IMG/VR virus record: IMGVR_UViG_3300033121_001301
Coordinates: 21,273-85,272 of that record
DNA length: 64,000 bases
Reading direction: 5' to 3' (one strand)
DNA from: a virus
Lineage: Duplodnaviria > Caudoviricetes
A program made the translations under genes and the position numbers. Below the pieces are notes generated by a model, which saw only the letters and a list, made by a program, of their open reading frames with translations, ran no database searches and was not told where the DNA came from. Shown piece after piece: positions 1 through 64,000 of the stretch. Each line of letters starts with the position of its first letter. Position 1 is the first letter of the stretch.

Positions 1-335
1 GTGACAAACGAGTAAGGGCACTGAGAGGCGACTACAATGCCCTCCCACATGCCGATGTTTCTACCAAAGGCAAAGGCAGACTTGGCACCATCTGTGAACA
101 TGGCTTCTACCTTCTCCAGGCAGATGTGCAATCGCTTGCCCTTGGACTCTGCAATCGCTTTGAACTCCATCAACACAGCATAAGCCTGTGCAATGTCGAT
201 CTGCGCTCGCAGCTTCCCACCCTTTACTATCTGAGAGCAGGGAGTTGGCAAAGCTTTGATAGCAACTCCTGTCTCATCCAGAAGGGAAATGCCACCGAAA
301 GAACCAGGATCGATACCAGCTACCAGATAGTCCAT
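1..335 (-). CDS. RuvC-like Holliday junction resolvase (3' end outside window)
   Basis: Not in the ORF track because it has no stop in the window. Manual translation from ATG 335 gives MDYLVAGIDPGSFGGISLL...CLEKVEAM...SAFAFGRNIGMWEG, with the RuvC GIDPG motif, an acidic E and the AF.FG...G helix. The ATG overlaps the upstream TAA (TAATG). Confidence 0.8.
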   Translation of the reverse strand, partial: MDYLVAGIDPGSFGGISLLDETGVAIKALPTPCSQIVKGGKLRAQIDIAQAYAVLMEFKAIAESKGKRLHICLEKVEAMFTDGAKSAFAFGRNIGMWEGIVVASQCPYSFV

Positions 336-1129
336 TATTCGACCGCTCCACTAAAGAGCTTATAAAGCTCAAAGACCTTCCAGGAATCAGTAAGTGCCGT
401 GTGAGGTGCTTCCCTGATGTAAGCTGGCAGCTTTTCAGTCAATTGAAACTGCTTGGTGCAGAACTCACCAAGGTTCCAGTATACACCCTTTGCCCTGATC
501 TTGTTGAGTTCAAGAATCCAATCAAGATGGTCAATGAACTTCGGTATCTTGGTAGGGTTCAATTGAGCTGCTTTGACAATCAGACCAGTGTCTACCAGCT
601 TCTGATAGATAAATGGCCTGACACCCAGCTTGGAACAGTTGTGATGCATCATGTTGGCATCAAAGCTGAACAAGTTGTGACCACACGCAAACATCATGTG
701 TGTAGCATTGTATTGCTCAAAGAACTGCACCGTCAGATTGGACAAGGCCGTGAGCGACTCAGCTGGATGCCTTCCCAGAGATCGCAGCTCTACTGGATCA
801 GGCCGCTTGACATCAGGATGCTTTTCCTTCATCGCCTCATTGGTCTTACGGAATCGATCAATGTAGGTCTGGGCTTCAACTACATTAGGGCAGTCAAGCC
901 AGTTCAAATACGAGTGGAATACATGTTCCACTTTCAACTTCATGTTGGTTTGAACCACAAACAGTGCAGCTATCTCGTAGGCATAATCGCTCGTACAAGA
1001 AAGCCCCGTCGTTTCGCAATCAAAAATGATGAAGGCACAATCTCTCCCGAATGGGACGAGATTGTTCTTCATTTGAGCACATTTGAGAACGAAACTCGGG
1101 TCGACTACAGCGCTGGCTTCTGAGCCCAT
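335..1129 (-). CDS. DEDDh 3'-5' exonuclease (DnaQ-like)
   Basis: IIFDCETTGL (ExoI), GHNLFSFDA (ExoII), HTALTDS (ExoIII). Confidence 0.88.
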   Translation of the reverse strand: MGSEASAVVDPSFVLKCAQMKNNLVPFGRDCAFIIFDCETTGLSCTSDYAYEIAALFVVQTNMKLKVEHVFHSYLNWLDCPNVVEAQTYIDRFRKTNEAMKEKHPDVKRPDPVELRSLGRHPAESLTALSNLTVQFFEQYNATHMMFACGHNLFSFDANMMHHNCSKLGVRPFIYQKLVDTGLIVKAAQLNPTKIPKFIDHLDWILELNKIRAKGVYWNLGEFCTKQFQLTEKLPAYIREAPHTALTDSWKVFELYKLFSGAVE

Positions 1130-1623
1130 TTCTGCATATCCTTCAAAAGATTCGCTCGCTGCGAATCGGTCATGGATTCCATCATCTTCTTCATGCCTTC
1201 ACCCATGTTGAGCAGGCTCTCTTTCGAGAACATGGGAACAACCAGTTCTGGGTGAGCTGAACGTCGCATGAAAGCATAGAACCTTCCCAACAGGTTCTGA
1301 GCAATCAGAGTAAACACAATCTGCAGCACTGGCTCAGGTAGCCTGGTGAAGCCAGACTCTTCAATCGCATCCTGCAGAGAAAGACCCTCAGTCTTGTCAG
1401 CAGCAAAAATGACGAAATTAGCCAACGCTTCCGCTGCTGGCACCATGTCTTTCATCGTGATGTTGTGCTGCTTCACCAGATTGGCATAAGCGTGGTTCAA
1501 CGGGAGTAATTCGTCCACCATGTTGAAGGTAGTTTCCCGTATTATTTGCGCTGTCTGAGAAACGAGGTCTCGGTTTGGGTTGTACCAATGGCTTGACCCC
1601 ATTGGTCTTAATTCCACTGACAT
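1105..1623 (-). CDS. hypothetical protein
   Basis: Helical ORF in the operon. AGGAG precedes the ATG of MSVELRP, so the start is probably 1623 rather than 1629. Confidence 0.6.
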   Translation of the reverse strand: MSVELRPMGSSHWYNPNRDLVSQTAQIIRETTFNMVDELLPLNHAYANLVKQHNITMKDMVPAAEALANFVIFAADKTEGLSLQDAIEESGFTRLPEPVLQIVFTLIAQNLLGRFYAFMRRSAHPELVVPMFSKESLLNMGEGMKKMMESMTDSQRANLLKDMQKWAQKPAL

Positions 1624-2290
1624 TAGCAAGTCTCCTGTTTATGACATCTCGATTGTAACTCATGATAGAAGTCGAACAACCAAGATCAAAGTAAGTTAGC
1701 ATCGAAGAGTTACTTGCCTGCAAAAGGCAGTACCACATCAACTCTCGGACATCCTCTGGCTTCAATAGCCTCGGGTGCTTCGGCTTCCTATCCGAGTTTT
1801 CGTTCCTTGGCTTCTTACCGAATCCCATTTTCGGAGAAAGATAAACCAGGGACTGCTTGGAAAAAGTACGGGTGACCGTCTGACCAGCAAAAGGACCAAT
1901 AAGGACTCTGGACTGAACCTGATAGCACATGTCTGAGATACGTTGAGAACCCTCAGCTGTGATAACAGGACCAATACTCATGACTTCAGAAAGAGCCCAC
2001 ACAGGTTCAACAGGTAGTCCCAGATAAGCTGGCGATCGTCCTAGTCTGATCGACCCACACTGGTCTGCCAGAAAGTACGCCATTCTCGTCAGTTCCGCAT
2101 CGAACACCGAGTCAGTAGCGTGGTAGAACAAGGGATTGAGTGTAGTTGAAAGTGCAAACAACACTGATGACTTGCAATTACCTGGGGACTTACCGGTCAG
2201 CAGCTGTAATATCTCAGCGATCGCGATGGGTGCGTGGTCTTTACTCAAAGGCAGGTTAGGCTGCTTCTTGGCTTTCAACAATTCCGTCAT
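1418..2290 (-). CDS. hypothetical protein
   Basis: Long co-oriented ORF with a probable start at MTELL (2290). Its 3' end overlaps the next gene by about 206 nt. Confidence 0.55.
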   Translation of the reverse strand: MTELLKAKKQPNLPLSKDHAPIAIAEILQLLTGKSPGNCKSSVLFALSTTLNPLFYHATDSVFDAELTRMAYFLADQCGSIRLGRSPAYLGLPVEPVWALSEVMSIGPVITAEGSQRISDMCYQVQSRVLIGPFAGQTVTRTFSKQSLVYLSPKMGFGKKPRNENSDRKPKHPRLLKPEDVRELMWYCLLQASNSSMLTYFDLGCSTSIMSYNRDVINRRLANVSGIKTNGVKPLVQPKPRPRFSDSANNTGNYLQHGGRITPVEPRLCQSGEAAQHHDERHGASSGSVG

Positions 2291-2750
2291 CAAAGAAAGC
2301 AGAGTCATCGCCAAAGACCGCTGGGCTTTGAGCTTCTTGAGATTCGTTTTCGGCAAAGGGGGTGGGGGGCTTCGTTTCAATTTCGCCCAATTCTTCATCG
2401 AATTCTCCAGTCAGTAAGGTGTGATCTACGACAAAAGGCTCTTCCTCCTGATTGGCTTCAACAGCCTTCACAACATAGTCTCGAGCCACTGTAATGGGCT
2501 CAGTACCTGGAACCTTCAAACTCTCTTGAAGAATAGTCAGCAACTGAGAAACTGCATCAGCTCTGCGATTCAGCAGATTGAATACCTGTGACTTGTCAAC
2601 CTTGTTAACGAACAGTGTGTTAACCCGGCTGTCTACGAAATGTGCTTGAACTTCCATCTCGTCTGAGCTCACAACTCGTATGAGCCCAGCTGAGGAAGCT
2701 TCTGTTTCGAATAAAAGCACTACTATCGGTTTATCACTTGGCGTTGGCAT
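2256..2750 (-). CDS. hypothetical protein with acidic C-terminus
   Basis: 164 aa ORF in the operon with overlapping start/stop neighbours. Confidence 0.6.
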   Translation of the reverse strand: MPTPSDKPIVVLLFETEASSAGLIRVVSSDEMEVQAHFVDSRVNTLFVNKVDKSQVFNLLNRRADAVSQLLTILQESLKVPGTEPITVARDYVVKAVEANQEEEPFVVDHTLLTGEFDEELGEIETKPPTPFAENESQEAQSPAVFGDDSAFFDDGIVESQEAA

Positions 2751-3510
2751 CTGCTAAGTCTATTGCCTCCAGCCAGGCGTTAAGCTTGCATACGTTCTCA
2801 GTAAACCCAGGCGAGATGCTCTTAACGAGAGACAGCATGGATCGCTGTTTCTCGGTCAACGCAGCAACACCAGCCTGGTTAGCAGCGATCTTGTCAGCCA
2901 CATTCACGCCATCGCGAGCCTGTTGGTTAACAAAGTCATTCCACTTGTTGTAGAAATTATGCAATGCTTCTAGCTGCTTAGTCAACGACAATGTTGCAGA
3001 AGCAGACTCAGCAGCTGGTGCCTCACCGGTGACTGCTTTCACCTCAGCTTGAAGCTTTCGACAGGTCCAATCCTCTTCAGCACATGTCACTGCCACCGAG
3101 TCACGCTCAGATTCGTTCTTGATTCGGAGCAGAAAACGAACGTGAGTTGGTGTCCAAGTATAGGTCTTCGCATCCTTGGTTTTGAGCTCTTTCAGCTGAT
3201 CAAAGCCAGCATCATCGTAGGCTTCAGCAAACCTGATCGCGAATTGGATCTTTTGCTTGTAGGTGCTCAGCTTCTTGGCTACTTCGGCTGTGATCTTGGG
3301 ACCATAAAGATCCTGACCTTTGGCATCCACTAACTGGACACCCACAGCATGGATGGCTTCAAGCTCGACGTTCTCGCTGTTTCCCAGCAGTTGCTTAACA
3401 CTCTCACAGAGGTTCTCAACTGCCTTTTCCCTCTCTTCAGCTTTGGTGGTCAGCTCGTCGACAGCCTTGGCTACCTCTTCCATGACCGGTGCTTTTGCTT
3501 GCTTTGCCAT
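2734..3510 (-). CDS. DUF1016/YhcG N-terminal-like domain protein
   Basis: HAVGVQL..YGPKITAEVAKKL and WTPTHVRFLLRIKNESERDSVAVTCAEEDWTCRKLQAEV resemble the DUF1016_N pattern (iG..yG..ls..L; LsWsHy..Ll.v.d...R..y...a....Ws.r.L..qi). Confidence 0.6.
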   Translation of the reverse strand: MAKQAKAPVMEEVAKAVDELTTKAEEREKAVENLCESVKQLLGNSENVELEAIHAVGVQLVDAKGQDLYGPKITAEVAKKLSTYKQKIQFAIRFAEAYDDAGFDQLKELKTKDAKTYTWTPTHVRFLLRIKNESERDSVAVTCAEEDWTCRKLQAEVKAVTGEAPAAESASATLSLTKQLEALHNFYNKWNDFVNQQARDGVNVADKIAANQAGVAALTEKQRSMLSLVKSISPGFTENVCKLNAWLEAIDLADANAK

Positions 3511-3522
3511 GCCTGTTTCCTG

Positions 3523-4245
3523 TTAACTGCGTGTAAGACTGCATTTTATAAAAAAAAGGAACTGAGATCGATGTTTCCAAGTGGAAACATTGTGAGCCAC
3601 CCTGGCTGGTGGAGGGGCAGGTTGAGCGCCACAAGAGTAAAGAGCTGTCTTCCTCACCTGCCAGGACTCTCGCTTCTTAAGCCTGACACTGAATCCTCGC
3701 TTGGCTCCAAATCGCTTAAGGTGAATTTGAAGATCCTCGCTGTCCCCCTCCAGTAGCATTTGAAATCGCACGTCTTGAATGTCAGCAAGATAGCGAAGCA
3801 CCGTCGAAGGGAAAGCAACAACTGAACCCGGTGAAGAAACTCCTCGAACAATTCGAGAAGGAATTGCAACACTGGTACCCAGTTTTGAGCCTGGAACAAA
3901 CCTCTTGATTGCCTTGGATCCTGTCGCTTCTTCTACCAACAACTGCAATGGCTGATCCTTAAGCTTCTTCAGCTTTTTGTTAAGGTAAGGCAGAGTAGCC
4001 AGCATAGATACTCTAGCCCACTCCCATGGCAACTTAGCCATAGCAGTAGCATAAGGCTTTGATATCGATTTACAGAGATCGAAGACTACATGGCTGTTCC
4101 AGTATTTACCTTCAGAGTCAGCATGATTGAAAACAGTCTCATCTAGCTTCACTAAAGGTAGAAACTCTAAACCTAGCTCATCTCCCACAGCTTTTTGGAT
4201 ACAGTCTGTGACAAGAAGCCGTTCAGCGGGCAGATTAAATAGCAC
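3523..4245 (-). CDS. hypothetical protein (start and C-terminus uncertain)
   Basis: 240 aa ORF filling the gap in the operon. Its last codons run through an inverted repeat and an A tract. Confidence 0.45.
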   Translation of the reverse strand: MLFNLPAERLLVTDCIQKAVGDELGLEFLPLVKLDETVFNHADSEGKYWNSHVVFDLCKSISKPYATAMAKLPWEWARVSMLATLPYLNKKLKKLKDQPLQLLVEEATGSKAIKRFVPGSKLGTSVAIPSRIVRGVSSPGSVVAFPSTVLRYLADIQDVRFQMLLEGDSEDLQIHLKRFGAKRGFSVRLKKRESWQVRKTALYSCGAQPAPPPARVAHNVSTWKHRSQFLFFIKCSLTRS

Positions 4246-4718
4246 TGTCCATCCCCTTTCAGAGATGTGGAGACATAACCAGAGAAATGACGGTTAAGTG
4301 GGAACTCCCTTTTCCCCACCACTGAAAGACCTGGAAGTAGTTCCAGATCAGTAATCAACCATTGGCCGTTTTGATCAGCACCAAACAGTTGAACTGCTTC
4401 ACCCAGGTCAGATTTATCCAACCACTCAAAGCTCAGAGTGGTTACTCGCTTTACCTTGTTTCGAAACTGGTAAGCTGTGAATCTGGGCAGCTCAGGAATA
4501 AGCTCAATCAGGCAAGTGAGACGAAGATTGTCGTCAGCATGCCTTTCTTTTGAGAAGCGATAAGCGAGCTTCTTTGGCACTTTATAGTGACTAAGAATCT
4601 CTGTTACGCACCTGCTCTCGAACAAACATGCTAACCGGTGAGCTTGTTCTTGTTGAAGGAACTTGTCACCGGTTAGCACATCATCCGAGAAAGAAAGATC
4701 GTCAATCGGATTTGACAT
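4173..4718 (-). CDS. hypothetical protein
   Basis: 181 aa ORF directly downstream of recA. Confidence 0.6.
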   Translation of the reverse strand: MSNPIDDLSFSDDVLTGDKFLQQEQAHRLACLFESRCVTEILSHYKVPKKLAYRFSKERHADDNLRLTCLIELIPELPRFTAYQFRNKVKRVTTLSFEWLDKSDLGEAVQLFGADQNGQWLITDLELLPGLSVVGKREFPLNRHFSGYVSTSLKGDGQCYLICPLNGFLSQTVSKKLWEMS

Positions 4719-4736
4719 CGAATAACTCTAAACGGG

Positions 4737-6026
4737 CTACGCTGGAGGAACTGTCTCGAGTTCACCATGATTAGTCAACTCTGACAGATTAGCTGTAGCA
4801 CTCGGAATAGCTGAAGATGGAGCAGCTACAGGTTCGTACTTGATACGAGGAACGAAGTAGGGGTGCTCGTAGATGTTCAGGACAGTTCTGAGCGACTGCC
4901 TGATTTCTGGATCAGTGTTGATTCGCTTACCCATCTCAGAAGCTGATACGGCTTCCGATTCTGGAATACCCAAGGCTTTGCAGTGGTATCTGCCACCTGA
5001 GATGGCTTGGATATTGCAAATGCTTTTGATCCCTTTCATGGTCTCAGCTGAGAAGTTCTCAGAATCGATCAACAGCATGGTTGTCGCTTCATCCCAGTCC
5101 CACCAGGTAACTTGCCTGTTTTCAAGCTCGTCGTGACTCCAGTAGAGACCACAGACAAGAGAGCGGAACCCCTTAGTTCCAGCAAGTGTATTCTTGGGGA
5201 GCGAGAACCGTACTTTCTGACCTTTCACGTCAACTGTGTCTGTCTTGCCTGCATTGGCCATAAACAGATTGATTGCTGACATATACGCCAACTTTTGACC
5301 ACCAGAAGCTATCTGCTTGGGTGGGCCAAAGCTAGGCATCTGACCTTGCTGCTGATTGACATAGGTGTGAGTCGTGCCAACCAAAGTGATTGGATTACCC
5401 GACAACTTGTGGTTAGAGTACACTCTCAACCAGTCGCCAATCAGTTTTGCTTCTGTTGCATAAGACGAAGTAGCAAAGCCCTCTTCAAGAATGGATTTCG
5501 TCTTAGCCTTGCACAGAGCACCAACATACGAGTCAACACCGAAACAGATGGGAACGGTGTACTCGGGATTCTTATCGAAAAGCTTCAGAACACGATCTGT
5601 AGCCTTCATAATGTAAGCCTGCCAATCCTCCAGGATTTTGCATGGCCGAAACTCAAAGGCTTTTTGGTCATATTTAACGATGCTGTTGCGAAGAGTCTGA
5701 GAGTCTTTATCGCCCTCAGTACATCCAACACCACCACGCCCACCCAGCAGTCTGTGCCAACGAATCATCTCGTATAGCATAGCTGTCTTACCGACATGCG
5801 GTTCAGCTGTCAGACCCCAAGAGCGGCTCAATGGACAACCATTGACACCAAACAACCACTCCAGGCAGAAACCTGGGAATGGGATCACCAGCGTGTGGTT
5901 GGTGAAGTCAGCATCGATCTTACGAGAACCATGCTCGTAAGCCTGCTGAGACAACACACCATCCATAGCTGCATCTAGCTCTGAGCTAGTAGGTATCGCT
6001 GTTTCAACTTTCTTCTTCTTTGCCAT
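4737..6026 (-). CDS. recA: RecA/UvsX-like recombinase
   Basis: Pattern IP.PGFCLEWLFGVNG.P; Walker A variant AEPHVGKT; Walker B FGVDS; SGGQKLAYMSAINL; KN motif. Confidence 0.88.
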   Translation of the reverse strand: MAKKKKVETAIPTSSELDAAMDGVLSQQAYEHGSRKIDADFTNHTLVIPFPGFCLEWLFGVNGCPLSRSWGLTAEPHVGKTAMLYEMIRWHRLLGGRGGVGCTEGDKDSQTLRNSIVKYDQKAFEFRPCKILEDWQAYIMKATDRVLKLFDKNPEYTVPICFGVDSYVGALCKAKTKSILEEGFATSSYATEAKLIGDWLRVYSNHKLSGNPITLVGTTHTYVNQQQGQMPSFGPPKQIASGGQKLAYMSAINLFMANAGKTDTVDVKGQKVRFSLPKNTLAGTKGFRSLVCGLYWSHDELENRQVTWWDWDEATTMLLIDSENFSAETMKGIKSICNIQAISGGRYHCKALGIPESEAVSASEMGKRINTDPEIRQSLRTVLNIYEHPYFVPRIKYEPVAAPSSAIPSATANLSELTNHGELETVPPA

Positions 6027-6035
6027 CGACCTCTC

Positions 6036-6066
6036 CCAAAGAAGAGGGGGTCAATTGACCCCCTCT
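6036..6066 (-). terminator. intrinsic terminator-like hairpin between the SSB candidate and recA
   Basis: Perfect 24-bp palindrome AGAGGGGGTCAATTGACCCCCTCT at 6043-6066, followed by TCTTT on the minus strand. Confidence 0.65.
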
Positions 6067-6080
6067 CGTACCAACAGGAA

Positions 6081-7844
6081 CTACTGAGCTGCTTGCTGAA
6101 GCTGAGCCAGATTACTCAGACCACTGCTGATTCCAGCTGGGTTAATAGCAGGAGTTGGCAGAGGTGCTGGATTTACTGGCACAGCATGAGGGAAGTCAGC
6201 AACAGGGTTAGTTCCAGCAAAAGCTGCATCAACCACCGGAGGGGTGGCAACAGTTGGCTGGTCTGGGGCAGTTGGCCAAGGTCCAGTAGCTACAGCAGGC
6301 GCTGGTACACCACTGGTAAATCCAGCTGGAGCTGCGGCGGCAGCGGGATTAAAGCCTGCCATTGGGGGAACGCCCGCAGGAGCTCCTGGGAAGCCTGCTG
6401 GGGGAGCTGCATTGGCTGGATTCACCTGAGCAGGCTGAACCGCTGGTTGTTGCTGCACAAACGGTGCAGGCTGGCCAGCTGGCTGCGTGGGAGTAAATCC
6501 ACCTGGAGCCGCAGCTGGAGCCATAGCTGGAGCAGGAGCATAACCGCTCTGAGGTGGAAAGCCAGGTACACCAGGCTGTTGCCAAGCTGCAGCGGCAGCT
6601 GGTGGCTGAGTGCCGTGCGGGATAAATGGCGCAGCGGCAGGCTGAGCATATGTTTGACCAGACACCGGTGGGTGGATTGGAGCTGCACCAGGTGTGTTGG
6701 CATTGATTGAAGTGTGCTCGTAAGCAATCTGGCGAAGTTCGTCAGTGATGAAGTGAGGATACTTCTCCCAGGCGTACATCAAGACTTCTGGGTTGAACTG
6801 CCGATAGATAGTTTTCGCCTGATCCAGCGGAGACATGACCTGGATGATCTCGTCCAGAGGCACATAGCGATCGCGAATCATGTTGTACAAGAACGCATGT
6901 GGCTCTGGGTAGTTTAGCTTAGCTGGGAAGTTGCTGTTATCTTGAGGATAGCCAGGCAACGTTTTAGTGAAGAACCCAGAGTAACCAGCTTGTGGTTGCT
7001 GATTGTTAGTGGAAGTCTGCTGATAAACAGCCAGACTGTCGAGATTGGAGGCAGCTTGCCGAGGATCAGTACCAATCTTAAACACATGGAGAAAACGACC
7101 GAAATGAGTGCTAACAGGGTCACCATTTTCGAGCGAGTTCTCGAAGTCGTCAGGGTTACCCTGATAGTTTGGCTTAGCCTTGCCCATCTCTTTGATGACG
7201 CAGTCTTGCCAGAAGGCTGAGGAAAACTCGCCAACAATGGCGGTATCACCTTCTCGAACACCAATCGGTGGACCGTCGTTGAACACCTTGTTGCCAAAGC
7301 TGTGCTGATAAACCAGCACGTAGCAGATGTAGATGGAAGTCAGGTAGGGAAGATCCGCTCCCTTGCCTGTTGAACCCTTGATCAGACCACTCCAGTAGTG
7401 AGGAACCACTGGGCCACCGTGGAACAGGCGACGACCGTCAGGGAAAGCACCATTAGCCTTCTCTGCGTACTGCACCGCTCGCTGAATCTCATTACGCAGA
7501 ATCACCAGAGGGTTGGTGTTCTTATCCCAGGACTTGTTGATCTGGGGATTGTTGAGATAGATGGTGGGTTTGTTGTTACCGCAACCAATCGACTTTACTG
7601 CCGGGTAAGAGCGGAACCACGGAGAATACCGGACACCGAGACGGAAAGGCACCTCTGAATAAGGTGTCGTCTCTGTGTCGAAGCAGGGAAGCAAGCGGAA
7701 GATAGTAACCTTACCATCGTAGCTTGGGGAAACGATCTTGATGGGATACTTCGAATTAAAATTGATCCCACTGCGACCACTGGACTCTACCTGATTGGCA
7801 CCAGCGTCGTTGTCTGAAGTGAAGAACCGATCCATACCAGCCAT
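6081..7844 (-). CDS. putative gp32-like ssDNA-binding protein with long Pro/Ala/Gln-rich C-terminal tail
   Basis: IFRLLP..WFRSY resembles the gp32 IRFLP start. It lies between the polymerase and recA, has a strong RBS (GAGGAG) and a downstream terminator. The last ~200 aa are low complexity. Confidence 0.5.
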   Translation of the reverse strand: MAGMDRFFTSDNDAGANQVESSGRSGINFNSKYPIKIVSPSYDGKVTIFRLLPCFDTETTPYSEVPFRLGVRYSPWFRSYPAVKSIGCGNNKPTIYLNNPQINKSWDKNTNPLVILRNEIQRAVQYAEKANGAFPDGRRLFHGGPVVPHYWSGLIKGSTGKGADLPYLTSIYICYVLVYQHSFGNKVFNDGPPIGVREGDTAIVGEFSSAFWQDCVIKEMGKAKPNYQGNPDDFENSLENGDPVSTHFGRFLHVFKIGTDPRQAASNLDSLAVYQQTSTNNQQPQAGYSGFFTKTLPGYPQDNSNFPAKLNYPEPHAFLYNMIRDRYVPLDEIIQVMSPLDQAKTIYRQFNPEVLMYAWEKYPHFITDELRQIAYEHTSINANTPGAAPIHPPVSGQTYAQPAAAPFIPHGTQPPAAAAAWQQPGVPGFPPQSGYAPAPAMAPAAAPGGFTPTQPAGQPAPFVQQQPAVQPAQVNPANAAPPAGFPGAPAGVPPMAGFNPAAAAAPAGFTSGVPAPAVATGPWPTAPDQPTVATPPVVDAAFAGTNPVADFPHAVPVNPAPLPTPAINPAGISSGLSNLAQLQQAAQ

Positions 7845-7909
7845 GCGAAACTCCTCAATGAAGGTTTGATTTTGTAGGTGAAAAAAGTCAAACGACTAGT
7901 GAACAGCAT

Positions 7910-10900
7910 TTAAGCCGCTTTGGCTTTTGGTGCTTTGCCGTAAGAACGGCTGATTTTTAATCTGTCACAATCATCATGAGACAAATCAATGCCCCACTTT
8001 TCATAGACGTGAATGTCCAGATCGAACTGGCACAACTTATCTGACACCTTCTTTCCATCATCATCAACAGCGTAGAACTGCACTGCTTTGGACAAACAAG
8101 TGGGCAGAACATGCTTCACGTATCTATCCAGACTCTCGGTAGCACACTCAGCTATCGCCGCATCGTGAATCTGATTGCAGATGCGATAGTTGAGATTCGT
8201 TTCAATAGCTCGTCGATACTTTCTCAAGTTATAAAGTCCAAGAGACATAGCTCGAGCTACTGAGCCCTGAATACGGAAATTACCAGCTTCACGCTTGGCA
8301 TCTTCCACAGCCTTCCGATCATCACCAATAATGGTGAATCGACGGATGCCACCAAGCGCGTCACGAAGGTAACCAGGAGCAGTAACGCGGTTCTTGGTCT
8401 TTTCGAGGAAAGGCAACAACTTGGGATAGCGAGCGAAAATACCATCTCGAATCTTCCCAGCGTCGTCTACAGAGATCTCGATTCCACTTTCTTCTTTCAC
8501 AGCCATCACGACTGCTTCCATACCACGACCGTATGGAATACCGAACACAATCGTCTTCACAGCATCGCGAAAAGCGCTTTTCCCGGCATCCTTCAAAGCA
8601 GACTTCTTTGGTGGAAGATCCAGCTTGAAGATTTCCACGGCAAAACTGCTGTGAATATCAAAGTAGTCAGGATGGTTCTCATCCAAACCGCTTCTACGAA
8701 CGTGCTCAATCATCAACTCGTCGCCAGATAGCCAGGCCATCATGGCTAGCTCGGCTCCGATGAAGTCAGCCTCTACCAACACCGTACCAGGTCGAGCAAT
8801 GAACAAGCTTCGAATAGGCTGGAAACCAGCTCCCACTATTCGCTTGTAATCCTTGTCCCTCTTCTTCGATATGGCCATCAAGTTGGGCTTGGCAGAGCTG
8901 GCTCGACCAGTTTCCTTCGTCTGCCAATAGAGACTGTGAACAGCACCATCGCTACACACGTAGTCTAACAGACCACGTTGCATGACATCCTCATGCTGCT
9001 CATCATCAGCTGCTGCAATAGCTGCATCAGTGATGTCCACACCGCTGTCGGTGTCGTTGTAAAGGATGTTACCTTCTGACACTTCTCTCAGGGCTGTGTT
9101 CAAAGCCTGATTGATGAAGTTGTAATCCAGCAGTCTCTTTACTGTTGGATTGGTGTGAGCAAAAATACCCAGCGTCTCTTTAGCTGTAGATGGTGAGTAA
9201 GAAGCTACCAGGTTTTCTTTTACAATCTTGTCCCACATCATAGCGCCTTTACCAGACGCTTTCATGGGAGTAAGCCCAAGAGTCAGAGCTCCCTCTGGTC
9301 GAGTCTTTACCACAGACCCGTCTTCAGCTGGCTTCTTGCCATTGAGAGCTTCACCGAAGAGCATCTCTCTCTTCTGGTTCACGCTATTAGGATTGAAATC
9401 AGGCCACTTAAGCTCTTGCCTCAACTCACCCAACACTCTCGTCTTCGCTTCGACAAACTTCTCTCTGAGAGCTGTACAAGCCTTGTTGTCGAAAAGAATA
9501 CCAGTCTCTTCCATCTCCATGAAAGCACTCATTGCCATCATGGAAATCCAGAAGTGCTGCCTGGAGTTCAAACCGAAAGTCGGGTCAGCATCCAGATAGC
9601 CTGGCCTGACACACTGATGCGGCTCTGGACCAGTCCACACCCCGTCGAACAACTCAGCCAGCCTGAACGTCACATCAACGTCTTTGGCACCATAGGGATA
9701 GAGAACCTCATCGGGCATGAAGCCGAAAGGAATCTTCTTGTCTCGAAGTTCATGGATCTTCGTATCCCATCGAGGAACACCCAGGTACAGAACACCCAGT
9801 GATTCGAGCTCGAATGGCCCAGTCTCCCTGACAGCGTGAGCTGCCAACATGGTGTCAAACGCACCCTGAACCCTGGTCATTGCTGGGCCATGCAGGATAC
9901 CCAGCTCGGGTGGGTAAAGCATTTCCTCAATGTCCAAGCCTCGTTCCATCAGTGGTTTACGCAACCACATGCCATCAGACTTGATGCTATGACCAGTCAG
10001 TCTGGGCTTCACCGTGTTGATCAACCTGACCAATGGTGCATAAGGATCACCATCGAAGGTGTACTCCCCTTTATCATTGGTCAGAGCAATAACAGCTGCG
10101 TGTTTAGCCATCCAACTGATCTGATAGCAGCGAAGGAAGGCTCCTGGATCAATAGGGAGGCGACCAAACCACTCAGCATCAAGAGCTAGCTTGGTTGGAG
10201 CAACTGCTATGATGTGATCTACCAGAGCGTTCAGCTCTTTCTCTGAGCGAATCACGTAGTAGTGCAAGCCAGTCTCTTCGATCATCGAAGCACCAGTCTC
10301 TATCAGATCCTTGAATTGACGGATCGACAGTTGAAACTGGTTAAGCTTGGCAGCTTGCTTTGCCAAAGCACTGGGATGCAAACAGACAACTGCCTTAGCT
10401 GTCTTCTTGCTAGTAGAATCCCCTGGCACCGTGAGATACTCGTAGTCGTAAGTGAGACCATAAGCTCGATCAACGGTGACTCCGAGAAGTTCCTTGGAAG
10501 CTTCACCACCCAGACAAAGAATGAAATCAGGTTGCACAATAGCCAGCTCTGCTTCCAGAGTTGTCTTGCACATCTTGATCCACGGCTTGGGTAAAGCACC
10601 TGAGAAATTATCGGGTGGTGCAAACTTCACCAGATTGGTGATGTACCAATCGTCTACAGGAAGGTTGAGCATGGCGAACTGCTCTTTCAGCAGCCTGCCA
10701 GAGTTGGAAACAAAGTTCCTACCCTTGGATGCGTCATCCTTACCTGGTGTCTTGCTGACGATCATTACCCTGGCTGGAGCTGGACCAGCTTGAGTGCCAC
10801 CCCAGGTGTGACCTGGTACAAACTTCACATCAAGTGTCTGATTCTTGTAGACAGTGTCGATGTGGAAGTTGGTGGAATAAAGAGCAGAAGCGTAGATCAT

Positions 10901-11122
10901 CGCTCTTGTTGAATCAACATCGGGGGAATCAACTAGCCCCTTGTTGGTCTTTTCGAATGGCTTGTTTTGAAGATTGAGCAAGCTCTCAACAGCTTTATCG
11001 AAATAGGCATCTGGTAAGTGCCTGTAAAAATCAGGCAAGAACCACTCTGAAGTGCTACGTTGAACCAAATTGATGGACTTGTTCATGTAGCTAGGTAACG
11101 ATTGCTGGTTGGACACTGGCAT
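7910..11122 (-). CDS. polA: family A DNA polymerase with N-terminal family-4 UDG-like domain and 3'-5' exonuclease
   Basis: UDG-like: SKTPG..GRNFVSNSGRLL, TNLVKFAPP, LHPS. Exonuclease: DAE, GHSIKSD, YGAKD. Polymerase motifs: A ADFIGAEL, B RDAVKTIVFGIPYG, C QIHDA. Probable start 11122 (GGGAGA then ATG), not 11260. Confidence 0.95.
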   Translation of the reverse strand: MPVSNQQSLPSYMNKSINLVQRSTSEWFLPDFYRHLPDAYFDKAVESLLNLQNKPFEKTNKGLVDSPDVDSTRAMIYASALYSTNFHIDTVYKNQTLDVKFVPGHTWGGTQAGPAPARVMIVSKTPGKDDASKGRNFVSNSGRLLKEQFAMLNLPVDDWYITNLVKFAPPDNFSGALPKPWIKMCKTTLEAELAIVQPDFILCLGGEASKELLGVTVDRAYGLTYDYEYLTVPGDSTSKKTAKAVVCLHPSALAKQAAKLNQFQLSIRQFKDLIETGASMIEETGLHYYVIRSEKELNALVDHIIAVAPTKLALDAEWFGRLPIDPGAFLRCYQISWMAKHAAVIALTNDKGEYTFDGDPYAPLVRLINTVKPRLTGHSIKSDGMWLRKPLMERGLDIEEMLYPPELGILHGPAMTRVQGAFDTMLAAHAVRETGPFELESLGVLYLGVPRWDTKIHELRDKKIPFGFMPDEVLYPYGAKDVDVTFRLAELFDGVWTGPEPHQCVRPGYLDADPTFGLNSRQHFWISMMAMSAFMEMEETGILFDNKACTALREKFVEAKTRVLGELRQELKWPDFNPNSVNQKREMLFGEALNGKKPAEDGSVVKTRPEGALTLGLTPMKASGKGAMMWDKIVKENLVASYSPSTAKETLGIFAHTNPTVKRLLDYNFINQALNTALREVSEGNILYNDTDSGVDITDAAIAAADDEQHEDVMQRGLLDYVCSDGAVHSLYWQTKETGRASSAKPNLMAISKKRDKDYKRIVGAGFQPIRSLFIARPGTVLVEADFIGAELAMMAWLSGDELMIEHVRRSGLDENHPDYFDIHSSFAVEIFKLDLPPKKSALKDAGKSAFRDAVKTIVFGIPYGRGMEAVVMAVKEESGIEISVDDAGKIRDGIFARYPKLLPFLEKTKNRVTAPGYLRDALGGIRRFTIIGDDRKAVEDAKREAGNFRIQGSVARAMSLGLYNLRKYRRAIETNLNYRICNQIHDAAIAECATESLDRYVKHVLPTCLSKAVQFYAVDDDGKKVSDKLCQFDLDIHVYEKWGIDLSHDDCDRLKISRSYGKAPKAKAA

Positions 11123-12191
11123 TCTCTCCCTGAAAATAGTCAAACACATTAATTCCCTGCTTCTTGCAGGAGTCGTGAATAGCCTGCCACGACCTCTCTT
11201 CGCCCAAAGTGCCTGGATCATCAGTGAAAGGTATTTCAGCTCGAACAATGGGAGTGTCACAGTTAGACTTCAGTTGAATGAAGATCTTCTGTGATTCCTT
11301 TACTGCTGAGCCGTCGACCATCACCACAATCAAACAGTCATCTCCCCAATACGTTCGCAACAACTGCATTTGATCATGGGAAAGAGACTTGCTCCACAAA
11401 GCTACACTTCGAGTCCCTACTGTCCACACACTGCTTGGCCCTTCAACTACCACAACTATTCGACTGCGCCTGGCAACATCGAAATTGTAAAGGTACTTGC
11501 TTCGAGCCATTCGTCGCATGGTTCGGTACTTGGGGCACTCTGGAGTCCAAACCCTGTCCCCGATGTACCTGCACTGATAGCCAACCAACCTTCCCTCAAA
11601 GGACATGGGAATGTAGATTCGATTCAAACAGTCAACATGGTGTCCCCAGCTCACTGTGGTGACATAGCCGATGTTGTACCAGTCTACCAGGTTTTGAATG
11701 TTGTAACCTCGACCAGTCAGGTACGAAATGCAAGGTTGAAGGGGATTCATATCCTTTAACGAGATCACCGTACCCGGTGGCTCTGGTATCAGCGGCTTTT
11801 CATTGATAGCGTTGTCTGAAGGTGCAACGATACCAGAAACACCAAACCACGGTGTGTCACCGTAAGTCATGGTGTGGAATTGTGATCGCTTCTCTGGATC
11901 AGAGAAACAATTCTCTTCGTTAAAACACTTGATCATGTCGTCAACACTGCGGGCTGCATCTGCGTCCCACTGCATCCACATGTGATTGACGTACAATCTG
12001 CCTTTTGCGTCTCCACAATAAGGGCAATTCAGGCGATATGCCTCACCATTGACTGTACCCAAACCTCGAGAACGTCTGCCTGTAATGGGGTCTAATTGCC
12101 ACACTGGTCGATACGTTTCATTAGGTCTTACAATCTGCACATCACCAAACTTAGCCTTTAATCGTGCAAACAGTTCTGGGTTGAGAGCCAC
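11091..12191 (-). CDS. dnaG: DNA primase (Zn finger plus TOPRIM)
   Basis: CPYC...CFN..C zinc finger; RIYIP...GYQCR; TOPRIM VVVEG, MVDG and DDPG. Confidence 0.9.
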   Translation of the reverse strand: MALNPELFARLKAKFGDVQIVRPNETYRPVWQLDPITGRRSRGLGTVNGEAYRLNCPYCGDAKGRLYVNHMWMQWDADAARSVDDMIKCFNEENCFSDPEKRSQFHTMTYGDTPWFGVSGIVAPSDNAINEKPLIPEPPGTVISLKDMNPLQPCISYLTGRGYNIQNLVDWYNIGYVTTVSWGHHVDCLNRIYIPMSFEGRLVGYQCRYIGDRVWTPECPKYRTMRRMARSKYLYNFDVARRSRIVVVVEGPSSVWTVGTRSVALWSKSLSHDQMQLLRTYWGDDCLIVVMVDGSAVKESQKIFIQLKSNCDTPIVRAEIPFTDDPGTLGEERSWQAIHDSCKKQGINVFDYFQGENASVQPAIVT

Positions 12192-12208
12192 AACTGTATC
12201 TCCGATCG

Positions 12209-13843
12209 TTAAGCTGTTTTTCTGCGGAAAGGAACCACCAAAGTACCACGATCATCCCTCTCAAAGTTGTGATTATGAACGAAGGTTCCCATCGATCGAT
12301 CAAGATCAATCTGATTATCCATCACCACCATCCGATTGAAACCACCATGAATGAACAGGGTAGACGGAGGTGTTGGCTGGAAGTCACGATGCTTGGAGCA
12401 ATTGATGAGACAGCAGTTATCATCCTGGCTACGAGTGCCAAGACAGAAAGTGAACCAACAGTTGTCACCGAAGTCACCAGCTTCTGAAGCATAAGAGTGC
12501 GACGGAACCCAAGTAGGAGACTTTCGATTAGCATCCGTGTTGAATTGATTGGCAATCCAACCGTGAGCTCTCGGCAGATACGAATTCAACTGCCTGACAC
12601 ACTCGTTGGGCATGCCACCAATGACGTGCCGCAAGTAATCCAGCTTGCTTCCAACCTGATTCTTGGCAACCAGCTTGGCGTAATCGACATAGTACCCGGC
12701 AACCTCAAGACCTTCTTCCTTTTGTGCAAGAAGAATGTTTTGAATCTCGGGAATGCCACCACAGCCCTTCTTGGGGTTCTCCAAAGAGGGGATCATCTCG
12801 CAGACAAAGACGTTGCGAGAAAGGATGGCATTAGCGTTGGCGTATCGTTCAACCTCTGATGCCAGGTTCTCTCCATAGGGGCCAACACCATCAGGGAAGA
12901 AGCGAGTTTCATACTCTGGTCTTTCATCCCCTGGGCCTGCTAACTGCATCATCGGATCATACTCGTACTTGGTGAGTCGATCCAAAGGTATGTGAGCAAG
13001 GTAAGCCATACAACGACGCTGGATGTCTTCCTTGCATCCCTCGTAGACGAAGTAGTAGTACATACCCATTTTGGTGGCAGCGTTTGGGCCAACCTTGGCA
13101 ACTTCCTGCTGGTACCTGATCTGCTCTTGAATGGCAGAAGAGACCATGAGAGTTACCAGGTTCAAAGTCTTACCAACACCGGTTGGCCCCAGAAGTCCGT
13201 ACACTTTGCCAGGACTAACTCCACCGTTCAATCGCTCATCGAAGTAATCGATGCCCGTTGGAACAATGTAGTGAACCGGCTTAGACGACTTGTGGTGAGT
13301 GGCAGTGTAAAGGTCAGTAACACCCAGACCAGAGATTCGAGTTGCTTCATCATGAAGCGACTGGATATTAGCAAGAGTCTCAGTGTTGTTGCCTTGAGTG
13401 GCAATAGCAGCAAGCTTCTTAAACACCCGTCTTTCGAGCAGGAACTTCTGCAGGCAATTCCAGGCCATCTGACGATTCATGGTCTCTTTAGTGAAACCAG
13501 TAATAGCCTGATGAAAGAAGCCTCCCTGAGCCATCATCTGCTGATAAATAGCAGGGTGAGAAGCTTTAATCTCGTTTTCCAGGTAAGCAGCAACTGTCAT
13601 GTAAACGACATTCTGCAAACCTTCAAGTGGCAAGCGACCCTGGTTGTCTTCAGCTATCTTGACAATGCATCTCCAGAAGATGGCATACTGAGCTTCTTCC
13701 GGTTGAAAGTACTCAGGTAGCAACTTGTCTTTAGCTGAGTTGAACAAGTCAGGGAAGTGCAACATGGCAGAAAGAAGATAGCTCTTCTCGATGTCTGTCA
13801 GGGACTTAACAGCCTGGGCTGGTGGGGCTTTCTCTGGTCTCAC
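12209..13843 (-). CDS. dnaB: DnaB-like (SF4) replicative helicase
   Basis: Walker A GPTGVGKT, Walker B YVDY, NQFN, and a KHR arginine finger. Adjacent to the primase. Confidence 0.85.
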   Translation of the reverse strand: MRPEKAPPAQAVKSLTDIEKSYLLSAMLHFPDLFNSAKDKLLPEYFQPEEAQYAIFWRCIVKIAEDNQGRLPLEGLQNVVYMTVAAYLENEIKASHPAIYQQMMAQGGFFHQAITGFTKETMNRQMAWNCLQKFLLERRVFKKLAAIATQGNNTETLANIQSLHDEATRISGLGVTDLYTATHHKSSKPVHYIVPTGIDYFDERLNGGVSPGKVYGLLGPTGVGKTLNLVTLMVSSAIQEQIRYQQEVAKVGPNAATKMGMYYYFVYEGCKEDIQRRCMAYLAHIPLDRLTKYEYDPMMQLAGPGDERPEYETRFFPDGVGPYGENLASEVERYANANAILSRNVFVCEMIPSLENPKKGCGGIPEIQNILLAQKEEGLEVAGYYVDYAKLVAKNQVGSKLDYLRHVIGGMPNECVRQLNSYLPRAHGWIANQFNTDANRKSPTWVPSHSYASEAGDFGDNCWFTFCLGTRSQDDNCCLINCSKHRDFQPTPPSTLFIHGGFNRMVVMDNQIDLDRSMGTFVHNHNFERDDRGTLVVPFRRKTA

Positions 13844-14490
13844 GATGCTCTCCTCTTCAAACCTAGTTCCTTCAATCGAGCTGGGATGAGCTCACCCCAG
13901 GTCTGATCAAATGCTTCTTGCGAAAGTCGATAATCTTGCACCGCCTGTACTATCCACGGTGACGATTCTCTACCGCATCTCTCAAGAACACAACAACGGA
14001 ACAACGCTGTGTAATTAGCTGTCACCATGGACACCGCATCAGCTTCAATTTGACTGTGCGTAGCGTCCGAAGACATGGAAACGATATCGACAGTTCGCTG
14101 CAACCTCTCCACCTGTTGCTTCAAACTGTCAGCACAAGCTAAAGTACTTGGTTGAAGTCTGTCGTAAGCATGCTGCGTAGTCTTACTAAAGATCTCCTGA
14201 TGCGGAAAACCTACCGCCTTGCTCATGGGGGAAACAGCCCTAAATACGGCTTGAATAAGCCGATAAGGCTCAAATTTACCGGTCTTACAATAGAGGTAAA
14301 GTTTACCCCAAAAATCAGGTTCACCCCGTTTTGGTGGTGTGCTCAACAATGCAAGTTTGTTTTGAGCAAACTGCAAGGAAACCGCTTTTCCCCCAGCCTT
14401 GCGCTGGAGGAATCGATGATATTCGCGCGTGTAAGCGTCGATGACGAACGTGCGAAAATCATCTTCACTTTGGAAGATGTCTACACTCAT
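13840..14490 (-). CDS. hypothetical protein (possible helicase accessory protein)
   Basis: ATGA overlap with the upstream helicase stop; positioned between the two helicases. Confidence 0.6.
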   Translation of the reverse strand: MSVDIFQSEDDFRTFVIDAYTREYHRFLQRKAGGKAVSLQFAQNKLALLSTPPKRGEPDFWGKLYLYCKTGKFEPYRLIQAVFRAVSPMSKAVGFPHQEIFSKTTQHAYDRLQPSTLACADSLKQQVERLQRTVDIVSMSSDATHSQIEADAVSMVTANYTALFRCCVLERCGRESSPWIVQAVQDYRLSQEAFDQTWGELIPARLKELGLKRRAS

Positions 14491-15965
14491 TGTCGCTCCC
14501 ATGACAACCAACCTACCTCTTCCCACCCCTGAGAACGGTAGTTGGTTCGCTGTCGTTGTTCCTTAGAGTACAACGGCTTATTGAACATGTCAAGCAAGGT
14601 GTAAAGCCTGCCCATTTCCTTGATCGTTCCATCCGACTTTATGATTCGACTGGTTCGACCTGGAGCCTGGGTATCTTTGATCACACCTGCTGCAAAAGGA
14701 TCTGTGCGGAAAACCCCAGCTAAGTCTGGGAAGTTCACACCAGTGTCCCAGATGCTTGTGACAATGACTTTCTTCAACTTGTTCTTGGAGAAAGCCACAC
14801 GGAGATTTTGATTTTTTTCTTTTCGATTTTCACAAGAGTCTGCGGGGATAAGACCCTGACTTGCCCAGTAGCTAGCTTCTTTGATAGTGGTAGCACCAGC
14901 ACCAAAAGCAACTTTGTACTCGGGAAGAAACTTAGCCAGGTGCGCTAAGTGCTCAATCGACTGAACAAGAATCAACGTTTGATCAAACTCTGGTATCTGT
15001 TTTTTGCAGTACTCAGCGATGAAAGCGTTCCTTTTCTCGTTTCTCCAAATCCCAAACCTCGCCATTTTGGTAGGGTCAGACTCATCCCCAATTGGATCAA
15101 AGTCCATGAAGAAAGGCAGGTAGTTCACTTCAATGTTGGCTACCAACCCATGTTCAACACACTTCTGAAAAGGAAACTCTGCTCGGGTTTTACCAAACAT
15201 GGCTTCCACGCGAATGCTGGAATTATCAGCTCGATCCCAAGGATTAGCTGAGAACCAGTAACGTCGGGCTTTCTTGTACACAGAGAACTTGGGACAAGCT
15301 TTCTCTGTGACCACCTCATGTACTTCGTCCACCAGAAGAACGTCTGCTTCTCCATCGGACTTGTGAAGAGAACCAGTGGTGTAGATGGTAATTTGCTTGG
15401 GCTTATTGGTACCATCACCAACAAAGCCAACCATGTCTTCACCAAGCTCGCTAATGAGATACTCTTCCAGGGTTCTGCAAACTTCAACAGACTCCGTGGT
15501 AATGTCCACACGATAATCGCGGAACAGCTGACACAGAATGCTGATGATGAAGCTTTTACCGTAACCTGGAGCTGCATCCAAACCACCAAAAGGAAACTTC
15601 AATATTTCCTGCAGGTGCTCCAACTGCGGATACCTGAATTTAGTGGAGGTGGAAAGATTTTTCCAGTTGGGTGCAGCGGAGCTGAAACCGTGGAAGGTGA
15701 ACTGATGCTGCAGATCGAACTTGCTGAGAAGTTTACTCAGCAAGTCCATAAAGCCAGCGGGAATGGCAATGAAACCACCCTCTTGCTTGAAGAAGGTCTT
15801 TTTCACTATCTCATTCCCGCTGGATTGACCAAACTTCGCCCAAGCTTCCTTGCCGCGAAGATACTTTCGATGCTTGTAACTGACCAGGGCTTCAAGCTCA
15901 TCCGACACTACTTGAGGCAATGGCGGAATGAGCATGACGCGACTGTTGATCTGAATGTTGAGCAT
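14487..15965 (-). CDS. SF2 helicase, UvsW-like
   Basis: APGYGKS, LVDEVH, FSANP, DTGVNFP, QAPGRTSR. Probable start MLNIQ at 15965 after GGAG. Confidence 0.9.
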   Translation of the reverse strand: MLNIQINSRVMLIPPLPQVVSDELEALVSYKHRKYLRGKEAWAKFGQSSGNEIVKKTFFKQEGGFIAIPAGFMDLLSKLLSKFDLQHQFTFHGFSSAAPNWKNLSTSTKFRYPQLEHLQEILKFPFGGLDAAPGYGKSFIISILCQLFRDYRVDITTESVEVCRTLEEYLISELGEDMVGFVGDGTNKPKQITIYTTGSLHKSDGEADVLLVDEVHEVVTEKACPKFSVYKKARRYWFSANPWDRADNSSIRVEAMFGKTRAEFPFQKCVEHGLVANIEVNYLPFFMDFDPIGDESDPTKMARFGIWRNEKRNAFIAEYCKKQIPEFDQTLILVQSIEHLAHLAKFLPEYKVAFGAGATTIKEASYWASQGLIPADSCENRKEKNQNLRVAFSKNKLKKVIVTSIWDTGVNFPDLAGVFRTDPFAAGVIKDTQAPGRTSRIIKSDGTIKEMGRLYTLLDMFNKPLYSKEQRQRTNYRSQGWEEVGWLSWERQ

Positions 15966-15967
15966 TG

Positions 15968-18100
15968 CTACTCCAAAGAGATGACGTTGTCGAATAGAGG
16001 CAGCAGGCTTTTTTCGTGAGTGATAACAATCACTTGAATACCCTGCTCGATCGAAAGCTTCTTGAGATACTCGAGAGCTATCCCAACACACTTCATGTCG
16101 TCTGGACCAAAGCCATAGGTAGGCTCGTCCAGAGCAAAGAAACCGAGCTCTTGTGCCCAAATGGATTGAGCAGCTATCTGTAGTGCCAGACCAAACTGAG
16201 CACTTTCACCACCAGAAAGTCGTTCGTCTGGTTGAATGCCTTTGAAAGAATTGTCGAAGAAGGTGGCAGAGAAAGTGCCGTCTTCTTTAGACAATACTCG
16301 ATAGTTGGCACTGAACTCTTGCAGCACTTCGTTCATGCGAATCGCTATGGCTTTCAACGATTCTTTGGCCAAGTGTGCTGGAAGGTTATCCTGATGAAGA
16401 ACGTCTCGGGCTGAAATGATATCAGTTCGGAACTTCCTCGACTTGAGAACCTTCTCCATCTTCACCTTGAAGTCAGCCATGCGAGCTTGTTCAGCCTCCA
16501 GCTGCTTCTCCAGTACAGCAATGGAGCCGAGATACCTGTTGTTGTTGGTGACTACATTCTCATACTGAATCACCTTGGTAGACGCTGCCTGCACCTCAGC
16601 CTGGGTAAAGGAAGCTGATCGAACCTGAGATTGAAGCTCAATCACCTTGCCTTGAAGAGTCTCTACAAGAGCTTCACAGGTAGTCACCTGAGCTGTCTTG
16701 GTCTTTAACAGGTTGTTCTGCAGCGAAGTGTTGTGAGCGAAGTTCTTCATAAAGAAGTCTTCCTCAGTGTTGAGGCCCATTAACTCAACATCAGGGTAAG
16801 TGTCCATATCAGCTGGATAAGTAGCCAGCATTTCCCTGTACTGCTTCAACAACTGTTGGTTGTTACTGACAGTCACTTTCGCAGCTTCATACATCTGCCA
16901 GAAAGAGATGGACTGCGTTAGTTTGGAAGCTTCGCCCTGAATGTAAGCTCGTAGAGTGTCTATCTTTGAAAGATCGTTAAAGATCGTCGAAGACACTTCC
17001 TGCATACAAGTGGGACACACCTGCTTGCCGGTGTTAGCTACCAGCTTGCTGCTCAACTGCTTCAAGTGCTCGAGAACAGCCAGCTCCCGTTTAGCAGCTT
17101 CCACTTCTGGGGAAGGCTTCAAATTCTCCTGCGAATAAACACCAGGAGGAACCGCTGGCAAGGCAAGGTTACTTTCCAACTGAGTGATGTACTGCTTGGT
17201 AGCTTGCCAATTCCTCTTGGCAGACACCTGCAGCTTCACTTGAGAAATCAGCTGCAACTTCTGATTCAATGCCGCATATTGCTGTTCATGTGATACGAGA
17301 GCAGCTGAAATAGTAGTGACATCAAGCTTGGCAGATGTTAGTGCCTGAAGATTGCTATCTCGAGCAGCAATCGATCGATGGAGATCTTCGTTGAACTTCG
17401 TCAGCTGCGCGTGGTCACTCAAGAGCTTTTTGGCGTTGTTGTAAGTGTCAACGTCTTCTTGAGTTATCTCAATCACAGCCTGCTGAGTAGACTCCAACTG
17501 CACACGGATCTTCTTGATAGCGTCAGCAATGACTTCTTCAGAATCAAGAACTTCCACGGCTGGCAGCTGGGTGACGTACTGTCCAAGCCAGGTGTGAAGC
17601 TTGGAGAACTTACCCATGCCACTCAGCTTCTGCATAGCAATAACGCGATCAGCTGGATCGAGATTGAGAATGGCTGCTAGCTTGCCCTGGTTAACCACCA
17701 CGAACTCATCAAAGAGTAGTGGGTCAACTCCGAGTCTCTCTCGAAGCATTTCAGTCACTTCTTTGTCAGCAGTTACTACAGGCTCTTCTCCCCACTGCAA
17801 CGTGCGTTTAGAGGAGCTCAGATACCGACACAGGGAGAAAGCATCTGCTTTGTGCTGTCCCACCAGAGTGACCGAGGAGACTGCGCCTCTACTAGGATTG
17901 CTGGTCATCGAATAAGTGATATCAGCTTCCTTCTTGCCAGCGTTACCACTCGCACCAGTAAAAACAAATCGAACACCTTTGAGGATGTTCGATTTACCTG
18001 AACCGATGGGGCCAACAATGGCGTTCAATCCCGGTTTGAATTTAACTGTCAGATCGCGATGCTGACAGTAATTCAAAAAGTGCATCTCATGAATTAACAA
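15968..18100 (-). CDS. sbcC: SbcC/Rad50-like SMC ATPase (recombination nuclease subunit)
   Basis: GPIGSGKS, coiled coil with a CPTC zinc hook, LSGGE, LDEPT, VITH. Confidence 0.95.
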   Translation of the reverse strand: MLIHEMHFLNYCQHRDLTVKFKPGLNAIVGPIGSGKSNILKGVRFVFTGASGNAGKKEADITYSMTSNPSRGAVSSVTLVGQHKADAFSLCRYLSSSKRTLQWGEEPVVTADKEVTEMLRERLGVDPLLFDEFVVVNQGKLAAILNLDPADRVIAMQKLSGMGKFSKLHTWLGQYVTQLPAVEVLDSEEVIADAIKKIRVQLESTQQAVIEITQEDVDTYNNAKKLLSDHAQLTKFNEDLHRSIAARDSNLQALTSAKLDVTTISAALVSHEQQYAALNQKLQLISQVKLQVSAKRNWQATKQYITQLESNLALPAVPPGVYSQENLKPSPEVEAAKRELAVLEHLKQLSSKLVANTGKQVCPTCMQEVSSTIFNDLSKIDTLRAYIQGEASKLTQSISFWQMYEAAKVTVSNNQQLLKQYREMLATYPADMDTYPDVELMGLNTEEDFFMKNFAHNTSLQNNLLKTKTAQVTTCEALVETLQGKVIELQSQVRSASFTQAEVQAASTKVIQYENVVTNNNRYLGSIAVLEKQLEAEQARMADFKVKMEKVLKSRKFRTDIISARDVLHQDNLPAHLAKESLKAIAIRMNEVLQEFSANYRVLSKEDGTFSATFFDNSFKGIQPDERLSGGESAQFGLALQIAAQSIWAQELGFFALDEPTYGFGPDDMKCVGIALEYLKKLSIEQGIQVIVITHEKSLLPLFDNVISLE

Positions 18101-18102
18101 CG

Positions 18103-19248
18103 CTAGACTCCTTGGGAAGCACGAAGCTGATTGAGCTTTGCTTCCAGATCTTTGGGATTTGTGGAAATCAGAACCTGGTCAACAATGTCTCGCACCAGCT
18201 TGCCCTGACTTGTAGCTTCATGCTTGTTCAAGTACTCAGTCACACTGTTGGACAACTGCTGAGCGCCAGGTCCGTAGATGCTCTCAAATGAAAAAGCCTC
18301 GCTCTCACTTTGAACATAAGGGTCAGCAAACAAGTGAAACCGACCTTCACCATACTCTTCGAGAGTCTGCTGCAGACCGGGAATCCTCGAGTTGTAGCTG
18401 ACTTTCAGCAAAGCAATGTTGATGTCAGCTGGGTCATAGTACTTCGGCAATTGGCTGAGATGGGCCATTTGCAGATCAAGCTCTTCTTCATTGCGGATAG
18501 TTGTCTGAAACACTTTGCGGCAAGGTAGAGGAACAGACACCACAGAATTGTCTCTCAGATCCAGAACCAGAAAACGTGGCTCTGCTTCTTCTCGCCAAGC
18601 CTGCATGAAGAAGGGTCCAACTGAGAAGAACTGCCTGCCGTCTGGAAGGAACAGATCTTTCTTCAGATGCATATCACCCGAGAACAACCTCTGGATGTTG
18701 CCAGGTAACTGCATGAGATCCAGATTACCAACACCCATGGGTACCCAGGGCTTCCACAACTGGTGAGTGAACAAGTTGTAGGAGATGTCTTCATCTAGCC
18801 CACCGATGAAAGACTGCAGCTCTTCAGGTGAAGTGTTGTCAATCGCGGCAAAGCACTGATCACCGATGTAGAAAGTCTTCCTGTCGATGTGGATAGTTCT
18901 TTTGTCAATCGCAGAAAGCCACGGAGTGCCTGGACATCGACTCGACTTTTCATGCTGCCCCTGGATGTACAGGTAGTGCTTGCAGACTGATAGGTGCTTT
19001 TCAAAGTAATTCTTAAGCCACAACACTCGGTCAGGCTGAGGATCCGATGTGTCAATCGTGTCTCCACCGGAGATGTGTATCACGTTTTCGTGTTGGTTCA
19101 ACTCATCGCAGTACTGTGTAACAAACTCCGCAGCTCTCTCAGTGTCACCCCTAATCAGCGGTCTCTTTGCCCACGGACCTCGCAGCAGGTGTGGCTGGTG
19201 ATGTTCATCCGAAGTAATCACCACGTATCGAATGTCGTCAAACTGCAT
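18103..19248 (-). CDS. sbcD: SbcD/Mre11-like metallophosphoesterase nuclease
   Basis: TSDEH, GGDTID, GQHE, FTHQ, SGDMH. Probable start MQFDD at 19248 after AGGAG. Confidence 0.92.
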   Translation of the reverse strand: MQFDDIRYVVITSDEHHQPHLLRGPWAKRPLIRGDTERAAEFVTQYCDELNQHENVIHISGGDTIDTSDPQPDRVLWLKNYFEKHLSVCKHYLYIQGQHEKSSRCPGTPWLSAIDKRTIHIDRKTFYIGDQCFAAIDNTSPEELQSFIGGLDEDISYNLFTHQLWKPWVPMGVGNLDLMQLPGNIQRLFSGDMHLKKDLFLPDGRQFFSVGPFFMQAWREEAEPRFLVLDLRDNSVVSVPLPCRKVFQTTIRNEEELDLQMAHLSQLPKYYDPADINIALLKVSYNSRIPGLQQTLEEYGEGRFHLFADPYVQSESEAFSFESIYGPGAQQLSNSVTEYLNKHEATSQGKLVRDIVDQVLISTNPKDLEAKLNQLRASQGV

Positions 19249-19252
19249 CCTG

Positions 19253-19864
19253 TTACTCCTGATTGATAAAGACGTAATGGGTGGGTTCAGCCTTGGGATC
19301 CATCTTGTCGTTGGAAAACAAACCGTAAGTTCCAATGATGCTACTACGCTTCACAGGAATGCCGGTAGTGTTGAGCATATCGCCATTTCGAGTCAGGTAA
19401 TATTCGACACCAACATAGTCGTCGGCTTTTGCTATCTCAAAACAAAACACTGTACCGTCACGGAAAGGAACAGAGAATCGAAACAGCTGCTTGCCAGTGG
19501 AAAAATCAAAAGGCTTTCCATCAGTCAAAGTTCCAAACATGGGATGAGTCCCATTGAGCATTGAATCAAGCTCTTTGACAGTCGCTGCAGTGAGAAAAAT
19601 AGTGGCACTGTGAGTTGGGTAATCCAAAAGCATTTGCAGCTTGTACTCAACCTTGCCATCTTTTGAGACATTCGAACCAGGTATGGAAGCTTTCGTCTTG
19701 ATGGGGCCAAGAACAGCATCAAGGTACACATCGACTGGCTGACTGAGACCATTCAGGATATCACCCAACTGTGCGTACAAGGCTAAACATGCCTTCTTGT
19801 AATCACCTCCTCTCACTTCAACTTCCTGACAGAATTGGTTAAACCGCTCGATCACTGAACTCAT
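19253..19864 (-). CDS. hypothetical protein
   Basis: GGAG then ATG (MSSVIERF) at 19864; first gene of the replication block. Confidence 0.65.
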   Translation of the reverse strand: MSSVIERFNQFCQEVEVRGGDYKKACLALYAQLGDILNGLSQPVDVYLDAVLGPIKTKASIPGSNVSKDGKVEYKLQMLLDYPTHSATIFLTAATVKELDSMLNGTHPMFGTLTDGKPFDFSTGKQLFRFSVPFRDGTVFCFEIAKADDYVGVEYYLTRNGDMLNTTGIPVKRSSIIGTYGLFSNDKMDPKAEPTHYVFINQE

Positions 19865-19877
19865 GGAGAACTCCAAA

Positions 19878-19914
19878 TAGAAAAACCGAGAGTAGCTGTC
19901 CAACTACTCTCGGT
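19878..19914 (-). terminator. intrinsic terminator
   Basis: 11-bp stem ACCGAGAGTAG/CTACTCTCGGT (19885-19914) with an 8-nt loop, followed by TTTTCT on the minus strand. Confidence 0.75.
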
Positions 19915-19996
19915 CTTAGGGTGGGTGTGCGACTGACCATGGAAGCCTGACGAACATCAGCGGCACAGTGTAATCATAGAGCCAAAAACAGCGTAT

Positions 19997-21100
19997 TCAA
20001 CCGGTAGATTGAGGAATTTCTGCTGCTGTTGACTCCAGTTGAAGACGCTTGAACTTGGTGACGTAGTGATTGGTATTCAGCCTTTTGCGCTTGAGGAAAA
20101 AGGTTTCAATCGACCGCTCCCAGCGCACCTTGGAAAAAGACATGGAGCGAGTGAGACGGAGTTTCATACTGGTGAAACTGTGCAGAACATCTGGCTCTTC
20201 TGCGTGTTTGAAAAACAGATAGTAGCCAAACGAAAAAGCTTTAGCGAATAAGTGCGCGGAGTTTCTCACCCTGTCGAGTGGCCTGGTTTTACTCCTAGTA
20301 ACTTTTGCCACGTCTGCCGCAATACCCCTGAAAACTCGCTTCTTAAAAGCCTTCGTGTCCAACACCGGGGTATGCGCCAACAGAATAGAGCAGCGGAAAA
20401 GAAAGCCTTTTTTCTTATCCTTGACCCGATAAATACGAGTGTTGTAAAGTTGTCCAAACACTTCCGCATCTACTTTGATTCTAGCTTTGACCAGCTTCAA
20501 AACAGATCGAAGGGTCTCTTCAGTAGTTGTGACTGCATCAAAATCTAAGTGATACACGGTTCCCAACAACGGCAGTAAGTGCTTCTTTCCGAAGGCTAGT
20601 GCAATGTTGTACACACGCTTGTGCATTCTAACTGCGGCACGAAAACGACAGTACTTGCAATCAACAGCCCCGCACCTTCTGAACTTGAAAGGCTGCTCAG
20701 CTACATTAAGTAGCCTGGAACGACACATAGGTGGAGGGCAATTATATCGACGCTCGTACCCACGAAAACCAATGTCGAAAGCAGCTACAGCTGAAGAATC
20801 AACATCGCGACGAAGCTCCATAGTGCTTCGAGACCAGCTCTTAAGCCAAGTTCGATAGCTGTTAGAAAGAGACAGCGCAGCGAAAGAGCAGAAATCGACT
20901 AAGCCAAAACGACGAGCTGCGAGCAAAGTCTTGTCTTGCAGAAACTCAGGCGAGTCTTTATTAGTCAGTTTGCCTTTGTGCCTCAACCACACCTGGTAAA
21001 TACCAGGAAACATGCCGCGAGCCAGAGTGAAAAAGATTCGATCAAGGAATCTCAGGTTGTGTGGGTCAGATGGGACAAGCTTGTAGACAGCTTTGAACAT
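19997..21100 (-). CDS. basic Zn-finger DNA-binding protein, possibly degenerate HUH/Rep-like
   Basis: Very K/R-rich; C-x4-C...CGAVDCKYC; downstream strand/helix order resembles Rep_1 proteins but the HUH residues are absent. Confidence 0.5.
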   Translation of the reverse strand: MFKAVYKLVPSDPHNLRFLDRIFFTLARGMFPGIYQVWLRHKGKLTNKDSPEFLQDKTLLAARRFGLVDFCSFAALSLSNSYRTWLKSWSRSTMELRRDVDSSAVAAFDIGFRGYERRYNCPPPMCRSRLLNVAEQPFKFRRCGAVDCKYCRFRAAVRMHKRVYNIALAFGKKHLLPLLGTVYHLDFDAVTTTEETLRSVLKLVKARIKVDAEVFGQLYNTRIYRVKDKKKGFLFRCSILLAHTPVLDTKAFKKRVFRGIAADVAKVTRSKTRPLDRVRNSAHLFAKAFSFGYYLFFKHAEEPDVLHSFTSMKLRLTRSMSFSKVRWERSIETFFLKRKRLNTNHYVTKFKRLQLESTAAEIPQSTG

Positions 21101-21336
21101 AAGCACCTAAAAAAGTAGCTTGCAAAGCTTTCGATTGAAGCCAATTTGCAAGACAGATGACTTAAATGGCCACTTAACATTCTCAGAGAAGTCTGATTAA
21201 AGACTTCTGAGAAATAAGGTAAAACTTTTTTCAGAACAAGGTAGTTAATATTCAATTAAGGTGTTGAGAGTCTTCAGACTCATCTCAACGTAAAAATTTC
21301 TTAATTGACCTGCGACCCTTAAATCCCTGGATATCT

Positions 21337-21364
21337 ATCATAACTCTATCATAATCTCTCTGAA
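21337..21364 (-). promoter_or_regulatory. candidate promoter TTCAGA-N16-TATGAT
   Basis: In the AT-rich intergenic region upstream of 19997..21100. The direct repeat TCTATCATAA occurs at 21334 and 21345. Confidence 0.35.
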
Positions 21365-21541
21365 GCCTGTTTTTAACACAACGTCTATAAAATTACTTAT
21401 GTGGCTATGAAAATAGACTCCGTTCTCAAGAAGGCCATTCCCGGCCCTTCTGAATCCTCGACGACCCAATCCACGAAAAACGTACCGAGCCTGTCACAGT
21501 GAAGGCGTGGGGAGCTGGAATGAGGCTTCTGAGTTGTTGTC

Positions 21542-22060
21542 TTACTCTTCGTCTGACTCGGTCCCGAGATCCTCTGGATCGAGGATACTTCGGCGGGCTT
21601 GAACAAATGAAAGCGTCTTGGTCTGGTTGTTGGAGAACCAGGAGAACCCACACTCATTGCAGGCTAGCTTCCAGATAGGCTTGTCAACCTGGGGCAGGAC
21701 GTTGACTACGTCTCCAGGGTTGTTGCAGCGCGGGCAGGACTTGTTGCGAAGAAGATCTGCAAAGGTCTCTTCCGGTAACGGCTTTTCGTAAATCAGCGGT
21801 CCCAGATAAAGCTCAGATGCCAGCATCATCATTTCAGCAATGACGCTGGTCATCTCTTTGCAGATTTCGTTCGGCTTCTTCTTCCTGACGGAATCTATGA
21901 ATTTCCGCCAGTGTGCTTCCAGGGTGTACCACTCCCGGTTGAGATCAATCATGATCTCACGGAGCGGTCTATTGGTAGTTTTGCTGGAAGCCTTTTTGGC
22001 GATGAGTTGTTTGGTAACGGCGATCAAGATCTGATTGATCTTAGGCTTCGGAACTGCCAT
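21542..22060 (-). CDS. hypothetical protein with C-terminal zinc ribbon
   Basis: CPRC...CNEC at the C-terminus; helical N-terminus. Confidence 0.65.
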   Translation of the reverse strand: MAVPKPKINQILIAVTKQLIAKKASSKTTNRPLREIMIDLNREWYTLEAHWRKFIDSVRKKKPNEICKEMTSVIAEMMMLASELYLGPLIYEKPLPEETFADLLRNKSCPRCNNPGDVVNVLPQVDKPIWKLACNECGFSWFSNNQTKTLSFVQARRSILDPEDLGTESDEE

Positions 22061-22098
22061 TGAGTGTCGCCCTTACCTTGGAACTCCACTTCAGGTTT

Positions 22099-22452
22099 CT
22101 ACTTTTCCTGCCCGAGAAAGTGACACAAGACGTAGAAATAGCCAAGTCCTGATAGTGCTATCAAACACGATACTTCAATTCTGGGCCAAAACAAGATGTT
22201 TTGGTAAAGAGGAATCAACCTGTAAGCCAGTAAAGAGAAGACTATCGCGTAGACATAAGTACCAAAACAGTACTTGCAACTCAGAACAGCTGAGAAGAAT
22301 CCAGCGGAGAAAACCCCAGCATCCCTGTGGGCTTCCATTCTCGCTCGGAGTGGGGACATCAAGGTGGATATCGCCACCAGGTAGGCCATGGTCAAAGCAC
22401 AGCCGGTGGCAATGAAACTGCACACCAACGCCCACGTCACTATCTCAGTCAT
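22099..22452 (-). CDS. DUF1360-like membrane protein
   Basis: Hydrophobic helices plus PLR...LSCKYCFGTY, resembling the DUF1360 CxxC.g.W pattern. Confidence 0.6.
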   Translation of the reverse strand: MTEIVTWALVCSFIATGCALTMAYLVAISTLMSPLRARMEAHRDAGVFSAGFFSAVLSCKYCFGTYVYAIVFSLLAYRLIPLYQNILFWPRIEVSCLIALSGLGYFYVLCHFLGQEK

Positions 22453-22663
22453 GAATAAATCTCTGTTGAAGCAGAACATTCACATTGTTAATGTAATAGT
22501 TGTTCTGGATGTAAGTCACAGAGTGGTTTCTAGTTACGTTTGGCGGATTCTGCTTTGCCTCTTTTCTGTCTTCTCGCTTTCTTGGCAGCTGCTTACTCTC
22601 CGCAAACGTCTTGAACCGATGCAGCGCCTGGGTTGATAACTCTTGCACAAGTGATCCCAACAT
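22445..22663 (-). CDS. small hypothetical protein
   Basis: Fills the gap and overlaps the DUF1360 start; start codon uncertain. Confidence 0.35.
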   Translation of the reverse strand: MLGSLVQELSTQALHRFKTFAESKQLPRKREDRKEAKQNPPNVTRNHSVTYIQNNYYINNVNVLLQQRFIHD

Positions 22664-24518
22664 GGTAGCTCCAGTCTCTTTCAAAAATTCACCAGAGTTA
22701 GCAAACTACGATCGAGGAGAAAAGGTTAGACGAACAAGCTATGTGCATCAGTTGCCCCACTTGTTCAATCTGAATGGTGTACCTTACAGCTTACAGCGAT
22801 ATGCTCCAATGGAGCCTATTTACACCCTTCCTCTACCCGAAATGCTTTGCATTGTCTCCGGTCGTCAGGTTTCCAAATCAACTGTGTTAGGTTGCCGACA
22901 GCTCACTATCGCGACTCATCGACCTAACACGGACATACTCACTATCCTACCCCGTTTCGAACAAACCCGCACCTTCAGTAGTGGAGTAGTTGCCCGATTT
23001 ATTGCCGAATCAGATTTTGGTAAAACCTGGTGTGGCCCAAATGCCATGCAAAACGTGCTTCAACGCTCGTTTGCCAATGGAAGTAACCTCTACTTTTCTT
23101 ACGCTGGTACAACTGGGAACACTGCTCAAAAGTCATCCGGTGACCGTGTCCGTGGTAAATCCATCGACATGGTCAACTATGACGAAAGCCAGGACATCGA
23201 CTACAGCGTGGTGGCTGTTATCAATGAAACCATGGCTGCTTCCGGTGTGGAAGGTACTACCTACACCGGAACTCCCAAGACTCTGACAACGACTTTGCAG
23301 AGTGCCTGGGACTATTCGAGTCAAGCTCGCTGGATCATCCCCTGCCATCACGGCGGCTGCAACTACAGAAACGTCTGCGATGAAGATCACCTGTGGAAGA
23401 TGGTGGGAGAGTATCGAGCTAACATCTCCCTCAAAGAACCTGGGGTGGTTTGTTCAAAGTGCAGAAAGCCTGTTTTCCCTCACCACGGCTTCTGGCACCA
23501 CAACGTAGCCAACCTTCGGTATCGCCGCCCTGGCTACCACATCCCTCAGCTGATCCTGCCACTTCACTACGCTGATCCCAGAAAGTGGAGACGTTTGATT
23601 GACAAGATGCGAGGTAAAGACGGCTTCAATAAAGCCCGTTTTTACAACGAAGTTCTTGGTCTGCCTTATGACAAACTGTCTTCGCTCATCAGTCAGTCGG
23701 AGCTGCAAGCTGCTTCCAAATTAGACTGGCATGGTCAGGATCTGGAAAAAGCCCTGGCTGCAAGTCACAACTACGACATAGTCATCATGTCTGTGGATTG
23801 GAGCGGTGGTGGCAGTCTGACCGGGGAGGAATCCTTTTCACACACGGCTGTAGCTATCATGGGCTACTCGGGCATCGACAACAGAATCGATGTTATCTAC
23901 GGTGAAAAGTTCGACGTGTCGATGGACACTTTCGGTGAAGCTGACAAGCTGATGTACCTGTACAGGATGTTCAACTGTGATCAGCTGGTTCATGATTACA
24001 CTGGTGCTGGTGGTGTTCGAGAGACCATCATGATTCACCAGGGTGTGGATGTCGAGAAGATCTGGCCAGCCAAGTTCATTCCAGCCACCCGAGGTCCAGC
24101 TGTTCGAGCTGTTCATGGAGTGCTTCCCAACACTCCACGTATCGTGTGGCAGGTGGAAAAGACTCGATGTGTGCAGCTGGTGTGTGCTGCGATCAAGATG
24201 AAGTTAATCAACTTCTTTAAGAATGATTTCAAGGATCAGAATGACCCCGGCTTGATCGCTGACTTTCTGGCGTTTGTGCAGCATAAGATCCAGACTGTTC
24301 GAGCTGCGGAAACTTACACTATCCGCAGAAACCCCAACAAGTCTGACGACTTTGCCATGGCCGTATGCCAGGGAGCCGTAGCTATCTGGCACATGCTGCA
24401 GGCTTGGCCTAACTTCGGTATCAACATCTACGACAACGAAGATGACCTTGCTCGAGAAGCTGCTGATTACGAAGACATGGTCAAGACACTGGGGATGTCT
24501 CTGAACAACTCTTACTAG
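22662..24518 (+). CDS. terL: terminase large subunit
   Basis: Walker A-like GRQVSKST, Walker B NYDESQD, motif III GTPKT, Zn motif CHHGGC..CSKC, RNase H-like nuclease SVDW, HDYTG, DDFAMA. The start may be 22611 or 22662. Confidence 0.9.
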   Translation: MVAPVSFKNSPELANYDRGEKVRRTSYVHQLPHLFNLNGVPYSLQRYAPMEPIYTLPLPEMLCIVSGRQVSKSTVLGCRQLTIATHRPNTDILTILPRFEQTRTFSSGVVARFIAESDFGKTWCGPNAMQNVLQRSFANGSNLYFSYAGTTGNTAQKSSGDRVRGKSIDMVNYDESQDIDYSVVAVINETMAASGVEGTTYTGTPKTLTTTLQSAWDYSSQARWIIPCHHGGCNYRNVCDEDHLWKMVGEYRANISLKEPGVVCSKCRKPVFPHHGFWHHNVANLRYRRPGYHIPQLILPLHYADPRKWRRLIDKMRGKDGFNKARFYNEVLGLPYDKLSSLISQSELQAASKLDWHGQDLEKALAASHNYDIVIMSVDWSGGGSLTGEESFSHTAVAIMGYSGIDNRIDVIYGEKFDVSMDTFGEADKLMYLYRMFNCDQLVHDYTGAGGVRETIMIHQGVDVEKIWPAKFIPATRGPAVRAVHGVLPNTPRIVWQVEKTRCVQLVCAAIKMKLINFFKNDFKDQNDPGLIADFLAFVQHKIQTVRAAETYTIRRNPNKSDDFAMAVCQGAVAIWHMLQAWPNFGINIYDNEDDLAREAADYEDMVKTLGMSLNNSY

Positions 24519-25845
24519 GGTTTAAGAACGTCGACAGTTCCAGCGCGTACTTGGAGTATCGACGATCGAACTCCAGTTGTACGTTGTTGACCATGCATTC
24601 TCGAAGAAGCACATCAAAGGCTCTTTTCTCTAACTCTCGACCAGCAGTGAAAACCAAGGTCCAGTCTTTCGACTGCAGCTCGCAGTGATAGGTGACATTT
24701 CGACCTTGTTTAACAGCGTTCTTCACCACCAGGTTGGCACCCAGAATGACTCGGTTGTTGATATCAACCCATCTGTTACCTTCGTTGAACACCACAACAC
24801 CTTCCGGTAATCGTCTGCTGAACTTCTGCAACAGCAAGCTGGCTTCAATGTCTTTCCAGCTCTCTGCTGGCAGGTGCTTGGCTATCTCCTGAATGTCATT
24901 TCCAGGAAGCTTTGATCGATTCAGCAAAGCAGCTGCAAGTTCCCAAGGCAGCTTAATCAGGTTCCTGGCAATGGTGGTAGACCAGTGCGATCCCTCCAGT
25001 AGTGCCTTCTCAACAAGAGCTGGCACCATGGGGGCATTTACTTTTTTCTCCTCACTGCCACGGTGCGTGATCGAGTAAGTCTTGCCATTGATTTTCGGCA
25101 TCTTAGCGATCGAGTCTGGTGAGAAGTGAGTAAACGCAGCAGTGTGATTGGCTATGTCTGAGTTTCTGAAATTCAGGTTGTTGGTGCAGAGATAGCCAAG
25201 TGGGAGATTTGTCTTTCCCAGAGAAGCCTGGTAAGCGTGGCTCCGGATAACCAGGGCGGGATCTTCCAGCAGTACAGACTCTACCTGATTGTCACTTGGT
25301 AGAAACCCGATCTTGGGATTGTCTACCACAGTAAGCACTTCAGTCCAGGTTTTAGAGTGGCTGATTTTCACCAGGCAAAAACCGGTGATTCTCCCAGGAG
25401 CGTCTTCCAGTTTCATCACCAGGAAAGGTGGAGCCAGTTTCAAGTAGCCTGCTGGACTCCATCGTTCCAGCAGAGAAGCCTGCTCGAGATCGAAAGCTAC
25501 CCTGACATACTTGGTTAAGTACTCAGTGTAAGCCAGGCATTTGCTGACTGTTTCATCCTTGGTCATGACATTCCACACCGAGTTGGCTTTGTCGATCTCG
25601 TTGAGGAAGATGTCGTGATAACCGACCATCACCCGTTGTTCGATGTCTGGAAGGCTGCTGAGGTAGGCAGTATTAGCTACCTTGACCCGAGAGAAGCCAT
25701 AGCCACAAGTGGGGCAATACACCCAGTCTTTTTTGCTGTGTTTAACGAAGGATTTCTTGCACAATTTGCAGATAGCTGCTGGTATTTGCTCATCCGGAAT
25801 CGTTAAACCATGTTCAAAAGTCACAGCGTCGGCTATCATACTCAT
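24481..25845 (-). CDS. Zn-ribbon plus degenerate primase-like protein
   Basis: CKLC...CPTC at the N-terminus; LVMKLEDAPGRITGF and VLLED resemble the DnaG core and first TOPRIM strand. Confidence 0.5.
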   Translation of the reverse strand: MSMIADAVTFEHGLTIPDEQIPAAICKLCKKSFVKHSKKDWVYCPTCGYGFSRVKVANTAYLSSLPDIEQRVMVGYHDIFLNEIDKANSVWNVMTKDETVSKCLAYTEYLTKYVRVAFDLEQASLLERWSPAGYLKLAPPFLVMKLEDAPGRITGFCLVKISHSKTWTEVLTVVDNPKIGFLPSDNQVESVLLEDPALVIRSHAYQASLGKTNLPLGYLCTNNLNFRNSDIANHTAAFTHFSPDSIAKMPKINGKTYSITHRGSEEKKVNAPMVPALVEKALLEGSHWSTTIARNLIKLPWELAAALLNRSKLPGNDIQEIAKHLPAESWKDIEASLLLQKFSRRLPEGVVVFNEGNRWVDINNRVILGANLVVKNAVKQGRNVTYHCELQSKDWTLVFTAGRELEKRAFDVLLRECMVNNVQLEFDRRYSKYALELSTFLNPSKSCSETSPVS

Positions 25846-25872
25846 GTCCTGGATTCTCCATAGGAGTTACGC

Positions 25873-27018
25873 ATGTCTGCTAAGATTATCGACCACGTCA
25901 ATGACCCAACCCGCGTTCATCTGATGAACAAGATCGCCAGTCACTACACTATCCCCGATTTTGTCCTCGACATGCCGGAAGATGATTTACAGCCACCCGC
26001 AGCTGGTGAACACATCTACGCCATGCCAGCCAAAAAGATGTTCCCCATCCACAACAAGGCTGCAGCTGTTCTCAGCGCCATCTACTACGATTCTATCAAG
26101 GAACAGCCTTTTGAAAGATCCGAAGGCATTCTGATGAAGAACGCCAAAGAAAAGCTGGAAACAGCTCTTACTCTCTTTGGTGAAGCCTGGCCCCAGAAGA
26201 AAGCCGCAGATGATCCAGTTCTTCGAGCTGAAGACTGTCTGGTGACTATCAAGAAAGAAGATGGCACAGAACAGTACCTTTTACCAGTTCGAAACGTGTT
26301 TGAGCTCAAGCGAGCTATTCACTATCTGGATGGCTTCAAAGACCACATGCCCATTGCTGCCAAGAAGATGATTGCAGAAGGTTTAACTAAACGGATCCAG
26401 AGCGATCAGAGCGAGCACCTTCTCAAGCTTGGCTTTACTCGCGAGTCTTTGAGTAATCGACTTGAAGATTATCAGGTCATTCTGGGCAACTACTATCTCA
26501 ACAAGGATGAAGTACTTCCCCGCCTGAAGCGAGCAAGCCTGTATCTCAAGGCCAAGGGTCTGTCTGAGGCTGAAGCCGACTTCAACAAGGTAGCTGAAGA
26601 AGTAGAGAAGGCCGACTTGTTTGTTCCAGGTCCAGTGGCTGAAGCTGTCGATCAGGTCTTTACCAAGTACTCGGAAGAAGTGGGTCGACCTAACTTTATC
26701 AAGATCACCCAGAAAGCTTTTGATGAATACTGCAATCAGCTCATCACTCTTCCAAACGCCAGCGTAATCAAATCTGCAGAGCTTCTGAAGCTGAAGAAGG
26801 CTGACTTCGCTGAGATCCTGGAACTTGATGCTGATTCTTTTGCTGACTCGACTGGCCTTTACCTGGAGCCAGGATTAGTGATTGCACAGATTAAGCGGGC
26901 TTCAGTCACTCAAGCAGATCGATTGATCAAGTCCATGAAGTTCAACAAGCTGGCTATCGAATACGAAGCCAGCGACTCTTATGAGCTGACTCAGGTAGAT
27001 ATGTCCAAGCTGATCTAA
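25873..27018 (+). CDS. hypothetical protein, probably virion or head associated
   Basis: 381 aa with an AGGAG RBS, in the packaging region. Confidence 0.7.
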   Translation: MSAKIIDHVNDPTRVHLMNKIASHYTIPDFVLDMPEDDLQPPAAGEHIYAMPAKKMFPIHNKAAAVLSAIYYDSIKEQPFERSEGILMKNAKEKLETALTLFGEAWPQKKAADDPVLRAEDCLVTIKKEDGTEQYLLPVRNVFELKRAIHYLDGFKDHMPIAAKKMIAEGLTKRIQSDQSEHLLKLGFTRESLSNRLEDYQVILGNYYLNKDEVLPRLKRASLYLKAKGLSEAEADFNKVAEEVEKADLFVPGPVAEAVDQVFTKYSEEVGRPNFIKITQKAFDEYCNQLITLPNASVIKSAELLKLKKADFAEILELDADSFADSTGLYLEPGLVIAQIKRASVTQADRLIKSMKFNKLAIEYEASDSYELTQVDMSKLI

Positions 27019-27827
27019 GCATCCAGCGAGGCTTCTTCCTCTTCAATTTTCTGAATGTTGAGACTGGCTGCTCTTTTGAGTTCAGCCAGTTTTTCTTTTA
27101 TGTCCTGGCTTTCGTACAGCGTCTCCAGCTGGGAGTACATCTTCCACAGGCTGATGTAGACGGCTTTCTCGATATCCAGTGTTTTGGTTTTTTGGTTGTA
27201 GACCGTATCGGCATAGAAGGCCGGGTCAAAGCTCATGTCGCTACCAGGCGCATCAATGCTGTTGCCAATGAATGGCAGCAGCATGCTAGGTGGGCTGGTG
27301 ATGCCTTCATCCTGGCAGGCGGCATAGATGTAAGCCGAGATCTCTTCTGAGAACACGATCTGGTTGTTTGGATCGAGATCGAGAAGCTCAGCTTCTGTGA
27401 TCGCCCAGCACATCTCAGCAACTGTAGCTGGATCAAACTCATCAGTGATCGGTGAGCCAGAAAGAACGTTGCACAGTGGTACGAATGTTCGAAGGTCGTT
27501 CCAGAAAAGATCGGTGGTGGCTATGGTGATGCCAGCCATCAGCCTGTCGAAGCAACCCTGGGGGATAGGGCCGAAGTCTTCTTCGAGAACGTGCAAAAGA
27601 GTGGAAGGGCTCCACTTAAAGAAATTGGGCTCCTCCATACTGTCTTCTGGAGAAGCCGAAGCTGCTGCTCTTTCCATCTCGTCATGGAAATGCTGAATAG
27701 CTCCCATCAACAGGGGAGTGGCAAAGCTCTCACTGTTCTTTAGGAGCTTCTTTAGGTGCTGACTTGGGTTCAGCCGCTGGGGCAGCTGCAGCCTTTTGTC
27801 GGGCTCTTTCCGAATAGACATTGCCAT
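27015..27827 (-). CDS. hypothetical protein, probably virion associated
   Basis: 270 aa acidic helical protein in the packaging region. Confidence 0.7.
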   Translation of the reverse strand: MAMSIRKEPDKRLQLPQRLNPSQHLKKLLKNSESFATPLLMGAIQHFHDEMERAAASASPEDSMEEPNFFKWSPSTLLHVLEEDFGPIPQGCFDRLMAGITIATTDLFWNDLRTFVPLCNVLSGSPITDEFDPATVAEMCWAITEAELLDLDPNNQIVFSEEISAYIYAACQDEGITSPPSMLLPFIGNSIDAPGSDMSFDPAFYADTVYNQKTKTLDIEKAVYISLWKMYSQLETLYESQDIKEKLAELKRAASLNIQKIEEEEASLDA

Positions 27828-28326
27828 AAATTCGATTCACCGAATAAGCGACTGTTTCGAGCGGCATCGATTCGATGCGAGCTTTGTCGTTTTTCATCAT
27901 ATCGTAAAAGAACGTGGAATTGAATAGCTTTATGTACCTGCGATCAGTGATGAGAATGCGAATGTGCGGTAAAGCAGCTATGGGTTCTGTAGCTGTCACC
28001 GCAGTCTGATCAGTACCAGCGGCTGCTTGACCTTCTGCTGCGACTGGTTCTGGCTTGGGTTCTGCCTTGCTGGCTTTATTGTTTTTTTCCCAGATCTTGC
28101 AGAAGTCAGAAACACCCTCAATGAGTTCTTTAGCCTGGAAGCTAAGGAACCCAAGAAGGTGATCTACAGTCAACCCCAACCCACCCTGGAGAATAGTTCC
28201 GAAGGTGAGATCGATCAATGGGCCTGTGTCCGGATGAGTGTTGGTCAGGTACTTTTGCATCATGGCAACGTAGACTGACCTGGAAAATGGACTCAAGCTC
28301 TCATTGAACGATGCCTTGTTATTCAC
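27730..28326 (-). CDS. hypothetical protein
   Basis: Probable GTG start at 28326 after GGAG, just past the upstream TGA. Confidence 0.6.
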   Translation of the reverse strand: MNNKASFNESLSPFSRSVYVAMMQKYLTNTHPDTGPLIDLTFGTILQGGLGLTVDHLLGFLSFQAKELIEGVSDFCKIWEKNNKASKAEPKPEPVAAEGQAAAGTDQTAVTATEPIAALPHIRILITDRRYIKLFNSTFFYDMMKNDKARIESMPLETVAYSVNRIYGNVYSERARQKAAAAPAAEPKSAPKEAPKEQ

Positions 28327-28327
28327 G

Positions 28328-28606
28328 TCACACTCCGAGAAAAGTGAAGTTGCCGTGCAGCTCGTACTCAAGGTTTCCCTGTTGCTTGCACTGCTCAACT
28401 TCTTCTGATGCTAACCGCCTGTTCTGTAATTTATCAACTGGATAAGGATCGTGACATAGGGTGGCAGTATTCACAGGAGCTTGCTTTCTCAATTCCTTGA
28501 TTGCAACCCTGTGCCAGTCAGCACCTAGAGCTTCTGCTTCAGCTGGGTTACATCTAAAAAAAGCATCCACACCACCGGTGGTGTTCGTAAAGCTGATCAA
28601 ACGCAT
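28328..28606 (-). CDS. small hypothetical protein
   Basis: AGGAG RBS, 92 aa. Confidence 0.6.
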   Translation of the reverse strand: MRLISFTNTTGGVDAFFRCNPAEAEALGADWHRVAIKELRKQAPVNTATLCHDPYPVDKLQNRRLASEEVEQCKQQGNLEYELHGNFTFLGV

Positions 28607-28730
28607 GAGAGTTTCTCCTAGCTAAATTGTCTCAAATACATTGTGACGCATTTTGACCTTCAATTAAGCTATCTCCTAGACAGCAGTTGTTTTACTGATA
28701 CGATAGTGTTGTCATATTTCGGAGTGTGAA

Positions 28731-29927
28731 ATGTCCAGAAAGCCGAGTGAGACTCTCGATGTATCGAAGCTGATTGATGATGGTTCAGGTGCGAATAGAG
28801 ACTTGCGAGACCGGTATGAGTTTGTGGATGACGATTCGGTATCACAGACAACTGGTCATGGTGTTAATCTTCCTCCTGTTCGTGTTCCATCTTCCAAAGC
28901 AGCTGAGCACGGCGGCTCTTATGGCTACGAGCCTAGCAAAGGCTCGTCCATGACGGTGGATTGTGGCGGTCAAAAGTTCACGATCCCCAGTCTGGTTGAC
29001 CTCCCTGCCGAAGTCAAACAAGCAATCAATGCTGAACTGGCTATGGCAAATAATGACTCCGATCTGGATGGCTCAGACTTTGGCAAAACCATCGCCAAGG
29101 TCTTTAAGAAGTATCTGGCTATCCAACACGAAGATGGCTTGTTACCACCTTTGAAAACCTGGGTCAATGGAAACAAAGATCCATTCAAAAGAACCGTCAA
29201 CCTTCCACCACCCATCTGCATGTCTGACCCAAGGTTCAAGAAGTCGGCAGCAGTAACACCACCAGCAACGGGAGCGCAGAAAATGCAACAGGGTTATTTC
29301 TCTCCAGCAGTAGCGGCAGGTCGTCCAGCGGCAGCAGGCATGAGTCCAGATCAACGTGCAGCTTTTGCCAACTTCAATCCACCAGGTTCTCCCAATACTG
29401 TCAGCCTGCCACCACAAGCTGCTCCTCGAAGGGAAGCCCAACCTCCAGCTCCCGCTCGCCAGGTAGTTGCTCCGCAAGTACCCAACCCTGAGATTGTGGT
29501 TGCTTTCCAATCTGCAATGGGCAGCATTCGTTCCCGTTACCACCATGTTCAACTGGTATCTGGAACCCCCATCTACAATCCAGACACCAATGAAACTCTG
29601 GAAACCTTCTATCTCGTTCTCAGCAAGAACTCCCTGAATCCTGGTGCTGGTGACGACTTTGTACCAATCTCACCAGCCCCTGGGACCGAGACACTGGTTA
29701 TTCTTGCTGACAACACGATCCTGCGATTGCACTATGTTTTGCTGCAACACAGCATCCGTTCAGTGACTCACACCATTCTGTCTGTATCTCATTTTGTTGA
29801 AACTCCTCAGTATAATGAGCCAAGTTTGCCTCAAAGTGAGACTGATCCTTTGAGCGATCATGCCATGGCACAGGCGGCTCCTATCCCTGTGGAGATGAGT
29901 CCAGAGGATGCGGTTAGCGGTCTTTAA
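28731..29927 (+). CDS. hypothetical protein with Pro/Ala-rich linker
   Basis: GGAG RBS, 398 aa, followed by a terminator and the portal gene. Confidence 0.7.
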   Translation: MSRKPSETLDVSKLIDDGSGANRDLRDRYEFVDDDSVSQTTGHGVNLPPVRVPSSKAAEHGGSYGYEPSKGSSMTVDCGGQKFTIPSLVDLPAEVKQAINAELAMANNDSDLDGSDFGKTIAKVFKKYLAIQHEDGLLPPLKTWVNGNKDPFKRTVNLPPPICMSDPRFKKSAAVTPPATGAQKMQQGYFSPAVAAGRPAAAGMSPDQRAAFANFNPPGSPNTVSLPPQAAPRREAQPPAPARQVVAPQVPNPEIVVAFQSAMGSIRSRYHHVQLVSGTPIYNPDTNETLETFYLVLSKNSLNPGAGDDFVPISPAPGTETLVILADNTILRLHYVLLQHSIRSVTHTILSVSHFVETPQYNEPSLPQSETDPLSDHAMAQAAPIPVEMSPEDAVSGL

Positions 29928-29952
29928 GCCCCGATAACCCTTTCAGATAACC

Positions 29953-29991
29953 GAAGGCTCAGCTATCATAATGCTGAGCCTTCTTTTATTT
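29953..29991 (+). terminator. intrinsic terminator (its loop also resembles a -10 box)
   Basis: GAAGGCTCAGC-tatcataat-GCTGAGCCTTC followed by TTTTATTT. Confidence 0.8.
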
Positions 29992-30045
29992 GAGAGCCAA
30001 AGTATGCTTCCTTCTCGAAAGTCCAACGTATTTGATGTCGGGGGG

Positions 30046-31896
30046 ATGTCATCTACCGTAAGTGGTTTTTATCCAGATCCCTGGACAACAATTTCTTCTA
30101 CCACTGACCCTCAAAGCATTCGCCATTTGATGGTGATGGCTGAAAGGCTGGTATTCCACAACCCCCTGTTGTTTCGGGGTTACCAGCGAGTAGTAGCCTT
30201 CCTCATCACCAAAGTGCAGATCGAAGACTGCTCTGATGATGAGCGAGACAAGTACCTTGAGTACCTGAATGAACGATTGAAGATCATCACCGTGCTGCAT
30301 GAAGTAGCTATGGATTGGATCATCTACAACAACTTCTTCGGCAGCATGCAGACTCCGTTCACCCGCTACCTGATGTGCAAGAAGTGTCGCAAGTACCAGG
30401 CTCCACTGGAAAACGTTGACTACGAATTCATTGACTTCAAATTCTTTGCCAAGTGTCCCAAGTGCAAGACTAAGGGTGAATGGCACCGTTACGAGATCTA
30501 CAACCAGGATCAGAAGCGAATGACTCTGCGGCGCTGGAGCCCGCATGAGATGGAAATCAAGGAAGTTGAAACCACCAAAGACAAGATCTTCTTCTGGAAG
30601 ATGAATCCCACTATCCGAGAACGAATCAGAAAAGGTGATCCCGATTATCTGAAGTGGACACCGTGGATTGAAGTGGAATGCGTTCAGAAGAACATGTGGT
30701 TGAAGTTCAATCCTGATCAGATTATCCACCTCTGTACAGCCCCACCAGCTGGCTATCGCACTGGTGGCTGGGGAATTCCATTCGTACTCAGCTTGAAACC
30801 CGAGCTGTACCGCTACCAGGTTCTTCGCCGCCATGACGAAGGCATCTGCCACGAAAGTGTGGTTCCAGCCAAGTTCATCTCCCCACAGATGGGAACCAAG
30901 GTAGGTGTGCCTGGTACTAACAACATCATGGATCCTTCAATCCTGACTAACATCGGTGCCAACTTCATTGGCAACATGACCAAAGTACTGAATGCCCGTC
31001 GAAAAGACCCTCACGGTACTTTCCTGCTTCCTCACCCAATCAACATTCAGACCATGGGTGGAGATGCCAAGAATCTGGTACCTCGCGATATCATGGACTC
31101 GACTGCGGACTTCCTGCTCAATGCTGGTGGCATCCCTGTAGACTTCTACAAGGCGACCTTCAACACCCAGGCGGCTCCACTGGGCCTTCGACTGGTGCAG
31201 TCAGGCTGGTCTCTGTTGTTTGAGTGCCTTAACCAGCTGCTCGAGTTCATCATGGCCAGAACCAGTCGTGTTCTGCAGACTGAGCCAGCTAAAGCCAAGC
31301 TGGTCAAGCCAAGCGACACCGACGACATCAACCGCGCGATGATGGTTGCCAACCTCATGCAGGCTGGTAAGGTCTCCGATGAGACTGGTCTGGGTCTACT
31401 CAACCTGGATGCCAAGGAAGAGCTGAATCGAACCATCTACGGTCAGATTCAAGCTGCCAAGGCTACCAAGAAGATGAACGAGACCATCGAGAAAGAAGGT
31501 CTCACCGACATGCTCAACCAGGGCACCACTCCTACCATGCAGGCTCAAGCTCAACAGCAGCAGGGTGGTGGTGCCCCTGGAGGCGGTGGTGGTGATCCTT
31601 CTCAGCAGCAGGGTGGCGGTGGACCGCCTCCACTGGTGTCTGACCCCAATACCAAGATGAGCCCTGTTGAAATGGTTCAACGGGCTCAGGCTTGGGCTGA
31701 GTACCTGATGGGACTCAGCGTGAGCAACCGTCAGTACTACCTGCAGTATCTCAGCAAGCTTCGTCAGGATGAACCCAACATTCACAGTATGGTCATCACG
31801 ATGATGGAGAAGCAGCGTAACCAGATCCGTCAACAGGCTGGTGACGCAGCTATGCAGCAACAGTATGGCGGTGGAGCACAACAACCAGCAGCTTAA
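30046..31896 (+). CDS. portal protein
   Basis: Portal-like pattern: DWIIYNNFF, IIHL..WGIPF..L...L..D, helical wing. Probable start MSSTV at 30046; the track start 29971 lies inside the terminator. Confidence 0.75.
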   Translation: MSSTVSGFYPDPWTTISSTTDPQSIRHLMVMAERLVFHNPLLFRGYQRVVAFLITKVQIEDCSDDERDKYLEYLNERLKIITVLHEVAMDWIIYNNFFGSMQTPFTRYLMCKKCRKYQAPLENVDYEFIDFKFFAKCPKCKTKGEWHRYEIYNQDQKRMTLRRWSPHEMEIKEVETTKDKIFFWKMNPTIRERIRKGDPDYLKWTPWIEVECVQKNMWLKFNPDQIIHLCTAPPAGYRTGGWGIPFVLSLKPELYRYQVLRRHDEGICHESVVPAKFISPQMGTKVGVPGTNNIMDPSILTNIGANFIGNMTKVLNARRKDPHGTFLLPHPINIQTMGGDAKNLVPRDIMDSTADFLLNAGGIPVDFYKATFNTQAAPLGLRLVQSGWSLLFECLNQLLEFIMARTSRVLQTEPAKAKLVKPSDTDDINRAMMVANLMQAGKVSDETGLGLLNLDAKEELNRTIYGQIQAAKATKKMNETIEKEGLTDMLNQGTTPTMQAQAQQQQGGGAPGGGGGDPSQQQGGGGPPPLVSDPNTKMSPVEMVQRAQAWAEYLMGLSVSNRQYYLQYLSKLRQDEPNIHSMVITMMEKQRNQIRQQAGDAAMQQQYGGGAQQPAA

Positions 31897-32225
31897 GAGC
31901 CCAGCACAACGGTCTTTACTGCTTTGCCATTGTTGTAAACAACAGTCAGTGTTTTGTGGCCGGTCACTCTGAGAAAGTCTTCTTGAGACTTCCCAGAAAG
32001 ACCGGCTACACTTCTTTTCAACTCACTAAGAACACCACGAATTTGCAACGTATTGGATGGTGCAGCTGCTGAAGGTGCTCCACAGCAACCTGAAGAAGCT
32101 GGAGCTTGTCTCTGGTTACCTATCTCAGCAAGTCTCTTCCTGGCTGCAGCCAATATGGGAAACTGCTTGACAACATCATTGTTGGCAAGCAATCGAGTGA
32201 TGAGTGCTTCATCTAAAGCTGCCAT
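31893..32225 (-). CDS. small hypothetical protein
   Basis: Last gene of the long minus-strand structural operon; its stop overlaps the portal stop. Confidence 0.6.
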   Translation of the reverse strand: MAALDEALITRLLANNDVVKQFPILAAARKRLAEIGNQRQAPASSGCCGAPSAAAPSNTLQIRGVLSELKRSVAGLSGKSQEDFLRVTGHKTLTVVYNNGKAVKTVVLGS

Positions 32226-32227
32226 GA

Positions 32228-32653
32228 TTACGGGCTCACCAGGAAGCTGTTAGTTGTAAAGGATTCACCCAGGATACCTGACAGTACATACTCTACTTGC
32301 AGGCTGGCTTCAGCTGCATCCAGTGCAGCAGTCAATGCGTCGACCCGCTTCTGATAATCATCCTTGAGCTGCGGAATGCTCGTAGCGTCAAGATAGTAGT
32401 CTTCAAACACACTTGTCCGGAACTTGAGAGGGAATTCAGATTCTGGATCTGGTTCATCTTTGGGAATCGCCCCCAACTGGTAGGGGTTGGCAATCCCCTC
32501 AAACTTGTCGTTGTCTCCGTCTGTTTTCGTGTAGACAAATATTTCTTTGTCCATGTTGTTCGCAGATTCAGCTGTGACTCTGAACAGGTACGAAGGCATG
32601 GAGATGGAGATGTTAGACATCTCGAATTTCAAATTGACGCTATGTGGACCCAT
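32228..32653 (-). CDS. hypothetical protein, possibly virion
   Basis: 141 aa in the operon. Confidence 0.6.
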   Translation of the reverse strand: MGPHSVNLKFEMSNISISMPSYLFRVTAESANNMDKEIFVYTKTDGDNDKFEGIANPYQLGAIPKDEPDPESEFPLKFRTSVFEDYYLDATSIPQLKDDYQKRVDALTAALDAAEASLQVEYVLSGILGESFTTNSFLVSP

Positions 32654-32679
32654 GGTAACCCCTGGAAATTAGCTTAGCA

Positions 32680-33447
32680 TCAATCGCCCCAGAATACGAG
32701 ATCAGGGGTCGGGTAGACGGTCATACCAGCTCGAGCTGCCTGAGCTGTCAGGTTAGAGTAATTGTACAACCACTTGGGCTCAAGCTGGAATTCCCCAGGC
32801 TCAGCCACCTTCTGACCTATCTGCTCCCACCCCTTTTCCACGTTGTCTTTGTCGTGAAGCGAAGACATGTGGATGTCGCTGATGCCCCAGCGATAGATGT
32901 ACTGCCAGCGAGATCTGTCCAGCTCATTGGTAGCTGGGGGCTCATTCATGCGAAAAGCTCGATCTATCTCCAGGTCAGCACCAGAACTCATGATGGGGTA
33001 TCCACCCACCTTGGCGTAAGCTTTCCTGGTGAAGACTGAGCTGTTGTGGCCAACAAAGCTTTCCATCTTGGACAGGCCATGCTTGTTAAGCAGCCACTGA
33101 CCGTGAGACTTGTAGTACTGCGAGCCCAGTGCCTTGAGTGTCTCCATTGCCACCTGCAGCCGCATGGGCAAGCTGATGTCGTCATCATCCCAGGGTGCCA
33201 GGTAGTCACCCTGAGCCAGGGCAACTCCAATAGCCATCTTCTCTCCGTAGGTTCGGCAACGAAGAGGGAGATTGATGATCTTCACATCAGGATGATCAAA
33301 CACCAACTTCTGCTCGGGGCAGTCGTTGATGATGAGCAGCTCTTTATCGGGCCAACTCTGCTGCAGGAAAGACTGAATAGCCTCCTCTAGCAGGTAGGTG
33401 TAAGTTGGTGGTCTTTGAAAAGTGATGCAGATGCAGCTGACTTTCAT
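32680..33447 (-). CDS. GT-A fold glycosyltransferase, family 2
   Basis: VSCICITFQR, ELLIIND, GDYLAPWDDDDIS (DxD). Confidence 0.92.
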   Translation of the reverse strand: MKVSCICITFQRPPTYTYLLEEAIQSFLQQSWPDKELLIINDCPEQKLVFDHPDVKIINLPLRCRTYGEKMAIGVALAQGDYLAPWDDDDISLPMRLQVAMETLKALGSQYYKSHGQWLLNKHGLSKMESFVGHNSSVFTRKAYAKVGGYPIMSSGADLEIDRAFRMNEPPATNELDRSRWQYIYRWGISDIHMSSLHDKDNVEKGWEQIGQKVAEPGEFQLEPKWLYNYSNLTAQAARAGMTVYPTPDLVFWGD

Positions 33448-34310
33448 GTTACCCTCAGAGCGATGCTGTGATCAAAATGATAGTTCGCAGGCAGCACCTT
33501 TGAACAGATCTCTCTGATGTCAGTCATGTTCAAGTAGTTGGTAAAGTGCAGAATACACTGCGTCCACAGCTCATTGGGTTTGCGGAGCTTGGAGATGTTC
33601 AGCAGGTAGTTGGTGAACTTATCTGAGCTTTTCACCACATGGCTGATTGTCTTGCTGCTGTTGAAACTGTGCGTCCATTTGATGAAAGGCAAGCAAAGCG
33701 CTTTTCCCCCTCGATCGCGGTAGATCTCCTGAATGATCCCCTCTTCACCTCCGAAGCCTTTGGTGTCTGGATGGTAGCCAGGCCAGTTGACTCGATCAAC
33801 GCAGAACAAAGCTCCACCATGTCCGAAGATCTCAAAGGGTTGGTCTGTCACAGCTGTCTTGGCAAAGCGGTTGTGCCACTTGCCCATCATTCCTCCGCTC
33901 CACTCACTGGTCATCTCAGTGTGAGATATCTCCCCTTTAGCGTTATAAAGTATGCCATGTAGGATGTCTTTATTCCCAGCTGGGGTGGCTTGCAGATAGA
34001 CCAGCAATTGGTCAACAGCACCAGCACTAAGAAGTACGTGACTGTCAATCACCAGCACGTACTGAGACAAGCAGTGCTCAATGGCTTGGCTTTTAGCGTA
34101 GCAAGTACCTTGCTTGCTCACGTCTGTCACATATCGATCGACACCGTTGTTCTTGCAGAACTCAGTTGTCTTCTCGCATTTGCCGTAGTTATCGAATACC
34201 AGAATCCTGAAGTTCTTTCTGGTCTGATGCAGCCCCAGTGATTGCACTGTCAGGCTCAAACCACGATAGTCGTCAAACGTCACGATCGCGATTGTCAGAA
34301 GATCTCGCAT
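33444..34310 (-). CDS. GT-A glycosyltransferase with polypeptide GalNAc-transferase (GT27)-like motifs
   Basis: LTIAIVTFDD, LVFDN, VIDSH (DxH), GGALFCVDR, FGGEE.I...Y...GG....LP....THSF. Confidence 0.85.
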   Translation of the reverse strand: MRDLLTIAIVTFDDYRGLSLTVQSLGLHQTRKNFRILVFDNYGKCEKTTEFCKNNGVDRYVTDVSKQGTCYAKSQAIEHCLSQYVLVIDSHVLLSAGAVDQLLVYLQATPAGNKDILHGILYNAKGEISHTEMTSEWSGGMMGKWHNRFAKTAVTDQPFEIFGHGGALFCVDRVNWPGYHPDTKGFGGEEGIIQEIYRDRGGKALCLPFIKWTHSFNSSKTISHVVKSSDKFTNYLLNISKLRKPNELWTQCILHFTNYLNMTDIREICSKVLPANYHFDHSIALRVT

Positions 34311-34330
34311 AGTTGGCTCTCTAAGGACTG

Positions 34331-35443
34331 TTAGCTGAACATAGGAACATCCAAAGGAATGAACTCAGCTGAAGCTTCAAATCCTCCCCCGAAACCAGGA
34401 GCGATTGGGCAAAAGCCATCGTATAGCCTGAAAGCAGGGTAACCAGCCAGGAACCATCCGAATAAAGGTATTAAAAATTGACCAGGGTTAATGGGGCTAG
34501 CACCAACACCCCCACTGTTGTTCATCGCAGACAAGTTTGCCAGACTTCCTTTAATGGTAAATTTGAGTGGTGAAGTAGAGTCTAAAAATACGTCTGCACC
34601 CTCTATGATTCCTGCTTTGGTCTGATTATCAATAGTTGATTGTCCAAGCAGCCCACCCCCACCAGGAACCCAGTAGATTTTGGAGCAGTAGACTCTTCCG
34701 TAGGCTGCGACTTTGCTTGGATAAGTCGCCATACCTGCAACGGTATAACCTGGATTGGGGGGCTGCACAGGTATTTGTGGACCACCACCAAACCCAACAC
34801 TGCCAAAGCCAGTAGCAAATTGGTACCCACCTATTTTTACACAACGCCCATCTGGCATCGGTCTTATGGAAAGAGCTACTTCAAAGAATTCTGCTTCGGC
34901 AATTAATCCAGCCGCTGGAAATCCATTTTCGCTGGCGTAAACATTATAAGCAAAGCCGCTTATCTGAAACGCAGTTAGAGCTTTATTGAATGTAACAGAG
35001 CACCATTTGTCAGCCTGGCTAAATTGAGCTTGAACAGTTCTTTCACCAATAGTATTGCTAGGTGGCTCACCAAATTGTGGTTGTCTCGCTCTGTAGTTCT
35101 GGCTGGCTAGTCGAGGGGAAGACAACAAATTGGAGCAAACGGGTGAAAGCAAGGTAACTTTAGCGTCGTAGTTACCTGAATTAGGTCCACCTTGACCAGC
35201 GTCGTTGTACAGTAGATCGGCAGTATACGGTGATCTCGCGTAAGCTTCGCAGGAGCCGCCGCCAGGGGGTGGAGGTGGTTCAACTGGTATGTCGTCAGGT
35301 GGTTCCGGCTCAATCGTCGGATCGCCACCAGGTTCACCTGTTGGATCTTCACCAGGCGGCTCTGGCTCATCGTTGTTAACGCAACCAGCCCAAGTTTTTT
35401 CTATTGGTGGCACGTCCAGTAAGTCAGATTTTTTGCAGTTCAT
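34331..35443 (-). CDS. fibre/adhesin-like protein, cassette A
   Basis: N-terminal C..DVPPIEK..GC, Pro/Glu/Gly linker, beta-rich C-terminal domain; lower GC than the flanks. Confidence 0.55.
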   Translation of the reverse strand: MNCKKSDLLDVPPIEKTWAGCVNNDEPEPPGEDPTGEPGGDPTIEPEPPDDIPVEPPPPPGGGSCEAYARSPYTADLLYNDAGQGGPNSGNYDAKVTLLSPVCSNLLSSPRLASQNYRARQPQFGEPPSNTIGERTVQAQFSQADKWCSVTFNKALTAFQISGFAYNVYASENGFPAAGLIAEAEFFEVALSIRPMPDGRCVKIGGYQFATGFGSVGFGGGPQIPVQPPNPGYTVAGMATYPSKVAAYGRVYCSKIYWVPGGGGLLGQSTIDNQTKAGIIEGADVFLDSTSPLKFTIKGSLANLSAMNNSGGVGASPINPGQFLIPLFGWFLAGYPAFRLYDGFCPIAPGFGGGFEASAEFIPLDVPMFS

Positions 35444-35457
35444 GATTAGACCAGTTC

Positions 35458-36228
35458 TTACCCTAGATTGGGAGCCAGGCCATTGTTGCTGGCATTAAGC
35501 TCATAAAACAAGAGCTCTGTCACTTGCTTGTCGTAAATTCCCCAATTGGCACCACTGAAACCATAGTTGCCTAACTCATTAAACACATTCCTAGTCCAAC
35601 CTCCAGTTTGACCAAGCGGGCCAACTCCTCTATCCAGTTTATTTTGTACGCAGCAGGTAGCAATGAACGGACTCCAGGATTGTATCACAATGGTGTCCAG
35701 ACTATGCCAAACTTTTGGAACGTACAAAGCCAACGAATCTGTGGTTAACATGCCTGTCAGTTCATTAGTAGCTACGCCAAATCCATAGCCCCTTACAGGG
35801 GGTCCAAGCAGCAAACCCAGGTACATATTTTCCTGTATCACTTCGTACTGAGAAACTCCATAGTTTCCACCACCACCTATGTTGGTCATTCTTATCCGAC
35901 CAACTCTACCTATGCTTTCTCCTCTTTGAGCACTGACTGGAATATCAAAGCTAAATATGTGTGTGTAGTACTCATCGCCAATGTCTCCGTAAATAGTTCC
36001 ACCACCAGGAGGGGCTCCAAAATACTTTTTTAATTTGTGATAACCACCATTAGTGGTGTAGCACCAATTGAGAAAAAGTTTACTGGATGGAGTTTCAAAC
36101 ACTCCTATGGTTTTAGTAGGACCGGGTCGAGGGTTAGGTGGTGGTACAACGATGCCAGCGTTGCATCTGCCAAGTTCCTTCTCTATCGGTGGAACTTCCA
36201 CGATTTCGTAGTCCAAGCAGTCTTTCAT
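35458..36228 (-). CDS. fibre/adhesin-like protein, cassette B
   Basis: ATGA overlap gives a start at 36228; C..EVPPIEK..GRC, Pro linker, beta-rich domain; AT-rich. Confidence 0.55.
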   Translation of the reverse strand: MKDCLDYEIVEVPPIEKELGRCNAGIVVPPPNPRPGPTKTIGVFETPSSKLFLNWCYTTNGGYHKLKKYFGAPPGGGTIYGDIGDEYYTHIFSFDIPVSAQRGESIGRVGRIRMTNIGGGGNYGVSQYEVIQENMYLGLLLGPPVRGYGFGVATNELTGMLTTDSLALYVPKVWHSLDTIVIQSWSPFIATCCVQNKLDRGVGPLGQTGGWTRNVFNELGNYGFSGANWGIYDKQVTELLFYELNASNNGLAPNLG

Positions 36229-37388
36229 GTTATTTCCACCCAATCCGACATCGAAAATGTGACGTTAGGGAGTAACGGAGGAGAGTTAAAGTTTGGATTG
36301 CTGATTGGTGGTGGATTGAATATTTGACCAACCACGGTGACGCTAGGGGTGTTGTATTCGATGTACTCGGCTTGAGCTGTCATTGTACCTCCACCAGGCC
36401 AACCTATTCCTTCGGGGATGGCATTCACGGATCCCCCGCCAATCGCGGGAATTTGATCAATCAGCAAAAAAGCATTAAGACCATTAGTGTTCTCATCTAC
36501 AACTGAAGTTAAAACAAGATAGCGTTTCAAAGTGAATTTAATAAAAAACCTCGAGCCCCGTACACCTGAAGGTTCTCCATTAAATATGTTGCCAGTCAAT
36601 TGCCTGCACGACATGGAAAGATGGCCAGTCGTGACTGTAGTGAAAGAGACAGTTTGAGTTTCTGACCCCTGGCAGTCAGGTGGTCTTTGAACGAAGGTTA
36701 TTGGCCCAGACCCTATGGGATCTGGAACCCATCCGTATTTTTTATAGGTTGTTGTGACATGGACATCTGGCCCTAATTTCACAGCTTCCAATGTGTAGAG
36801 GTCGGGTGGCAGATAAGCCCCACTAAAGGCAAGACTCAGAGTTATTCCAGCATCTACTGCACCTTGTATCATTTGCTCAGCAAAAGGATCAGCTATGAAG
36901 TTTAACGAAGAGATAGCATGCGTTGCTTCGTTGCCAACAACTCTCGAGCTCCAATAGGGTGTACCCTCTAATGGTGGCCATTTATTGAAAAACGAAAATA
37001 ACCAGTCTGGGTATTCGATCGCAGCCACACCATTGCCGACTGGCTCCCAAGAAACCGTAATTTTCCTTGGATACTTATTACCGCAGGTGTCTTGAGGTGG
37101 ACCACCAGTAACTGGAGTGCAGCCTAATTCGGGCTTTGTTATCTTGGGGATGTCTTCTAGTGGATCGTCAAATTCAACACAGATCGGTGGAGCATCTTTG
37201 CTGAGTTTGAATTCTCTGTCTACCGCATCTCTGACACCAGAAAGCAAAGATGGGCTGTCTGCTGGTGCCCTGGGAGCAATCGGCGGGCTGGTAGGGGTTA
37301 TCGGTGGTTCAACTGGGGTAGTCGGTCCCGACTTACTAAACCAGTTCTTGAACCAGCTGTTAAACCATTTTGGATACCAGGAAGCCAT
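36225..37388 (-). CDS. fibre/adhesin-like protein, cassette C
   Basis: Pro/Thr/Ser-rich N-terminus, C..EDIPKITK..GC motif, beta-rich domain; AT-rich. Confidence 0.55.
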   Translation of the reverse strand: MASWYPKWFNSWFKNWFSKSGPTTPVEPPITPTSPPIAPRAPADSPSLLSGVRDAVDREFKLSKDAPPICVEFDDPLEDIPKITKPELGCTPVTGGPPQDTCGNKYPRKITVSWEPVGNGVAAIEYPDWLFSFFNKWPPLEGTPYWSSRVVGNEATHAISSLNFIADPFAEQMIQGAVDAGITLSLAFSGAYLPPDLYTLEAVKLGPDVHVTTTYKKYGWVPDPIGSGPITFVQRPPDCQGSETQTVSFTTVTTGHLSMSCRQLTGNIFNGEPSGVRGSRFFIKFTLKRYLVLTSVVDENTNGLNAFLLIDQIPAIGGGSVNAIPEGIGWPGGGTMTAQAEYIEYNTPSVTVVGQIFNPPPISNPNFNSPPLLPNVTFSMSDWVEIT

Positions 37389-37415
37389 TCGTTACTCGCA
37401 AGTTCAGATGAAAGA

Positions 37416-38156
37416 TCAAGCCGCTGTGGTTGTCTCAGGAACTGGAGTTGAAGCAGTAGCGGTCAATGTAGTAGTTGGTGCGGCAGTTGTTGAAGCGGTC
37501 GAGGAGGTATTTGGATCTGGAGTCGTTGTGCAACATCCAATGCTTAGCAATGGAATGTTATTCCAATACTCTCGAGCCACCACTGTCACCATCGGTTCCT
37601 TAACAGTCTGCTCAGTGCTGTTGTCACTCAAGTAGGGCAAACCCAAGTTACTTCCTGACGTGTCGTAGAACGACTGAGTCGCTGTAAAGGGAGTGCTTCC
37701 ATCTCGACAGATGTAAGTGATCTGCCCCATCGGGTCTGCGTGAGCTATTGGAGGGGCTCCATCAGCACAGAGAAGTCTTTCAACTTCTCCAACTACTGGA
37801 ACTCCCTCTCCGTTGCTTTTTACGGTGTTGCGTGGATCCCAGACCACGTCAAAAAGGTTCTCCTGTGGTTCTGCCTCTACATTGCCGATGGTTACCCCAG
37901 CTGGAACATCAATGTCTGGAGTAGTGAAAGAGTCAACAGCCACAGCTGATACTGTCAGCAGTCGTTGAGACTGCATGGTCAAGACATGCGATGGTAGCTT
38001 GGGCCAGCAGTCAACCTTCATCGGTGCAGTGGCTTTGATGACAGTCCCTTGTGGCAGCTCTACCATCAACGAATGCACGTCGAGACCACCACCAGGGCTG
38101 CAGGTGATGTCGGTGATGATCTTGATCTGATAAGCCATCTGTGGCTCATTCATCAC
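37416..38156 (-). CDS. tail-associated protein with mucin-like Thr/Ser/Pro C-terminal tail
   Basis: Ends in CCTTTPDPNTSSTASTTAAPTTTLTATASTPVPETTTAA. Confidence 0.6.
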   Translation of the reverse strand: MMNEPQMAYQIKIITDITCSPGGGLDVHSLMVELPQGTVIKATAPMKVDCWPKLPSHVLTMQSQRLLTVSAVAVDSFTTPDIDVPAGVTIGNVEAEPQENLFDVVWDPRNTVKSNGEGVPVVGEVERLLCADGAPPIAHADPMGQITYICRDGSTPFTATQSFYDTSGSNLGLPYLSDNSTEQTVKEPMVTVVAREYWNNIPLLSIGCCTTTPDPNTSSTASTTAAPTTTLTATASTPVPETTTAA

Positions 38157-39277
38157 TTCACCTTGGCAAAGATAGCTGGAATGATGGCCGTCAGCTCGTT
38201 GGCGCTCGATGGGAACGTCGCAGGTAGAGAGCTGTAGGTGTAATCAATCGCGTAGCCCAGCACCGGGTCGAGGAAGCCATTGTCCCAACCCATGTAAGCC
38301 CAGGCACCTTCTTTGGGAATCGAGTACAAGCCCATGCTGGAAGAGTTAGCCAGGACAACCAACCATACCAGTTGACCAGCAGCTAAGACCGTGTCGGTGA
38401 TTGAAATGGACTTCGGGCCTGCGCTACCGCCGTTGAAAACACCGTTGGCAGCTGTAAGCAAGCTTCCTGGGTAATTTCCTGCGTTAGCATAAATTCCTAG
38501 TTTGCCCTCATCTCCTGGATTACCAGCAGCAAGGATCTTGATACCAAGCTCGCTCAGCGTCACTCCACCGGGGGCGGCGAAGGGAACAGCCAGCAGCTGA
38601 TTTCCAGGCAGGTTAGCATTGGCACCCATTGGGGAGAAGCTAATTGGCCCCAGGTACCACCTTCCTGAAGCCATAGCGGGCAAAGCAGCCGGTCCGGTGG
38701 CTCCGGTGGCTCCGGTGGCTCCAACGGCTCCTGTGGTGCCTGGGATGCCCTGGATGCCCTGCAGACCTTGAAGTGGCAGATATTCGCCCGCGTTGTACAA
38801 GAAGGCACCACCCTGGCCGTCAGCGAACAGAAGAGGGTGCTGGATGCCAGCTGTGGGTCGAATACTCAGCAACAGCCCGGCAGTGGTCTGGGAGACGTAA
38901 TAGATGCCAGCTGCTGGGATAGCTTCCCCGGTAGAGGCTGTCAGATCGATGGAAGTGATGTAACCACCCATCTGCACATCGCATAGCACGTCCCCATGCT
39001 TGGCAATGCACAAGCCGACCGCTGGTCGAACGCCAGCGATCGCAGGCTCAAACGAATTGGTCGGTGCCCACCAGCACACAGGCATGCCCACTGCAACAGC
39101 TGCCACGCAGCGATTGTTAGTGGCAATGATTCTATTTGAGCTGATGGCTGCAAGCTCTTGCTGCAGGAGTTGTTGATTGTTTGACAGCTGCTGTAAAGGC
39201 TTATTCAACGAAGAAGCATTGATATCGCCTGTCTCAGCCTGGGTCAGGGAATCTACTGGTGCAAGGACAATGGCCAC
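38153..39277 (-). CDS. tail fibre protein with collagen-like segment
   Basis: GLQGIQGIPGTTGAVGATGATGATGP (Gly-X-Y) followed by a beta-sandwich-like C-terminus; follows the baseplate genes. Confidence 0.75.
   Translation of the reverse strand: MAIVLAPVDSLTQAETGDINASSLNKPLQQLSNNQQLLQQELAAISSNRIIATNNRCVAAVAVGMPVCWWAPTNSFEPAIAGVRPAVGLCIAKHGDVLCDVQMGGYITSIDLTASTGEAIPAAGIYYVSQTTAGLLLSIRPTAGIQHPLLFADGQGGAFLYNAGEYLPLQGLQGIQGIPGTTGAVGATGATGATGPAALPAMASGRWYLGPISFSPMGANANLPGNQLLAVPFAAPGGVTLSELGIKILAAGNPGDEGKLGIYANAGNYPGSLLTAANGVFNGGSAGPKSISITDTVLAAGQLVWLVVLANSSSMGLYSIPKEGAWAYMGWDNGFLDPVLGYAIDYTYSSLPATFPSSANELTAIIPAIFAKVK
38694..38729. repeat. 9-bp tandem repeat encoding collagen-like Gly-Ala-Thr units
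   Basis: CCGGTGGCT x3 plus CCAACGGCT. Confidence 0.85.
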
Positions 39278-39288
39278 AAGAAGTCTCC

Positions 39289-39807
39289 CTAGACACCAAA
39301 TGTGAGTGGGTATTTGGCCTGGAAGTTACCCGAGGGCTTGAGCACTTGCTCTCCACCAGACGAGTAATAGGCACGTTGAATGAGGATATCTTTGCTTCGA
39401 TCAGTCCAGTCAGATACAGCCACCAGAGCTAATCCATAGATCTTGGAATTGCTGGCGTTAGCAAAGGCTCTACCAAGCTCTCCAGCAACAGCAGCTGTTT
39501 CTGCTCGAAGTGTCAGTGTGTTACCCTCACCGTCTCCGAAGTAGGGTGTGAACCCCGAAGCGATCGAAAGCTCAGAGGGGCCAACGATAGGGGCTCTGAT
39601 GAAATCCCGGTCTGCAGCCAGATTGTTGTAGTATTCCAGACCTTCTGCTGGAGTTGCAGAAGGAACGGCTGCTGTGTCGCCAGGCAAAGCTACGTTCATG
39701 AACTCGATGTAAATGCAATTGATCGGATGAGTGTTATCTCCCCGCATCTGCTTGGCCAAGGCCATGCCGCCCCGGTAAGGATTCACAAAAGTAGCACTCA
39801 TTACCAC
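39289..39807 (-). CDS. baseplate/tail-fibre attachment-type protein
   Basis: Between the wedge and fibre genes; beta-rich. Confidence 0.5.
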   Translation of the reverse strand: MVMSATFVNPYRGGMALAKQMRGDNTHPINCIYIEFMNVALPGDTAAVPSATPAEGLEYYNNLAADRDFIRAPIVGPSELSIASGFTPYFGDGEGNTLTLRAETAAVAGELGRAFANASNSKIYGLALVAVSDWTDRSKDILIQRAYYSSGGEQVLKPSGNFQAKYPLTFGV

Positions 39808-41243
39808 ACTCCAATAGTTGGGTTGCCACCAAATGACGTGCCAACACCCAGTCCATAATAGCCAGCTGTACCCTGGAACACCACGCCGAACTCAGGTTCA
39901 ACACCCACAGGTCCAGGGTAAGTTCCACCCAGTACTTCATGTTTTACGATTGTCTTCAGCATCTGGTGACCTGGAATCAGTTTTTGCAGGGCATTGAGGA
40001 ACTCAAAGCCACTGACTGAATTTACCTGATTGGTGTCCACAGACAGCAAGATGACATTGAAGCGAAACAAGTTCTCCAGCAGCAGATCCACCATTGGATT
40101 CATGTCCGTTGGCAGGTGCATGGCTTCTGGTTCGGTAGTGGGGTTTTCCCTGCTATCCAGGCTTTGGGCCAGGGTCATACCAGCTGTGATTCCTCGCGTG
40201 TGTACGTCATTCCAATAGGTCTCTACCGACAAAGCATCTCCGTAGAGAGGCAGTGTCAGCTTGGTGTAATTGGCCTGCGTGGAGACTGTGGTTGGCAGCA
40301 GCTGATTGGGGAAGATGATGTCACTATGGTAGTCAGGGCCAAGCTCAGACTGGCTGATAGCCAAAGATGGCAGATCCACATCCCCAGGTTTGTTGATGTT
40401 GTACCACTTGATGGCTGAGCTGATCTGCTGACCCTTCTTGAGCTTATCCCCCACAGCCACGGTGATCGTGACTGTCGTAGGGTAGTGGTAGACAGACTTG
40501 TCAGTGATCACCAGCTTCTCGTCAGGGTACACCAGCAGGTATTTGACTACCTCATCGTGGATTTCACAGACAGGGTTACCGAAGGCTCTACCAAGGCCGA
40601 TTGTCATGTTCTCCAGGTTGCAGCCGTGGGTGAGACAATCCTTGAGGGAGAAAAGCGCTTTTCTCTGATCTTCATTTGTGACAGTGGGGTAGCTGAGTAG
40701 CCAGCCCCAGTTCTTCGCGATCGGAGAATCTGCTATTTTCGGCTCAGAAATGCGGAATTCCATGAAGCGATCAGCTTCCAGGTTATCAGCGTCAAGTTCC
40801 ACAAATAGCGAATCTGAATTAGTGGCAAGGATGTCTACAGGGAAGAGAATTCGAAGTCCATCTCCCCAGGGCTCCAGTTGGAAATCGATGCCCCGAAACA
40901 GCACCAAACCTGTTTCAAACATGGAGACTGAAAGCTCGTCGAAGTACACAACTTCAGGCAGTTCAAACCAAAACAAGCCACTGCTGGTCTTTTGCTTCTC
41001 ACTTACCTTGAGCACCAGCTTCTTCGGAGGCAGGATGTTCTGCAGCAGGGTGTTCTCAATGAAAGCCAGGTTGTTGTACTGGTAAGAGAGCTTCCACACG
41101 TCATCAAACGAAAACACCAACGCATTGCACAATGCTCGATAGAACTCCCGGTCACCAGACAGGGCATTGAAATAAGTTCCAAGTGCTCGCTGAAGTGCAG
41201 AAGCTATTGCTGGTAAGTCAGCGTCGTTGATGTTGTATTTCAT
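39801..41243 (-). CDS. baseplate wedge subunit
   Basis: Follows the baseplate J-like gene in canonical order; 480 aa. Confidence 0.6.
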   Translation of the reverse strand: MKYNINDADLPAIASALQRALGTYFNALSGDREFYRALCNALVFSFDDVWKLSYQYNNLAFIENTLLQNILPPKKLVLKVSEKQKTSSGLFWFELPEVVYFDELSVSMFETGLVLFRGIDFQLEPWGDGLRILFPVDILATNSDSLFVELDADNLEADRFMEFRISEPKIADSPIAKNWGWLLSYPTVTNEDQRKALFSLKDCLTHGCNLENMTIGLGRAFGNPVCEIHDEVVKYLLVYPDEKLVITDKSVYHYPTTVTITVAVGDKLKKGQQISSAIKWYNINKPGDVDLPSLAISQSELGPDYHSDIIFPNQLLPTTVSTQANYTKLTLPLYGDALSVETYWNDVHTRGITAGMTLAQSLDSRENPTTEPEAMHLPTDMNPMVDLLLENLFRFNVILLSVDTNQVNSVSGFEFLNALQKLIPGHQMLKTIVKHEVLGGTYPGPVGVEPEFGVVFQGTAGYYGLGVGTSFGGNPTIGVW

Positions 41244-42877
41244 CGGATGGTCACGCTCACTTGATCTTGGCTGGAGTAGAACGCCACCGTTTTCCAGGTG
41301 AGCAGATTGTCTGGGTCATCTGGTATCGTGATTTTGGTTCCGTCATAACCGACAGTTAAATTATCGTTATCGATCGTCTTGATGCTGCAAGTCATGGAAG
41401 TAACTGCAACCACCAGGCTGGGGTTCACACTTCTCGCAGCAGCAGCCACGTCAGCTACCGTCAGTGTTTTAGTAAACAGCTGACCGTTGATCATTTGGAT
41501 GACAGCACTCTTGGCAGCATCAGCAGAGCTGGAAGCGTTTGGGCCAGAAAGCTCAATGGCTAGGAACACCTGCGCTGGAGCTGCATGACGTACCAACACG
41601 TCGCCAGCGCCACTGCGGATAGCTGGAGAACCCAGGTATTGCTGCAGCTCAGCAATCTTGGGATCGAAATAGGTCAACGCCAGATAAGACCGGGAAGCCC
41701 CAACATTGACACTGGTCACGTCATATCGATTGTCTTCGAATAGCACCTGAAGATTGCAGAACTCAGAAAAGGCGGCTTCTTTGACGCTTCGCACGTCCGG
41801 TATGTATCTCTCACCCTCCAGTGGAGCCAGGTTAGTCTGGTCAGCCGCCAGTACAAACACTTCGGAGCTTGGATAGAACTTGGTACCGCTTTGATTGTCT
41901 TGAGCAACGATGTTGACAATCTTGTAGATGCCCGGTGCAGCAGTACCACCCAGCGTGAATGACCAGGTGCCGATTGATCCAACCTTAGAAACAAGTACAG
42001 CACTTACTGTGACCGCTTCAGAGTACAGTCCAGCCCGGTTCTTCACCCACAAGTCCACCCTGCCACCAGTTGCACCTGGAAGCACTCCTCGGCGGTCTCT
42101 CTGCTGCTCAGCATCACCGAAGCCAGCTACAGAAATGTCTATCAGTTCAGGGTAATTCCCAGTGCTTCTGGCCATGGCTTCGAAGGAATTGCGACCAGAC
42201 CAGCTCTTGACCGAGCTTTCACTGAGAGCCCTGTCAGCCAGCTGCTCGTCAGTTTCAGCTGCTTTACCAGTTCCAGCTGACTTGACTACTTTGACTTCAA
42301 CCAGATTGGATACGCTCTTGGAGAGAGTCAGCAAAGTGTCTACAGCCAGGTTGTACTCGGAACCCACAGCCCTGGCAGTGAGGCTAAGTACAATACCCCA
42401 TCTCCCAGTTCCAATCTGAGACAGCACCAGATCCGTGCTGGTTACCACTGTTGAGCGAGAGCTTCTGACGCTGACTGACTGAGCTACAGAGAACTTGGCT
42501 GAACCGCTGTAAACATAATCGGCAGTCGAAAGGCTGAACGGAGCTGCACTGGAAAAAGAGAACAACACATTGATGGTGTTCTTTGTTCCAGCTTCTCTGG
42601 TCATTCCAAACATGCCAGCAACTTTGTCAGCTTGTTCGGTGGTCAGTTCACCCTTTGACAAAGACTCCAGGTTCAGCTTGTCGATGTCTTCCAGCAGGTT
42701 GGTGACGGTACTGGCTAACAACAAGCCGTGCAGATAGGGAAGAAGACGGAAAGCCGCCTGGCGATTGAAATCAATGCCAACACCGAGTTCATTGAGCCTG
42801 GTGGTCAGGTTTTCAGTTGTCCCGTCCACAGTTGTCTGTGGCAACCCTTTCAGGCTCGGTACTTCGTAGTTAGTCAT
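41240..42877 (-). CDS. baseplate J-like wedge protein
   Basis: DKVAGMFGMTREAG, LTARAVGSEYN, GKAAETDEQL..RA and GGRVDLWV are Baseplate_J hallmarks. Confidence 0.85.
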   Translation of the reverse strand: MTNYEVPSLKGLPQTTVDGTTENLTTRLNELGVGIDFNRQAAFRLLPYLHGLLLASTVTNLLEDIDKLNLESLSKGELTTEQADKVAGMFGMTREAGTKNTINVLFSFSSAAPFSLSTADYVYSGSAKFSVAQSVSVRSSRSTVVTSTDLVLSQIGTGRWGIVLSLTARAVGSEYNLAVDTLLTLSKSVSNLVEVKVVKSAGTGKAAETDEQLADRALSESSVKSWSGRNSFEAMARSTGNYPELIDISVAGFGDAEQQRDRRGVLPGATGGRVDLWVKNRAGLYSEAVTVSAVLVSKVGSIGTWSFTLGGTAAPGIYKIVNIVAQDNQSGTKFYPSSEVFVLAADQTNLAPLEGERYIPDVRSVKEAAFSEFCNLQVLFEDNRYDVTSVNVGASRSYLALTYFDPKIAELQQYLGSPAIRSGAGDVLVRHAAPAQVFLAIELSGPNASSSADAAKSAVIQMINGQLFTKTLTVADVAAAARSVNPSLVVAVTSMTCSIKTIDNDNLTVGYDGTKITIPDDPDNLLTWKTVAFYSSQDQVSVTIR

Positions 42878-43265
42878 TGGTTGTTCCGAATGTAAACGTT
42901 CTTGTTACAAGAACTGGTGTAGCGTTGTTCCTGACGATCTCAAATGACAGTTCGATAGCATCTTTGCTGAGTATCGTCACATCAGCTAATTGAATCGTTT
43001 CATAGTCACTGTAGATCTGCTTCATCAGTGCATTCAAAGCAGGCATTGAGGAGTTAAAGACAAAAGCAACTTCACCTGGAGTTGGTGTGTTACTTCTGCC
43101 AGTCAGCATGGCTGTAATGGGCAATATCGTGGTGTTTGTTGTGTAGGGAAGAGCTTCTCCGTAATTCAGCATGAGCAGAAGAACGTCTTGAATCATGCCA
43201 GTTTCCTGGTCTAATTCTCGTTCGTCTACATTCCCTGTGTCGATGACTTTAAGATCGTTGGCCAT
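42870..43265 (-). CDS. gp25/gpW-like baseplate wedge protein (tentative)
   Basis: 131 aa immediately upstream of baseplate J. Confidence 0.45.
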   Translation of the reverse strand: MANDLKVIDTGNVDERELDQETGMIQDVLLLMLNYGEALPYTTNTTILPITAMLTGRSNTPTPGEVAFVFNSSMPALNALMKQIYSDYETIQLADVTILSKDAIELSFEIVRNNATPVLVTRTFTFGTTND

Positions 43266-43267
43266 TG

Positions 43268-43741
43268 CTACCTTCCGTGGTTTACTATGTCAAAGACAGA
43301 GTTGAGTACACAAGAAAAGACACCACCCTCGTCTCCGTCATTTTTTCCATGCCCTTTTCGTCTTGCTGCAGCATGGCACATAGCTTGAATCGGCGTGGTG
43401 TGCCTGGCGCGAAACGCTCTTTCTCTTTGTGACAAGTACCCGCTTTGAATCTGGCAAGCAGCGATGTCAGCAAGAGTGCCACGATCGGTGTCGTCGTCAC
43501 CAGGTTCAGCTCGATTAGAGGCGGTGTAAATAGCCAGCTGATAGTCGAGATCAATAGAGGATCTGTCAAAGGCTTCAGCCATTGATTCCCGGTCAAACAA
43601 ATCTCCATCCCAGGAGAGTCCGACCATGGGGGGAAACGACCATGTCCCCCCAATACCATCTTTGTGTTGAAGGTACATCTCATGGCTGTCAGCTGATAAC
43701 TGGTTCAGCGTATCGATGAGCAGTGGTGAAATCTCAACCAT
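43268..43741 (-). CDS. hypothetical protein
   Basis: 157 aa, coupled by start/stop overlap to the sigma gene. Confidence 0.6.
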   Translation of the reverse strand: MVEISPLLIDTLNQLSADSHEMYLQHKDGIGGTWSFPPMVGLSWDGDLFDRESMAEAFDRSSIDLDYQLAIYTASNRAEPGDDDTDRGTLADIAACQIQSGYLSQRERAFRARHTTPIQAMCHAAARRKGHGKNDGDEGGVFSCVLNSVFDIVNHGR

Positions 43742-44508
43742 TATCGAGCCCTCGAATGATAGTGATCGAGCTGTTCTTGCAGCTTAACTTTTCTTTGACT
43801 GATGGCTGCAGGGGTTACACCTAACTTAGCGGCGATGCCCATATTATCCAGTTTTGGTTTTCCATTGAGCCCAAACGAGTGCTCTAGCAGTACTTTGTCC
43901 TGCTCGCTGGAGTTGTGGTAAATGAAATTCAGCCAGGCTTGTTGGGGCTTGGCGTGATTCTCTACAGCTGGCAAGTCGGGAGATGCTTCAGGGTTGCTGG
44001 TGTCATAGAAGCGACCTTCGTTAATCACCGCTGGTAACCGACGCAGCTTACTCAGCTCTTTGACGTTCAGTCCGGAGAGACTGGAAATCTCATCGTCAGA
44101 AGGATCTCTTCCATTTTCGTTCTTGAAGTCACTGGTTACCCGATCCAGCCTTCGACGTTGAATAGCCATTCGCTCTGGGATGCCAACTACCATGCCCTCT
44201 TGACCAGCGTATCTCTTCAGGCTCTGGAGCTGAGAGAACACATGTGTTGGAAGCTTGGCACCACTGCTTGGCTGAAAGCTTTGTGCTGCATCCAGCGCCA
44301 GCATCTTGGCCCTGCTCTTGATGGTTGGTGAGGCAGTGGGGCCAACGTGAGTAGTAATAGCCTTCTGGATAGTGGGATTAAGCTGTTTGAGCAGGTGGGT
44401 GCTCAATGTGGGAGTCGGACTTCTCATCCATGCAGTATGCAGGTTATCCAGGGTCATATCCCCTACTGGCTGAACTCCGGAAGTGCTATTAGGGGCGAAC
44501 CTGTCCAT
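43741..44508 (-). CDS. sigma-70 family RNA polymerase sigma factor (regions 2-4)
   Basis: AAQSFQPSSGAKLPTHV (region 2), VGIPER..GRDPSDDEISSLSGL (region 3), FGLNG..DNMGIAAKLGVTPAAISQ (region 4 HTH). GGAGG RBS before ATG 44508. Confidence 0.88.
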   Translation of the reverse strand: MDRFAPNSTSGVQPVGDMTLDNLHTAWMRSPTPTLSTHLLKQLNPTIQKAITTHVGPTASPTIKSRAKMLALDAAQSFQPSSGAKLPTHVFSQLQSLKRYAGQEGMVVGIPERMAIQRRRLDRVTSDFKNENGRDPSDDEISSLSGLNVKELSKLRRLPAVINEGRFYDTSNPEASPDLPAVENHAKPQQAWLNFIYHNSSEQDKVLLEHSFGLNGKPKLDNMGIAAKLGVTPAAISQRKVKLQEQLDHYHSRAR

Positions 44509-46253
44509 ATATTCCTCCAAATCGGATGCTCGTCGCTGGCAAATGCTTCGTCGTTATTTTCCTCTAATGTCCTTAAATAGGCAATGTGGAAAACAGTTGA
44601 GGTGGTGGCATTACCATTGGCACCGATGCTGATTGACCAGGTTACTCTAGCTACTCTGCCGACTAAATCTGTGTCGGTGGTGTTGATACTGTTCAGTACT
44701 GCTTCCACCATCGGGTCTGGAGCCGACTGAATAAGCACAGAAGAGCCTGGGCCAATGTCAAAGCGAAGATTGCAGGAAATGACAGCCTGCTTCATTTTGG
44801 TGGCTTCCTGTAAGTAGGTAGCCTTCGCTAAAGCATTTGCCAGTGTCTCGCAGGCTTGTCTCTTCTCAGCCATAGCTTCTGAGATAGCATCGTTTACAAA
44901 GCCACCAAGAGCTACAGCTACTCGCGGCCTGGGGTTAGCAGCTACAGGTATGTTGCCACTGAGTGGTGCAGTCAGACTGGAGAACCCCTGCATAAACAGA
45001 TCGTTGATCCAACCTGGTGCCTCAACGTACATGGTCATGCCGTTCTTGGATCCACTCACCGGGGATGGGGTGGGCTCGTAATAGCCAAGAACTCGTCTAT
45101 TAGTGATGACAGAGCCACCAGCTTGCTGCGCTGATCGCAAGCCAGTAGCTGAAGCATACCCGCCTATCACTGCCACAGCCTTAACGGGCCGACGCACCGT
45201 GCTGGTGTAGTTCAGCATCTCGAACTCATCAGTCGCTATTCTGGTGTACGTTCGATTGAGCCAGGGAGTGTAAGGAACAGTAAGAATCCTGTCCACCATG
45301 GGAATGACAGTAAACATGAACTGCGGAGCAATCCCACTCACCAGTCTGTCCCAGATGGTTTGCCCGAGAACATTGGTGTTGTAAACCGAATCAGTCATCA
45401 TGCTTCTGATCTTGAGTGCCAGCTGACCGCTTGCAGCTATGTCTCCTCGAAGACTTAATGGAGTCCCATACTCGTACATGTATGCATTGATTTCTTCATC
45501 AAAAAAGGGCTCGAAGTACGAGAGAGCTTTCTCCATCAAAACATTGACTCGGGGGAAGTCTCCAGCTGGCATTTGTGAGCCGGTGAAGTTGGCAATCTGC
45601 TGCCAGTTAAAGAGTCGTTCGCTGGCAGTGGCGTAGAGGAAGTTACGAATACCACCACCAAAACCATCATCCCAGGTGTCAGTTGTGATGACCTGTGGGC
45701 TGAAGTTAGCAATGGCCTTACTCAAAGCGGTACTGCCAACGATAACTCGATTAAGCCCTGTCCCTTGTACGGTGCTGGCATTGAATAAGAAATCGCCAGG
45801 GGTATTGGGGAACACGTCTTCACTGAAAGGACTGCTGAAATCGAGATCTGAAACCCAATGGGTCAATCGGATGATGGCACTTCGAGATCCCATCGAGACT
45901 GATGGCACCACGTCAGAAACCCAGCCCTCGAAAGCCGTGAACCAGTCTTCTGGCCACGTCTGGTTTGAGTAGCCAGATAGATCCAATCTTCTCACTCGCA
46001 ACCTGACGATAGCTCTGGATGGTAGCCTCATCAGTTTTTCTTTGAGGTGAAAGGGAGACAAGCCGAGCCAATTGTCAGGCAGCTCTCCGTCTCGACCAGT
46101 AGCGACTGACACCGTGCAGAAAGGTATGCCGTTCTCTTCGTGATTACCACGGATTTCTGAAATAGGCATATCTACCATTTCAGCAACACCGAGGTGCGCT
46201 CCCACGTAGACATACAGCTTTGCTTCAATGTGCAGCTTCTCGTAATTCATCAC
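44463..46253 (-). CDS. baseplate hub protein (gp27/gp44-like)
   Basis: Size, position after the tape measure, and the CNLRFDIGPGSSVLI...VGRVARVTWSI C-terminal barrel. Confidence 0.6.
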   Translation of the reverse strand: MMNYEKLHIEAKLYVYVGAHLGVAEMVDMPISEIRGNHEENGIPFCTVSVATGRDGELPDNWLGLSPFHLKEKLMRLPSRAIVRLRVRRLDLSGYSNQTWPEDWFTAFEGWVSDVVPSVSMGSRSAIIRLTHWVSDLDFSSPFSEDVFPNTPGDFLFNASTVQGTGLNRVIVGSTALSKAIANFSPQVITTDTWDDGFGGGIRNFLYATASERLFNWQQIANFTGSQMPAGDFPRVNVLMEKALSYFEPFFDEEINAYMYEYGTPLSLRGDIAASGQLALKIRSMMTDSVYNTNVLGQTIWDRLVSGIAPQFMFTVIPMVDRILTVPYTPWLNRTYTRIATDEFEMLNYTSTVRRPVKAVAVIGGYASATGLRSAQQAGGSVITNRRVLGYYEPTPSPVSGSKNGMTMYVEAPGWINDLFMQGFSSLTAPLSGNIPVAANPRPRVAVALGGFVNDAISEAMAEKRQACETLANALAKATYLQEATKMKQAVISCNLRFDIGPGSSVLIQSAPDPMVEAVLNSINTTDTDLVGRVARVTWSISIGANGNATTSTVFHIAYLRTLEENNDEAFASDEHPIWRNIWTGSPLIALPEFSQ

Positions 46254-46735
46254 GACAGGAGGCTCCTGCTTGCCTTTTCAGTTTGGCTAGAGACTTCGAC
46301 AATTACAGCTGCCAAACGGTTGTAAATTTTTTCCCTGGTGTCATTCCAGATGTTCTTTCTTCCAGCATCCAGGAAGAAAGAACTGGAGATCCATGACAGG
46401 GAATCCAACAGTTGAACAGTGTCTATACCTATCTCGGTTGAAGCTGACGGTTCGATAGCCAGCTCATGCACGTCGTCTGTTACTCTCGGATCGACCTCTT
46501 CCAGTGTCGTTGAAAGCTCAGACATGCGAATGATGGTCAGATACCGAAAGCCCAGCTTAAACTTCTCTTCTCTTGAAAGGAAGTTGCTGAACAGGTTGTT
46601 CCTGGCTCGTATTAAACCCAACCCCATGTTGGTCGTTGGAACTGGTACGAAGCCAGGTTCAATGAATATCTCATTGGCTAAAGCACCAGAAGCTGGTGCT
46701 ACGTTCATGAGCCAGGTAAAGATGTGATTGACCAT
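46250..46735 (-). CDS. hypothetical tail/baseplate protein
   Basis: In the operon with an overlapping start/stop. Confidence 0.55.
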   Translation of the reverse strand: MVNHIFTWLMNVAPASGALANEIFIEPGFVPVPTTNMGLGLIRARNNLFSNFLSREEKFKLGFRYLTIIRMSELSTTLEEVDPRVTDDVHELAIEPSASTEIGIDTVQLLDSLSWISSSFFLDAGRKNIWNDTREKIYNRLAAVIVEVSSQTEKASRSLLS

Positions 46736-46741
46736 TGGTAC

Positions 46742-47413
46742 CTATGGTAGAAACAAACCGCTGGTGGAAGCCGAGGCGAGGCCAGGTGAATCGCCTGGGG
46801 ATCCACCTGGAAAACTGTCAGGGGGCTCAGGGAAACTTCCGGTATTACCAAAATCACCAGGTGGTGGTGTCTGATCGTTTTGTAGATACAAGCTGGTAAA
46901 AGCATCGTAAGCAGTTATCCCCTGGATAGGGTAAGCAAACTGCAGAGCAAATTGCCCCAGTGGGTTTTGAGCGTCTGGAGCACGTAGCTTCATTCCCAGG
47001 AGAAATGCCTGATACACCACTGGGTACATCAGCCCGCCAAGAAGAATGGGGACGCAGAAAGGTCTTCGACTGGCTTTGTGCTGACGGTAGTAGTAGTGCA
47101 GCATTTCCCAACCGGTGTACAGTGGCTTCCCATTCTCACCGAAAGCTGAATCGCAGGTAGCATGAGCAAACACGCCAGTGATGGATAAAAACCCAGGTTG
47201 ATCACCAAATACGTTGATGTACATTCGATTGTTGAACATCTGCTTCAGTTCGATGATGGCGTTTTCAGACTCATCAAAAGAAGTAGCTACTGCCATTCGA
47301 TAAGAGAAGTCGAAAGTCTCACCTGGACCAAACTCGTCATACAGGTAAAAGGACATGATCTTTGCCTCGCTGGGCAATCTCACGACCATTCCACCACTAC
47401 TGAAGAAGTTCAT
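46742..47413 (-). CDS. tail-tube-like baseplate tube initiator
   Basis: Directly after the tape measure stop (start MNFFSS at 47413); strand pattern resembles the tube protein 55259..55921. Confidence 0.5.
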   Translation of the reverse strand: MNFFSSGGMVVRLPSEAKIMSFYLYDEFGPGETFDFSYRMAVATSFDESENAIIELKQMFNNRMYINVFGDQPGFLSITGVFAHATCDSAFGENGKPLYTGWEMLHYYYRQHKASRRPFCVPILLGGLMYPVVYQAFLLGMKLRAPDAQNPLGQFALQFAYPIQGITAYDAFTSLYLQNDQTPPPGDFGNTGSFPEPPDSFPGGSPGDSPGLASASTSGLFLP

Positions 47414-47414
47414 A

Positions 47415-49811
47415 TTAGTTCTTTCCTGCAGCTGGGCCTTCAGCTCGGCTGGAACCTGCAACAGCAGCAGTACTTCCATCCTTGCTTATGACGAGAGTGC
47501 CAGAGATCTTGATTTCTTGTGGTGTTCCAGCTGTTGCACCTTTAGCTGCTCCACCACCTCCACCAAACATGGAGGCAGCAGCTCCGAATTTGTGACCGAG
47601 GGCACCGAAAGCCCCACCACCAATGACCTGGGCTGCAGCTGAGACCTGTTTGTCGCTATCCTCCATAGTCTTACCAAGATCAATACCGTTGGCAGCAAAG
47701 GTGTCTCTTGCCATTGAGAACATGTCTCGAAGCTTGTCGATGTCAGCTTGAGTGCCACCGTTACTCTTAATGGCACCCATGAGGCGTTGCATTTCAGAAC
47801 CAAGGGTTCCACCGGCAACACCGGTAGCCAAAGCTTTCTTGACCTTCTCTGGATCAACCTTGCCCAGTACAGCTGAGAACATCGAAGCAAAGTCTTCTTT
47901 TGGATCAAGGTTAAGGAACTTGTCGGTCAGTCGCTGAGCAAACGAGTATCGACCCAGGTCACCCATGGCTTGGGAGATACCGGCATTTACGCGAGATGCG
48001 GTATTTCTACCCTCTTGTTCCTTGAACATCTGTGGGCTGAAGAGCTGGGCAGCTTGATTGAACTCCATTCCGGAGGCACTTTCCATTGAGCCTTGAATGG
48101 TAGCAAAGATGCCAGCACCCTTGCCTTTGATTCGATTCTTGATGTCAGCGATGTTTCCACCACCATTGGCTGCGATAGTCTCTGCAGCAAGAGCTTCGAT
48201 CTCAGCGGCTCTAGCTCCGTCGCTCATGCCAGCAAATCTACCAGCCTGGCTCATCACCTTGTCAATCAGGCTTCGACCTGAATTCATACCTACGCCGCCA
48301 TCCAGATTGAGAATGGAAGCCAGTTGCTGTCCAACGACACCACCAGCATCTCTGGTGATTTCGGACAACTGCATCCTTCTAACTGCCGGTGCCATAGCAC
48401 TAGCGTACTGCTTACCAACATTAGGATTCATGATGGCAGCATTGTAATTGCTGATGTCGCCACCACCTTTGACGTACATATCTCGGAACTCACCACTTTG
48501 AAGAGTAGCAAGGATGTCTTTTCCATTGAAAGTGGACTGACCCGACTTCAGTGCTTTCATCATGTCGGCAAACTCACCAGTCAGACCTGGTGAAGAAGCG
48601 TCCAAGTAGGCTGCAATGCCAGCCATCTGCCCAGCTGGGCTAGCCATAGCTCTGGCTTCTAATCCAGCAGCTGCTGATGCCAGAGTACGTGGATCCATCT
48701 TTCCGTAGAACGAGCTGGAGAAGACATTAGCAGAACCAGCAGCATAGTTTGCAGCTCTCATAGTCAGCGCCATCGCATCTCTTGGGTCTTGCCCAAGACT
48801 GGCGAGCATGGCCTGGTTATTCGTCACCATGCGAGAGATCTCAGGCATGCTGATTTTGCCAGTAGACATCGTCTGCTGCAGCTGCCTGAACATGTTCTCA
48901 ACAGTGGAGCCAGAGTGCTTGTACTCCATGCCGCCACCGAGCACGTCGAGGGCATTCAGAAGCTCAGGGATGGGTGCGTTGGGCTTTCCATTGGCTCCGA
49001 ACAAGTCTCCGATCGCTGTGATGACTCGGGTGAAATCTTTCACCTGATTAGCCATCTTCTGAGTCTTACTGGAATCCAGAGTGGGACTCAGCCCACCAGC
49101 AGCCATAACTCCTCCCAGCACACCGGTGAGACCACCAGAACCGGAGTCCAAGAAGGGATTGTCTCCTACCAACCCTCGTCCCAGCATTTCATTAAACATG
49201 ATGCCAGCACGACCGGCACCTATTCCACGCATTTGAGCTGTAGCTGCGTCTGATCCGTAAAGCTGGTTGTAGAACTGACCACTCAGTTGGCCTATTTCGT
49301 TACCAGTTGCCCCGAGTCGCCCACTTCCTTGATTGAAGAAGAATCTACCAGCGTTAGCCATTTGACTGGCCATAACGACCTGGCTACCTCTTGGACCCAT
49401 TGCTGTGTCGATCGCTTCAGGCATGAACATGGAAAGCATAGGCAACATGTCGCCTATCCAATTGGCTGCTTTCCCAGCTCTACCCTCGAGTTCTTTAGTC
49501 CAAGGCACATTGGAAGCATTGGCGATACTTCGCTGATACTGAATCAGGGTGTTAACATCACCCCTGGAAGCCTGCTGCATCGCGATCGTCTGACCCTGAA
49601 ACTGCTGAATCCTCTGATACTGTGTCCAAAGATCTGTCGTTGGTGTAAACGAGAAGTTAGCCATGCCTGGTGGCATGAGACCAGATGCCTGCAGCCCCAT
49701 CATGGCTAATGGGCCATAAGCCCCCAGTTCCGGTGGGAAGGGGCTGGGGAAAGGCGACATCCCAGGCAAGCCAGGGGTTTGGTAACCGAAACCCCCTGGA
49801 AAATCAGGCAT
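47415..49811 (-). CDS. tail tape measure protein
   Basis: 798 aa, G/A/M/Q-rich and helical; after the chaperones and before the hub. Confidence 0.72.
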   Translation of the reverse strand: MPDFPGGFGYQTPGLPGMSPFPSPFPPELGAYGPLAMMGLQASGLMPPGMANFSFTPTTDLWTQYQRIQQFQGQTIAMQQASRGDVNTLIQYQRSIANASNVPWTKELEGRAGKAANWIGDMLPMLSMFMPEAIDTAMGPRGSQVVMASQMANAGRFFFNQGSGRLGATGNEIGQLSGQFYNQLYGSDAATAQMRGIGAGRAGIMFNEMLGRGLVGDNPFLDSGSGGLTGVLGGVMAAGGLSPTLDSSKTQKMANQVKDFTRVITAIGDLFGANGKPNAPIPELLNALDVLGGGMEYKHSGSTVENMFRQLQQTMSTGKISMPEISRMVTNNQAMLASLGQDPRDAMALTMRAANYAAGSANVFSSSFYGKMDPRTLASAAAGLEARAMASPAGQMAGIAAYLDASSPGLTGEFADMMKALKSGQSTFNGKDILATLQSGEFRDMYVKGGGDISNYNAAIMNPNVGKQYASAMAPAVRRMQLSEITRDAGGVVGQQLASILNLDGGVGMNSGRSLIDKVMSQAGRFAGMSDGARAAEIEALAAETIAANGGGNIADIKNRIKGKGAGIFATIQGSMESASGMEFNQAAQLFSPQMFKEQEGRNTASRVNAGISQAMGDLGRYSFAQRLTDKFLNLDPKEDFASMFSAVLGKVDPEKVKKALATGVAGGTLGSEMQRLMGAIKSNGGTQADIDKLRDMFSMARDTFAANGIDLGKTMEDSDKQVSAAAQVIGGGAFGALGHKFGAAASMFGGGGGAAKGATAGTPQEIKISGTLVISKDGSTAAVAGSSRAEGPAAGKN

Positions 49812-50386
49812 TACTTTTTACCTCGTTTGGGTCTAGTTACCGGAGCTGGTGCGTTCTTTTTCTTCTCGGCTTCGCTCTGAGCGATCATCGATAGTAATAT
49901 GTTCTGGGTGTTTTTAATAGCCGTCTCAGTCGCGTCTGAGCCACGCTGACCGAAGATACTCTGCCAAGCGTTGACAGAAGCGTCTACTCCAGCTGTCTTG
50001 GCCTTTTCAGCTCTTTCAGCGGCTTCCTTGTTTACCTCCTCGATGCTCTTTCCTGTTTGCTTGACAATCACTGCGGTTTCAAAAGCAGCGAACTTCTCTG
50101 ACATTTCTTTCGCTTGTGCGAAGGGCTTTTCTCCAATGAACGAAGTAACAGCCTGCGCAAGCAACATAATTCCAGCAGCCTGGAATCTCTGATAAGTAGC
50201 TATCTCATCGGTGTTAGCTTTTTCTTCAGCCTCTTCTCGTTGCAGTTGTTCGACAGCTATTGAAAGAGCGTTATACCACTGAGAGCTTGAATACCTGGGA
50301 ACCTTTAGATCAAACTTGCCAGTCATGGCAAGTTTGAGCAGTGGCTTCGTTAACGGCTCCCTTTGTAAAAACTTTGGTCTCTCCAA
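49811..50386 (-). CDS. tail assembly chaperone-like protein (downstream, GT-type position)
   Basis: Helical, directly before the tape measure; overlaps the upstream gene in the -1 frame. Confidence 0.5.
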   Translation of the reverse strand: MERPKFLQREPLTKPLLKLAMTGKFDLKVPRYSSSQWYNALSIAVEQLQREEAEEKANTDEIATYQRFQAAGIMLLAQAVTSFIGEKPFAQAKEMSEKFAAFETAVIVKQTGKSIEEVNKEAAERAEKAKTAGVDASVNAWQSIFGQRGSDATETAIKNTQNILLSMIAQSEAEKKKNAPAPVTRPKRGKK

Positions 50387-51615
50387 AGCTTTTGAACAAG
50401 GTCTTCGAACTCGAGCCAGAGATTGGAAACACCGAGCTTCATTGTCTCGACAGGCAGCACAGTGGTTTGAATGTAATTCGTCAGCTCAGTTAAAGCTTTC
50501 TCTGCGTCACCTCCGTACTGGAGGATCCAGCTTTCCAGCGGTGGTATCTCAACAGAGAAACCTGGTCGAGATACTTTCTCCAGGCCGCAATGGAATCGAC
50601 GCAATTGAATTCGATTCAACGAAAACCATTGTGTGGCTTCAGTAACATGCGCGTTGGCAAACTGCATCACTCTGCCTTGTTCGCAGTTGTAGATGGTTTC
50701 ACCCTCGGTGGTGAGCTCTCTGAAAGTGAGCTTTATCTGATTCTGGAACAAGCTGTAGTCTTTGCGGAACCTTCCGTCACCACCTTGTGCAGCGGAAGCG
50801 ATAGAAATGATTCGGCTATCGATGTCAGACTGCGTTGGGGTAGCTGGGTATTCTTTATTGTTGTCCCAGCTGCACTTCTTGCAGATGTGTGCCACAGCTT
50901 CAATCACCGGGGCTTCCTTCTTCTCCACTGGAGGTGGTGCTGGAGGAAGCGGAGCAGCTGGTTGATCCAACTGAGTGAAGAAACCAGCGTGGCTATCGGG
51001 AAGAGATTGTGGAATTGGAAAAGGTGCATCTGGCTTGTCTAAATGCGAGAAGAAACCAGCGTGACCAGCAGCAGGAACAGGTTGCGGCGCTGGGGTAGGT
51101 GTGGGAGCTGCTGTAGTAGGTCGAGCCACTGGAGGTGCTACTTTCTTTTCCGCAGGTTTGGCTGAATCGATTATGGTGATGTTGTCCTGATTCCAACGAT
51201 TTAACATCTCGTTGAATTCCTGCTTTTGCTCAGAAGTAGCATTCTCCAGATTGACACTTTTGAGAGTGTTGATGTCCAGATTGTGCTTGGACATAGCTTC
51301 TAGCTGGCTGGCTTCATCTGTGTGGTAGCCTTTCGACTGCAGGAACTTAGCCACGTCTTCTGGAACTTCTTCCAAAGAGATGTTGGCCTTGTTCAAAGCC
51401 TCGATCTCTTCTGGTCGAGCTTTGCCAAGCAGATTCATCTTTCCAGCTGGGTTGTGCTTCCTCACGGCACCGAGAGCCATCGTGAAGAAGTTGCGGTGCT
51501 GCTCAGGGATGTTCTGCAGCTCTTCTGCTGACACAGCCCCTTCAGATATCTTCTTCAAAAGATGCTGATGCTCTTCGGCGCTCAGCACGGCTGGATCTGG
51601 TTTCTGACTAGTCAT
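50350..51615 (-). CDS. tail assembly chaperone-like protein with long disordered N-terminal half
   Basis: C-terminal FRKDYSLF..IKLTFRELT.. domain; two genes upstream of the tape measure. Confidence 0.5.
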   Translation of the reverse strand: MTSQKPDPAVLSAEEHQHLLKKISEGAVSAEELQNIPEQHRNFFTMALGAVRKHNPAGKMNLLGKARPEEIEALNKANISLEEVPEDVAKFLQSKGYHTDEASQLEAMSKHNLDINTLKSVNLENATSEQKQEFNEMLNRWNQDNITIIDSAKPAEKKVAPPVARPTTAAPTPTPAPQPVPAAGHAGFFSHLDKPDAPFPIPQSLPDSHAGFFTQLDQPAAPLPPAPPPVEKKEAPVIEAVAHICKKCSWDNNKEYPATPTQSDIDSRIISIASAAQGGDGRFRKDYSLFQNQIKLTFRELTTEGETIYNCEQGRVMQFANAHVTEATQWFSLNRIQLRRFHCGLEKVSRPGFSVEIPPLESWILQYGGDAEKALTELTNYIQTTVLPVETMKLGVSNLWLEFEDLVQKLWRDQSFYKGSR

Positions 51616-51629
51616 CTATCGCTCCTAGA

Positions 51630-54600
51630 TTACTGGGCCATATCTTCAGGGTTCAACACATCAACCGCAACGGTATGTGACAGTCGCCACTTCTTACCAG
51701 GTTTTAGTTTAGGATCTTCGTAGACCGTTAACGAGTCTTCGCTCTCTGGGTCAGCAGAAGTAGCCCTATCCAGAGCTCTCCAATTCTCAGTATCAGTGAG
51801 GAAAAGCTCGAACACTCCATAGCAGTTCTTTATCTCTTCTGGTTCTTCTTCCTCTTTTTCCTCATCCTTGATGTAATCAGCACCTGGGTAGACTGCTACC
51901 TTTTCCACGTTGGCATACAGAACTTCCATTGGCTTCTCTTGCCAGTAAGTCAGGCCAGATGGTAGACCTGGGAAAGACTCATTGTCACCCATCTCTCCGG
52001 AGTTGATAACTCGCACCTGATGCTGCCACCAGTTCTCCATGATGAAGTATTCTTCCTGGGTGCCGTACTGCTCCTCAGTTCGATAGGAGAAGTCGAGCCA
52101 CTCGCCGGTGGGGTCACGAAGTGCCATTCTCGCCTGCTCAGCCATAATGGGGGGAAGTAGCTGGAAGCAGCGAGTGTCAGCCTCATTGAAAGCTGCTACC
52201 GCATCTGCACGTTGAGCTCCCATCTGACCATTTGCAGACTTGAAAGCGAAGTTACCAGCAGCCTCTTCAAAAAAGAAGCTCTTTCCACGAATGTAGACGC
52301 AGCCACCAACTGTCAATTCCTTGTTGACGTTTAGCGAACCACAGATCGTGAAACGCTTCTGCTGGATCTCATTGACTGACACCACCTCGTAGCAGTTGAT
52401 GGTCTCAGCTAGATCTTCGTCTTCTTCAGTGCAGGTATTGATGGTAGAAAGATCTGCCTCGCCAGCCGCTGCCAGCACATTGGGTGGAAGATCCTGGACC
52501 ACCAGCTCTTCTGGGTTATCTTCCTCGGTGGTTGGTTCTTTAGCCTTTAAGAACACCTGATAGATCGCACCTGTTTCATCGTCTTCAGAAACTGCTGGTT
52601 CGTCAGTACCGAAGTCGTTCTTCGGTGTGATGAAGTGAACGATGTGAGAAGAGAAGGTATCAATCTGCCCCATCTCTGCAATGATGCGGAATTTACCTGG
52701 CTTCCAAGTCCACTCCCGTTCTTCCAGTTCACCAGTCTCTGGATCAACTTCTACTGGCTCAAATCCATCCCCTTCTTCTCCGTCTCCAGACTCCTCGCGA
52801 TAAAGCTTTTGACCGACTTTAATCGTAGCAATAGCGCTAGTGGTGGTAATTTGCGACCGTCTGGCCTTAAACACAATGCCAGAGCCAACGACATCCTCAC
52901 CAAGATTGAATGTAGGGCCAGCTGGACCGTCTGGCTCAGGGTCTGGGTTCGGATCGGGGTTTGGATTTGGGTCAGGATCTGGTAGCGGATCTTCAATCGG
53001 AAAATCTCCCCCATCATTAGCTGCTGCAACGACAAGCTTGTCTCCGATTGGTTCTTCTGGGTCCACCCCCGGCTCATCAATAGGCGGCAGAGGGTCGTCG
53101 GGATTCTCTTCCTCTGCCGGATAGATGGTGTTTTCATATTTCTCGTCCAGAACGCATTCAGAGAATGATTGAAACAGCATGACACCTTTGCCACCAACAG
53201 CGGAAGCAACCATGATGTTCTTGTCGGCTGACAACCTGATATCGGTTTCAGTCGAGCTGATATCAATTGAATTCCTGGCCTTGAGGATAGTATCGTGCCC
53301 AGCCATCATCGCTAGGTTTCTACCTGGCATCAGTGAAATGTCACCTGGAGCAACAAGCTTCATGCTGCCATTCTCTGTTTTGATCTCGCAACCACAGCCT
53401 GATCGCATGACGAACGAGCCGTCTTTTCTCAATCCAAAAAAGGAAGTATTGAGATAGATGTCGACAGTACCGTAGCGGTGATCAACCTTGATCTTCACCT
53501 TCTTAGGGTAAGAGTTATCGCCTTGTTGCCCCATGTACTGGTACTGACCCAGATCTTCGTAGGGTGGGCTTTCGTATTCTTCGAACTCAGTCAGCTCAGA
53601 CTCTTCAGGAAGAAAGAAGTCCTTTTCGTGGTAGGCATACGGGTGCAGCGCTTCCCAATTCAGCATGTAGTGGATTTCATCATCGATCGCAGCCATTCGT
53701 TTGATTTCATCTGGTGCTGATATGGTCTCAGGGCCAGCTGTGGTTGGTACACCTCCGTCTTGCTCAGCTTCAACAGGGATGTCACCAACAACGAAATGAG
53801 TAACCAGATCGATATCTTCGATCTTAGCCATGCCACAGGCATCGTAGTTCTTCGAGTATCTCCAGGTAAAAGCACTGTTATCACCAAGAGGTGATTCAGC
53901 CAGTTCTTTTCGCTTAGGGGTGACTTGTGGTGGTCTTTGAACAACGAAGAAGCCGCCACTGGTGCAGTTAACAATGGAGCCAGCCAGAGACATTTGCTGA
54001 CTGGCCATGGTGAGCCAGGGGATGTCTTCATTGAAAGTGGTAACCAGATCTGGGTTGTCTTTGACCTTTTCACCGGGGGTGATGATCATCTTTCGGCCAC
54101 CCTGTCCCAGATAGCCTGAGTAAGAAACCACCCGGTGAAAGGGTTGCTGATCCCAAGTCAAAGGTTGAATAAAGCCACTCTTGATGCCTTCCAGTTCTCG
54201 ATTGAATTGCCCAGAAGAGGCTGCTGACTTCTCTTCTTCTGACGTAGCTTCATTAGCACTTTCAGCTTCGCCGTCTTCTGGTGGATCTTCCTCGGGTGGA
54301 ACTTCCTCTGGTGGAGCTTCTTCCGGTGGAGCCTCCTCGGGCACAGTAAAGTCCAAAGCAGGATCAAGGATGAATAAGGAAGTCTCAACGCCTGGAGCAT
54401 AGGCTCCCATCGCTTCCCAAGGGTAAGGTGTTGAGCCACTGTAACCGTTGAGTTCACCCTCATCATTCAACCAGTTAGTCTCATTTCCATGCCCCCAGAT
54501 CTGCAGGTTTCTTCCAGTAATTCGCAGCATGCTGTCGTCGTAGAAACCGAACACACCGGTAACTTCATCGACTTTCATCGCGATCATGGAGTCGTCGTGG

Positions 54601-55157
54601 ATCGTTCCTAAGCCTGTTGAACTTTGTGAAATCCTCTCACCAGCCTGGGTTGCATCGTAAGGTCTACCAGTCGAGAAATCGATCATCTCATTTTCGTCGC
54701 CACCCATCCAGAAGTTAGAAGTCTGAGAAAGGTAGAAACCCACATTGTAACCAGAGAAGGCTGCATCTGGTCTCCAGTCGTTTGGCTCACTCACAGCGTC
54801 AGGGACTGCACAAACAATGACACCGTGCTGTGCGCTGTAGGGGAGGAACACCAGTACTTGCTGTCCAGGGGCGTAGCTGAGGCTGTCTGACACTCCCCAA
54901 GGGTTGTTCGAAGCATGAGTGCCATAGCTGCACTGCAGGATGCCTCGAGCCCCTAAGTTGACTTTGCAGGTGTTCAGATAAGGTAGACTTTCAACGACTC
55001 GTCCAACCACTATTCCCAACCCAGCTTGATTACGAGGGTCGGGAAGGAAGTTCTTGAACTGGGTATTTCTTAGTGGATCCTGAATGGGATTGTTCACCCC
55101 ACGACCGGGTTGATCCTCCCAATCCTGCTGGTAACTGCGGCGGTCTGTAGCAAACAT
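51630..55157 (-). CDS. baseplate central spike (gp5/VgrG-like), very acidic
   Basis: N-terminal OB-fold-like VGRVVE..CKV..PGQQVLVF; beta-helix-like run DGSFVMRSG..GDISLMPGRNLAMMAGHDTILKARNSIDISS. Confidence 0.7.
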   Translation of the reverse strand: MFATDRRSYQQDWEDQPGRGVNNPIQDPLRNTQFKNFLPDPRNQAGLGIVVGRVVESLPYLNTCKVNLGARGILQCSYGTHASNNPWGVSDSLSYAPGQQVLVFLPYSAQHGVIVCAVPDAVSEPNDWRPDAAFSGYNVGFYLSQTSNFWMGGDENEMIDFSTGRPYDATQAGERISQSSTGLGTIHDDSMIAMKVDEVTGVFGFYDDSMLRITGRNLQIWGHGNETNWLNDEGELNGYSGSTPYPWEAMGAYAPGVETSLFILDPALDFTVPEEAPPEEAPPEEVPPEEDPPEDGEAESANEATSEEEKSAASSGQFNRELEGIKSGFIQPLTWDQQPFHRVVSYSGYLGQGGRKMIITPGEKVKDNPDLVTTFNEDIPWLTMASQQMSLAGSIVNCTSGGFFVVQRPPQVTPKRKELAESPLGDNSAFTWRYSKNYDACGMAKIEDIDLVTHFVVGDIPVEAEQDGGVPTTAGPETISAPDEIKRMAAIDDEIHYMLNWEALHPYAYHEKDFFLPEESELTEFEEYESPPYEDLGQYQYMGQQGDNSYPKKVKIKVDHRYGTVDIYLNTSFFGLRKDGSFVMRSGCGCEIKTENGSMKLVAPGDISLMPGRNLAMMAGHDTILKARNSIDISSTETDIRLSADKNIMVASAVGGKGVMLFQSFSECVLDEKYENTIYPAEEENPDDPLPPIDEPGVDPEEPIGDKLVVAAANDGGDFPIEDPLPDPDPNPNPDPNPDPEPDGPAGPTFNLGEDVVGSGIVFKARRSQITTTSAIATIKVGQKLYREESGDGEEGDGFEPVEVDPETGELEEREWTWKPGKFRIIAEMGQIDTFSSHIVHFITPKNDFGTDEPAVSEDDETGAIYQVFLKAKEPTTEEDNPEELVVQDLPPNVLAAAGEADLSTINTCTEEDEDLAETINCYEVVSVNEIQQKRFTICGSLNVNKELTVGGCVYIRGKSFFFEEAAGNFAFKSANGQMGAQRADAVAAFNEADTRCFQLLPPIMAEQARMALRDPTGEWLDFSYRTEEQYGTQEEYFIMENWWQHQVRVINSGEMGDNESFPGLPSGLTYWQEKPMEVLYANVEKVAVYPGADYIKDEEKEEEEPEEIKNCYGVFELFLTDTENWRALDRATSADPESEDSLTVYEDPKLKPGKKWRLSHTVAVDVLNPEDMAQ
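54280..54339. repeat. 15-bp tandem repeat x4 encoding E-E-(A/V/D)-P-P
   Basis: GGTGGATCTTCCTCG / GGTGGAACTTCCTCT / GGTGGAGCTTCTTCC / GGTGGAGCCTCCTCG. Confidence 0.85.
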
Positions 55158-55190
55158 AGAGTAGCCCCTGCTTAGTAAGACTAGTCTACC

Positions 55191-55221
55191 AAAAACAAAA
55201 CAGAGTAGCTTAGCTACTCTG
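55191..55221 (-). terminator. intrinsic terminator after the tail tube gene
   Basis: CAGAGTAGC-TAA-GCTACTCTG followed by TTTTGTTTTT on the minus strand. Confidence 0.8.
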
Positions 55222-55258
55222 CTGTTGAATGGTTGTAATCTTCAAAGCTCAATTCCAC

Positions 55259-55921
55259 TTAACCTACAGCTATTGCTGGTCGGTCATAGGTGATTGGAGT
55301 GTTGTTATTGTTCGAGACAATGCCAGAGTTTGAAGTATTGGTCGAAGTGGTGCTGAAGCTGGTAGCCAGAGTAGCAGCATAGTTGGATTGACCCAGACCA
55401 ATACCCATGCTTCCAAAGGCACCGCAAGCAAAGGCGTTTACAGTTGGTATCTGCAAACTGATGAACATGAAGGGCAGATTGGCCTGGAACATCATGTCCT
55501 GTGATGCGACCTGGAAGCCGAAAGATTGCAGAACGCAGTGGTTGACTGAGAAAGCAAAATTACCGACTGTTGCATTCTTACAACCTGCACCCACTGCCAC
55601 CATGAAGTTGTTGTTCTTGATGGCGCAACCTTGACCAAAAGCCAGGTAGAAGCAGTAGTTGATAGGGCGAGGGCCGATGATCTTGCCGAAGTTGCCCTGA
55701 CCTTGAGGTCGTCCGATGATGAAGTACTGAGATGCTGGAATCCCCAGTCCAACCGCACCAAAATCATAGATACGCATTACAGGTTGAGTGTACTGCAACA
55801 TCATGTTGGTAGTTAGAATGCCAGCCTCAGACCAGCCATTTGGCCCAGCGAAAAGAATGACAGCCTGATCGGCTGACATAGCTTCTCCGAAGGCCATAGG
55901 GGCGTGTCCAAACATGTCCAT
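55259..55921 (-). CDS. tail tube protein
   Basis: Directly after the sheath, about 220 aa, beta-rich, followed by a terminator, with a GGAG RBS. Confidence 0.75.
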   Translation of the reverse strand: MDMFGHAPMAFGEAMSADQAVILFAGPNGWSEAGILTTNMMLQYTQPVMRIYDFGAVGLGIPASQYFIIGRPQGQGNFGKIIGPRPINYCFYLAFGQGCAIKNNNFMVAVGAGCKNATVGNFAFSVNHCVLQSFGFQVASQDMMFQANLPFMFISLQIPTVNAFACGAFGSMGIGLGQSNYAATLATSFSTTSTNTSNSGIVSNNNNTPITYDRPAIAVG

Positions 55922-55933
55922 GAAAAGTCTCCC

Positions 55934-58684
55934 TTAAGCCTGGCCGACTGGCACTAGGAAATTAACTGTGAAGTCATTCAACGGGTAAGGTCGTTCAATC
56001 GTCAGATCAACAACCACCTGGTCAGGCAGACTGGCGTGATTTCTGATTTCAACGATTGGAGTGCCTTCGACCATGGAACCCAGGCGAGTAACTTTGGTCT
56101 CAGCTTGAATTTGTCCGATAGCTGTCTCGGTATCCAGCTGCATCTTGGCGAGCACGGTACCAGTTCGATTTGCCTGAGTGCGGTAAGTCGACAGCTTGTC
56201 CCGAAGAACCAGCACAATGGCGTGACCATTGCGAATGTAGGAGTTCTCTGGGTTGTCCAGATCTGTGGTCAATGTGCGACGAACAAACACGTTGCCAGCT
56301 CGATCGTCATCAAACACAGTGATGCCAGCGTCTTCCAGCTGCTTCATTTGGTTGGGCTGGAAGTAGTAACCAGCGCCATACACCCGGCTGAAGCCTGGAA
56401 TGATGTAGTAATTGAATGGCTGATGCGGAGCCACAGCTGACAGGCAAGCTGCCAGGTTGGATGCCAGGGAATAACCAGGCTGTTCGATGTCGTTGGTGTC
56501 GTAGCCGACTCCAGGGACACAGATAGATAGGTACTGGGATCGGAGTGGCCCCACCTTGTCCAGCACATAGGTAACCAGGTCAACAGCTCTGGCGTTTCGA
56601 TGCACTTCACCACGCTGTGGCACTGAGTAAGGAACACCCGAAGCTGGGGTGATGATCAATGTGTTTTCATTGACCACACTGGCTACAGTGAACTCGGTGT
56701 AACTCTCAACACCATAAGCGTCAACGCTGTAAACTGTTCTCAGTTTATCTCCAGCTTTCACACCATTGGTGATGAATCGACCGTTGGCCGAAGTGACATA
56801 GTTGTACTGTGTTCCAACAGTGCCTGGGTTGTCGATGATGGCGACCAGACATGTCAACAGATCGGAAGTCTTACTGGCGACCACGATTGGCAGAGTTGAT
56901 GGAAGATCCGGAGCAACCACACCATAACAGTAGTTCTCATTGGCTGAGCTGTTCTGGTCGATCAGGTGATCTTTCAGAAGAGCAATGACATCTAAGTCAC
57001 CAGAAGCCAGAGCCAGGTGATAAGTCTTTCCAGCTGCTTTGATAGCATCGATGGCAGCAGACCAACTGGCGAGACTGGTGGGGTCAGCGACACCAATCAA
57101 ACCGACAGGTACGCTGTTGCTGCAGGTAAGCATCTGAGCCACCTGGTAGCCAGCGGGATTGTCAGAGTCGATCGAGCCGAGCTTGTCGATAGCGTCTTCT
57201 GGGTCTGTCAAGAACACCAGCTGCTCAGTGGCAGCGTAAGACCACTCGCGATAGCCGACGATCATGGTGCCAGTCTTGACTGGGACGTAGCGAAGGGCAC
57301 CGTTGACATCTACCAGCGTCCCATCAGTGCTGGTGCCAGTGATACCACTGTTGACCACAATTTGAGGGTCAGCCAGAGTCCAGTTGTAAAGTGGTGAAGC
57401 GTCCCGACGTTCTTTGCGAACGCTGAGAAGACTGTCAACCACTCGAATGGACAAGTCGCCGTCAGAGACACCGAGAAGGTCGGCTGGAAGATCGTCTTTG
57501 AGAACCAGAGTTCTCATGTGAGTGTTGGCAGCAGCAGTGACGGGAATGTAGAAGACATCGTCTTTGTTCAAACCAGTCTGATTGAACTGCACCAGGATAC
57601 TCTTCGTACCAACTGCGAAATTGGTACCTGGATCGGTGATGGTAGTTGGACCAGAAGAGTCGAGGCTCTTAGCAGTCGTGACTGTGATCTGAGGCTCTAC
57701 GCTGCCAGCGAATCGACCACCTCGGGTGACAGTGATGATGATCGTGTCGTCAACTGCTCCAGTGTAGGTTCCACTGGCAGTGGCTGTAGGAGCTGTGAAA
57801 GCAACTGCAGCAACGATTTGCCACTTCTGACCAACAACAAAGAGACTGTCAGGAGCTCCAGAATCAACTGGCCGACCGTTGTCGATAACAAAGGTGTGGG
57901 TAAGACCCTTGGTGCCGATGTTAGTCGGTGAAGAGAAGGCAGCAGGTGTGATGCTGGTTTGATCGTCTTTGCCGTCAGAGGAGATGACCTGGAGGCGGGC
58001 AGAGCTAGCATCACCACCAACGATGACCACAACTGTGTAAATTCGATTCACACCACCGTCGAGGTCGTCGTAAGAAGCCGCACTGGAAGTTCCAGTGATG
58101 TAGTTCAGAGCTCCTGCGACCTGGGAGACGGACGCTGAATCAGCCTGGGTAGACTTGTTGCCAGCGGCAGCTGAAGCTGAGCCAGTAACAGCCGCAGACA
58201 TGATTGGGATGATGTCCTGTATGAAGCTTTTGTGCTCATAGTAGGTGGAGACAACAGTCGCACCATAAACAACCTTGTCACCAATCTTGACTTCGCGACC
58301 AAGAAGCTCAGCACTCAGGGGGTAGCTGGAGCCATTGGCCTTGAAGTTCAATTGACTGGAAAGCAAGCGATTCTTGTAAGGGGAGACTGGTGCAACCGTG
58401 CCCAGCACACCGATCGAGCGAGCGAACACTTCAAGTTCGGCATTCTCGATGAACAGCCCCACGCTACCTTCATCCAGCATGTTGGCTGGTTCTCGGTCAG
58501 GGATGTCATAAGTCCCGCCAGTGGCAGCGACATAGGTGCCTATGGAGGTCGTTTCACCAGCCTTATTCGGCCTGTGCAAAACAGCCTGCGGAGCAATCAG
58601 CACAGAACGTAGGCTGTCGTTGTAGAGAGCAGGTACGCTGGAAGCTGCGTCCAAAGCTGTCTGTAAAGTTTGCGGCGTAGTCAT
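55934..58684 (-). CDS. contractile tail sheath protein (916 aa, with inserted domains)
   Basis: Sheath-like C-terminus: PHQPFNY..GF, QMKQLEDAGITVF, VRRTLTT, PYPLNDFTVNF. Confidence 0.85.
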   Translation of the reverse strand: MTTPQTLQTALDAASSVPALYNDSLRSVLIAPQAVLHRPNKAGETTSIGTYVAATGGTYDIPDREPANMLDEGSVGLFIENAELEVFARSIGVLGTVAPVSPYKNRLLSSQLNFKANGSSYPLSAELLGREVKIGDKVVYGATVVSTYYEHKSFIQDIIPIMSAAVTGSASAAAGNKSTQADSASVSQVAGALNYITGTSSAASYDDLDGGVNRIYTVVVIVGGDASSARLQVISSDGKDDQTSITPAAFSSPTNIGTKGLTHTFVIDNGRPVDSGAPDSLFVVGQKWQIVAAVAFTAPTATASGTYTGAVDDTIIITVTRGGRFAGSVEPQITVTTAKSLDSSGPTTITDPGTNFAVGTKSILVQFNQTGLNKDDVFYIPVTAAANTHMRTLVLKDDLPADLLGVSDGDLSIRVVDSLLSVRKERRDASPLYNWTLADPQIVVNSGITGTSTDGTLVDVNGALRYVPVKTGTMIVGYREWSYAATEQLVFLTDPEDAIDKLGSIDSDNPAGYQVAQMLTCSNSVPVGLIGVADPTSLASWSAAIDAIKAAGKTYHLALASGDLDVIALLKDHLIDQNSSANENYCYGVVAPDLPSTLPIVVASKTSDLLTCLVAIIDNPGTVGTQYNYVTSANGRFITNGVKAGDKLRTVYSVDAYGVESYTEFTVASVVNENTLIITPASGVPYSVPQRGEVHRNARAVDLVTYVLDKVGPLRSQYLSICVPGVGYDTNDIEQPGYSLASNLAACLSAVAPHQPFNYYIIPGFSRVYGAGYYFQPNQMKQLEDAGITVFDDDRAGNVFVRRTLTTDLDNPENSYIRNGHAIVLVLRDKLSTYRTQANRTGTVLAKMQLDTETAIGQIQAETKVTRLGSMVEGTPIVEIRNHASLPDQVVVDLTIERPYPLNDFTVNFLVPVGQA

Positions 58685-58705
58685 TTCAATCTCCCTGATG
58701 ATTCA

Positions 58706-58735
58706 ACTATAGCAAGTTACGAAAGCTTCTCGCAA
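58706..58735 (-). promoter_or_regulatory. sigma70-like promoter for the sheath/tube genes
   Basis: TTGCGA-N18-TATAGT with an extended TG (TGCTATAGT), upstream of the GGGAG RBS of the sheath gene. Confidence 0.55.
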
Positions 58736-58742
58736 CACTACT

Positions 58743-59552
58743 CTAGCCACGAAAAGCGTTGATATCGAGAAAGTTGATCTTCGGAGCACTAAACTTCGTC
58801 AACCAACGATACTCAAAAGCCCACTCCATGGGAATACTGGCAAAATAGGAGTCTTCAGGATCTCGGTCATCCCTGTCCTTTTTAGACACCTGTAATGGCC
58901 TGAATTTTAGCAACTTAATCTCGGTTACCACCCATCTGGAAACACGAAGCAGCAAAGTGGCTATTTCAAAGGCTAATGCATCACTTGGAGCTCCCTGCGC
59001 CCCGTAGACGCGAACATTGTGAGACCCCTCAAATACAGTGAAGTATTCGATGGCACCGTCCAGCCTGCCTTCTTGCTTGCGATCGCCAATGACCAGCTTG
59101 GGTATATTCACATCACCTCGAGAGATGTAAACAGCTGGCTTTCTGCCGATGATGTTTGGATCCCAGTTCTCCTGAATGTTGATGACCATCTTGGTCTGCT
59201 CGATATCAGGGTGCCAAGTGTATTGCCTCAGCGTTGGATCGATGATGTTAGCAGCAACAGCGAAGTGATTGGACAGGATCGTCATGATGATCCCGTTAAT
59301 CAACCTGAAGGTAGGAATGGTGCTGCAAAACTCCTGGAATGTGGCTGGATCCTGCCTTGGTCTAAACTGGTCGTAAGCTGGTGGAGTCGTATCCAGGATC
59401 TCGCCTGGGTCCACTGGCCCAGGGGCGACAGCTGGAGGATTGACCGGCAATTGAGGTATTTGAGCCCCAACTGGAGCATTGATGTTCTGATCATCAGAAG
59501 GTAAGCCGGGCAGTATGGGCTTATCTGGTTCTGGGGGACAATTCTCAGGCAT
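58743..59552 (-). CDS. tail completion/terminator protein
   Basis: Between the neck genes and the sheath; Pro-rich N-terminus. Confidence 0.55.
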   Translation of the reverse strand: MPENCPPEPDKPILPGLPSDDQNINAPVGAQIPQLPVNPPAVAPGPVDPGEILDTTPPAYDQFRPRQDPATFQEFCSTIPTFRLINGIIMTILSNHFAVAANIIDPTLRQYTWHPDIEQTKMVINIQENWDPNIIGRKPAVYISRGDVNIPKLVIGDRKQEGRLDGAIEYFTVFEGSHNVRVYGAQGAPSDALAFEIATLLLRVSRWVVTEIKLLKFRPLQVSKKDRDDRDPEDSYFASIPMEWAFEYRWLTKFSAPKINFLDINAFRG

Positions 59553-59554
59553 TG

Positions 59555-60355
59555 CTAGATTGTCTCCAGTGGGAACTTGTAAACGACATTACTGAAGTCG
59601 AGCACAGCTAATTCAGGATTCTGGACCAGCGGAGTTGATCGCATCCCGTCAGCTATCTTGACTGTGTGCATGATGAATCGTTCGTCACTTCGGTCATCAA
59701 CGAATACATCATAAGTTCGCAGTTGCGGATAGCCTAAGAAAATACCCTCTCGTACATCATCTCCTCGAGTGGGCATGTTAGGCTCCACTCGCTCCAACAG
59801 GATTCGTGGAGTGATCAGTGCATGCTGATCTGGAATTGGCTTGAAGTAGCCGCCAAGCTTGCCAGTTCCGTAACAAACTGGGCAATTAGCATCTGTGGCT
59901 TCCTGGGTCTTTGGATCGTAGCAGCGGGTGCAATCGGGGCCAGTTCGTCGACGAAGAAGGATGTAGCCACTCCTGGTCTCAGGATTGCTCAACAGCGCCT
60001 TCTTATTTCGTCTTGTCTTCTCCGTGGCTATCCGGTGCTGATAAGTATTCAGAAACTGAAGAGCTGTGACCGGGGCTGAGATGTGGCGGCTGATGCCAGT
60101 GTTAACAATCACCCGGTAGTGGGCGTTGATGGCTTTGGCATAGTCTCGCTTGGTGTTGTCTACAGCGAAGGCTGTTTCTATTCCCTCAGTTCCCACATCT
60201 TTCCAGTCATCGGCTTCGTTAGTACCTACAGAGCTGTGCTGCACTCGGAAGCGGTAAGGGCCAGGTTCTTTGAAATGGGAAACGAGAGTCCAATAAACAG
60301 TAGTTGGACCCTCTGTCATGCGATCGACATTGATAGTGGCAAACGGGTAGATCAT
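59555..60355 (-). CDS. head closure/neck protein with Zn-binding motif
   Basis: GPDCTRCYD..CPVCYGTGKLGGY followed by a beta-barrel-like segment. Confidence 0.6.
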   Translation of the reverse strand: MIYPFATINVDRMTEGPTTVYWTLVSHFKEPGPYRFRVQHSSVGTNEADDWKDVGTEGIETAFAVDNTKRDYAKAINAHYRVIVNTGISRHISAPVTALQFLNTYQHRIATEKTRRNKKALLSNPETRSGYILLRRRTGPDCTRCYDPKTQEATDANCPVCYGTGKLGGYFKPIPDQHALITPRILLERVEPNMPTRGDDVREGIFLGYPQLRTYDVFVDDRSDERFIMHTVKIADGMRSTPLVQNPELAVLDFSNVVYKFPLETI

Positions 60356-61272
60356 ATCTGGGATAAGTAAGAGTAGGCTGTTCCATGGAAGCCATAGCCA
60401 GCTCGGAAGTTGACGCTTTGCTTGAAAGCAGTCATTTCAGTCTTAAAGCCTTCGATCTTCATTTGTGCGATCTTGAGGTAAGGATCCCACTTGTCTTTGT
60501 CGTTGAAGCTGGAGCCGGGAGCTGATCCCTGCCAGGTCATGGCATCTCGAAGGTAACCGAGAGCTGCCACCTCCATCAGGTGCCCCACAATAGCTTCTCT
60601 CCAGGGAGCTTCGAAAGGGAAGTCCACTGTGGAGTACTGCAGGCCCAGCTGTGGCAAAGAGGTGTTGTACCACTGAATCGGTTTGGAGATGCATTGAGCT
60701 ATCTCGGCTGGGCTCCACTCGAACCTCTTGAGAAGCGTGGACTGCGCTGGATCTCCCATACGAGCATGCATTAACAGCTCAGCAACTGGTGGAGGGCCAT
60801 AGTTGTCGTAGTTCTCAGAGAACATCGATCGTTCCACGATGATGTAGCCACGACCAATGTATTTGATCTGAGTAACTGAGTCTTTGGTGATGTTGAGAGC
60901 AAACTGCATCTCATAGGCACCTGGCAAAAGAGTCAGCATTGGTTCCAGGGTGAATCGAAAACCTCCACGTACCAGTGGATTGATAGTGCCAGTGGCTGTG
61001 GTGAGAATGGAGGGTGGTCGAGTTGCGAGCTCCTGCATGCGGACATCAATGGTTGGATTGGTGCAACCAGTCAGATCGATCTCCACGCCATCACGATCTC
61101 GAAACACCCACTCGAATACGATGGTCTCACCGTGGCTGATAATAGCACCGAGAGGTTCGCGAACAGCTTCGCCAACGTCAGTCACCGTCAGAGCTGGCTT
61201 GACGACATCATTAGGGCCACAGCCAGCTGGGCAGCAAGTGATATCGGTAGCTGGTCTAAGAACGATAGGCAT
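60352..61272 (-). CDS. head-tail adaptor (neck) with N-terminal BppU-like domain
   Basis: GETIVFEWVFRD..IDLTG..GAYEMQF (BppU-like) plus a helical adaptor-like C-terminus. Confidence 0.55.
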   Translation of the reverse strand: MPIVLRPATDITCCPAGCGPNDVVKPALTVTDVGEAVREPLGAIISHGETIVFEWVFRDRDGVEIDLTGCTNPTIDVRMQELATRPPSILTTATGTINPLVRGGFRFTLEPMLTLLPGAYEMQFALNITKDSVTQIKYIGRGYIIVERSMFSENYDNYGPPPVAELLMHARMGDPAQSTLLKRFEWSPAEIAQCISKPIQWYNTSLPQLGLQYSTVDFPFEAPWREAIVGHLMEVAALGYLRDAMTWQGSAPGSSFNDKDKWDPYLKIAQMKIEGFKTEMTAFKQSVNFRAGYGFHGTAYSYLSQI

Positions 61273-61283
61273 GGCTGCTCCGA

Positions 61284-61919
61284 TTAAACGACGGTGAATT
61301 CAAATTCTTGTGGAACTGTAGCACCATGTTTGAAAATGTAAGCGTAGTAGTCGCCAGCATTCAAATTAACTGGTTGCTCCCATTCACCCGTTGTTGTGCT
61401 AGTTGATCGAGCCACAATGTACTCGGGGCCAGTTCGACCAGCTTCATAGTCAGCTTTGGTGTAGATGTAGATACAAGCTCCAGCGACTGGAGCGTTGGCA
61501 CCATCCACAATGAGCATGTCATCAGTTGTTGGATAATCGTGGTTTACTACCACAGCCCCGGCCCCAACTATCTGAGCGTTGCTGACAGGGGTAACATCGT
61601 AAATTCTGGTGACAACAGTTACAGCGGTGTCTCCACCCTGCCCTTGAGCATCAATGGAGAAAGCTTCCCCAGCCTGCAGCACGATCTCTCTGGACATCAT
61701 GAAAGCATCAGTAGTCCCACTGGGAACTGACACAGAAGTGATGGGAACAAGTAGCCCGGCTGCTGTGTTAAAGTAGAGTCGGTAAACACCATTACCAACG
61801 ATGTTCTGCAATTCCAGTCTGAGGATGACTTCCATCAGGGTGTTGAAGCCAGCGTGACTGAAAACTTCAATCTTGGAAGTGATATCGCCAGTGAAAGTTG
61901 ATGTGGCTATTTGAATCAT
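61284..61919 (-). CDS. virion protein with Ig/prealbumin-like C-terminal domain
   Basis: VDGANAPVAGACIYIY..TTTGEW..LNAGDYY pattern. Confidence 0.55.
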   Translation of the reverse strand: MIQIATSTFTGDITSKIEVFSHAGFNTLMEVILRLELQNIVGNGVYRLYFNTAAGLLVPITSVSVPSGTTDAFMMSREIVLQAGEAFSIDAQGQGGDTAVTVVTRIYDVTPVSNAQIVGAGAVVVNHDYPTTDDMLIVDGANAPVAGACIYIYTKADYEAGRTGPEYIVARSTSTTTGEWEQPVNLNAGDYYAYIFKHGATVPQEFEFTVV

Positions 61920-61921
61920 GG

Positions 61922-64000
61922 TTAACTAAATGCTCCCCCGATAAGGCCGTATTGCTCATCTGACTCTGGATCTTCAAACACTCCAACATCCAGGTTATCC
62001 AGGAAGCTGGTAGCGCCGTGGGTTCCAGTTGCTTCGCCAGCTGTAGCGGCATTGGTGAAAGTATACAGTTCGAAGGCCAAGTAGCTGGTACTTGTTGATT
62101 GTACCTGAGCTTCACCGGTTGTGGCGATACTAGTTGTGAATTGAGCCTGTACCTCGCCAAACAGTGAGGCATCTGAAGCGTTGAACACTGACAAGGTGGC
62201 TTGCTTCAAAGCATCAGTAGTGCCTGTAGCATTGGCTTCACCAGCCAGGGAAGCCGCTACAGCACTGATCTTGTCTACTTGCAGGTACAGGAATGCGTTG
62301 GTCAGCAGCTGCTTTTCAAAGGCCAGTACTGCATTGGTTGTGTTGTTCAACGAAACTGTGCCGAACAAGCTGGCATTGGTGGTAATTGTCTTATCGACAA
62401 TACCAAAGAGCAGACTGTTGGTATCGTGAGAACCGCTTAGAGCAGCCATTCTCAAGCTATTGGTGGTATGCGACAGCGTGGGCTGCAGAGCAATGAAGGC
62501 ATCTAGAGAGTTTGCTACAGCTGGAACGATGTAGCAGAAACCGCTGGAGGTTTGGGTGATGTTCCGCACCATGTTCAAGGCACTGGAGACAGTCTGGCTT
62601 ATCTCGGGAGACTTGAAGATGAATGCAGTACTGGTGTGAGTAGCACTGAACGTACTTTTCAACACAGCTGTGCTTGTGTGAGTGAGATCGACTGCCCCAA
62701 TGATCTTCGCTGAAGTGGTGTGAACCAGGCTGATAACGTCAGGGAACACCAACCGAGAGTTGGTAGAGTGCAATTGAGAAGCTTCACCAATCAGCTTGGC
62801 ATCGGTACTGAAGTTAATCTCGCCAACATCTTTCAGGAAAGCCGAAGAAGAATGAGTTGTTTCAAAGGCTTTTGAGATCAACGTGTTGGTGGTGATAAAC
62901 CTGGCCAGTGTTGCTACGGGGAGCAGGTAAGCATTGGTGGAAATGGATAAGGATTTCTCACCCAGTTTCACTGCGTTGGTGAAGTGGTTTGACTCACGGA
63001 GCTGATAGATAACGCCATTGGTGAGATGCGTCAGAAGTACAGTAGCTTTCAGAATAGCTGTGGTGGTGTGAGTGGTCGAAAGCTCTTTGATCATCCGACC
63101 ATTGGCCAGATGGAAAGCCTCCAGCAGCTTTATTCTCAGACCGTCTGTGTTGTGTACCTGCTCAACCAGAACGTAGGGAGATAGGTCAGTGGTGTGCGGA
63201 AGATCTCTCAGCGCTCCGATAGACCCATCGGCCATGTGCCAACCGTCCCTGGTTGTAGCAAGGGAGGCATCAGCAGTGTGAGTAGAGCCCTGCTGTGATA
63301 CCACCAGGGTGTCAGTAGTCATGGTGAAGATGCGATCGACAAACGCATTGGTCCCCATGTCTCCACCGGTCTCACCCTGCAGAGTCGAATCCAGGAACTG
63401 CAGCGTGGACATACTGCTGTAGATGGCAGCATCAGCGTAGTAAATGAGTCCCTGACCAGTGATGTTAGAGTCGGTGTAATGGTTCTGACTGGTAGCTAGC
63501 AAGGCATCCGTTGAAAGTGTTAGATTGCCTTCTCCAAACAGCATACTATCCACGTATTGTGAATACGAAAATGGAGACACCAGCACACAGACTGACATGT
63601 TCAGTACTTTGTGCTCAGTGGCATTAACTACCTTGTTAACACCGTATTCCAGATCATACAGCTCGTCTGACCAGGCTCCACCATTGAAGATGGAGCTGCT
63701 GAGAGCAATGGCTCTCCAACCTACGTGCGGTCTCCAATCAAAAAGGTCGATCTCAGTAGCACCTTGTTTGAGAAATGTCTTCAAGCTGGGTAGATAATTC
63801 ACTGGGACTGCAGCAGTACCTCGCACCAGATTGAACGATACAGCATGAAGTACCGCAGGATAAGGGTCAGTGTCTGCGCCTTCGTAGACCTTGATGCTGG
63901 CTTTCTGACCAACGGTGCTGCTGATCTTGTACTTGGCAACATCGACTGGCAAAGCTGCAACGTCGCTGTAATCTCCAGCTGGTGTACTGGTCCAGGCGGT
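61922..64000 (-). CDS. structural protein with about 30 tandem 14-aa repeats (5' end outside window)
   Basis: The frame stays open to 64000 (TAWTSTPAGDYSDVAALPVDV...), so the track start at 63952 is not the real start. Repeat consensus H-T-T-[ND]-A-x-[LI]. Confidence 0.75.
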   Translation of the reverse strand, partial: TAWTSTPAGDYSDVAALPVDVAKYKISSTVGQKASIKVYEGADTDPYPAVLHAVSFNLVRGTAAVPVNYLPSLKTFLKQGATEIDLFDWRPHVGWRAIALSSSIFNGGAWSDELYDLEYGVNKVVNATEHKVLNMSVCVLVSPFSYSQYVDSMLFGEGNLTLSTDALLATSQNHYTDSNITGQGLIYYADAAIYSSMSTLQFLDSTLQGETGGDMGTNAFVDRIFTMTTDTLVVSQQGSTHTADASLATTRDGWHMADGSIGALRDLPHTTDLSPYVLVEQVHNTDGLRIKLLEAFHLANGRMIKELSTTHTTTAILKATVLLTHLTNGVIYQLRESNHFTNAVKLGEKSLSISTNAYLLPVATLARFITTNTLISKAFETTHSSSAFLKDVGEINFSTDAKLIGEASQLHSTNSRLVFPDVISLVHTTSAKIIGAVDLTHTSTAVLKSTFSATHTSTAFIFKSPEISQTVSSALNMVRNITQTSSGFCYIVPAVANSLDAFIALQPTLSHTTNSLRMAALSGSHDTNSLLFGIVDKTITTNASLFGTVSLNNTTNAVLAFEKQLLTNAFLYLQVDKISAVAASLAGEANATGTTDALKQATLSVFNASDASLFGEVQAQFTTSIATTGEAQVQSTSTSYLAFELYTFTNAATAGEATGTHGATSFLDNLDVGVFEDPESDEQYGLIGGAFS

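Follow-up and report, generated by a model that had tools for sequence, protein, structure and literature searches.

In an uncultured large phage (Caudoviricetes), two genes for soluble glycosyltransferases, here GT1 and GT2, close a minus-strand tail-fibre operon that also encodes a 246-aa protein with a Thr-rich C-terminal tail. We estimate at about 60% the probability that the two enzymes and this tail form a late phage-encoded protein O-glycosylation module. The phage probably sugar-coats the poly-Thr tail, because the same enzyme pair adjoins poly-Thr proteins in many bacteria. We found no published description of this enzyme pair with poly-Thr proteins; new here are the size and bacterial spread of the GT1 family, the poly-Thr gene at position -1, the likeness to a bacterial GT1/GT2 fusion and the conserved IGCC motif with its Thr tail. 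Dense O-glycans on Thr-rich domains, started by GT27-type enzymes, are regarded as an invention of eukaryotes, and to our knowledge most known cases of phage virion glycosylation come from mycobacteriophages.

The enzyme genes lie at the end of a tail-fibre operon

The DNA analysed (the window) is a 64,000-nt stretch, positions 21,273–85,272 of the IMG/VR record IMGVR_UViG_3300033121_001301; the phage record is 85 kb long and represents a genome that is 41% complete. Neither the nucleotide nor the protein search of 50,697 phage records gave a match. The genes considered here are, in the order of transcription:

41240–42877, minus strand: baseplate J-like protein (PF04865, 5.5e-6, above the cut-off)
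38153–39277, minus strand: 374-aa collagen-repeat tail-fibre protein (Pfam Collagen, 6e-4, under the curated cut-off)
37416–38156, minus strand: 246-aa fibre-module protein, a body ending in NIPL..IGCC followed by a 37-residue Thr/Ser/Ala/Pro tail; proposed main acceptor
36225–37388, minus strand: 387-aa fibre-module protein, Trp-rich N-terminus followed by a Pro/Thr linker; possible minor acceptor
35458–36243, minus strand: 261-aa fibre-module paralogue; VPPIEK motif bracketed by Cys, linker rich in Pro
34331–35443, minus strand: 370-aa fibre-module paralogue, the gene next upstream of GT1; Cys-bracketed linker rich in Pro/Glu
33444–34310, minus strand: GT1, soluble 288-aa GT-A glycosyltransferase with DxH, GT27-like; proposed initiating protein O-glycosyltransferase
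32680–33447, minus strand: GT2, soluble 255-aa classical GT2 enzyme with DxD; proposed chain extender
32228–32653, minus strand: 141-aa ORF, noted for synteny only, with no Pfam or PHROG family match

The minus-strand gene set follows the baseplate J-like and collagen-like fibre genes, and the former marks the operon as one of baseplate and tail fibre. In PHROG, the 374-aa protein matched collagen-like minor tail (6e-6) and tail fibre (1.5e-4) families; no family was found there for GT1, GT2 or the fibre-module proteins. The stop of the 374-aa gene overlaps the start of the 246-aa gene, and the start of GT2 overlaps the stop of GT1 by 4 nt. Both enzyme genes are co-oriented with the fibre genes, and no minus-strand terminator-like site was found between the two groups. 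The 141-aa ORF comes after GT2 in every related phage (L002, L003, L004 and L087). A sequence-only reading of this DNA had placed the enzymes directly downstream of proteins with mucin-like tracts. This holds for the module as a whole and has to be restricted to it, because three genes (three to six across the phage loci) separate the 246-aa gene from GT1.

GT1 is closest to GT27

The motifs of GT1 named in that reading are all where it had placed them, namely D89-S90-H91 (DSH, nt 34046–34038), FGGEE (33755–33741) and THSF (33674–33663), together with GGALFCVDR (33818–33792); GFGGEE spans residues 185–190 and the C-terminal His is H214. The proposed match to the GT27 pattern was confirmed by HMM alignment with GalNAc-T10 and T7, in which the spacing from FGGEE to THSF equals that of WGGEN...CGG...P...GH.F position for position. 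In this alignment D89-S-H91 corresponds to DSH, the metal motif of GalNAc-T10, and H214 pairs with the VGHIY His of T10 and T7, making it a candidate third metal ligand; the equivalent triad of mouse T1 is Asp209/His211/His344 (PMC4202792). GT1 carries the family signature D..D-x-H..GFGGEE..P...W-x-H-R/S-F, in which D40, D89, H91, F186, W212, H214 and F216 are invariant in 150/150 family representatives and E190 is kept in 149/150.

GT1 matches Pfam PF00535 (3.9e-7, 30.6 bits, cut-off 23.3), a match that cannot tell GT2 from GT27 because GT27 catalytic domains also score under GT2-type models. Searched against the PDB as a single sequence, GT1 gave only a weak match to TarP in its N-terminal half, and GT27 became visible only with the family profile. 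The first match of that profile is GalNAc-T10 (2d7i; E 2.7e-8) over profile positions 13–215, the whole catalytic domain. Other relatives from sequence and profile searches, namely TarP, TarS, PglI and heparosan/chondroitin synthases, align mainly with the N-terminal half. The AF2 model (pLDDT 93.2) retrieved ppGalNAc-T structures as all of its top ~47 Foldseek matches. In VIA, mouse GalNAc-T1 aligned over 258 residues (Z 21.5), and the GT27 scores of 21.5 and 20.9 compare with 18.6 for the next family; K4CP and B4GALNT1, which act on glycans or lipids, are the next-best structural neighbours. By both profile and fold, therefore, GT1 has its closest relatives in GT27.

GT1 is nevertheless not a member of GT27, since it has an invariant Glu at the catalytic-base position and no lectin domain. 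At the xED position, with identical spacing, Glu190 (FGGEE) stands where GT27 has Asn/Gln (WGGEN/Q); in inverting relatives the catalytic base occupies this position (PMC7185993). No ricin-type lectin domain is present in the 288 residues: there is no Ricin_B Pfam match, the model ends in three helices, and a conserved helical C-terminal extension (residues 228–272) takes the domain's place. GT1 shares the GT-A fold of the GT27 structures (mouse GalNAc-T1 8v9q, human T2 2ffu, T10 2d7i, Toxoplasma GalNAc-T3 8uhv), the metal triad, the GGE-containing block with its spacing up to the His, and best matches over ~258 residues; as in GT27, a Thr-rich acceptor candidate is linked to it, here by genomic position. 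In contrast, it is only 14–17% identical to these enzymes, is prokaryotic or viral, and is cytoplasmic, as it has no membrane anchor; no hydrophobic segment was found in GT1 or in GT2. The earlier description as a ppGalNAc-T-like initiator thus stands as to closest relationship and fails at the xED Glu and the missing lectin domain. The preference for T-P-x-P sites, which it had also invoked, belongs to GT27 isoforms and is not transferable to the GT1 family; 'mucin-type', in the sense of alpha-GalNAc, is a candidate reading for GT1.

The DxH motif is reported to be specific to GT27 and GT60, both of them polypeptide Ser/Thr transferases (PMC7185993), and the GT60 polypeptide alpha-GlcNAc-transferases belong to the same GT-A clade as GT27 (PMC7185993, PMC8724618). 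GT60 enzymes (Dictyostelium, Trypanosoma cruzi; PF11397) resemble GT1 in their DxH, the absence of a lectin domain and their Ser/Thr-rich acceptors. However, GT1 had no match to PF11397 at E ≤ 0.1, the folds of phage proteins named 'Glycosyltransferase, GlcNAc' match it only distantly (TM 0.55–0.6), and no solved GT60 structure was among the fold matches of GT1. NCBIfam holds no family for GT1.

GT2 is an ordinary DxD enzyme

The DxD enzyme proposed to follow GT1 was found as an ordinary GT2 glycosyltransferase with the motif DDDD87–90 (nt 33189–33178) and a PF00535 match of 6.6e-10 (39.6 bits, cut-off 23.3). Its profile matches are heparosan synthase, TarS, PglI and SpsA. Run as a control, its AF2 model (pLDDT 92.6) is not GT27-like, unlike that of GT1: CgT/GalT1, WrtF, SpsA and TarS come out level as its best VIA matches (Z ~19), and GalNAc-T1 reaches only 13.5. 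Some bacterial proteins with a GT27-like N-terminal domain have a C-terminal domain to which GT2 is 41–45% identical over its full length.

A conserved Thr-rich tail in the 246-aa protein

The tail of the 246-aa protein (nt 37529–37419) holds 16 Thr in 37 residues, a binomial probability of 2e-10 per position given 6.3% Thr in the phage proteome, and is the most extreme Thr tract of the 85-kb record. The protein had no match in Pfam, PHROG or the ESM Atlas, and its own model has a pLDDT of 0.34. All nine orthologues (eight aligned and that of locus L085) have IGCC followed by a Thr-rich tail of 35–65 residues, in which composition is kept and sequence and length are not. A Ser/Thr tract is also found in a 220-aa protein encoded at 55259–55921.

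Mucin-like tracts had been proposed in two proteins. The conserved tail of the 246-aa protein bears this out; the second tract, PTTPVEPPITPTSPP (nt 37325–37281) in the N-terminal Pro/Thr linker of the 387-aa ORF, is a generic Pro-rich linker, as its orthologues retain the Trp-rich start and the Pro-rich linker but not the Thr content. The linker of the 370-aa protein is Thr-rich in the orthologues of L002 (a 212-kb relative) and L003, not in the window, and few Thr occur in these linkers in the window, in L003 (279 aa) and in L004. The Pro/Thr linkers of the 387-, 370- and 261-aa proteins were rejected as main acceptors because their Thr content is not conserved.

In all six phage loci that contain a 246-aa orthologue and enough context, both enzymes are present. 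The expected co-occurrence of enzyme pair and Thr tract in related phages is thus found in 6/6 loci, which are not independent because all belong to one lineage. Scans of viral and of metagenome contigs for further 246-aa orthologues gave one locus each, L085, which carries both enzymes, and L086, which at 2.8 kb is too short to hold them; they yielded no relative with a 246-aa orthologue and without the enzymes. In an unrelated, distant phage (L005) the two enzyme genes are adjacent with no convincing poly-Thr tract near them, which shows that the association does not hold everywhere.

The enzyme pair recurs beside poly-Thr genes in bacteria

A word-indexed homologue search, which gave 18 relatives, had suggested a tiny phage-only family; this was overturned by an exhaustive profile search (E < 1e-30) that found at least 1245 representatives, mostly bacterial. 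Species genomes gave 427 matches. Around 78 bacterial family loci, 11/146 flanking genes reach a Thr content of ≥45% over 20 residues, compared to 4/680 control genes (Fisher 2.7e-6), the controls being random regions of five of the same genomes rather than neighbours of other glycosyltransferases. With a threshold of ≥60% Thr the counts were 12/884 and, for the control, 0/680. All 11 poly-Thr genes are at position -1, nine of them on the same strand with gaps of 35–292 nt, and what the gene directly upstream encodes is, in many cases, a small protein that contains a run of Thr. Such loci are spread over several clades of the enzyme tree and at least four phyla; the poly-Thr neighbour occurs in only ~14% of bacterial loci. 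There are also bacterial proteins, encoded directly after poly-Thr proteins, in which GT1-like and GT2-like domains are fused. The proposed link of the enzyme pair with Thr-rich proteins thus recurs independently in bacteria, where it is guilt by association and suggests, rather than demonstrates, a functional tie. In the enzyme tree the phage clade has no bacterial sister and therefore gives no hint of the host.

Interpretation

The data show the enzyme folds, the motifs, the synteny, the conserved tail and the reappearance of these three components in bacteria; from these we infer the acceptor, the order of action, the sugar, its anomer and the biological role, which may be shielding, stiffening, protease resistance or adhesion. 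The observations of the sequence-only reading all held and its interpretation is supported in part. In the proposed module, during virion assembly in the host cytoplasm, GT1 would bind a UDP-sugar via Mn2+ held by D89, H91 and H214 and attach the initial sugar to hydroxyl groups of Thr/Ser in the disordered poly-Thr tail of the 246-aa protein, perhaps also to Thr-bearing linkers of its neighbours. GT2, translationally coupled to GT1, would extend the glycan, and the product would be a bottle-brush, mucin-like appendage at the periphery of the tail fibre or baseplate.

Phage proteins might be glycosylated with the 246-aa tail not being the target, or not the sole one, and candidates would then be the Cys-bracketed Pro/Thr linkers in the three paralogues (370, 261 and 387 aa) or capsid or tail proteins elsewhere. 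We give this a small chance: the 370-aa gene adjoins GT1 upstream, as the bacterial poly-Thr partner does at position -1, its L002 and L003 orthologues have Thr-rich, Cys-bracketed linkers, and the 220-aa protein offers a Ser/Thr tract, but the linkers do not keep their Thr content and the 246-aa tail alone is rich in Thr in all orthologues. Plain flexible linkers can also be rich in Thr/Pro, and the tail could be an unmodified one if GT1 and GT2 acted on a host envelope glycan (LPS/O-antigen, exopolysaccharide or a teichoic-acid-like polymer) for superinfection exclusion or progeny release, as in prophage TarP or Gtr systems. Phage GT2 genes are frequently annotated in this way, TarP, TarS, PglI and the heparosan/chondroitin synthases are among the relatives, and K4CP and B4GALNT1 are the next-best folds of GT1. 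We nonetheless consider it rather improbable, as those GT1 matches span the generic nucleotide-binding half and the full-domain matches are GT27, the enzymes are without a membrane segment, and their genes end a late structural operon; the recurrent poly-Thr gene and the bacterial fusion would be left unexplained.

Glycosylation of modified phage DNA bases, similar to glucosyl-hydroxymethyl pyrimidines, is unlikely and has in our view only a very slight chance. The phage PolA does contain a UDG-superfamily domain, but the 20 large replication-region proteins examined in the window included no thymidylate-synthase-like hydroxymethylase (the record being 41% complete), the enzyme genes are in the tail-fibre operon and not in the replication module, and the nearest folds are polypeptide transferases; the poly-Thr association would also go unexplained.

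More broadly, and at somewhat less than even odds, the phage module may belong to a widespread prokaryotic mucin-like system, in which a DxH GT-A family of the GT27/GT60/GT7 clade initiates on poly-Thr tails and a fused or adjacent GT2 extends. In bacteria it would act on small, Cys-rich proteins that carry Tat-like leaders, and phages would have adopted it to coat tail-fibre appendages; with its invariant Glu the family would stand mechanistically between the inverting (GT7) and the retaining (GT27) enzymes. If protein O-glycosylation by this pair is correct, a soluble, lectin-less GT27-like family with poly-Thr substrates would be a prokaryotic and viral counterpart to mucin-type initiation and would bear on the split of the GT7/GT27/GT60 clade into inverting and retaining enzymes. 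It would also suggest glycan-coated fibres in many environmental phages, affecting adsorption, stability and antibody recognition, and provide a small system of two enzymes and a tag for mucin-like glycoproteins in bacteria.

The mycobacteriophage precedent for virion glycosylation that had been invoked is found in Che8 and relatives, whose glycosyltransferases put O-linked glycans on virion proteins (Freeman et al. 2023, as cited in PMC11256854). In those phages the glycans are reported on capsid proteins, and the enzyme genes are located close to the right end of the genome (PMC11256854). Here, the enzyme genes end the tail-fibre operon, GT1 resembles GT27 and a poly-Thr tail is the candidate acceptor. 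The streptococcal serine-rich-repeat adhesins (GtfA/B, then the GalT1/CgT domain, 5hea) offer a proposed likeness, in that soluble cytoplasmic enzymes O-glycosylate a dedicated Ser/Thr-rich substrate step by step, ahead of its export or assembly. CgT is a joint-best fold match of GT2 (Z 19.2), tied with generic GT2 enzymes and so not specific, and the initiator of the adhesin pathway is a GT-B enzyme, in contrast to the GT-A fold of GT1.

Genomic setting of the glycosyltransferase genes

From about 32.2 kb to the end of the window, all large ORFs lie on the minus strand. Among them, in the order of transcription, are:

41240-42877 (-): baseplate J-like protein
38153-39277 (-): collagen-repeat tail-fibre protein
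37416-38156 (-): fibre-module protein of 246 residues
36225-37388 (-): fibre-module protein of 387 residues
35458-36243 (-): fibre-module protein of 261 residues
34331-35443 (-): fibre-module protein of 370 residues
33444-34310 (-): first glycosyltransferase, 288 residues
32680-33447 (-): second glycosyltransferase, 255 residues

The four fibre-module proteins are without a family match. The two glycosyltransferase genes share a 4-nt overlap, and no minus-strand terminator-like site was found between them and the fibre genes. They are followed by a conserved 141-aa ORF, beyond which lie a divergent block and, farther along, a lambda-type large terminase. The window spans bases 21273-85272 of an IMG/VR virus record that comprises 85 kb at an estimated completeness of 41%; a relative is carried by a 212-kb contig. 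A 259-aa protein of the baseplate operon (43741-44520) has a weak match to Sigma70 region 3 (3.5e-3, below the cut-off) and may be a late sigma-like factor. At 7910-11260 lies a family A DNA polymerase with a UDG-superfamily domain at its N-terminus and a 3'-5' exonuclease domain.

The first enzyme resembles polypeptide GalNAc-transferases

The sequence-only reading had assigned the first enzyme a set of GT27-type motifs, each of which was found where that reading placed it. D40, D89, H91, G119, W137, G143, F186, W212, H214 and F216 are invariant both among 18 aligned relatives and among the top 150 representatives from an exhaustive search, 149 of which also keep E190. Judged by this conservation, the motifs are not chance features. 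Pfam assigns the enzyme to family GT2, a call that is not decisive because GT27 catalytic domains are covered by models of the same type. Searching the PDB with the single sequence returned only a weak TarP match in the N-terminal half. With a family profile, polypeptide GalNAc-T10 ranked first (E 2.7e-8, profile positions 13-215), and the alignment matched DSH to DSH, FGGEE to WGGEQ, and the His residues of W-T-H-x-F and V-G-H-I-Y to each other; the ordinary GT2 enzymes TarP, DPMS, PglI and TarS covered just the first ~110 positions.

The confident AlphaFold model (pLDDT 93.2, pTM 0.91) gave a similar picture. In a Foldseek search of the PDB, ppGalNAc-Ts filled the top ~47 matches (E down to 6e-14, TM 0.71). 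An independent all-against-all aligner placed mouse GalNAc-T1 (Z 21.5 over 258 residues, 3.3 Å) and Toxoplasma GalNAc-T3 (Z 20.9) ahead of K4CP (18.6), B4GALNT1 (17.3) and generic GT2 enzymes (at most 17). The GT27 signal is specific to the first enzyme, since GalNAc-T1 came only twentieth (Z 13.5) for the control model of the second enzyme, behind CgT, WrtF, SpsA, TarS and heparosan synthase (each with Z near 19).

A DxH motif in place of DxD has been reported solely for GT27 and GT60, and in GT27 the metal is ligated by a C-terminal His (Taujale et al., PMC7185993). These two retaining families form one clade with the inverting GT7 and chondroitin-synthase GalNAc-T domains; the catalytic base of inverting enzymes is the Asp of an xED motif at the start of helix F (PMC7185993). 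In the phage family the corresponding triplet is G188-E189-E190, directly ahead of helix 192-199 in the AlphaFold model, and E190 aligns with Asn or Gln of GT27. By alignment, the family thus joins a GT27/GT60-type metal site to a carboxylate at the putative base position. The anomeric outcome is not predictable from E190: some retaining families also keep this residue, and the GT43 base is itself a Glu (PMC7185993). The proposed kinship with GT27 therefore stands for profile and fold, but not as membership: given the invariant E190, the lack of a lectin domain and the lack of a PF11397 (GT60) match in the Pfam search, we regard the enzyme as resembling GT27 in its fold and probable class of acceptor, but as a member of neither GT27 nor GT60.

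A large family with fused domains

A word-indexed search recovered 18 relatives, all metagenomic and, in those inspected, in phage-like contexts. The exhaustive profile search retrieved 11,602 representatives (E ≤ 1e-3), of which 1245 reached E ≤ 1e-30. Most have 500-1300 residues, and the additional domains include a second GT2, GT25, GT9, an FkbM-type methyltransferase, a cyanophycin-synthetase-like ATP-grasp, DUF7164 and TPR. Searching species genomes turned up 427 relatives (31-38% identity), distributed among Thermomicrobiales and further Chloroflexota, Hyphomicrobiales (Labrys, Bradyrhizobium, Ahrensia), Desulfobulbaceae, Gammaproteobacteria and others. The phage clade of the window (11 sequences) came out as monophyletic in a FastTree tree, where it sits on a long branch and lacks a specific bacterial sister.

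An N-terminal domain like HprK-related kinase is present in 44 of the 150 best representatives; relatives of this domain reportedly phosphorylate Ser in lasso-peptide precursors. This fusion lends weak extra support to peptide or protein substrates for the family. It is also seen (TIGR04352, 1e-9) in a Labrys sp. protein (L048, 6891-8852) and in family protein P0045, and suggests that a peptide or protein undergoes phosphorylation coupled to glycosylation. In family protein P0033 and at 6111-8825 of bacterial locus L073, the GT27-like domain is fused to a RimK-like ATP-grasp region, which is cyanophycin-synthetase-like by NCBIfam in P0033; the L073 gene comes after that of a Cys-rich poly-Thr protein.

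Poly-Thr proteins are encoded next to some bacterial family members

Non-overlapping ORFs were surveyed in 78 bacterial loci, each reaching 8 kb to either side of a family member, for 20-residue windows with at least 45% Thr; the control consisted of 680 genes in 800 kb of sequence distant from the enzyme gene, drawn from five of these genomes. Such tracts occurred in 19 of 884 locus genes versus 4 of 680 control genes and, when at least 60% Thr was required, in 12 versus none. Among genes flanking the enzyme, 11 of 146 carried a tract (Fisher P 2.7e-6 versus control), all 11 at position -1; nine share the orientation of the enzyme gene and are separated from it by 35-292 nt. Tract-positive loci are spread over several subclades of the enzyme tree and, by record title, belong to Thermomicrobiales, Chloroflexia, Ktedonobacteraceae, Gemmatimonadaceae, an actinomycetotal MAG, Alphaproteobacteria and another Pseudomonadota MAG. 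Partner genes directly upstream of family members include:

L007, 7406-7858
L010, 6726-7643
L021, 7308-7886
L050, 2414-3169
L055, 1345-2007
L073, 4783-5991
L082, 7407-7862
L084, 3234-3974

The partner proteins are small, and many have a Tat-like leader (FDxL...S/T-RR-x-x-L-K, then a hydrophobic stretch) together with Cys-rich modules that precede, or are broken up by, runs such as TTTTTTTTTSAPTTTTTTT. In L084 the start of the protein is, by eye, PqqD-like in place of this leader.

In L021, L055 and L082 the enzyme encoded right after the poly-Thr gene has two glycosyltransferase domains. The N-terminal one belongs to the GT27-like family and the C-terminal one matches the second phage enzyme over its full length (41-45% identity, E about 1e-61). 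Homologues of both enzymes are also adjacent, in reverse order, in an unrelated phage with a DUF5907 fibre and an amidase lysin (L005, 9267-10723), near which no convincing poly-Thr protein was found. The fused and adjacent homologues therefore indicate that both phage enzymes act in one pathway, which in bacteria is tied to poly-Thr proteins.

Candidate acceptors in the phage

The 246-aa protein ends in NIPL..IGCC and a 37-residue tail with 16 Thr, the same layout of Cys motif and poly-Thr run as in the bacterial partners. IGCC with a tail of 35-65 residues recurs in eight aligned orthologues (bodies 38-76% identical) and in the related phage locus L085. The tails combine abundant Thr with Ser, Pro, Ala or Gly, and their sequences do not align with each other. 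Composition and position kept without sequence would be expected of a glycosylated disordered acceptor, and also of a plain spacer. The predicted co-occurrence of the enzyme pair with Thr tracts was borne out within one lineage, as both enzymes are present in all six loci with enough flank (the window, L002, L003, L004, L085 and L087); no relative without them was found. The idea of Thr tracts as acceptors fits the 246-aa tail, Thr-rich in all orthologues, better than the other fibre-module proteins, whose N-terminal linkers are minor candidates at best because they are Pro/Glu-rich and vary in Thr content.

A Trp-rich amphipathic start (MASWYPKWFNSWFKNWF; MNWRTWWSGWTSWWSG) followed by a Pro-rich linker was observed in fibre-module proteins, its character conserved across relatives:

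window, 36225-37388 (-), N-terminus at about 37388-37330
L002, 8352-9236
L003, 8381-9220
L004, 8260-9150

Region 34331-37388 consists of three tandem paralogues with a short Cys-bracketed VPPIEK-like motif, then Pro-rich linkers and divergent C-terminal domains; the paralogues resemble exchangeable receptor-binding cassettes. In both L002 and L003 the set is interrupted by three inserted large genes (633, ~1115-1150 and ~200 aa).

Proposed pathway and alternatives

Phage proteins fold and assemble in the cytoplasm, and both enzymes are soluble by sequence. We infer that the first enzyme would bind a UDP-sugar and Mn2+ through D89, H91 and H214 and transfer the first sugar onto Thr hydroxyls of the disordered 246-aa tail. 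The second, probably an inverting enzyme of the ordinary DxD type, would lengthen the glycan, and the glycosylated protein would join the fibre or baseplate periphery, where it might stiffen an exposed appendage and protect it from proteases, mask it, or serve adhesion.

Modification of a host-envelope glycan would suit the generic GT2 relatives and the usual phage annotations, but leaves unexplained the full-domain GT27 similarity, the absence of membrane segments, the poly-Thr neighbour and the fusion of the two enzymes. Glycosylation of phage DNA is unlikely because of the gene position and the fold of the first enzyme; the PolA with its UDG-type domain and the incomplete record would allow for it, but a hydroxymethylase-like protein was absent among the 20 large proteins tested.

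Glycosylation of phage virions is already known, as is dedicated O-glycosylation of Ser/Thr-rich substrates. Our literature search found neither GT27-like enzymes described from phages nor a bacterial pairing of such enzymes with poly-Thr proteins, and the closest viral entry, UniProt A0A6J7WYC1, is named merely a GT-A domain protein. The family of the first enzyme is uncharacterised, and its proposed role in protein glycosylation is testable. Other phage proteins may be the acceptor, instead of or besides the 246-aa tail. A 220-aa protein (55259-55921) adjoining very large structural genes has a Ser/Thr-rich tract near its C-terminus (ATLATSFSTTSTNTSNSG), which could be a further acceptor or chance.
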